Source: Tricharina praecox (taxonomy: Eukaryota). From it: a stretch of DNA of 41,600 bases. Below the pieces are notes generated by a model that did not search any database, was not told where the DNA came from, and saw nothing but the letters and a program-made list of their open reading frames with translations. The stretch spans positions 3,162,001-3,203,600 of the forward strand of contig NW_026250403.1 of the NCBI RefSeq assembly GCF_024521635.1, given 5' to 3'. Positions 1 to 41,600 of the stretch are shown here, piece by piece (position 1 is the stretch's first letter; each line of letters starts with the position of its first letter). The translations under genes and the position numbers were made by a program.

Positions 1-3000
1 CCAACATTCAACTTCCAACTTTCCATTCGCTCCATCCCACTTAAGCCTCCAAGTTCCTCAAGTTCAACTTTCAAGTTAAACCCAGCTCGAGCTCGGGAAA
101 GCTCGGATCTGATCGGGGGCGCAGGGATGGCTCGTTCATTCGTATGTAAGCTTACATTATGCTCGCCGCCGCCGCTTGTTTGGTTGCTTACTGGAAGCGA
201 CGAGATGGAAGCAGGATGGAAGCAAGACGGAAGATGGAAGGATTTTTAAGCTGGTTTTATTTATGCTCGTCACGTCATGAAAGAAGAAAGTAGGTGCGTA
301 GAGTAATTTTTGTTTCGTGCTCGGGAATTAGGAGGAGGGAGATGTATCTAGAGTAGCTGTCTAGAGTATCTAGAGTACCTACGGTAGATCCAGAGTGAGC
401 CCATCCCCCACCGTTGGGGCCCAGAGGGGAGAAGGGGGGGGTGGTACGCCTGGTCACCAGCCTGGTACATAAGTCAACTTGGTATGGTGGAGGGGGGAGC
501 GTTTGAAAGCCTCCCGAAGAGGATTTTTGTTTTAAAAACATTAAACCCTGAAAGCTCGCCCAAGAAAAACAAAAGTTCGAAGTGGCGTCTACATACATAA
601 AGGGAAGAGGACGAGCTGGCAGTAACTACGGCAGCATGTATGATGTTGTATGTGTGTGTATGTAGGCTGAGATGGCCGGCCGGGCAGCCAGCGATACGTG
701 GCATTGTTTGCGGGAAGATCGAGGAAAGTTCTGGGTTGAGATTTCGAGGTGGCAGACAGGCCTGGCAGGCCAGGCCAGGAATGAAACGAGACGGAGGGCG
801 GGACAGCGAGCGGTTGGTTGGGTGGTCCCTTGATCTCACCCACCCACCCTCATCGATCGACGTCCACGCCGAGAGTGTTTTTTTAAAAAATCAATTGATT
901 TTTTCTTCTTTCTTTCTTTCGCTGCGATGTTTATTCATCATCTACTATCATAGATTGAGGATAAATGATAGATAAATACGGCAGAGGAGAGTGTTTGCCG
1001 AGGAGCTGCATTGCGAGCGCGAGAATCCATCCATTCCCATAGGCACAGCACTGTGCAGGTGTTTGGTGGGCACCGAGTCTGTAGAGTATGTAGCGTACTG
1101 TACAGACATACAAAATAGAGTACGAGCCCACTACACAGCGCAAATGGTCTGGCCGCACCGTCCGTCCGCACCGTGTGTCGGTCGGTTCGGCCGTGAAGGG
1201 TGTGCTGCATGTACCTGCATCGTCCCAAGCTATTTTTTCTTCGTCAGGCAGGCAAGGCAGGCAAGTAGAGCAAAGCAGAGCAAAGCAGAGCAGAGCAAGG
1301 CGAGCGGCAACACGGAGCGAGAGCGAGAGCTGGGAGCTGTCACAGCTCGTGAGAGGCTGGGAGCTGCTTGCTTGCGAACGGGTCGTTGGGTGGATGTGCG
1401 ATGTCTTGCTTGTCTGGCTGCTGGACAAACCACAACACATGTTACATGTATGTACGGCATGAGGACGAGCGAGCGAGCGAGCAGCGCGCCAGACGAACAC
1501 CTGCGTGCGCTGGTAGGAGCGAGGGCGAACGAGAAGAAAGAAAGAAAGAGAAAAAAAACGCGGGTTTTAGTTATGTACCCCACAGTCGCGGGTGATTGGG
1601 CCAGCAAAGAAAGGAATCCCGTTCTAGGAGGGGGGGGGTGGAGGGGGCATAGGGATTCAGCCCTCTTTTTTTGGCGCGGCGAGACAGACTCCAGAGCGGT
1701 TGTTCTTCTTCCCTGCCTGGCCTGCTGCACCCGGCGAACAACGTTTCGGTCGAGCCCTCCTCATCCTCGTCCCCGGCCGTCCCCTCCCTCTGAGGTGGCT
1801 TGCTACTCTTTTTCTTTTTTCTTTCTTTCGGTGTCGCTGGTTTTGGGGGCCATCACGGAGTTTTCTGCGCGGTTACCTCACCCTGCGGCTGCTGCAGTGG
1901 CGTCGTGGGAGATGCGTGCGGTGTAGACTAGGTCGAGTCTCAAGGCCACTCTAAAAAGTCGGGTAGGCAGAGAGCGGCCAGCTAGGAGAAGTGGTTATGT
2001 AGGAGAGGTGTCAAAGGTGCATCGAAGAGCACGAGCACATCGGCAGCAGCACGTATGTAGGGAATGATTTGAGCGAGGCGCGATTAGTCGCTGGTGATTG
2101 GCGGATTAGTGGGCGATTGCGTTCGAGTTCGGGGGGGAGAGGAGGCTCGCTGACCGGTGAGAGGTGGGTTCCTGACGGCGATGATGGTGATGATGATGGT
2201 GATGATGCTGCTGATGCTGGCTGGCCACCGCAAGGAGCTCTAGAGCAGCTATGACTCTCTCCTCTGCTCTACTTGGATCTGGAGGGAAACGGAGAGTCGG
2301 CAGTGAATTGAATTGGAAGGGGTGCGGTCAAGCGAGCCTTCCGCCTGCCATCAGGTTCCTTTCCTTTTTGTCGGTGCTGGATTCTTCTTCTCCGCAGACC
2401 GGGCAAGGCAAGGCAGGGTGGGTAAGGCAAGGCAGGGTGGGTAACTGAGGTCCTATGTCTCTCTCGCTGTCTGTGTCTGTCGGTCAATGTCTGTCGGTCC
2501 ATGTCTCGCTGTCGGTCGGTCGGGCTATGTCTCTTGCTGACGGTCGGTCCATGCCACTCACTGTCGGTCCATCTCTCTCTCGCTATTGGTACGCCCATCG
2601 GCCCGCCTGTCCATTCGTCTGCCCACCTGTCCACCTGTCCGCCTGTCTGCCTGTCCGTCCTTCTCGCTCCGTCTCTCTCTCTTTCTCTCCGTCTCTCTCT
2701 TCTCTCCGTCTCTCTCCCTCTCTCCCTCTCTCGCTGTGTCTGAGTGTCACTGCAGATCCTGGCTCTCGTTGTGCCGACGGGTGTCGAACCGCAAACTGAA
2801 GAACCAACCCCTGCCCGCATGAGTACATATTTGTAGACGGGCATGGAGGTTAATTGGCAGTTAATTTATTCACGAACACCGGAGATGCCGCAGAAAAAAC
2901 CCGTGAGAGCGCCCGAGCCAGCGAGCCAGCGAGCGAGCGAGAGGCACTGGCCCACAGAACGCACCAAGACAAGCCGCCCGCCCGTCTCGTCTCGTCTGAT

Positions 3001-3469
3001 GCTGCCACTCATCCATCGTGACCGTACTCGCCCGACCACGTACATGCTCACTTACTCACTTGAATACCTTCTCACTTACCCATTCACTTGGTTGCAATGT
3101 GCCTTTGCTGCGCCAATCGTCGCTTTGCCTCTTTGGCGAGGCGGCGTGAACGGTACATGCTGTACGCACGGCCTCATGTACTCTAAAAACCGCGCTGCAT
3201 CGCAGAGTAAGTATCAGCACCACTGCAGAAATCCCACTTACTAAGCCCACCACCCTGTGCGGCTAGTCTCATGCTCCCCCGAGTTGCTTGCCCTGCCAAA
3301 CCACGAACCCCCCCTCCCCACCACCACCACACGAACGAACTACCACAATTCCCACGACGGCTACCACCTGACACTTCGACTTTCCCTCCACCCCGTCCCA
3401 CTTCTCTTCTACCAGAACAACTTCTCCGACAACCAACCCTCTTCAACTTCTACTCCGTCACCAACCACG

Positions 3470-3532
3470 AACTTCTTCAACTTCCTGAACTTCCTCAACT
3501 TGCTCAACTTGCTCAGCTTCCTTGACTTCTCA
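3470..3532 (+). repeat. Degenerate 9-bp tandem repeat (AACTT(C/G)CTC-like, 7 copies)
   Basis: aacttcttc aacttcctg aacttcctc aacttgctc aacttgctc agcttcctt gacttctca read directly. Confidence 0.85.
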
Positions 3533-4097
3533 CTCTGATATTCCGCCTCCTCCTCCTCCTCCTACTTCTCCTCCTCCGTGCATCCTTACCGCACCCAAAT
3601 ATCTTGACCCCCCTCCTCCGAAACAGCGACAACGAACCCGAATTCCATCCAACTACCTAGAATTCATAGCGTCACTCTCGGCCATCTCATCCTCTCCGTT
3701 GTCAAGCAAAAAAAAGGGTGAGTTTGAACCCACCCAGCGCTGAACAACCCCCCTCCTCCCTCCCCCCCAGTGCTGCAGTCCTACCGCATCCACCTCACCT
3801 CACCCCACCCATTCCCAACGCACCCACACACTCACTCCCACTCACCCACACACCCTTCCCCTCCAAACAACCCATTACTGAACCTTTTTCTCTCCCACTG
3901 CAGCTCCTGCTTCGACTACAAGTAACACCGATCTGCCCTCCTTCGTCTCTCGACACACATTAGCATCCCGCGCATCTACCCGTCCCTCGATCTCATCAAC
4001 CGAACACCCGATCAACTTCTCCTGAAACCGTACCTGCCGACGGTTACTCAACCTCGACACACGTTGTCACCACACGCACACCACTCTTCCCCAAGGG

Positions 4098-4946
4098 ATG
4101 AGAATAGAGCCGCAACAGCTACAGCAGATACAGCAGATACAACATCAGATACAGCAGCAGCAGAAGCAGCAGCAGAAACGACAAGAACAAATTCACACCA
4201 CCACCCCTACTCGAGTACCAACACACAACGACACGATGCACAATCCTCCCGCGAAACGCAAGGTCGTCTACATCCCCCAGGACAACCTGAGGGAGTTCCA
4301 TAAGCATTTGCAGAGCAGAACGCCGAATACCGAATTCCGTTTCCGTCCCTCTGTCAGCAACAGCTCCCTTTTGGGACGTCGTTCGAATACGAACAAGGAT
4401 CAGCTTGCGGCGTCTACTTCTGGCTCGCTCATTCCTACCAACTGGAACTTTGTGGATCTCGTCACTCCTGAGCCGCCGACGCCCCACGAGCACCGAGCCG
4501 ACTCGGGCTACATTTCCGGCCCGACCACCAACTCGTCGAGCACCACCAGTGGTTCCCCGGGCGTTTACGCCAAGGCCCACCCCCACGCGTCCCATCCCGT
4601 CCGTGGAGCCATGCCGGCCACCACCTTCCCCGCCAATGTCGCCGAGTACAAGGCGGCCATGGAGCAGTCGGCGGAGCAGATCTTCCTGCACAAGTACGTG
4701 AGCAAGGAGTTCACGTACGATTCGCGCAAGGCTCGCGAACAACTGAAGCCGGTCCTGCGCCGCGCCCTGGACAGGAAGGAAGACCGACCGATGGTCGACA
4801 AGTTCTTCTTGCACGTCAACTTTAAGAAGGGTACCATTCGGGGCGAGCACCGTCGCCAGCGCCTGCACAAGAAGCCCGGCCAGCGAAGAGTCGACCTCCT
4901 CCAGGCGACTTACGAGAGCAGCGACTATTTCTCGAGGAACGAATGA
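4098..4946 (+). CDS. Hypothetical protein, 282 aa, with Q-rich N-terminus and basic C-terminal region; an alternative start is the ATG of MHNPPAKRK
   Basis: Uninterrupted ATG-TGA ORF with C/G-ending codons from about 4470, followed by a T-rich 3'UTR-like tract; no family recognised. Confidence 0.7.
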   Translation: MRIEPQQLQQIQQIQHQIQQQQKQQQKRQEQIHTTTPTRVPTHNDTMHNPPAKRKVVYIPQDNLREFHKHLQSRTPNTEFRFRPSVSNSSLLGRRSNTNKDQLAASTSGSLIPTNWNFVDLVTPEPPTPHEHRADSGYISGPTTNSSSTTSGSPGVYAKAHPHASHPVRGAMPATTFPANVAEYKAAMEQSAEQIFLHKYVSKEFTYDSRKAREQLKPVLRRALDRKEDRPMVDKFFLHVNFKKGTIRGEHRRQRLHKKPGQRRVDLLQATYESSDYFSRNE

Positions 4947-5792
4947 GCGTTGTCGCCTGTCTCCCAACCATTTTCTTTGGGTTTTCCTTTTGTATGGGTC
5001 TCCTTTGGGCTTGGTCATATCTTGGTGCAATGTTTCGGTCGGTGGAGTTTTGTTTCCTGGTGTTGGGATCTTTCTTCCTTTTCTTCTTCTTTTTTTCCTT
5101 CTTTTTTTTCTTTTTTTCATACTTCTTTTCTTAATAATTGCTATTTCTGTACCAAACTTTGTTTTCTTTGCTTTTGGGTTTTCTTACCACCGGTTGTTTC
5201 CTTCATGGGTTCGCCAACCCTACTTGTCCTTGCCATTGGGATTCCGACACATCTTCTCTACCGTCTTCTCTTTGTGATATCACTCTTTCGGGTTACGGCT
5301 TCTTCTCCTTCATCTTGTTGGGTTATCTGCTTTGGGATACGGATCATGTACTGTTTTGGAAGGCGTATCACGATGTTTTCAGCTCCTGGCGTCTTGTGTA
5401 TATGCTGGTAGGAGGCTCTTTGGTTTGTGGAGGAAGGCGTTCGGTCTGCACTGGGTTGTGTTTGGATCACTGGAGTTCATGTCTTTTTGTTTGTCGATCG
5501 GTTGGGAAGGGGAGGGACGAGGTGGAACATACTATGCATCATGAGGATTTTTCTTTTGTGGTTTTGTGGGGATTTGTTTGTAGGGGGGGTTTGGGATTAC
5601 CATGTTCACTGGTTGGTGAGGTGGTTGTACAGAGCTGATATTGCGGGGGGATAACGGGTACATATTACATACAAACAATAAGACGGAGTCTGATCGATCA
5701 AGATGAATGGATGGAACCGGGTGGATGTGGTGGTCGTGCTTCAAAGTTCAAACAAGGACTTGAGAGTTTGAGCCTACGTGAATGGACTCTTC

Positions 5793-5825
5793 GAAGAAGA
5801 AGAAGAAGAAGAAGAAGAAGAAGAA
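5793..5825. repeat. (GAA)11 microsatellite
   Basis: Direct reading. Confidence 0.95.
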
Positions 5826-8505
5826 AGAACAGCGGGGTAGACTCTAGAGTAGAGTAAAATAGAGTACACTCCGAAGTGACTCCGTGCAATGCACCAAAAA
5901 TACCGGTACTGGTACTGGTACTGGTACTGCTCGAGCACGCACTGCACTGCTCAGCACTGCTCGTATGAAGGTCCTCTCGACTCGACGCGGAGAATAGAAG
6001 AGAAGTGAAGTGATCGGGGAGCGAGACTTGCGAGCCGAAGCTCAACTAAAGCTGAAGCTGAAGTGTGAGCTCGCACAAAGCTCAAACTTCGCAGCTGTAG
6101 AGTTGCCGGCGCACTGCGGGTGGCCGAGTCGGCGACGACGATGTAACAAGCCGTCCACCGAGGTCCACCCTCGACCGTCCATCCACCACCGCCGCCCAAC
6201 CCTACCCCGCCCCGTCTCCGACATACTTTTCGCCAGACGAGCAACGAGCAGTCTACACAGCCGTCCATCGAGCATTTATAGTTACAGTTAATCCTACAGT
6301 CCTCCTCCTCCCACCGCCCATCGAGTACCTAGACGGAACTTCCCGCCCCCCCATGACGTCACCTCTCCCACCCTACCACCCTCCACCGCGCCCACCACAC
6401 AACTCGTCGCCGCGGCGGCGCGCGTGGGGGCCGGGATGTGCGTGTGGGTGTCGATGGATGGATGTCGCGACTCGCTCAGGGGCGTGGCGTGGCGCGACAT
6501 GGTGCGTTGTGGTGTGCTCGGTACTCTGGCTAGCAGGGGTGCGTGGGTGGGCGATGGGTTTTGGTGCGTGTGTGGGTATGGGTGTGGGTGGGCACTGGGG
6601 GTGGGTGGGTGCGGAGCCGCAGCCTGGGGCAGCCTTGTAAGGCTTGTGAAGACTTGGATAGACTTGGCAGCCGTGGTGGCAGCCGAGGTGTGGGGTGTGG
6701 TGTGGGTGTCGAGGGGGGAAACGGGCGTTGAGGGGGAAGTGGGGGAGCGGGCCGTCGGGGGAAACAGGAGGGCAGGACAGGAGGGTCCGGGAGGGCACGG
6801 GGGATGGCGTTTGCTCTGCTATGCTATCCCACCTATGCTACCTATGCTACCGGTTTGCCATGTACCCGCCAGTAGCGGGGAGAGGGGGTCACGGGTAAAA
6901 TCGTCCGTGTGCACTGTTTGGATGCGGAGCGATGCATACGGCCCATCGTGGACATGCTTCGACAGGCTGGGGCGTGCTTGGGCATGGTCGGACATGCGCG
7001 GACATGCAGGTGACGGCTTTGGGCGACGATCGTACATATCATGGGGTACTGCCTGTGGTTTTCTGTAGGTAAGTATGGGGTGGGTGCGGTGGGTGCTAGG
7101 TGGAGAGCGAGCGAGCTTGAAGCTCAGTTCAGATTTGCTCTGCTGAGTTCGGTTCGGCTCTGCGCTGCGCTACTCTGCTGTGCTCTGCTGGGCGCTGCGG
7201 GCTCATCGTGTGGCCATCGTGTGCGGGGCCATCGTGTGCGGGGCCATCGTGTGTGCATCGTGTGGCCATCCCATCCTCGTAGCTCATCCATCTCTGGGGA
7301 TGAGCTCCCAGCTCCCACTCGCACTCGCACTTCCGACGATGCCGTCGCCGCCGCAGCAGGTAAATGTGAGGAAACTACGGGATGTAGGTACACATTTTGT
7401 TTCCGGGCTTTCCTTGAAGTTGAGACTATATACTCTACCTACTCTACTCTACTTTACCTGTGTACTCGTACATACTCTACTTACCTACGCACTGTATCTA
7501 CAGTGTATCTACAGTACAATATACAGTGTAGGGATAGCATGGGCAAAAGAGCCGGATCGGACCGAGGCTTCCCATCCCCCTCCCCCTTCCCCTCCCCCCC
7601 CGCTCCCTTCAATTATTTCTTGTCCTTCCATTTCCCATTCGAATTTTTCCCTACACCCACACCTACTCGGGAGTCGGTCCCCCCATCCCCCACCCCCAGT
7701 CCCCCAGTCCCCAATGCTTCCCCAAGTTTCCCCCCGCATTCTTCCTTTCCCCGGCCCAGCCAGCCCCGGTCCCAGCCCAGCCAGCCCCGGTCCCAGCCCC
7801 AGCCCAGGTTAACTACCTAGGTATGTGGGCAGGTACATAGGGCGCTAGGAACGGGTTTTGTTCGTTTCGGGTCTTCGGCGGATGTATTCAGGTATATAGA
7901 GTATATATTCCTAACATAGAGTAGTGGGTGGACGGGGTGGACGGGGAGGATGGGACTAATTTATCCGGGAAGTATTCTAGAAGCCTGAAGCCTGAAGGGG
8001 TTTTGGCTGTGAAATATCCCGTCAGGCTTGGTGTGAGCACGGTACGGTAACTATCGCACCTGGATGGAATGGTACATAAGGGAAGGGATATATCATATGT
8101 TTGAACTTTGAATGGGCATTGGAGAGGTACTGGAATACCAACCGAGATTACGATTTACGAGTGCCCTCTCCTCTGGTGGAGATGGGGACTCGGGAAGGAG
8201 TGGTGACGGGTACGGTTCCGTATGGACTCCTCGGTATTCTCCCATGTGTCCATGTATTTGTACTTGGCGAACGGGCGGCCTCGCAATTACAGCCGTGATG
8301 TCTTCACATAAAACGGTGGACGTCGGTGATACCATGTCTCCGCCGGACACGTACCACAAGTTGCCTCCAAGACCGAGGCATACCGTCTCACGATGGCTAG
8401 AAGAGAACATAAAATCCCGGTTCCAATATTGCACAAAACGACTAGCAAGAAGCACGCGCAACTATCATACAAGCAAGCAACGAAACAGCACCTCTCCGCT
8501 CCGCC

Positions 8506-9879
8506 CTAGTACTCGGCAACCCACAGCGCCGCCATTCCCATTCCCGTGCCGATGCACATACTGGTGAGCCCAATCTTCCCCCCGGTGCGCTTCAGCTCCG
8601 TCAACAATGTGCTGACCTGCCGGGCGCCCGTGCACCCCAACGGGTGACCGAAGGCGATGGCACCGCCCTTGGGGTTGATCTTCTTCTGGTCGAGGCCGAG
8701 CTCGTTAGCGCACCACAGACACTGCGACGCAAACGCCTCGTTGATCTCGAAGATGTCGACGTCGTCCTTGCTGATTCCGGTCTTCTCGAAGACCTTTGGG
8801 ATGGAGGCCCAGGGGCCGATACCCATGAGCAGGGGCTCGACACCGGCGACAGCCGCCGTCACAAACTTGCCGACGATCTTCTGTCCGAGCTTTTCTGCGG
8901 TGGAGCGCTTCATCAGGAGCACGGCGGCGGCGCCGTCCGAGATCTGCGACGCGTTGCCAGCATGGATCGAGCCGTCCTTCGCGAACGCGGGGCGGATCTT
9001 TCCGAGCGCCTCAGCGGTCATGCCAGGTCGCACGCCATCATCCTTCGCGACGGTGATGCGGGACTTCTCGCCGGTCTTGGGGTCCTCAAAGTCGACCTCG
9101 AGCGGCCAGATCTCGTCGTTGAACAGCCCGGCCTTCTGCGCCGCCTCGGCCTTCTGATAGCTCGCGGCCGCAAACGCGTCCTGGTCCTTCCGCGCCACGC
9201 CCCGGTCCTTCGCCATCTTCTCCGACAGCACGCCCATCGGCACTTTACAATCCTTTGCCAGCTGCACGCCGTTCAGCAGCTCAGAGAACTCCGACACCGC
9301 GTTGGGGCCGTAGTTATTGCTCATGCTCTCGACGCCGGCGCCGATGCCCACGTCAATAACCCCCGCCATAATCGCCCCCGCAATATCCACACACGCCTGC
9401 AGCCCGGACGAGCACTGGCGATTCGTCGTCTTCACGGCAGTCGACACAGGGAACCCGGCGACAAGCGCGGCAGCACGGAACTCTGTCGCGCCGGCGCCGG
9501 GGGCAAGCACGTTGCCCACGCTGATGTCCTCGACCACCGCGGGGTCGATCCCCGATTTTTGGATTATCCCCTTGAACACGCCCGTGAGCAGGTCCGCCGC
9601 TTGCGTGTCCTTGAACCCGCCACGGCCGCCCTTGGTCAAAGCCGTGCGCAGCGTGCAGGTCACCACGATCTGGGGGGTGTTAGTACGCACGCGCGTATAC
9701 TGGTGGGGGGGAAAACGTACGTCATCGGGGTTCTTCTGGAGTAGCCGGTCGCGTGGTGTGCTGCCTGAGAGCTGCGAGGTCAGGTTGGAGAGGCGGGCGG
9801 TGGCTAAGAGCAGCGAGTCAGTGGCCGTCTAGCCCTCATCGAGTCCATCGCCCAGTCAGCACTTACCGCTAGACATCAT
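8506..9879 (-). CDS. POT1: Peroxisomal 3-ketoacyl-CoA thiolase, about 419 aa; exons 9879-9867, 9803-9721, 9669-8506
   Basis: Thiolase motifs NRQCSSG, NEAFA, GHPLG, CIGTGMG; introns 9866-9804 and 9720-9670; spliced N-terminus MMSSATARLSNLTSQL contains PTS2 RLx5QL. Confidence 0.95.
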
Positions 9880-10623
9880 GTATTTCGAGTATTTCGAGAG
9901 TTCTAGTTAAGAATGAAGCAAGTAATCGAGTCGATTCAAGGTGAGATGAAGCGATAAAAAACTTTCTGCAAGCTGGGGGGGGGCAAGAGCAGGTCTTAAG
10001 GACAAGTCGTGGTGAGGCTGGCAATGAGCGCCGCCGCCGGCGCATGTGTGATCGGCCTGGTGAAACGTCACGCAAGCATGTGAACGAATGGCAGGTGCCT
10101 CGGCCTCGGCCGGACTCACGTGATCCTGGTCCCAGCCATACAGAATCCACGGCTGTGATCTTCTGATCGATGTCAGACTACTGCCTCGGGCCGGGATGCT
10201 CGGAGGCTGGGAGCTTGGGAGCCTGTGTGATGTGATGATAAATAATCGTGCCGACAGATTAGAGTAAACTACAGGATAGAGTTCGAGTATCGACGCGTAA
10301 AGTGGAGGCCGGATACGGGCACTTGGCGGAACCCAGCAATGCGCGCGCGAAATCGAACCGTCGGCCCCGGACGCTGATATAGCTCTCGCCGCGACACCCG
10401 TGTTGTTTGACAGGAGCTCACTTGGCTTTCACATGTAGGTTATCCCACTAGACACATAACTCCGAACACGCTACTGTCATGGTATTAGCTGACTGGGTAG
10501 GTAGAAAGCAAATACAGACGATGCTCAAGACATGCTTTAGGTACAGATTGATTCATTTCGCCAGTCAAAACAGGTATCTACGGCAACAAAACATAAACCA
10601 GAGAACACTCAACCCCAACACGT

Positions 10624-12030
10624 CTAATCCCGTCTACTGAGACTATCTTCATCATCATCGTCCCTGTCTTTCTTCTTCTTTTCGCTGTCATCCTGCAGCA
10701 CCTTCTTCACGCCCTCGTCACCAAGCTCGTCCTTCGACTCGTCCCACTCGACATCGTACTCCGAAGCTACGGCTTTGATCTCCTTCCTCAGCGCCTTCCC
10801 CTGATCCACCAGGTCCTCCCACCGCTCAATGTCGAATCCCTTTTGCGCGTACAGCTTCATCTGCCGCTTGCTGACCGTGATGTGCAGCACGCTGCGGTAG
10901 CTGACCTCTCGATTGTGATACAGGAACCACAAGTAACCCGAGATGACCGTAGTGAGCCCGGCCAAATACGTAACCGGCTCCATGACCTCCCAACCCCACG
11001 AAGTATAAAACGTCGCGAACCAGACAGCGCCCCACCACGTAATCAGTCCTCCAAACCCTGCCATGGCGACATGCTGCGCGCCCCGATGAGCAAGTCTATC
11101 GCACTCCTCCTTCAGATCGCTGTACCGCCGGATCTCTCCGGAAACCGCGCGCAGCCGCTGCCGCAAATACCGCGTCCGGTCGCGGAACGACGGAACCTTG
11201 ACGCTGATCTGCTCGCCGCTCTCGATCTCGATCACGAATTCCTTGCGCTTGCTGGCGTCGCGCACGAAGTCGCCGACTTCCGTGGCCGCGGACCATCGCA
11301 CCATTTGCGCGTCGTCGCTGGCGTCGGGATTGTACGCCCGAAAGGTGATGTCCGGAGGGCGGGTTATGCCGCTCTTCTCGAGAGGTGGGATTTCGGCTTG
11401 GATCAAGCGTTCCATGTACGATAGTGGTTGGCTCGGATGGATCAGCAGGGCCAATGGCTCGTCTGTTGCCGACGATGTGGGATCCGTGTTCTGTGGGCGC
11501 AGTGGGAGTAGGATCTTCAGGAGCCGGGAGGGCGTGGAAACAAGCTCTCCTGTAGATATATCGCATCAGCACCAACTCCCTCCGCAACGACAATGCGACG
11601 ACATACCGCGACGCCCGGGCAAGATAAGATCGCGGTGCTGATAAGACGGTGGCTTATTATCACTATCTCTATGCCACGAGACCGACTGCGCTCTTGCCAA
11701 ACTTTCCACGCTATTCTTCCCGGTCAACTCCGCTTCCGCCTCCTGCTTCCCCTCCTCTTCCTTGAGCCGTTCCTTCTCACTCTTTTCCCCGCCAGTAACG
11801 GGGCCGAACTCGCCGCGCCGCGCGGAAAATACCGAAAAGCATCTTGACTGCGGGCGGAAGGAAAGCGCACTCCGGCCATGAAGAAGAAGACGCAGCGGCT
11901 TTAAGGTTTGCTGTGTGTCGCGTGGGATGCTTATCTGCGAGTGACGTGCCGGGACGCCCGTGAAGCGCACAAGGCCGTTTTGTAGGGGTTTCGAACATAT
12001 CGAGCGTGAAAGAGTGGCCCGCGTCGCCAT
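10624..12030 (-). CDS. mcu: Mitochondrial calcium uniporter, about 449 aa; exons 12030-11607, 11549-10624
   Basis: Arg/Ser-rich presequence-like N-terminus; TPSRLLK and PLALLIHPSQPLSY segments typical of fungal MCU; two TM helices around WGWEVMEPVTYL followed by LYHNREVSY; intron GTATGT..CAG 11606-11550. Confidence 0.92.
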
Positions 12031-13522
12031 TGGGACCGAGGGATTGTAGAGAGAGAAATAGTGAATGAGCAAACGTGGGGAAATGCTGAAGAGAGGGGGT
12101 GTTGGGAGACAGTAAACAATGGCCAAGGACTCGGGTATGACGTCGGCGGCTCAACTGCAGGATGGTGGGTACTGGTCGTTGCAACAACGTGGAGCTACCG
12201 GTATTTGATCTGACAGGACACGGGGACGTGATTCAGCACCTATGCACATACCGGTATTTCCGTAGGATTGGAAGCGGATAGACTCGATAGCAATGACTGG
12301 CCGCGCGCGCTCCAATGTGCTGTACTATGCTATGTATACTCGTACATACGCTGCTCCGAATCACCCCGGAAGTACAATCTTTCAAGTGATAACTAATTCC
12401 GGGCCCCGGAGATCGGAGCTGCGAACCGATCTCGCGCAGTCTCTGGTTCGTGCGGTAGCGCGGAACATCTCCCGGCGGAAATCCACTGGGCTAGGCGAAA
12501 CGGAGGTTTAGAGTACCGGTATGGTCTTGGAACGCTCTGATCCGAGAGTACGAAGGGATCGATCGGGAATGTAAATTTGAGAAAGAAAAAAAGCTCGATA
12601 ATGAGCTGGAGCTGAATGATCAGTTGGGAGGCAGGTATTTGGGTCTCTCACTGATTCTGGTTCGATCGATCGAAGGCAGGCCCGAATGTGTCCAGAATCC
12701 ATTAAATCTTGGAGGGCCGGTCGTGTTACGGCGTCCACCTTTAGTATCATGGTAACTATTTCTTGATCTCCAATTGGGACGCTGTAGAGTGAAACTCCGG
12801 GGTGAATTCATATGGTTGGGCCTCCGGAAGGGTCTGGGTGGCGAGGGATCGGGCGATGTCTCTGGGGCCAATATCAACTGCCAGTCGGCCCGGCGGAGTA
12901 CAACGGATCGCTACGGGTCAATAAGAAAGCCCGACTAGCTATTCGGACGTCGAAACAACCGGCCAGCTTGCCACGTAAAGGAGCCGACAGCCCGGCTTTT
13001 TGAGCTAGTTGTTGAGACCACCTCCAGCATTCCACAGAGCTCCCGCAGTTTCGTCTACGGTCCGAGCCGCGCGAACGCCTCAAAGATTTCGAATACAGAT
13101 GGATCCGCGGGTCTTCTTCCAACGGAACACGCTAGAATAGTTGCTCCTGCGGTGTCGCTAGTCTGTTCTAACCTATCATGTAAAAGGTGATGGATTCATC
13201 TCAATCGCTGCGTACGCTCGTGAAATTTAGCCAGCCGATCGTTGTACTCAGTACAATACCGGTACGGTACTGAGAAGTTACAAAGATCTTGGGAAATCCC
13301 ATCGATTGGACCGGCGAAAACGTGCGGTTCTTCCCAACGCAGCCCGGAGCCACCTAACGTCACGATGATTCTAGCCGTATATAGATCTCCACTACCTCCA
13401 CGCCGTGGCATCCGCCCCACAATTTAATTGGCATGGAGAAGGCTGCTCAGCTGCAACACACGACGTCGTCCATGTACCGCGGTGTTGATCGTCAGCCTCC
13501 TCCGTCACTTCTCCGTAGCTGC

Positions 13523-13579
13523 TGACGTCACGACGTCATCACTCGTTCTCACGCGGCCATTGATCTGGCTCGATATAAG
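13523..13579 (+). promoter_or_regulatory. Tandem CRE (ATF/CREB) sites and TATA-like box upstream of the 13702 gene
   Basis: TGACGTCA 13523-13530, CGACGTCA 13531-13538, TATAAG 13574-13579. Confidence 0.55.
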
Positions 13580-13701
13580 AGCTCTCTAAAAATCCTCTTT
13601 CTTCGCAACAAACATCAAACACCTCTTCAGCTCTCATCAGTGCACCTCGTAAAGCACCCGTTCATCCATCCATCCACAACCTCACCCGCAGTACAAGAAA
13701 C

Positions 13702-14127
13702 ATGTCGAACCCCCGCGAGCGCGCAGCCGAAGACGCCTACGAGGCCGAAAACGACGAGTACGCCGGCGACGAGGTCAAGAGCGACCGGAGCTATGCCGGC
13801 GGCGACCAGCGGAAGACAGGTGGTCCGCAGGTGGTCGCCGACGAGGACGCCGATCTGGGGGCCGACGCTGTGCCCGGCAGCGAGACGAATAGTGATGCGC
13901 AGTTGAGTAAGTGATCGACCGATGTGGGAGATGTTGGGGATTGACGCTGATCGGGTGTAGGGCGCGATGAGAAGGAGGCTATCGATACTAGTAATATCCT
14001 GCCTGGTGCGGAGAAGGGGATTCAGACGAGGGGTGTGAGGAAGAATTATAAGGAGCCCGGTGATGAGGAGGGATTGCCCGGTAGGGGAGATACGGGGAGC
14101 AGCAGTTTGAGGACGGGAACTATTTGA
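13702..14127 (+). CDS. Small acidic hydrophilic protein with CHZ-like motif, 123 aa; exons 13702-13906, 13961-14127
   Basis: Intron GTAAGT..CTGAT..TAG 13907-13960 joins SDAQL to RRDEKEAIDTSNILPG..TRG..YKEPGDEEGLP; ID.SNI..TRG resembles the CHZ histone-chaperone-domain motif of small fungal proteins. Confidence 0.8.
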
Positions 14128-14684
14128 GTGCTGTACTGTGGTTGTGGGGAAACAGGCGAAGAGTCGCGTTGTCCGAGAATAGTCAAATCTATGGTTCTCC
14201 ATACAATGTGTTCAATACATGGGATCCAGAGTGTCCCGGCGAGGTAAACGATAGCCGGAGGCTTTGATGGCTTTCAGTCTACATCCTTCAGCGAGGCATG
14301 TGACGTAGACATGATGTGTCAGTCAAGTGACATCGTACAAACACCTCTTCTATTATCTTATTCAGGTGCGCGTGCGAATGCCCCGAAGATCACCGCATGC
14401 TTCCGTAAAACTTTTAAGTCTCGGATTGAAGTCCTCGAGTGATCCTATCAATCTCCACAATTCGCCGGGGACCGGTATTGAATGGTCAAGAAGAAGTCAC
14501 CAACCTGCTGGCTCCATTGACCACGAACAACGTACGAGGGTCTTATGTTTCGTCCCATACCACCAAACAAACGGCCTGGAGCAGAGCAAACGGCCCTTAT
14601 CCCCCTATATACCGGCGTCCCTTGTCCACCTTCGCATCCCTCCCTCGAACACACCAGCATGCACGCCCATCAAGTTGAACCAGC

Positions 14685-16070
14685 ATGGACCCGCGATTCC
14701 GCCTACCACCTTATCCCGTGATGCGCACGCAGGTGGCAAACCCACTGCTTCCGCGGCTACCGGAGCAGTTCAAGTTGCAACCGCAAACGGCATTTTACCG
14801 GTCGATGCCGGCCGTCTTGAGAACAGTGTTTATGATGTGCTTTGGCCGCGACGGCGCGGAGGATGGGCGCCCGGATCAAAGAAACATGTTGAGGCTGGAG
14901 TATGCGAAGGCGCTGGTGGAGCCAGCGGAGACTCCGCAGATGCGAGTGCGAAATGGCGAAGGTAATGGAGGTGGGGATAGGATGCAGGTGCGGGAAATTA
15001 TGCCGCTGCGGTTAACTGATCCGCTACAAGGTTTGCGCGCGAGCACGGCGCTAAGAGCGAAGGATGGAGATGGAATGGACGACCTCGGCGGTGGCGGGAG
15101 TTCTGCTTCCATTGGAGAGAGGAATTTCCCCGGAAACTTAGCTGAAGCCGAAACCGATGCCAATGCTACTGCCCGCTCGGGAACCGCCCCTGCGCTACGG
15201 CTCGTCCGCGAGAAGATCCGGTACCGGAGGCTGAATCGACGACTGGGGTGGTTCCGGAGGACGATGGATTTTTGGGTGCCTCTAGTCCCCCGTCGGGGCG
15301 TACTACTGGGAGTGGAGTCGAGAGGAAGTTATCGAGGATGGAGAACTGCAGACCAAGAAGAGGAGTACGAAGAACCGGATCTCCCTCTAGTCCCCCGTCG
15401 GGGCGTACTACTAGGAGTGGAGTCGAGAGGGGGTTTTCGAGGATGGATAACTGCAGACCAAGATGAATATGAAAAACCGGATCGAGGATGGAAAACTGCA
15501 GACCAAGAAGAGGAGTACGAAGAACCGGATCTCCTTCTAGTCCCCCGTCGGGGCGTACTACTGGGAGTGGAGTCGAGCGGAAGTTATCGAGGATGGAAAA
15601 CTGCAGACCAAGAAGAAGAATACGAAGAACCGGATCTCCACCCGGCCTACACTCTCCGGAACGCACCGCAACCGAAAGTCCCCTCTCCACCGGAATCAGT
15701 AAACTGTTACAGTCCTACTGAAAGCGGTTATATTCGGCCGCCGTCGCGACCAGCCATCAAGCCAGCGACTATCATAAAGCTCGATTTGCTGGTGAGCGCG
15801 GTGAAGCAGGCGAGCAACAAGCTGCCGACCGGAAGCCCGCTGTTTCCAAAGATGTTTCAACTGCGGACACAGGTGGTTGCGTTCCAGGATCTGGTGGAAT
15901 ACGGGAGGGGCGCTGTTCCTGCGGTACCGAAGAGGATACAGGCGTTTTTGAAGCGGTTGGAAGAGATTGAGGAGGAGCTTCGAGTTGATACGGAGGAAGA
16001 AGTATCAGGAGACGGAGATGAGTGCTTAGATTTTTATTCTGATGGGTATGCTGCTTTGTTCAGGCCCTAG
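14685..16070 (+). CDS. Hypothetical protein, 461 aa, with internal 35-aa tandem repeats
   Basis: Long ATG ORF; the repeats all preserve the reading frame; helical, acidic C-terminus; no family recognised. Confidence 0.6.
   Translation: MDPRFRLPPYPVMRTQVANPLLPRLPEQFKLQPQTAFYRSMPAVLRTVFMMCFGRDGAEDGRPDQRNMLRLEYAKALVEPAETPQMRVRNGEGNGGGDRMQVREIMPLRLTDPLQGLRASTALRAKDGDGMDDLGGGGSSASIGERNFPGNLAEAETDANATARSGTAPALRLVREKIRYRRLNRRLGWFRRTMDFWVPLVPRRGVLLGVESRGSYRGWRTADQEEEYEEPDLPLVPRRGVLLGVESRGGFRGWITADQDEYEKPDRGWKTADQEEEYEEPDLLLVPRRGVLLGVESSGSYRGWKTADQEEEYEEPDLHPAYTLRNAPQPKVPSPPESVNCYSPTESGYIRPPSRPAIKPATIIKLDLLVSAVKQASNKLPTGSPLFPKMFQLRTQVVAFQDLVEYGRGAVPAVPKRIQAFLKRLEEIEEELRVDTEEEVSGDGDECLDFYSDGYAALFRP
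15279..15638 (+). repeat. 105-bp coding tandem repeat, three near-full copies plus one partial copy
   Basis: Unit encodes PLVPRRGVLLGVESRGSYRGWxTADQEEEYEEPDL; copies differ by a few substitutions and a deletion in copy 2. Confidence 0.95.
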
Positions 16071-16634
16071 ATTGAAATATTCCATCGGAACAAGCAAACC
16101 CCAATGCCCAAGCGGAGGGACCTGCACCCAAAGCAGAAAGTCGTGTCACGTGATGGCTGCTACCGAGCGATATCCAGTGCTCCACCCGTCTTGCCAAAAA
16201 CCATCACCACCCCCGGTGGGTGGCTTGGAACCCCCAAGAGCTAAGTCTTTCGCCCGGGCTTGAGCCCCGAGCTTTCCCTCAACTCCCCTCGCCGATTGCA
16301 TGGCCTAAGTAGTAAACCACTAGACCACGCGGGTTTTTTTTCCGTGCTGGAAACATGAATTCGATGCTTATAAAGTACGACAGACAAGCACTACAATTGA
16401 TGGTCGAGGAGAGAGAGAGAGTGAGTGAGAGGAGAGTTGTGTAGGTTTCATTGAATCCACATTTACTTCGTATGAAACTGAAGGACAGACTTGGTGCTAC
16501 AATGAGTGATCTCGGACAAAAAAAAACAGAAATAAAATAAAAGTACGCGGATAACCATAGCTACTAATATCGCACCGAAGTACGCCCCCGCACCGCCGCA
16601 CCGCCGCAGTAAAATCCGTCGTGGTCCCACTCAC

Positions 16635-18424
16635 TCACTCCTTCTTCATCACCACCCCCAGCACGGGGAACTCGAGAGACTCCACCGTGCCGTTCCTCTT
16701 CGTGACCACCAACCTATCCGCCTGCTGTCCATTATACAGCAGCCTTCCGGGCTGTCCCCAGCTGGCACAATCGGAGGCAAAAACGCCCTCGCTTTCCAGC
16801 TCCGGCCTAGGCAGGCCCGGAGTCTCAAAAAGCACCCTCCAAACCTCCTCCTCGGTATCCCCGTCGACAGTCACCAGTTCCGACGGATAGAGCCTAAAAG
16901 TCGTGTTGCTCCCAGGAGAATTCGAGAGCGCCAAGAGGTCGACGCCCCTGCTCAGCCATTTCTCGACGAGCAATCCGTTACCGCCCTCGCCCATCACGAG
17001 CTGGATGGAGCTGTTGCCGGCCGAGAAGTTCCCAGTGTAACCTGTGTCCACGACCTCCAGCCTCGTAGCCTCGTCGACGGCGGGGAAGACGCTCGCGAGC
17101 AGCGCCTCGGCCAGGACGTAGGGCGCCATGCTCACCAGGTCGCCATCGCCGACAAAAATGGCGAAACCAATGTCCGAAGATGGGATCAGTGAGAAGATCG
17201 AACTGTACCCGGGTAGCGCGCCGTCTTTGTTGTAGAGGTCGACGATCCGGATTGGAGAGAGCTTGGAGGTCCGCGTGATCTCCCATGGAAAGCCGACGGC
17301 ACTGTTGATCTCCGAGCCGAAGGTCACAGGTTGCAGCCATTCGTTGATGGTGGCCTGCGGCAGGAGGTCGGAGTCGGAGGACAGGATGGCGCGGAGGAGA
17401 ATGGCCATGTCGTGGGCGGTTGAGTAGGCTCCTCCGCCGCTAGAATAGGCGTTAGATGCATGAAATCGTTGGGTTCAGGGAAGGGATATCTCACGGATTG
17501 TTTGCGCCAAGGTCCGTTGACCAGAGAGCGTCAGGGCTCGGAGGGATCACCATATCTCCCTCGCTAATGGGACTGAATGTGGTGCGGTTCATCCCCATGG
17601 GCGCTGTCAGGTGTTTACGCATAGCGTCTTCAAACGACAGGCCGGTGACGTTACGGACCACATATCCCAGCAGTGCGAAGGCGATATTGGAATATGCCGG
17701 CTTCGAGTGCAAAGGGAATATCGCATGAGAGTTCGACAGACCCTCAACGACCACTGCACCACACCGTATCAATACCGTATCTAATCGCCATCGCAGGGGG
17801 AGGGAGGAGAAACATACACTCCTCAGTACACGGCTCTGGTCGCAGCCCAGCCACTCCACACAGGGAGTATGAATCTGGGTCCTGCGGCGCAAATCCAAAC
17901 TGCTCATACTGTTTTTCCGCCACGTAATCCTCCAAGAAGCCGTAGTTGGCTTGCACGCCGGACATATGACTTCCTAGATCCCTCAAGGTGACACGGTCCC
18001 ACTCGATGGTTCCATTGCCCTCGTTGAGTCCAGGAAGGTACTTCGTAATCTTGTCTCCAAGGTCAAGGTTCAGCCGGAGCAGCAGTAGGTCCGTGAACAC
18101 CTTGCTGACGGATCCGATGCGGTACTGCGAGCTGGCGTTGACCGAGTGCGTACCGTTGGTGGTCGTCTCTGCTGTGTGGTGGTACTCCCACAGCTGGTTG
18201 TGGGCGTCGTTGAGGACGATGGAGAACGAGGTTATGTTCACTTGGAAGCCCGGGTCGATGTCGCCCGCTACGGCAGAGTCCAAGGTGGCGGTCAAGTTCT
18301 TGAGGGCCGTAGAGAGGATCGAAGACCGAACTAAGTCCTTTGGCTGCGGGAGAGTAGGCCCGGGAAGGGGACAAGCTATGACCGCGGTGATTACCAGCGG
18401 GAGAAGTTGGAAAAGGTTGCGCAT
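16635..18424 (-). CDS. Secreted serine beta-lactamase/transpeptidase-like (alkaline D-peptidase-like) protein, about 556 aa; exons 18424-17818, 17753-17495, 17439-16635
   Basis: Signal peptide MRNLFQLLPLVITAVIA; SxxK (IGSVSK), YSN and KDG motifs; LGSHMSG; introns 17817-17754 and 17494-17440. Confidence 0.9.
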
Positions 18425-20929
18425 TGTTACGAGTGCTTTGTTCTTGAGTTCTGTTGGCACCGGATCGTAGTGGAGTTACTGTCCTGGTTTCTGGGAGCAA
18501 GAGCTCAGTTTATAGAAGCCCGAATTGAATACGTAGATGAGAATGGGACACTCGTACAGACGGCGATGTCAAAAGCAATACGCAAGCCCATGACGAGCCC
18601 AGCTTTGCATAGACGTGATTTCCAATGGCAATGCGAGTTGGCAGGACGTACTTGCCAATGGCATTGCGAGTGGAAAGCACGTAGCATACGAGAATTCCAT
18701 TAGGATAACTCGCAATTACGAACACTGGAGTAACATTGGGCCGACCTGGTGTGCCATCGCCGCAACAGAATATGGTTTGCATCGTGTAGTTAGCCTGGGG
18801 CTGAAAATCACGGCGGCGGTCCCCGCGGCTTTGGCCGTTTCTGTGCATCTGCCGTCGACAGCAAGAAAAGAAAGTTACATAACTCAAAATTTATTTTCTG
18901 CAGCTCTGTGGTATAGGTACCGTACGCGTATGACCGGCGACCAAGTAGTTGGCTGCTTTGGGACGATTCCCATGACTTCAACAGGCAGAACGCCTTGCTC
19001 CGCCTCTAGGAAAGGAAGCCATCGAGCCTCATCAAATTTTCTGAAGCGTATATGGTCGATGCCTAGTACGCTCACTCGGAACGGAGACGCAAATATGGTG
19101 GAGTGTATCGGCTGCTGCGCCTCGCATGAAGGTTGTGGGTACGAGGAGCCCAGCGGGGCATTTCGAAGGCAACCTGCCGATCTTTGGTTTCGCCTTGCAG
19201 GGTGACTATCCCGTGTCACGTGCGAGCCAACGAGCACATGGCGTCAAACTTTGGATGCCCGGAGATGTTGGCACGAATCAGGTTCCGCGGCGGCGGTCGA
19301 GACCCAATGCTGTCGGAGGTGAGGAACCTTCGGCCGCACCTCCGTCTGTATACAAAGAGAGATCTCGCCGCCGATGACATCGTTGCTGTATCGAATGGAT
19401 CATCTCTTCCGTCTACCCAAATATGTTCCAACACATAGTTACGAGGAGGCTGAAAAAGAGATACCCTGTGCGCGGCGCCCACGTCGACCGCATCGGTGCT
19501 ACGTAAGAGCATTATTTCGTACGCCGCGAGAGCATCATGGCGATGGCTCGTGGGAAGAATGTTATCCGATGCGATCTGATAAGGGTGGCGCAAGCTAGCT
19601 AGAATGAGACTGAAGAGGGAACCCAACGAAGTGGGTTCATCGTGAGCAATAAGAGGAACTCCTATGTATGAACCACGAGAGCTAGAAAAGATAACCATCT
19701 TTCACCCCATCTTTCACGAGTACGATCTTCACGTACACCACATTATGAATTCTGCTACTTACTAACGAAAGGATCAGGCTCGAATCGATTACATAACTAG
19801 AGTAGGTACTCTCCGAAACCAGACACAGACCAAAGCGCAGAACTCCATCTAACAAATCCTCGAGATGCGATTGTCTGCAAGTTTTATGTGGCGTAAGGAG
19901 TTATGTAGGTGGGGTTGACAGTCGATCACTTACGGAATGTTCCCCGTGACGAAGCTGGCAGCGGAGCGGTGCACGGAATGGAGCCGGACGATCCCTGCAG
20001 CCTTGGGCGTCTGCGCGACCAAAGTGGTGGCCATTAGAGTAGTGGACCCCGTGCCACCGGCCCCACATCCGACGAGGGTCGCGATTCTCGACGAATTCGT
20101 AGGTGAGGGCGTCGGCGAGTCGGTGCGAAGGGGAGTCCATATTGTCCTCGCTTTAGTATGTAGTCGGTGGGATAGATACCGGTCGCGGCTCGCGAGACCA
20201 GAGTCGATGCATGATAGCTTCAAAAATGAGGCAGGAATGAAGGCCTCGACCACCTTTGCTATTTCCAGAATCTCATGATCCGACAAATGGTTACAATCAA
20301 TCCCACATGTTCGACTGCTCGACTGATGGCAGCACTCCGGTTGGAGGAAGAAATAGTGTCCGGTGCATTCGCCTTGATTGTCCATTTCGAATCCTTATCA
20401 ATCCCGGACCTTCTGTAAACGAAGTGAAAGAATGTCAGCGTACGTCAGTTGAAGGAGTAGAGATGCACCGGGGAAGCACATCGGCGGGCCATGCCGAGGT
20501 CGTGGCTGGCTGGCCCCGTTGGAGCCGCAGCAGCCGGTTGGCCTTGCCTTCCCCGCAATGCGTGTCCAGGTTCCGTCGCTAATGCCCCACAGCTCCGTCA
20601 GAGAAGCTGGGCATCGAGAACCTGCATCGATACGTGCGAAGCGGTGCCGAAGTGCAACGCCCTTGCAGATGGCATCCATGGCATTCCGCACCACGGTCCT
20701 ACCGGCCGAATCTGGTTCTACGTGGCCGAGGTCAGGTCGCATCCCCGCGGCTTTTCTCCGGCCCCGACGCGTGGGGAGGGAAGGGAATCGCGTCTCCGTG
20801 AAAGAGCTGGCCGCCTTATTTATCAGGCCTGGGCCCGCTGGGTTCCCAGTCTAATATAGGTTGTCCTTCAGTGCACTTCGTCGCATCCCACGATAACCAA
20901 AGTACCAGCATCCAAATAGATATCCGAAT

Positions 20930-23165
20930 ATGCCTGTCTTCACCGAGGAGTCGTCGCCAGAGATGCTGCAGCGTGCGGCCGGACTCAAGAAACCGCCGCT
21001 ACCCCGTGTCTCGTCGCCAGCACCTGTGAATGTAGACCGGACGGCGGACGGCGCGAAGCATGAGGTGGTGATCATCGGTGTATGTACCAATCCCCTTAGC
21101 AGGACTCAGGAGTAATTCACGGAGCTTGTTGGACTGATATTCTTCTGAACAGACCGGACCGGCGGGAATCATGCTCTCACTGATGCTAGCCCGATATGGC
21201 GTCTCCTGCCTGCCCGTCGAGAAGGTCACCTCGATGATCATTCCCGGGCAAGCCGACGGTCTCCAGCCGCGCACACTCGAAGTCCTGCGCACGCTCGGCC
21301 TTTCGGAGGAGGTCTTCTCTCAGGGCTTCCCGAACCACCGCATGGCGTTCTGGAACCCCGGTGGTCCCGGCGAACCCCGTATCGTCCGAACTGCGGTCAC
21401 CGACGATGTCACCGTTCCTACACGGTACCCGCACAAGGTCTTGCTCGCTGCCGGCAGAGTCGTCAACATCCTCGAAAGACAGATGAACAAGTACGGCAAC
21501 GAGGTGGAGAGAGGGACCGAGTTCTTGAAGTATGAGTTTGTTGGCGGAGAATTTCCCGTCAGGGTGTTCTTGCGGGATGTGGTGACTGGGCGGGAGTACT
21601 CGGTGTTTACCAAGTACCTCGTGGGAGCGGATGGAGCACACTCGAAAGTCCGCGAGCAGATGGGCGTAAAGCTGCAAGGAGGTAAGGAGTCGCCCGGCCA
21701 TTCCAGCCAGTACCAAAACAACTGACTCCGTACAGAGAGTACCGATTACATCTGGGGTGTTGTCGATGCCGTATTAAAAACCGACTTCCCGGACATTCGG
21801 AAGCGCTGCGCCATTCACTCGGATGCCGCATCCATCATGGCTATCCCAAGAGAAATGATCGAAGACCAGCAGTACATGACCCGCCTCTACACGCAGCTCG
21901 AAGACGTCGTCGACGCCACATCGACCGTCGCAAACGCTGCGAGTGAGCAAGAGGCGAAGGCCCGGGCAAGAGAGCGGCGGCAACGTGTGACACTCCCGCG
22001 GATCTTGGATCAGGTGAAGAAAACAATGGCGCCGTACGATGTTGAGGTTGTCAAGGTGGATTGGTGGGGTACATTATTTCTCGCTCTTCCACGATTTGCG
22101 TCCCATGCTGACAGGTGGATAGCCGCATACCAGATCGGCCAGCGTGTAGCAACTAAATTTGCTGTGCAAGACAGCGAAGGCGCTGATCGAGTGTTCATCA
22201 TGGGAGATGCTTGCCATACCCACAGCCCTAAAGCTGGCCAGGGAATGAACGTCAGCATGATGGACGCATTCAACCTTGGTTGGAAGCTTGCTTTCGAGCT
22301 GTTGGGCCTCGCTCCTAAGGGCTCACTTCTGCCCACCTACGAGGTTAGCATTCTAAACCCCCCATCTACCTTCCTCATATTAACAGACGGCCGCAGTTCG
22401 AACGAAGAGATATCGCAGAGCAGCTGATTGCTTTTGACAATGCATTCGCTTCCAAGTTCTCCCAGAAGATGGGAGACGACGGTCTTTCGCACGAGGACTT
22501 CTTCAAGGTCTTCCACACCGGCTGTGGATTCACCAGTGGATGCGGCAGTACGGTGATCCCCATGCACAATAGGATGCGCTAAGCTAACACCCTTTGCAGT
22601 CGAGTATGAGCAGAGCAGCCTTGTCGAAAAGACCCTCGTAAAGGCCCTGGACAACAGCCTCAACCCGGACTTTGGCCTCCTCCGGTCGGGCCGAAGACTG
22701 ATTAACATCCCGGTGCGGCGCTTCTCAGACGACGCACCGTGCGAGTTCCACGACGTCCTCCCGGCGTCCGGGCACTACGTCGTTCTCGTGCTGCTTCCCA
22801 AGTTGTTCAAAGACCCGCGCGTGCAGCAGCAGCTCACCTACCTCACGAGCACGCTCCCGCAGAAGTTTGCGCGCGGCATCCTCGAGCCGTTCATCATCCA
22901 CCCGCTGCGCTCCAACGACGACGTGGAGTGGAACATGTTCCCCAAGGCGCTGAAAGAAGACTGGGAGTGGAACCTTCTCGGCGACGTCAGCGGACAGGGA
23001 TACGAGACGTTCGGCGTCGACAGGGACGCCGGTGTCGTCGCGGTTCTCCGTCCCGACGGCGTGCTCGGCGGCGTGTGGGATATTGACGAGTTGGCGCCCA
23101 AGCGCAGGGTCGAGAGCTATCTCGCGGCCAATCTGTCCGCCCGTGGTACGAAGTCGCTGTTGTAA
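20930..23165 (+). CDS. Phenol 2-monooxygenase-family FAD hydroxylase, about 649 aa; exons 20930-21079, 21153-21681, 21736-22068, 22123-22343, 22397-22547, 22600-23165
   Basis: VVIIGTGPAG, GQADGLQPRTLE, GADGAHSKVR, WGVVD..TDFPDIR, GDACHTHSPKAGQGMN, C-terminal domain with LRPDG; five GT-AG introns. Confidence 0.93.
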
Positions 23166-23846
23166 ACGGGAGGGGAGTGCGTCGTCTGGTTGTTTTTGTA
23201 GATTTTTTCTGCTGCATGGGTTGGGGCTATCGTTTTTGCTGTTTTTATACATACCAAGTACTTTTACATACCTGCGTTCGTTCGCGTGCATTGTCTACAT
23301 ATGTGAGGGTCATCGTCCCCGACCCTATGTACGGCCTGGCATGCCGTCGGAACCACTTCACATGCCTCTGTCCGCGGTCGATCCCCTGGGATGTGCCAAG
23401 CCGATAAGCGAGATGGGCAGGAGACACTGGACCATGGCCATGGGATTCGTAATGAATGGGAGAAGCTCGAGGAGAGGGATGTGGAGGTGAGGGTTGAGGA
23501 CCTGCATGGTGGACTGGCTATGGGTGGACTGGCTACGGGTGGACGGCTCCGACGTGAATGGCCGCATGTGATATTGGAATACCCCATACATCTGGAGCTT
23601 CAACCCGCATATTCAAGCACAGTCAATTACGAGAGAGAGTGAACCCGTTCAAAACGAAATCATGTCTTATTGCCTACCATTCCATCCCACTACCACGCTG
23701 ATATCTCAAAGTGCCTACCTAATTTGAAGCAAAGAAACCTGCAAAGAAAAAGAAAACAAACAAACAACTCCAATGCAAACCGAACCCCAGATCGTGAATT
23801 CATATCCCGCATCAAACGAAAACAACAGACGATTATCAAATCAAGT

Positions 23847-25108
23847 CTAGTACTTGCTTCCACCCTGAAGATCCTGTTCAGTACCGCTCACTCTGGCTGC
23901 CGCAGATGCCTCCCCTTCGGCCTCTGCCAGTGTGGCCGCGGCGACGCGGTCCTTCTCCTCATTTTCCAACCGCACTTCCTTTCCGCGCTTGTAGAAATAC
24001 CACAACACGAGCAGGACCACTATGATGACCATTAGCACATTTCCGTAACACCGCCTCTTCCCAAGAGGGAAAACATACCGAACAACCCCATACTCAACGC
24101 AGCATTAGCACCCAAAATCATCGGGAACCGTAGCTTGAGAATGTTGACGACGCCTTTGAGCAAGCTCATCAGCGCGCCCGGTTGCGTCACGAGCGCCTTG
24201 AATCCGCCCTCCGTCGCCAAAGCAGGCGAGGCGGCCGCAGCGGCCTGGAGAAGCTCGGGCTTCAGCTTCGTGGGAAGTGTCTTGATCAGTTTCTGTAGGA
24301 ACGATGGGAGTCCCGTGAAGGTCTCCTCGAGTTGCGTGGAGCTGGTGTCGAGGAGTGATGTCAGATCGCCGTACGCTGTGGGTGCTCCGTTGCCAATGTC
24401 TTTGAGAATCTGTGTGAACTGGCCGAGGAGGATTTTGGTTTCTTTCGAGAGGGCGATTGCCTGGCCCTATTGATTGCGTTTTGTGTTAGAACTTGCCCGA
24501 GTGGAGTAAAAAAGAGCAGGAAGTATTACCTCTTCAGCGGTGAGATTCAGCTGCTCCAGTGCGTCAGTGAGCTCATCCTCGGGACGCTTGTACTTCTTCT
24601 TCTCCAACTCCTTCGCCTCCTTCAGCCTCCTCTTCTCCTCCTTCTTCTCCTCCTTCTTCGCCGCCTCCTCAGCCGCCTTCTCGGCCGCCTTCTTGCGATG
24701 CTGCACCGCCGCCGAGGAGACCGTGCGCTTCAAGCCGTCCCAGCGCGCAGTAATCACGCCCATCAACTCTTCCGTCTTGGGACCCTTAGTTTTCTCCCCG
24801 GCCTTAGCTTCCGGCTCAACCACCACAGGCTCAGCAGGCGTAGCAGTCTCAACGGGCGTCGTCGTTCCCGACGTCTCCCCAGACCCTGGGAAGATCACAT
24901 TGGGCTCGTCCGCCTTCTCGAGCTCCGCGGCAAGGAACGTTTCGTCGGCGGGCGAGAGCGCGGGTGATTTCGTGTCGTCGCTCTGTGCCTCTTCGGTCGA
25001 TGCCGCCGCCGCGGGGGCAGAGGTCGCTGCCGCGGGGACGGGAGTCTCTGGAGCTTTTCCCTTGTCCTTTGAGACGTTCGGTTTGAAGGTTTTGATGTAG
25101 GAGAGCAT
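23847..25108 (-). CDS. Uncharacterised fungal protein with C-terminal TM helix, about 379 aa; exons 25108-24530, 24466-24079, 24019-23847
   Basis: Introns 24529-24467 and 24078-24020 restore the frame; segments FTQILKDIGNGAPTAYGDL, LPSFLQKLI and LWYFYKRGKEVRL look like a conserved Pezizomycotina family (recall). Confidence 0.85.
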
Positions 25109-25564
25109 GGTTGTCGAGCTGTATGGGGCAGTTGTGTGAATTGAAGGAATGGAGAGGATAAGGTAGTGGGGGGAACGATCAAGCTTAATTAACTGTTCGG
25201 TTAGCGAAGGGGCTATGTATAATTTTGGTTTGACTTTGGCTTTGGTGTAGCCACTGGCCAGGCCAAGCTGGAGCAGCCGCCATGCCTGCCCTACGTCATT
25301 GTGGCGGAGGTCCCACGCGTGTGCTGAAACTTGATTTGCGGTTGGTTAGATGCCAACAGGCGCTGCGAGGTTTGGCGTGTTTCAGTAGTCTGGCGTCAGT
25401 TTCACGTGCAATTCTGTTCATATTTTTAGGCTGTGTGACCGAATGGCGAGTGCTAAGCTGTGATTGGACATGTTGTGTCTCCCTGCAGCTACCTATCCCA
25501 TTGTCCCAGCCCATACCCATTGACCACAGCCAATAACCACATTTATCATCACCAACACACCTCA

Positions 25565-26068
25565 ATGGCAACTTCCGCAGCCGTCGCCTCCTTCCCCACC
25601 CCGGCAGAGCACCATCTTACCGCCTTCTACCCACACTTCCTCACGCTCACTGCATTGATCTACCTCCTTGGTCCCTCAGCCGCCAGCATCACTCTAATCC
25701 TCTCGATCACGCTTATCACCGGCTGCCTGATCCTCCGTCCACAAGCATTCCCGCCCTCGCACTCAGCCGCGGTCGTTGCCGCCGCCTCTTCCGATATGCG
25801 CACCACGCAGGAGGTCCGAGCTTTCTACTACGGCTACATCAAGGGCTTCGAGGACGGGAAGCGAGACGGGGACACGGGTGTAGCTGTAGCTGCAGCGGTG
25901 GATGACGTCGACGATGTGGATGCGAGGAGTGAGCGCACTGTTGGCACCACTGCTACAAGGCCGAAGAGTGCGAGAGGCGGCATCTGTGGCCCCGCCGTCA
26001 TGTGGAAGGATCGCCCGGCGTTCTCGGCGAGTACGGGGTCCAGTCGACCTGCGAGTGTGCTCGGTTGA
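25565..26068 (+). CDS. Hypothetical membrane protein, 167 aa; possible readthrough to 26260
   Basis: ATG in a caATGG context, divergent from the 25108 gene; hydrophobic N-terminal segments; AFYYGYIKGFEDG motif. Confidence 0.6.
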   Translation: MATSAAVASFPTPAEHHLTAFYPHFLTLTALIYLLGPSAASITLILSITLITGCLILRPQAFPPSHSAAVVAAASSDMRTTQEVRAFYYGYIKGFEDGKRDGDTGVAVAAAVDDVDDVDARSERTVGTTATRPKSARGGICGPAVMWKDRPAFSASTGSSRPASVLG

Positions 26069-26835
26069 CGGTTGGGGAACGAGGGGAGGAGGAATGCGAG
26101 GAATGGGATGAGGAGAGGGAGGGTGGGCATGGCTAGCGGTGAGGTGGGAGTGGGCTTGGATGGGACGGTTGAGCTTTGGCTTGAGGGATGCTGCTGCGAA
26201 GGGGAGGACGACGAGACGCTTGATCCAGTGGACATTGTGGGTGAGCCGGACCGCAGTTGAAGGACAAGCGGTTGAGTTTTTTGTGCTCCCATTGTGAGGT
26301 TGAACTGGGCGTAGCAGTGGTCATTGAGGATGGAGTTCGGTGTGTGGGTTGTTTTGAGTAAAGAAACTATAATAAAACTGAATTTCCCTCAAGCAAGTTT
26401 GGTATCCTTTGAGTGACATTTCCTCAATGTCCACGAGAAATGAACATTAACATATCCCATTCAGCTTGTCTGCCAGTAAGCTTACCTACTCAGTAACCCT
26501 CAACTTTCCCGTAGACATAATAATGGGTGAGATCCTGTGATTCCTGACGTTGCGTGGAAAAACACTTTCTGATTTCCACCCTGATACGACTCTAGCTGTG
26601 ATTGAGCCTTCTTCATCCAAACAGTGACCTCAATGTCTATCCCACAGCATTGATCCGATGCCGAAGAGACAATCCACCATAAAGCTCTAGACGAAACGAC
26701 AATGTATCCAGGTAACCAACTTCGAAATTTTGAACCCAACCAAGTCCATTCCATGTCCATTCATCCTAAACTCCACGCGATATATACAGTACAAAAAAAA
26801 ATCCAAATCCGAGCACAAACATATCCCCCGCCATT

Positions 26836-28397
26836 TTACAATCTACTCAACACCGACCTCCTGACTGCCGCGCACATCCGCAAGTCAAACCGCTGATCCA
26901 CCATTTGCACATCCGCACAGCAGCGAGTTTACTCACCTCGCTTGTACTCCTCCGCGAGGACCTCCCAGGCCTTCTCGGCCTCGCCAAACGCATCGTACGC
27001 GAACAGGAACTTCTGGAACACTGGGTCTCTCCACCTGTTTGGGAAGCCCTCGGTGGGGTTGTCCTCAAGCATGATGCGGTCGCGCTCCTGCTGCTTGGCG
27101 CCGTCAGGCAGGTGGAAGACGTTCTGCAGGTCGGTGGAGCCCTGCACCACCGCGGTGGTGCGCGCCTTGCGCAGCCGCTCGTATGAGTCCAGCAGCGGCC
27201 GAAGGTTGTCCTTGTCCGCGGCGGTGACGTGTGCCAGGAGCCCGCCGAGAACGCCGCCGTCCTCGACGGCTTGTGCGGCGCCTTGCGCGAGGTAGGGGAG
27301 TGTCGCGTGGCAGGCGTCGCCGAGCAGGCAGAATTTGCCCTCGGGGTGCACCCAGGAGTCCATCTCCTTGGAGTTCTGTGGCGTTGTTAGGGAGTGCGCT
27401 TTCGCTGGTGGCAGGATGGAATGGAACGTACCTGCAGCTTCCACTTGAACGTCTTCTGCACAAGCTCCAGCAGCTTCTGCAGCCTGATGTCCCAGGTAGC
27501 GAAGATATCCCTCAGCTCCTGGAGGTCGGCATCCTGCTGCGCCATACCCTCGGGCAGGTTGTCGGGGCACACGAGGACAATGTTGTACAACTCGCCTCCC
27601 TTGAGCAGGTAGCAGACCGCGTGCGCACCAGGGCCCATCCAGTAGTTGATGACGGGCACCTCCGTCAACTGCGCCAAATCCGGGTCCTTCTTCATGTCGG
27701 ACGCCTTGACGAGAATGCGGTACGCAAGATCGCCCGTGTTGTGCGGCGGGTCCGCGTGCCCGACGTACAGCTCGCGGCACTTGCTCTTGAGCCCGTCCGC
27801 GGCAACGACGAGGTCGCAAGTCATAGTCACGCCGGTGGCGAGCGTAACGCTCGGGGCCGAGAAGTCGATCTCGTTGACATGGGCGTTGAGCACAACTATG
27901 TCACCCATTAACACAACCCCACCAAAAATCCACAACAAATCATCACATACCCTTAACACCAATCTCCTCCGCCCGCTTGATCATGACGTTGTGGAAGTCG
28001 GCACGGTGAATGTGCAGGTAGGGGGCCTTGTACGTCTCCTCGCAGTACGGCAGCATGGGCTGACGGTTGAGCTCGGGGCCCTTATACGAGCGCATGACGA
28101 ACGCATGCGGGAGCACCGACAGCCGGCGGATCTCCTCGCCGATGCCGAAGCGCTCCAGGATGCGCGCCGAGTTGGGCGGGATCTGGATTCCGGCTCCGAC
28201 CTGTTGTGCAGGAGATTGTCAGCACGGTGGGCGGTTGATTCTGGGGCGGGATAGGTTACCTCGCCGAGTGCCGGTGCTTGCTCGCAGACCGTGACTTGGT
28301 GCCCGGACTGGCGGATTGCGATTGCCGCGGCCAGACCGCCGAGGCCGGCGCCGACGACGATGACGTGCAGGGGGTTCTCCATGATGGGGGCAGACAT
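26836..28397 (-). CDS. Salicylate-hydroxylase-like group A FAD monooxygenase; exons 28397-28260, 28200-27951, 27895-27432, 27375-26937, 26864-26836 (439 aa, ends SRL), or stop at 26929 if the last intron is retained (432 aa)
   Basis: VVGAGLGG, EVGAGIQIPPN, ADGLKS, TGDLAYR, LLGDACHATLPYLAQGAAQAVED; canonical introns. Confidence 0.92.
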
Positions 28398-28950
28398 TGT
28401 TGGCGGGGAGAGGATGTAGGTGCGGGTGAAGACTGTGGGGACGGATCTTCTGATCACTGAGGAACCGAGCAGGCGGAAGGGCAGACGTGGACCGGGAATG
28501 GCTGGCGAGGGCGATGCTTTACTGCTCGTATGATATGTAGGTAGGGAGTTGCTTGCTTGCACTTTGCTGTCTCTATTTCCTGGGAGAGTGTCACAAGGGG
28601 CCGATATGTTATATACGAGAGGGACGTGGAATATATAATTCCATAAATCCGGGGAACGACCGCAACCTTGCGCGTCACTCGCGTTGGTACCTCATGGCGT
28701 CTGTAGCTGCAGCCGGGACATTTACAACTTCAGCCACTCCCCAGGGACTTCTGGCATCGGCATGCGGGGGCGGAGAGGAGGACCTTGGTGGGGCAACTTG
28801 TTGCACCTACCGGGACCGAGGCAAAAAGCGCGGGCCAATCCCTCTTCACGTGACCTGTTCGGAAAAACTCACTATGAAAGTGATATGATTGGTGGAAAAT
28901 TTATCCCCACCCCGCGAAACGCACTGGCTCTGCGGATAGAGGAAGCGTTC

Positions 28951-29000
28951 CCGAGAAAGATAACTTAGATAGGATGATAAGATAAGATAAGGTTTCTCGG
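28951..29000. promoter_or_regulatory. Array of five HGATAR sites bracketed by an 8-bp inverted repeat in the divergent monooxygenase/qutG promoter
   Basis: CCGAGAAA 28951-28958 and TTTCTCGG 28993-29000 enclose AGATAA, AGATAG, TGATAA, AGATAA, AGATAA. Confidence 0.45.
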
Positions 29001-29122
29001 CTTGCGGCGGCGAGCCGATCCGCGTGTAAGCGGCTACTGGCAAGACCCTGACGTATAATCGCGATGCTAAGGGTGTGCGTCACCCCGCAAGACGTGCTAG
29101 TTATCGGTCGCGCTCACGAACA

Positions 29123-30201
29123 ATGGCGGACAGCAACGACGACCTCAACATCGATGAGCTCTACGCCTTTGCGATTGACCTCTCCAAACGGGCGGGGCAG
29201 CTCCTGGTCGCGGCGACCGAGCAGCGTCGAGCAGCGCAGAACAACAACCATGTTATCTCCTCCACGCAGAAGCTGAACTCGGTCGATTTAGTCACGGAGA
29301 CAGACGAGCGTTCGTTACCCATCATCACCTTCATCAACTCCCATCCCGCACTCGCATGCTGACCATCGTCTACACCACTACAGAGCTCGAGAGCTTCATC
29401 AAATCCGCGATCGAAACCGCCTACCCCACGCACGCCTTCGTCGGCGAGGAGAGCTACTCCAAAGGTTCCTCGCGCGAGTACCTGATCACCCCCGACTCTC
29501 CACCAACATGGTGCATCGACCCGCTCGACGGCACCGTGAACTACGTGCACATGTTCCCCCTGGTGTGCATCAGCATCGCGTTGATCCACCGCGGCGAGCC
29601 CATCGTCGGCGTGATCAACGCGCCGTTCGCACACTCCCTCTTCTCCGGCGCCGTTGGTCTCGGCGCGTGGCTGAACGAGACCACCTCACTACCTCTTCTC
29701 CAGCCACCACCACCACTACCCGCCAACGCCCCGCGCGGCTGCATCTTCTCCTGCGAGTGGGGAAAAGACCGACGGGACGTGCCCGAAGGGAACCTGTACC
29801 GCAAGTCTGAGAGCTTCCTGAACATGGCCGCGGAGTTCGGTGGGAGGGGCGGTAAGGGCGGGATGGTGCACGGCGTGCGGTCTTTGGGGAGCGCAGCGCT
29901 GGACCTGGCATACACCGCCACCGGCGCCTTCGATATCTGGTGGGAGGGCGGCTGCTGGGAGTGGGATGTCGCCGCGGGAATATGCATCCTGCGCGAGGCC
30001 GGTGGGTTAGTGACGAATGGCGCGCCCCCCGAGGATGGCAGTGAGGATGTGGGAGACGTGAGGCTGGGCGGGAGGAGGTACCTTGGTATTCGTGCCGCGG
30101 GCGAGACCGAACTGGAGAGTGCGAGGGACGCACAGCTGCGCGTCGTGCGCGAGGTGTGGCGGCGCGTGGTCCCGCTGGATTACTCCAGGCCGGGAGGCTA
30201 G
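29123..30201 (+). CDS. qutG: Inositol monophosphatase-family protein, QutG/QA-X type, 334 aa; exons 29123-29309, 29384-30201
   Basis: VDLVTETD, GEES, WCIDPLDGTVNY, WEWDVAAG; EWGKDRRD..GN and GGKGGMVHGVRSLGSA inserts recalled from QutG/QA-X; intron 29310-29383; lies near a quinate permease. Confidence 0.88.
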
Positions 30202-31214
30202 ACGGCGGGCCCACGACAGAGACGGAGATGGAGACGGACGGCCGGAACGGAATGGTTCCGGAAGTTTGTGTAGACGGATTTTCTTTTCCTTTGCTTTTCT
30301 TTTGCGTTGGTGTGTTTTGTGATTACCTAGAGACTTTTTACTTTGCTTTAGCTGTGACGCTCCCTTTCGATACTTTTTTCAATCTACTGTTCCCTAGATA
30401 CCTGGAATTATACTCTACTTTCCACTCTACTTTATCCAGCGCTTCTGATATGGCCAACTGGCCTGTCATCCGATCCCGGCGCGGGTGGGTATGTAGTAGG
30501 TGGTGTTAGTTATCGCGTGGAATGCAGCCGATGTGACCATGTGGAGCCATTTCCTAGTCGGAATGGACTGACATGTCGTGACAGCGCCTGATCGCCAACG
30601 GGCAGCGGGCAGCAGCCAGCCCAGGCTAATAGCGACGGACATTCATCCCACCACTCACACACACGCGTATATCATCGCAACTACACCATCAGCATCATCA
30701 AACGATTAGAATTCCGCAGCTTTCATAAATACAAATGCACCACCCGTCCCCCGTCCCCCGTCCCCCGTCCCCCCCGCCGACGTATACATACAAACATACA
30801 TACAACCGAGCAGCCAGCCAGTCCATCCCTAAAGTTACACGCCAAAGGCAAAAACAAAAACAAAAACGAATATATAACAAACAAACAAAAGCCGAAGAAG
30901 AAAAATCGAAGCAAAATCGAAGAAGACTCCCCCCGCAGATCCGCAGATACAGCCATCCAACCTTTTTCCTCCGCCTCCCACCTCCCCCCCTCTCACGCCT
31001 CGACCGATACCGCGCCCCAATACGCAAGCAAACGCCCCCATAAATAATACAAACAAAATCCCCATATTTAGGAAAAAGACATAAACTCCACCAATCGTTT
31101 GTTTCTCCCTCACGGATATAAAACCCGCCGTCGAGTCGAGTCGCTCCGGAGTCTCGTGGACCTACCGGCTGACGACATCTGGTCCCACCAGAATCAACAC
31201 GCCCCGACGAACTA

Positions 31215-31615
31215 TCAATTGCCATCCCCACCTACTACTATCCTCCCGGTCCCACCACCGCCACCGCCGCCGCCTCCTCCTCCTCCTCCCATCCACCTAC
31301 TATCATCTACCCGTTGTTCCTCCATCAACGGCGCTCCACCGTCGAAGCCGCCCTCCCTCTCCGCCATCTCGGCTAGCATACTCAGTAGCGGATCACGTTC
31401 CTGCTCGATGATGTTCATATCCTGGACACCTCCATCGTCACCGCCGCTGCCACCGCCGCCCACCGCATCCGGCTGCATATGCTGGAAACCCTGACCAAAG
31501 TCTTCGTACTCGAAGCCGGCGTGGCTGGTGAAATTGGCGACCGAGAGGAACTGCAAGTCCTGCGGTGTGGTGGGCGAGAACGGGTATTCCTCTATATATT
31601 GCTGCTGCTGTGACC

Positions 31616-31646
<31 letters not shown>

Positions 31647-34031
31647 TTGGTGCAAAAGAGATGGTACCGGGTTGTACCCAATAGTGTTCTGCTGCGACTT
31701 CATCGCGGGAATGCCCAGGAATGATCTGGTCACCGGTTAGCCCTGGGGACACCACAGCTAGGAGAGGGATGGTTACAAGTCGGTGTCGTCCTCCGTGGCA
31801 TCGAAGAATGGAACATGGCAAGCCTCGAAGCCTCCGCCCTGCGCAGCATAGCGGTCATAAAAGTCATCGAGGTGAAAGACGCTGGCCGGCCGCCTGTCCG
31901 GAAAATAGGACGACACCAGCTTCTCGTGGCAGTGGTACAGCTTCTTGAGGATGAAGAGCTGCTGCCGCATACAAGCCCAGAACCCCGTTAGCGCTCGGAC
32001 CTGCGTTAACACCGTAACTAAGTTTTCCCGGCACCGACGGAACGCTTCCGATCCCTTGTAGAAGACGCCGTGTACGAGCACGCTAGCAGCGGTCGAGAGA
32101 CAGAAACCGGCAAAGGCGGGCCATTCGATGGCGGGTGTCATTCCGGCGACGGAGATCAGGTCGACAAGCGCGTTCGCATGCTGGAAACAGACTTTCGTCG
32201 CTTCCATCTGCCAGGCTTGTTGTGTGCCGTTGCCGTCCAGCTCGGCGAGGTCGATCGGGAGGAAGTTGCGGTACATCAGACAATGGATCACGTGCCAGAC
32301 GCTGCGGGCGAGAAAGAGGCTGGTCGCGTCGGGAGTCGGGGGAACGCCTTCCCGGAGGTCACGCGAAGAAGCCCATGTGTTGAGTTCGTTGCGGATACGC
32401 GAGAGATTCGAAGATGCATGCCATGGGAAATGGGAGTCTCCCTTCACACCGCCGGACTGTGTGTACCGTATCGTTCGGCCCAGGATACGCACCACATCCA
32501 CGAGAAGATTACTGTTAGAGATCTGCGTACCAAATCCCACGCCAGTTTCGGAGAAGAACGGCGAGTCCGAAGGTATCCCGCGGCGGAACGAGTCCTCGGT
32601 GCACGGAAGACGTAGGTATATCGAGCGATCGGAGAAGCAGGGTGGGCGCACGGAACCGCAAACAGTGAAACGGTCCATGAGATAGCATGTCCAGAAGACA
32701 CGGCGGCGGACTTCTTGCTCGAGATGCGAGGAGGGATGCGTAGACGGAAGTTCCCGGTGGAGGTCGAGCGCGAGGGTCATTCGAATCGCGGAGCCTGATT
32801 GATGTCAGTATGCCGCCACATGCTATGGGGAAGAGTGGAGAACATGCCCATCTGCATGAAGCTCTTCTTGCCGTATCCCATAGCGTAGTATGTCATCGAC
32901 AGCAGCAACATTGACTGTAGATTCTCGAGCGTTGGCTCATCAGAATCCACCTCTCTCCTTGCGCTCGCCGCGAATTCCTCACTGTATTCTTGCGCCGACT
33001 TTATACCCAGTTCGTGGATCGGTGTATATCTATAAACGTTATCATCGAAATATTCCCCCCCTCTCTGTCGCACCCCCGAACCCAACCCACCTCACGGAAA
33101 CGGCGCATAGCGTATTGAGAATATGATGTGGCACCCTTCCCTCAGCCCACTGCTGACGGAACAGGCCCTCGTGAAACAGTGTGTAGGGTTTCCCATTGAC
33201 GCGCTCAAAGAAGACGTCGACGAGCCGTCGTATTAATCGTTCATCCGGTGAAGTGGCCGGAGGTCCTGTGATGACTATGTGTGCTGACGGAGTTATGCTC
33301 GCTGAGGGCGATGGTCCCGAGCCTTCCGGTGAAGATGTCGCTGGCCGTTTCCTCGATGCCACACTGCTAGTATTGCTATTGTCCGCGCCTGGCGAATCGC
33401 GCGTTGGGCCACCTGTAGTTTCCGTGTCGCCCAGCCGCTTCTCCAATCCGTCGATGCGCTTCAGCAGTTCCTCGAGCACTTCTGTTTTCGGCCCACGTTT
33501 CTTGGGCACCGCGTCTACCGGTCTCAGCTCCCTCGATCGCTTTCTTCGTACCCGGGAATGCGGGGGGAATGGGATGGGATATGATGGGATGGGACGGGAT
33601 GGGATGGATGGTAGTACCATAGATGCACTCGCAGCGAAAAACGTCGCAGGCGTTGCATGACGGCCGGGTTCTTGAACATTTGATCTGTATGCGCGGGTGT
33701 AACGATGTCAGCAGGCCGTTGTCCGGTATTTCGCTGCATTTCTCAGCGGTGTGCACTTTCGGAAATGGATGACGGCATCTGTGGCTTGCGCGTTCTGGCT
33801 GGTCCGGTTCCGACTGACCTTGCGTTTACGACAGCTCTTGCAGTTCATGTTTTCGCGCGCCTCGCTCGTGTATCGCCGTGCAGCGGGAAGCTTGGAGATC
33901 GGGAGCGTGCCAGCCGGTTGCTGCTGCTGCGACTGCTGCGACTGCTGCTGCGACTGCTGTTGCGACTGGGGCTGCAGCGATGGCTCCTGGGTTACAGAGC
34001 TGCCGCTGGCGGCAGTGGATGGCCGCGACAT
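31215..34031 (-). CDS. Zn(II)2Cys6 transcription factor with fungal-specific TF domain, about 804 aa; exons 34031-33819, 33684-33618, 33514-33091, 33029-32848, 32794-31777, 31725-31215
   Basis: [40 protein letters not shown]; middle homology region LDLHRE..EVRRRVFWTCYLMDRF; polyQ and polyG in the tail; one GC-AG intron 32847-32795. Confidence 0.9.
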
Positions 34032-37000
34032 GACGGACGGTATCTTGACGATCGTTTCGACGAGAGGTCGTAGACGTCTGTGCTATTGAGCCTTTTCTTC
34101 GTGACTGTGACTGTGTCGTGATTCGTCGCGGCTCTTTGAAGCCAAAGCTCGTCAAGTTGACCACCGTGAACCGGAGAACAAGGTTACGGTGCAATATGAA
34201 AACCTCGGGTACGCCCTAGTTTCCCGGATATAGAGTGGGAAGGCAGCAATTGCGACAGTCGCGAGCGTGCAGAGTATACGATGCGAGCAAGATATAGTTA
34301 TATTGAAACCACGAGGTTCGTTCTGCTGCACGGCGGTGTAGTACCGGATGCTGTGCGGCGTGCGTACGTACGTGCTGTAGCACTGTAGGTATGGGTTGTT
34401 GTGTAGCGGGACGACGTCGGGATAGGGTACCGGTATAGCGAACCGGAGTTGTGGTTGGGTCGTCTGAACGTCCGTTCGGTGTGGGGAAGATGAAGTCGAT
34501 CGCTGGGGCTGGGGTTGGGGGGGGCTATCGGTGGTGTTGTGGGTGAGGGTGTCGGGAAGAGTGTGGTTGGGGGAAGTGCCGGACGTCGGTCGGTCGTCTG
34601 GAGTCTGGACTAACTAACTGGACTCTCGGCGAGAGCATGTAACTATTAGTACTAGCAGTAGGTGCTTCGCAGCAGGTGTTCCGGTCGTTGGTTCGCTCGC
34701 TCGTTCGCTCGTTCGCTGCTGGTTCCCGATTCCTGTCGTTCCCTTTCCCTCTCTTCTCCAAGTGCGAATGAAGGTTGCTTGGCTGATTGCACCACACCGA
34801 CGGGCATTCCGAAGTAAAATGCCAGAGCAAGCCCGCGCGGTGTCCCCTAGTCCTGTTAAGTAGTGGGGCGCCCCCTCACAAACCTATCCCCAAGTCCGAG
34901 TAGTAATGCGGTACAGACTTACTCCCTCGCCCCCCCGCCCCGCGCCGCCCCCATCCTTCCCTCGTGCGCGCTAACAATGTAGTGCACTCTAGCAACTCAC
35001 CGCCAAGTTCCGGGGATGGGAGGGATGTGTGGATGCGTGGATGTGTGCTGGATGTGTGGTGCACACTGCGCGCCTGCACCCGTCGTTAGGTCAGGTTGGG
35101 GATGGGTAATTCGGTCGGTTGATGGCTGTGGGGGAACATGTAAGAACATCCGTATGCGTGAGTGCGTATGCGGATGGTGTCTGTGGTGCCATGATCCATC
35201 CCTCGCCGTCCCACGCACTCTGGTCGCTCGTAGCTACCGAAATACTTAGATACCCCGGATTGCTCCCTTATATCTATCCGTATATCTACTCCAGAGTCGT
35301 CTCGACTCTCGCACTTCAACTCGCCGTGGATGTGCGGCCACTGTCTCGCCAGCTTGAGTCTTCCCACGAGAATCAGGAAGCGGTACGAAACGGCAAGTAC
35401 ACAAGAGCCCCCAGAGCTCGCTACCGAATATCCGATGAGCGTTTTCGTGGCCGGGATTGCATCTCTCCCCTATCGAACCAGCAGGGTTCACCGCTTCAAC
35501 GCAATATCTGGTGAGAAGAAGCTTCGATGCGGGTTTGGTTTGCATCCATGTCCAGGGGGTAGGCATAACTAGCAGCAGCCGCTGTGGAGGAAGCATGATG
35601 TCTTGACTCTACATACATATGTTTGTGCGAACCCTCCCGAGTCAAGTCATGTGCATACATACTGTCGATGATAATTCAGCGCTATGGAAGTACCGGTATG
35701 TTCGTCTGATGTGATGTGATGTGGTGACTATCCCCTAGACCGCATGTGTAGGCACATATCTAGTGGTAGGAGACTGCACGCGCGTTCGAACTTCGGAAGC
35801 TTCGATTCCAATCCACGATAGGTTCATGTGGTTACCCCAAGAATTCTTACCACCTACGGTCACTTACATGGTACTCTAGAGTAGGCTGAGGGATTATTGA
35901 TAATCCGTTCGTTGATCCATCCCCGGCACCACATCCCGCGGGTGATTACCTACCTGGTACATATCTCCTCTTGCTCGATAAAGACTCCATTAGCTTGTGA
36001 TTTCGAGGCGAGGAGGCGGGGGGAAGGGAAGAAGGGACACCGTATGTACGCTTTATCAGTCGGCCAGATATCCGACCCATAGCAGATACTAAGTACCCCT
36101 GTTGGATCGGCAGTGCTGTCCTCCGAGATATGTACGGCACTTGAGTGACCGGCAGTGATGCCGAATGGCTGGAGTTACCGTGCAGACATACTCTACCTCC
36201 TCAGCGGTGCCATTGAAGCTAACTAATCATTTGGGGGGTGAGTCGCAGTGTGCCACTACCTTCCAAATACCCACTGTATCTAGGCAGATGGGTCACCGCC
36301 AACGGCGATTCATGGAACACGCTTCATCTGCCTCCACCAGTTCGAACCTCGTGGTTCGCCCACTAAGCGAGAAACACCGATGCTTCCTTGGTTCTGATTA
36401 CAATCGAATAAACCGGTATGGACTCAATGTGGAGTAGTAGTAGAGACTGAGTAACCCCACTAACCCTTCCCCAAACTCTCCCCACATCCGTCTAGAAGCC
36501 CGGTAGATGGTTAGGCTGTAACCGCTGGCGTTCCTCCTCACCCGTCTAGAAGCGCGGCATATGTACCTGCTCTCATTCCTTCCACCACCTCCCCCCCGAA
36601 TACGAGTGGACGCTGGAACATGGCGTTGAGACATTCCCCACCATTCGAGAAGCAGGATCGTCAGAGTCCCTGTTGGCAGCAGCGGTGGTGGAGGGAGGAT
36701 CCAGCCTCGTTTATGCAGCGAATAGGGTGCTTACATACATCTCAACTTCATATGTAACTCGTGAGATATGCATGCCCCCATCGTACATATCGGTACCCCA
36801 TCATGTTGCACAGGCCCTAGGTAATTTCCCGGGACCGAGTTCGGGGTTCATCCTGCTCCACCGTCGGCAGGGAGGTGCGCCGTCGTGATCATATTCTGTT
36901 GGTAACGGCTTACATGTAAGACGTTGGCTTCCGAGACATGCCGTATCGGGTACGGTGGGGTTGCATTGGGCGGCAAGTCATCAATCATAACTTTTCGGTG

Positions 37001-37157
37001 TCATTATACATACATCATACATCTATGTAGATACCTACCTCTAAACTTCACCTCATCCCCCCCTCCCCCTTGGCCCGTCCTCTCCATAAACCCCCCGCTT
37101 CAACGCCGATCTCGCGGTTACATACATACGTAACCGACTCTAGGTATCTATATCTAT

Positions 37158-39059
37158 CTACTTCTCGATGTGCCGCCTACCCGCTTCAAATCCCTCATCC
37201 GCAATCTTCTCCACCGCCTCCTTCGCATCAACGTCCTCCAGCTTCGCCTTATAATCATCTCCGGGCCCATCCCTCCCCGCCTCTTCGCCGGTCCCTCTTT
37301 GCTTCGGCACGCCAAACAGCAAATCCATATTCTCTAGGGTGATTCCCTTCGTCTCTGGCACGTAGAACCAGACCCACACGATCATTGCGATCAAACACCC
37401 ACCGAAGAAAAAATACGTGCCGCCCTTGATGTCGGTGAGCATGTACGGGGTCGCCCTGGCAATGGCGAACTGTCCGAGCCACTGGGTGCACGTAGTGATG
37501 CTGACACACAGACTCCGCAGACGGTTTGGGAAGATCTCGGCGCAGTAGATCCACGGGATCGAGTTCCAGGCGATGCAGAAAAACACCGCGTAGACGTACA
37601 GGCTGACGATGGCGAGCCACGCGGCCGGCGTCTTTTCGCCCGGCGATTGTGGGTCCACCTTTGACGCCGTGATGAAGCTGCCGATGTACAGCATCATCAC
37701 GGCAGCCCCCGACGCGCCGATAAGGAGGAGCTTGCGCCGTCCGAGGCGGTCCACGAGGAATAGCAGCGAGAGAATCGTCGCAGCCGTCTTGATCAGCGCC
37801 CACATGCCGGACGCGAAGAGGCTCACTGATACCCCCGTGAAGCCGATGGAGCGGAAGATGGATGGCTATATGCGGATTTCTTCGGGTCAGCAATCTTGCA
37901 AAACGAGTATTCATTGGGGTGGGGGGGATGGTGGTGCCTATTTACAGAGTAATAGTTAAGCGCATTGATACCGCTAGAATCTCGCAGTCAGTAAGGAAGC
38001 AAAAACCGGAATGCGGCGAACCGGAGGACATACGTCAAGTTCTGGCAGATCATCAACATCATTCCCAACCCCAGCCGGTTGCGATTTCCCTTCCAGCAGA
38101 GCTCGCGCATCATCTTGAGCTTCGACGGTGCCTGCACCAAGTCGCGGTCAACCTGCTCCTGCATCGCCCGCAGCTCGTTGATGATGTACTCGTGATCGGC
38201 GGGGAGCTGTCTCAGCCACGTCAAAGTCTTGAGTGCCTTCTCCGGCCTGAATTTCTTGATATGGAACCTGGGGCTCTCGGGGAGGACGAAGACGCTCGCG
38301 AGGAAGAGCAGGCCGCCTGGGATCAGCTGAATACCCAGCGCGAGCATCCACTGACTCTGGGACTCGGGCATAGAGCTGAGCACGGCGAAGTTCGCCCAGA
38401 ACCCCACGAGTGATGCAAACTGCCCCCCGATCTCCCACATACCGACGAGGAAGCCGCGGATGTCCGGCGGCGAGATCTCGCTAATGTACATGGGTACCAG
38501 AAGCGATACCGAACCGACGCCGAGTCCGCCAATGAAACGTCCCGCGTACATCATCGGCAAAGAGCCGTAGGAAAATGTCTGGGTACCACACGCAACCGTC
38601 AGCCGACTGCTTCCCGCCTCCGTTTGTAATGCGGCTGCGTTCGCTCAGCTGCGCGAGGGCGGCGAGGAGAAGTGACAGCCGCATAAACAAAGCAGAATAA
38701 AATCTTCCGGGGGTTCACTCATATCGCACCATTATCAAAGACCCCAGGAAAAACATCAGCGAAGCAATAGTGAGCGAGAACCTCCGGCCAATCTTCTCCG
38801 TGATTGGGAAAGTTCCCATGGAGCCGAAGAACGCGCCGCCCTGCATGGCGGAGACAATGTTTGCCGCGACATAACTGTACTCGGCGGTATTCAGAGGCGC
38901 CAGGTTGAAGTCCCGGTGGAACGATGGGAGCGCGATGCAGCCCCCGATCACCCCAATGTTATAGCCAAACACTAGCGAGCCCGCACAGGCACAGACCCCC
39001 GTGAAGTATACTAAAATAACCGTGCCGGAGATGGGGCCGTCTGTTAATCCGGATGACAT
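37158..39059 (-). CDS. qutD: MFS sugar-porter-family transporter, quinate permease-like, about 536 aa; exons 39059-38730, 38578-38034, 37973-37946, 37865-37158
   Basis: FGYNIGVIGG..LPSF, GRR loops, YISEISPPDIRG, PESPR, QNLTGINALNYYSPSIFRSIG, WNSIPWIYCAEIF, PETKG; divergent from a dehydroshikimate dehydratase; the substrate is inferred. Confidence 0.82.
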
Positions 39060-40081
39060 GCCATGACATCGTCCAAGACGGTACGGGCGTTGACAGCGCG
39101 GGGCAGGACAGGGCGGAACGAAGACTTACTCCGCCAGTTGTAGACCTCTTTGGGCGTAGTCATGTTTGCCATAATTCCTCCGGCGGCCGTGCTAGGTACG
39201 ACGGTATCGAATGGTGCCGCTTAATCAATGTACGTACGGTAGTGGTAGATAGTGGGTGTGTCGCGCCGCGTTTCGAGCGGAGAAATATTATACCTCCGGA
39301 CGTGAGGAGAAGACTCAATCAAGATGGGAGGGGGATTTTTTTTTTTTGCGTAGTAGTGGTTTTCTTGACGGAAGAGATTTGTGGACCTGCGCCCATGGGC
39401 CCATTCACATACACCTCGACTTCGGGATAGTATTTTCCCGGATTTACACTGAAAAGCTATTGGAGAGGGTAGATACACTGGGTGGCCCTGCCTTTACTGA
39501 AGTAGCTGCAGCATAGCTGCATTTTATGGAATAGAGACGAATGGAGACGAAGGGAGACGAATGGAGACACGCAGTAAGATTATAAATTAAGCATTTGGGC
39601 CGGCCATCGCCAGTACACTCTTTACATAGCCCTAAACCCTCACCATGTGGTCGGTATGACACATGTGAGTTGGGGGGGAAACACCGGGAGATCCCCATGT
39701 AACCACATGACCGGCACGTTTATTCGCCAGCCCGAGTATCGACTCAGCATTGCGGTTCGTCAGCCGTGATTCGTGGAATCAAAGCGTCGCAGTTTGCCGA
39801 CCCCACACTTTGCTGTACCCCATGTCGGGCGAGCCTATCGTTTATCCGGTTCGTGCGAGCCAGATCCTGCGGCGGCGGGCGGGCTCACACACACACGCGG
39901 TGGGTACCGTAGGTAGCATAGGTAGGGTCGCGCTCACCCACCCAACCCAACCCCAGAAAAGTCGGTGATTTATTGGAACCCAGCCAGCCCAGCACGCAGC
40001 CACCTCTAACTATCGGATCGGTGTTTGGGACCATTCGTATATATTGATCCTTTCCTTCGGTCCCGCATTTCGCGAAACGTT

Positions 40082-40099
40082 GGATAAACGCGGTTATCC
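40082..40099. promoter_or_regulatory. Palindromic GGATAA-N6-TTATCC element resembling a quinate-activator (QA-1F) site
   Basis: GGATAAACGCGGTTATCC in the permease/dehydratase divergent promoter; related half-sites on the minus strand at 39839-39848 and 39717-39726. Confidence 0.5.
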
Positions 40100-40305
40100 G
40101 AGCGCGCCAGTTTTTTTCCCGTCATCGGCTCCCCACCCCCCCTACCCGAGGCAGCTGAATACCTGTCACCGGACGGCGCACTCGAAAGCCGCGAAACTGA
40201 AGTCAGCTTTCGTACAGCTCCCTCCTGCTCCTCCTTCCTCCTCCTCCTACGTATCGTAACATCGCCGACACGTAACCTCAAGACCCCCCACTACACACGG
40301 TCGCA

Positions 40306-41600
40306 ATGAATCTCGTCTCGAAGACTACCGGAGCGCAGCGCAAGCCCGTACTGCCGCACCGGACATCGATAGCGACGGTATGCGTTTCGGGGCACCTCCT
40401 CGACAAGCTGACGGCGATCGCCGAGGCGGGCTTCGACGGTGTCGAGATCTTTGAGAACGACCTGTTGCACTACCCAGGCTCGCGTCAGGATATCTACAAT
40501 GTGTGTCAGGAGCTCGGGTTGAAGATTGAGATGTACCAGCCCTTCAGGGACCTGGAGGGTGCGGCTACGCCGGAGGAGTTGAAGCGCAGTCTGGATAGAC
40601 TCGAGAGAAAGTTTCAGTGGATGGATGAGCTCCATACAGACCTGATATTGCTGTGCTCGAATTGCTCTCCAAGCTCGGTAAGTGGAGTTCATGGTTCCCC
40701 GCCTTTCGAGAATTAATGCATGGATGAATGCTTATGCCGTGGACTCTACAGGTGGGCGACAGAGACAGGCTGGTATCGGATCTGAGGGCAGCGGCCGAAC
40801 TTGCGGCAAAATACAACAAGCGGATAGCGTACGAGGCTCTGGCATGGGGACTTCACGTTTACACATGGGAGTACTCGTGGGAGCTCGTGAAGGAAGTAGA
40901 CCACCCCAACCTTGGTATCTGCTTCGACACATTCCACATATTCTCGCGACAAGGTGATATCAACGCCATTGCCGATGTCCCCGCAGAGAAGATTTTCTTC
41001 GTGCAGTTGGCGGATGCTCCGATTCTCAAAATGGATCATCTGAGCTATTCCCGGCATCACCGGAACTATCCCCTTCAAGGAGCCTTCCCCATCATTCCAT
41101 TCATGGAAAAGCTGATACAGACCGGCTACATCGGGCCGCTGTCGCTCGAGATCTTCAACGACGAGTTCCGCGCTGCTCCAGCAAAGAGAATCGCCCAAGA
41201 TGGTCTGAGGAGCTTGCTGTACTTGCAATCAGAGTTGTATCACGGATCCATCCTGCCTCCATTACCGGAGGTGGAGCGGATAGAGTACGTGGAGTTTGCA
41301 GTCGACGAGGCGCGGATTGGGCAGCTCGAAGCCTTCTTCCTAGATATGGGATTGAACAAAGTTGGAAAGCATCGGTCAAAGAATGTGACATTATATCGCC
41401 AAGGTGGGTTTGCTTTTTTTCTCCCGATTTTCACTGGATCTTCTGACGCTCATGTGCTTTTAGGTGGCGTCTCGTTTATTGTGAATGCCGAGCCGGAATC
41501 GTTTGCTTCTGCATTCTTGCTTTTACACGACACATCCGTCTGTGCGATCGCCGTACGGGTAAAGGATATTCCGGCAGCGGTCGACCGGGCCGCGTGCCTT
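40306..41600 (+). CDS. quiC1: 3-dehydroshikimate dehydratase of bacterial QuiC1/QsuB type (AP-endonuclease-2 TIM barrel fused to an HPPD-like domain), cut off by the window end; exons 40306-40677, 40752-41403, 41464->41600
   Basis: SIATVCVSG..GFDGVEIFENDL..YQPFRDLEG; IAYEALAWG; DTFH; KIFFVQLADAP; SRHHRNYPLQG; GPLSLEIFNDEFRAA; then EYVEFAVD..GKHRSKNVTLYRQG..VNAEPESFA..SVCAIAVRV; introns 40678-40751 and 41404-41463. Confidence 0.88.

Follow-up and report, generated by a model that had tools for sequence, protein, structure and literature searches.

The end of the window (the whole 41,600-nt stretch analysed) raised the question of what a bacterial-type dehydroshikimate dehydratase (DSD) is doing in a fungal gene with introns, and of what the part of that gene beyond the window encodes. 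We found that the window takes in the 5' 30% of a two-intron Pezizales gene (positions 40306-41600), with the following parts.

39961-40305, plus strand: 5' untranslated part under the spliced contigs, whose pieces begin at 39961 and 39988
40306, plus strand: ATG start codon, the first ATG of the open frame by direct reading
40306-40677, plus strand: exon 1, 124 codons, first part of the DSD TIM barrel (reading; PF01261 residues 36-118; NF042435 positions 3-104; contig joint)
40678-40751, plus strand: intron 1, 74 nt, GTAAGT..CAG (reading; GT..AG skip in one contig of each of two runs)
40752-41403, plus strand: exon 2, the remaining TIM barrel, the linker and the start of the HPPD-like domain (PF01261 residues 3-155; PF14696 residues 176-217; NF042435)
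41404-41463, plus strand: intron 2, 60 nt, GTGGGT..TAG, in frame and stop-free (reading; GT..AG skip in both runs)
41464-41600, plus strand: start of exon 3 (HPPD-like domain), running off the window (Pfam; contigs extend beyond the window)

The spliced frame is open over 387 codons in the window and holds the strings EYVEFAVDE, GKHRSKNVTLYRQGGVSFIVNAEPESFA and SVCAIAVRVKD. When the exons were searched one by one, Pfam recognised PF01261 on exon 1 (E 7.7e-9) and exon 2 (E 1.1e-30), and PF14696 (HPPD_N) on the end of exon 2 (E 4.6e-8) and on exon 3 (E 1.1e-8). The exon pieces were colinear with the NCBIfam QuiC model NF042435 at positions 3-104, 107-337 and 340-381 of 635. In contigs from two public runs, belonging to two studies, the skipped stretches are of exactly 74 and 60 bases, each bounded by GT..AG, and there are 0 other letters. 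The library type of both runs is not on record; they were read as cDNA-like because all six introns, two here and four in the neighbouring transporter gene, are precisely absent. The spliced contigs measure 4444 and 4356 nt and reach 2938 and 2877 nt past the window end, and the 2938 nt would accommodate the 2709 coding nt still to come with about 229 nt over, giving room for the whole open reading frame. It was noted that such contigs cannot give the true transcript start, with 39961 being the start of contig coverage, and that the prokaryote-style gene call P0001 reads through intron 2. The two GT-AG introns and the run from TIM barrel into HPPD-like domain, described in the original prediction, were confirmed by reading, Pfam and the spliced contigs. 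Exon 3 also continues as had been expected, with about 902 further codons outside the window. That description was right for the first 30% of the gene and missed its main feature, a fusion to a repressor-type module.

The full product comprises 1289 aa; past the window, the codons complete the HPPD-like domain and go on through a linker and a type I dehydroquinase to a dead shikimate-dehydrogenase-like domain. The C-terminal 902 residues were taken from P0001, which overlaps the window's translation and was listed by the search as the window's own protein; the DNA for these residues is beyond the window end. The N-terminal half (about residues 1-635) consists of a metal-dependent TIM barrel and the HPPD-like domain, and the C-terminal half (about residues 640-1289) is an AROM-like module. 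Pfam returned PF01261, PF14696/PF00903 and PF01487 on all 5 Pezizales proteins searched, and the same domain order was found in named proteins of 9 species. The protein is most likely an enzyme-repressor chimera, in which a QuiC1/QsuB-type DSD is fused to an AROM-like, GaaX-like module. Our literature search found no description of a fungal two-domain DSD or of a DSD-repressor fusion.

We then compared the DSD half with characterised enzymes. Two-domain QuiC1/QsuB-type DSDs are listed as bacterial and fungal DSDs as single-domain in the classification given in PMC7442255, which the present gene corrects. The window's protein has a TIM barrel followed by a colinear HPPD-like (VOC) domain. Its assignment to the two-domain type, in a fungal gene with real introns, was borne out by Pfam, NF042435 and the spliced contigs. 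The single-domain QutC/QA-4 form, a stand-alone TIM barrel of about 350 aa that lacks an HPPD-like domain, does not describe it, as HPPD-like and further domains are present. Among the closest known enzymes is QuiC1 of Pseudomonas putida (PDB 5HMQ), with residues 20-634 of the fused protein P0003 aligning to 5-629 of 5HMQ in the same domain order (E 5e-169). QuiC1 and QsuB of Corynebacterium glutamicum are bacterial and two-domain, whereas the window's gene is eukaryotic, carries introns and encodes a further AROM-like module of 650 residues. This module is absent from characterised bacterial DSDs, and the bacterial long forms carry other additions (ADH or TetR domains). QutC/QA-4/DsdA shares the predicted reaction and the TIM-barrel superfamily and is described as clustering with a permease and an activator-repressor pair (PMC12610400); it is set apart by description, being termed fungal single-domain in PMC7442255, citing Peek et al. 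2017, against the bacterial two-domain class to which the window's protein belongs.

The DSD active-site residues given in PMC7442255 (R64, L97, E134, L136, D165, H168, Q191, S206, R210 and E239) were mapped through the 5HMQ alignment. All ten were present in the window's protein, four other Pezizales, two Orbiliales and P0035, and nine in Saitoella; exon 2 alone carries 8 of the 10. Among 110 bacterial rows, each of the ten residues was kept in 90-102. Turnover numbers (kcat) of 61-164 per s are reported for QuiC1/QsuB (PMC7442255). P0003 was colinear with NF042435 over positions 3-627 of 635 and scored 660 bits, under the equivalog cut-off of 1200 bits, as did the Orbilia (566) and Saitoella (503) proteins. 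The closest bacterial relative, P0006, was likewise under the cut-off at 779 bits, and the model is narrower than the two-domain DSD family.

The C-terminal half corresponds to domains 4-5 of AROM (Aro1). Residues 772-1281 of P0003 aligned to the dehydroquinase and shikimate-dehydrogenase part of 5SWV chain C (E 4e-76). The two have identical dehydroquinase residues, whereas the fused protein has lost the shikimate-dehydrogenase catalytic residues and NADP loop and lacks the three other AROM domains. The aroD domain model TIGR01093 scored P0003 at 170.8 bits against a cut-off of 139.3. The window's protein carries the complete dehydroquinase set of eight residues (E, R, R, E, H, K, R and Q), which is kept in full in 11 of the 13 fused rows. 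With roles carried over from Salmonella AroD, we take this set to include the Lys that forms the Schiff base, the catalytic His, and Glu, Arg and Gln for substrate binding. Shikimate and quinate dehydrogenases are marked by a Lys in NVTxPxK, an Asp in NTD and a Gly-rich NAD(P) loop. This Lys, Asp and Gly loop were missing in 40 of 40 rows, except for one Lys in a fungal contig from a metagenome (L081), and the window's protein has T, T and S-N-S at these places in the alignment to 5SWV. Pfam found no shikimate-dehydrogenase match in the C-terminal half. As judged from these residues, the type I dehydroquinase site is intact and the shikimate-dehydrogenase domain is dead, through loss of the Lys, the Asp and the NADP loop.

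Regulatory pairs such as QutA/QutR, GaaR/GaaX and TanR/TanX control the use of plant-derived acids and have been engineered for enzyme production. The way in which AROM-like repressors sense their inducers is called unknown in PMC10512348 and PMC6528562, and the origin of these repressors from enzymes is still unsettled. We found that the C-terminal half is 43-50% identical over its whole length to an ascomycete family of about 715 aa, with a query coverage of 94% or more in the named rows. In this family Pfam sees PF01487 only, and its database models are often mis-merged with a same-strand Zn2Cys6 gene. According to the description in PMC10512348, GaaX is the only one of four A. niger repressors to fit both the PF01487-only and the same-strand-factor traits. 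A V-23-L-8-V pattern, 44-46 residues from the C-terminal end, was found in 6 of 9 Eurotiales rows, matching V653, L676 and V684 of A. niger GaaX, which are reported as sites of loss-of-function mutations, and also the "last 45 residues" (PMC6528562). The three residues are kept in the window's protein and in 11 of the 13 fused rows, and the tail LVGQxVPFDFVRMASGR is conserved between the fused C-terminal half and the stand-alone family. By exclusion and by this residue pattern, rather than by comparison with an authentic A. niger sequence, the stand-alone family is probably GaaX. In the C-half tree, the 27 stand-alone and 13 fused rows were separated by one split (100/100). The fused C-terminal half appears to be orthologous to the GaaX-type AROM-derived repressor of higher ascomycetes, in a sense short of formal orthology, as the tree has no outgroup and leaves out A. 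niger GaaX, QutR, TanX and NRRL3_07605.

None of the 27 stand-alone rows lacks a residue of the dehydroquinase catalytic set, so that the whole GaaX-like family retains a complete type I dehydroquinase active site. Because this family keeps the full set, yet GaaX is regarded as a non-enzymatic repressor, the conserved residues would suggest catalysis in the fused protein and are not proof of it.

The genes upstream of the fused gene were also examined.

21726-22427, plus strand: second FAD-dependent monooxygenase, aromatic hydroxylase type (PF01494 and Rossmann-type FAD-binding families)
26929-28691, minus strand: FAD-dependent monooxygenase, aromatic hydroxylase type (PF01494 and Rossmann-type FAD-binding families)
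29179-30201, plus strand: inositol monophosphatase-family gene (PF00459, E 1.1e-60)
31350-33900 (approximate bounds), minus strand: Zn2Cys6/Fungal_trans factor gene, candidate activator partner (PF04082)
37158-39172, minus strand: MFS (Sugar_tr) transporter, 534 aa, 5 exons including a 28-nt micro-exon at 37946-37973 (PF00083 on three exons; four CT..AC joints; open frame)
40082-40099, no strand assigned: perfect palindrome GGATAA-N6-TTATCC, 207 bp upstream of the ATG, candidate Zn2Cys6 site (pattern match)

The transporter gene is divergent from the fused gene, and its four introns are skipped in the same two runs. The head-to-head arrangement with a transporter had been foreseen; an Atlas search for its substrate returned generic MFS names only, none of them naming a quinate permease. 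The inositol monophosphatase family is that of A. nidulans qutG. Counts of CCNCCAA, the GaaR site, were uninformative: the window has 36 copies where 25 would be expected, and a single one falls in the shared promoter. The palindrome had one match in the window, and 2 of 100 shuffles gave at least one, for a pattern picked after it had been seen; it is a lead only as a candidate Zn2Cys6 binding site. We take it to resemble the QA-1F site. GGATAA-N(2-8)-TTATCC was absent from L081, which has a shikimate/quinate-dehydrogenase-family open reading frame and a Fungal_trans gene directly upstream of its fused gene.

The factor gene lies 6 kb upstream of the fused gene. When its product was compared with 8 merged GaaX-like plus factor models, the long tblastn segments were 34-45% identical to their factor halves, and an identity of 44-47% was obtained over the 343-aa exon. 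A complex model of the C-terminal half with the factor scored 0.81, compared to 0.00 for the best of 3 controls; this mark is reached by 51 of 78 solved complexes and by 2 of 108 mismatched pairs, and the model is a single-sequence prediction with one factor exon, so that a pass counts as support rather than as binding. Its runs agreed in at least 88% of contacts, with a partner pLDDT of at least 79. The modelled interface consists of the factor's invariant GGVKGDSHFPWH motif and the partner's extreme C-terminus. By distance to the C-terminal end, the Trp of GGVKGDSHFPWH stands where W361 of GaaR is expected, with a Trp 377-380 residues before the end in 4 of 20 merged models (379 expected) and at 391 in 5 of 20. 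A phenotype of GaaR W361R is described in PMC6528562. The model supports the view that the repressor-like half may bind the Zn2Cys6 factor encoded upstream.

Our preferred explanation, which we hold to be somewhat better than evenly probable, is that a two-domain DSD of ancient bacterial origin and a GaaX-type, AROM-derived repressor half form one 1289-aa chimera with enzymatic and regulatory roles. As predicted from its sequence, the protein would convert 3-dehydroquinate to 3-dehydroshikimate and then to protocatechuate. The C-terminal half would bind the upstream-encoded Zn2Cys6 activator and hold it inactive until a pathway intermediate fills the dehydroquinase-like site, with release of the activator modelled on the QutR/QutA and GaaX/GaaR proposals. 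The DSD half may have entered an early ascomycete from a bacterium and then been fused to the AROM-derived module, and may later have been lost at the base of higher Pezizomycotina, leaving the stand-alone repressor of about 715 aa. Such a protein would tie a repressor-like module covalently to an apparently active bacterial-type catabolic enzyme. It offers a testable system of one polypeptide, one adjacent factor and defined candidate ligands, and opens the question of whether the activator is released by ligand turnover or by Schiff-base capture at the dehydroquinase site.

Two known modules are close to this proposal. The fused C-terminal half is like GaaX of the A. niger GaaR/GaaX D-galacturonate module in its whole-length identity, its single PF01487 match, its dead shikimate-dehydrogenase domain, its tail and a nearby Zn2Cys6 gene. 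GaaX, however, lacks the 640-residue DSD that precedes the C-terminal half in the fused protein. The neighbours of the fused gene suggest aromatic or quinate metabolism, in contrast to pectin use for GaaX, and its factor gene is divergent, whereas the GaaX-type arrangement is head-to-tail. GaaX is described as responding to 2-keto-3-deoxy-L-galactonate, not to a quinate intermediate (PMC6528562). QutR/QA-1S (QutX in A. niger) with QutA/QA-1F is the same kind of module in the same pathway as the DSD half. QutR derives from the C-terminal AROM domains and is proposed to restrain its Zn2Cys6 activator, with release on binding of a quinate-pathway intermediate (PMC12610400, PMC6528562). As reported in PMC10512348, Pfam finds shikimate kinase, dehydroquinase and shikimate dehydrogenase in QutR, compared to dehydroquinase only in the fused C-terminal half, and QutR is not fused to an enzyme. 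No QutR-named protein was present among the best 120 listed matches of the C-terminal half, and an Atlas search with this half returned generic names only.

A bolder view, which we put forward tentatively and as clearly less probable, is that the fused protein is a natural "trigger enzyme" that preserves the ancestral state of GaaX-type repressors. A bacterial DSD would have been welded in an early ascomycete to a still-catalytic, activator-binding AROM-derived dehydroquinase, and the flux of dehydroquinate and dehydroshikimate would be sensed by the enzyme that consumes both. Higher ascomycetes would then have dropped the DSD and re-tuned the Schiff-base site to 2-keto-3-deoxy-L-galactonate, giving rise to GaaX. 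If this is true, "inactive" AROM-like repressors are not simply dead enzymes.

It is unlikely that the protein is an enzyme only, a bifunctional dehydroquinase and DSD that plays no part in regulation and whose shikimate-dehydrogenase domain is vestigial. In favour of this are the two complete catalytic sets of the window's protein and an aroD score above the cut-off. Proteins that join consecutive steps of the shikimate pathway are also common (AROM, plant DHQ-SDH; PDB matches). The dehydrogenase-family gene adjoining the fused gene in L081 would fit such a reading as well. However, the dead domain and the tail, which is needed for repression in GaaX, are conserved over the whole length with the repressor family, and the Kalaharituber/P0414 lineage retains the protein after both catalytic sets were lost. 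The complex model also lends support to factor binding through invariant motifs.

We considered it more doubtful still that the protein is a regulator only, whose DSD and dehydroquinase-like sites do no more than sense ligands while other loci of the genome encode the pathway enzymes proper. In the stand-alone family the dehydroquinase residues are kept throughout, yet this family is a repressor by way of GaaX (PMC6528562), and binding by QutR without turnover was proposed by Hawkins and colleagues, as cited in the same paper. Against this, all 10 residues of the DSD catalytic and metal sites have been preserved across the depth from Pezizomycetes to Orbiliomycetes, which catalysis explains more easily, and the joint loss of both sites in one lineage fits coupled activities.

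The chimera with both roles and an ancient DSD half was also weighed against the evolutionary scenario of the original prediction, a lineage-specific transfer of a QuiC1-like gene that later gained introns, came to lie beside a quinate permease and replaced the native qutC. The DSD family is overwhelmingly bacterial: among 5887 library representatives at E<=0.001, four were identified as eukaryotic (P0130, P0434, P0414 and P0138). Outside the fungi, the best matches of exon 2 reach 54-55% identity; the labelled relatives of these matches belong to Acetobacteraceae and Azospirillaceae. It was also noted that the window's two intron positions are not among the three of L081, as expected with intron gain after acquisition. 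The fusion was, however, found in Pezizales, Orbiliomycetes, Saitoella and metagenome sequences. Over the full DSD half, the Pezizales protein was 51%, 51% and 46% identical to those of Orbiliomycetes and Saitoella, compared to 46-50% (at most 49.6%) for the best bacteria. The 10 fungal rows of the DSD-half tree formed one clade (100/100) with the same internal groups as the C-half tree, and the two halves share a congruent ancestry in early-diverging ascomycetes. This clade attaches between two large bacterial groups, and not within the alphaproteobacterial or any other named clade.

Because the fungal clade is not nested in a particular bacterial clade, a recent transfer is not supported by these sequences, and we regard the lineage-specific scenario as very improbable. 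The phylogeny and the fungal survey come close to the finding that had been named beforehand as its refutation, a fusion widely inherited and branching outside the bacterial clades. Of the transfer as first proposed, the restriction to one lineage is not supported and an ancient event is the likeliest form. An ancient bacterial origin of the DSD half probably fits the distribution best, because so few of the 5887 representatives were identified as eukaryotic; the direction of transfer and the root of the DSD tree are not fixed. Nesting of the fungal clade in bacteria, obtained under midpoint rooting with a 123-row LG+G4 quick tree, is not claimed, because the midpoint root of a 53-row mixture-model tree falls on the fungal stem. 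Ten TIM-only relatives are about 50% identical, those with names being Streptomyces, and no stand-alone fungal descendant of the DSD half was found among them.

It is scarcely credible that the fusion is an artefact in which an adjacent DSD gene and repressor gene were wrongly read as one: many database models of the stand-alone family are mis-merged with the neighbouring factor gene and the raw L081 frame has a stop codon between the halves, but the window's own open reading frame stays open for 1193 codons across the junction (P0001), the order is the same in all nine species, and the spliced 4.4-kb contigs span the 5' part. The L081 stop sits in a 36-nt insertion that is bounded by GT..AG and contains a CTAAC box; removal of this insertion restores the alignment.

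The gene that starts at ATG 40306 on the forward strand was read directly as an open frame that passes two canonical introns and runs off the window end. Its product is most likely an enzyme-repressor chimera, whose functions are all inferred, with an N-terminal 3-dehydroshikimate dehydratase (DSD) half and a C-terminal half resembling the fungal repressor GaaX. Gene structure and splicing, the order of domains, the conserved residues and the joint inheritance of the two halves are shown, along with a contig of sufficient length for the entire ORF. The main interest was considered to lie in this fusion and its bearing on the origin of GaaX-type repressors, more than in gene transfer.

40678-40751, + strand: intron 1 of the fusion gene, 74 nt, GT..AG, skipped in contigs
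41404-41463, + strand: intron 2 of the fusion gene, 60 nt, GT..AG, in frame and stop-free, skipped in contigs

Contigs from two public sequencing runs (X1 and X2) of two studies matched the window with zero differing letters, and lacked exactly these two introns as well as all four of the divergent transporter gene. This is a cDNA pattern, read from the absence of introns in runs that carry no recorded library type. The contig starts lie at 39961 and 39988, and a further 2938 and 2877 nt extend past the window. Across the three exon pieces, Pfam placed PF01261 (xylose-isomerase-like TIM barrel) and then PF14696 (N-terminal HPPD domain), and the pieces were colinear with positions 3-381 of 635 in the NCBIfam QuiC model. 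The original prediction of two GT-AG introns and of a TIM barrel running into a second domain was thereby confirmed, and the protein strings it quoted are present in the spliced frame.

The portion inside the window is less than a third of the whole gene. A protein search with exon 2 recovered P0001, the window's own ORF of 1193 codons, which begins at a Met inside the protein and includes intron 2 unspliced. Joining the spliced window part to P0001 gives 1289 aa. The 2709 coding nt still outstanding at the window end fit into the 2938 nt of contig past it, with approximately 229 nt to spare. The same search found four close relatives of 1289-1319 aa: a JGI protein (90% identity), Sphaerosporella brunnea (88%), Geopyxis carbonaria (79%) and Rhizina undulata (76%). 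These matches place the source within the Pezizales. All five proteins share one order of parts: the TIM barrel is followed by an HPPD-like domain, ~140 further residues, a type I dehydroquinase domain recognised by PF01487, and a tail of ~280 residues. In the Pezizales relative P0003 the dehydroquinase scores 170.8 bits with TIGR01093, above the cut-off of 139.3. Among these five Pezizales proteins, the ~140 residues gave zero family matches and the C-terminal ~280 gave zero Pfam matches; the tail aligns with the AROM shikimate-dehydrogenase domain (PDB 5SWV chain C, E 4e-76).

Residues 640-1290 of P0003 align over their whole length, at 43-50% identity, with a family of ~715-aa proteins. Among the matches listed, query coverage was at least 94% in the named rows, and the named members came from Aspergillus, Penicillium, Dothideomycetes, Sordariomycetes and other higher Pezizomycotina. 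PF01487 is the sole Pfam domain recognised in this family, and many database models fuse its members with a downstream same-strand Zn2Cys6 gene. In the parts of PMC10512348 available, A. niger has four AROM-like repressors (QutR/QutX, GaaX, TanX and NRRL3_07605), among which PF01487 alone is recognised only in GaaX and a head-to-tail arrangement is found only for gaaR/gaaX. Loss-of-function changes in GaaX are given at V653, L676 and V684, with "the last 45 residues" stressed, in the available part of PMC6528562. The corresponding V-23-L-8-V pattern, with its first Val 44-46 residues before the C-end, was seen in 6 of the 9 Eurotiales rows, the exceptions being the three A. fumigatus rows; at the equivalent positions the window's protein has V/L/V, as have 11 of the 13 fused rows. 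Because of the PF01487-only trait, the merging with a same-strand factor gene and the V/L/V pattern, we infer that the ~715-aa family is GaaX and the C-half a GaaX orthologue, a match made through traits in partly available publications, not through an authentic GaaX sequence. At least dozens of NCBI models of 1370-1800 aa (P0167-P0233 and similar; Aspergillus, Dothideomycetes) combine PF01487, PF00172 and PF04082, and are probably merged calls of two same-strand neighbours.

AROM-like repressors are described as stand-alone proteins in the available parts of PMC10512348, PMC12610400 and PMC6528562, and our literature searches found no fungal two-domain DSD or DSD-repressor fusion. Among the matches listed, the fused proteins are named "hypothetical" or "VOC domain-containing".

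The ten active-site residues given for QuiC1 and QsuB in the accessible text of PMC7442255 were transferred through alignment to 5HMQ, the Pseudomonas putida QuiC1 structure. All ten of these are kept in the window's protein, four other Pezizales, two Orbiliales and the fungal protein P0035, and nine in Saitoella. Eight dehydroquinase residues were checked, with roles that we take from Salmonella AroD (Schiff-base Lys, catalytic His, substrate-binding Glu, Arg and Gln), and all eight are kept in 11 of the 13 fused rows. The shikimate-dehydrogenase-like domain is without its catalytic Lys, Asp and glycine-rich loop in 40 of 40 rows, except for one Lys in the fungal metagenome contig L081. The DSD and dehydroquinase sets are both lost in one Pezizales lineage, made up of Kalaharituber pfeilii P0434 and P0414 from a metagenome, which nevertheless retains the protein (1277-1457 aa); changes include E134H, H168Q and Q191Y in the DSD and His and Lys to Cys and Arg in the dehydroquinase. 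In the stand-alone ~715-aa family (P0132-P0235), 27 of 27 rows have the complete set of eight type I dehydroquinase residues alongside a dead shikimate-dehydrogenase-like domain, and conservation is therefore no proof of turnover. A complete dehydroquinase set was unexpected in this GaaX-like family, since its proteins are described as catalytically inactive repressors.

Fused proteins were surveyed as proteins of 709-2258 aa combining the DSD half with PF01487, among the best 120 or 150 matches per search. Among the matches listed, carriers were found in the Pezizales (Sphaerosporella, Geopyxis, Rhizina, Kalaharituber), the Orbiliomycetes (Orbilia, Drechslerella, Dactylella, Dactylellina), the Taphrinomycotina (Saitoella complicata) and metagenome sequences. 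In the C-half tree (40 rows, LG+C20+F+G4, no outgroup), one split at 100/100 parts 27 stand-alone rows from 13 fused. In the DSD-half tree (53 rows, mixture model), the 10 fungal rows form a single clade at 100/100, whose internal groups are those of the C-half tree: a Saitoella plus L081 cluster, Pyronemataceae-like Pezizales, Orbiliales and the Kalaharituber lineage. The two halves were therefore inherited together, in a pattern following the ascomycete classes, and a single fusion or a single fission would be enough for the distribution.

P0035 and P0489 (640-672 aa) were considered as a stand-alone DSD cluster and rejected, as they are fungal and fused, with both halves in one frame on L081. 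The fused gene on this soil metagenome contig (3869-7849) carries three in-frame insertions of 33-36 nt with a stop in each, which look like unusually short introns. The insertion at 5816-5851, at the junction of the halves, is bounded by GT..AG and contains a CTAAC box; its excision restores the alignment. The window's two intron positions are absent among these three.

The fungal DSD clade attaches between two bacterial groups in the 53-row tree, one being an Acetobacteraceae/Azospirillaceae clade (one Cupriavidus row included) with P0348 and P0386, and the other all else. A recent bacterium-to-fungus transfer into Pezizales was not supported, as the 100/100 fungal clade spans ascomycete classes and attaches between bacterial groups. 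The survey bore out a two-domain DSD in fungi, already fused in Pezizales, Orbiliomycetes and Saitoella and not lineage-specific. Under midpoint rooting the fungi fell inside the bacteria in a 123-row LG+G4 tree, but the mixture-model tree had its root on the fungal stem; the root position differs between the models, and the tree alone is no proof of bacterial origin. Over the whole DSD half, identity to Pezizales was 51% for Orbiliales, at most 49.6% for the best bacteria and 46% for Saitoella. Only four of the 5887 DSD library representatives at E<=0.001 were identified as eukaryotic (P0130, P0434, P0414, P0138), and an ancient bacterial origin is the most economical account of such a family.

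A two-domain DSD of 788 aa recorded for the dinoflagellate Durusdinium trenchii (P0248, EukProt), which came from a different search, is placed next to a bacterial representative in the tree and well away from the fungal clade; it is either a separate acquisition or contamination. Long two-domain forms joined to other modules (P0236, P0237-P0242; metagenome and run assemblies) fall among bacterial rows in the 123-row tree. Several carry alcohol-dehydrogenase domains (PF00107, PF08240; ~955 aa), and one of 841 aa carries TetR-type regulator domains (PF00440, PF17938), which would be a bacterial parallel to the enzyme-regulator fusion if it is no gene-calling artefact.

The genes neighbouring the fusion gene were as follows.

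ATG 39172, - strand: Sugar_tr MFS transporter gene, 534 aa, five exons, divergent from the fusion gene with 1133 bp from ATG to ATG
37946-37973, - strand: transporter micro-exon, 28 nt, between introns of 80 and 60 nt; X1 contig, same two joints in X2
~31350-33900, - strand: Fungal_trans/Zn2Cys6 factor gene, upstream of the fusion gene and beyond the transporter
Further upstream: inositol-monophosphatase-family gene
Further upstream: two FAD-dependent aromatic-hydroxylase-type genes

Compared with the factor parts of merged GaaX-like models, the factor has 34-45% identity along long tblastn segments, and its 343-aa exon has 44-47%. The inositol-monophosphatase family is that of A. nidulans qutG. 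One perfect palindrome, GGATAA-N6-TTATCC, lies at 40082-40099, 207 bp upstream of the fusion ATG and within spliced-contig coverage; it resembles the QA-1F site GGATAA-N4-TTATCC, with different spacing. Directly upstream of the fused gene, L081 carries an ORF with PF08501, the shikimate-dehydrogenase substrate domain (88-1005), and a Fungal_trans ORF (1957-2799), so that a single locus there combines a candidate quinate/shikimate dehydrogenase with a dehydroquinase domain and a DSD. The available part of PMC12610400 describes a barely expressed A. niger DSD paralogue, NRRL3_07603. Going by its number, this gene would be adjacent to NRRL3_07604/07605, an activator-repressor module that is itself uncharacterised, and may be another link of a DSD with an AROM-like repressor.

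A complex of the factor's 343-aa exon with P0001 residues 544-1193 was modelled from single sequences. It scored 0.81 against 0.00 for the best of three controls. Of 78 solved complexes 51 attain this mark, as do 2 of 108 mismatched pairs; runs share at least 88% of contacts, with partner pLDDT of at least 79. The model supports binding of the C-half to the factor, and falls short of showing it. We know of no similar complex. The predicted interface comprises factor residues 120-131 (GGVKGDSHFPWH) and 193-200, mostly invariant across 19 factor sequences, and P0001 residues 692-697, 740, 891-892, 932-943 and the extreme C-terminus 1186-1193, including the invariant L692, I697, P891, L892, K939, E943 and A1187, with further invariant residues flanking. 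In 4 of the 20 merged models the factor-motif Trp precedes the C-end by 377-380 residues, and in P0167 it stands 224 residues into the Fungal_trans match; both values put it at ~361-363 of a 740-aa GaaR. With a distance of 391 in 5 of the 20 models, the mapping is consistent with equivalence to GaaR W361 and no proof of it. In the available part of PMC6528562, A. niger GaaR loses its sensitivity to GaaX through W361R.

In the proposed mechanism, the dehydroquinase and DSD domains would convert dehydroquinate through dehydroshikimate to protocatechuate, and the AROM-derived half would hold the activator encoded nearby in an inactive state, from which a pathway intermediate would release it on filling the dehydroquinase-like site. 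The activator-holding step is modelled on proposals for QutR and GaaX. The ligand of GaaX, however, is a galacturonate intermediate, so the inducer of the fused protein need not be that of GaaX.

Unrelated window genes encode a thiolase (8506-9828, - strand), a mitochondrial calcium uniporter (MCU) family protein (10624-11565, - strand) and a beta-lactamase-family protein (16635-18475, - strand).
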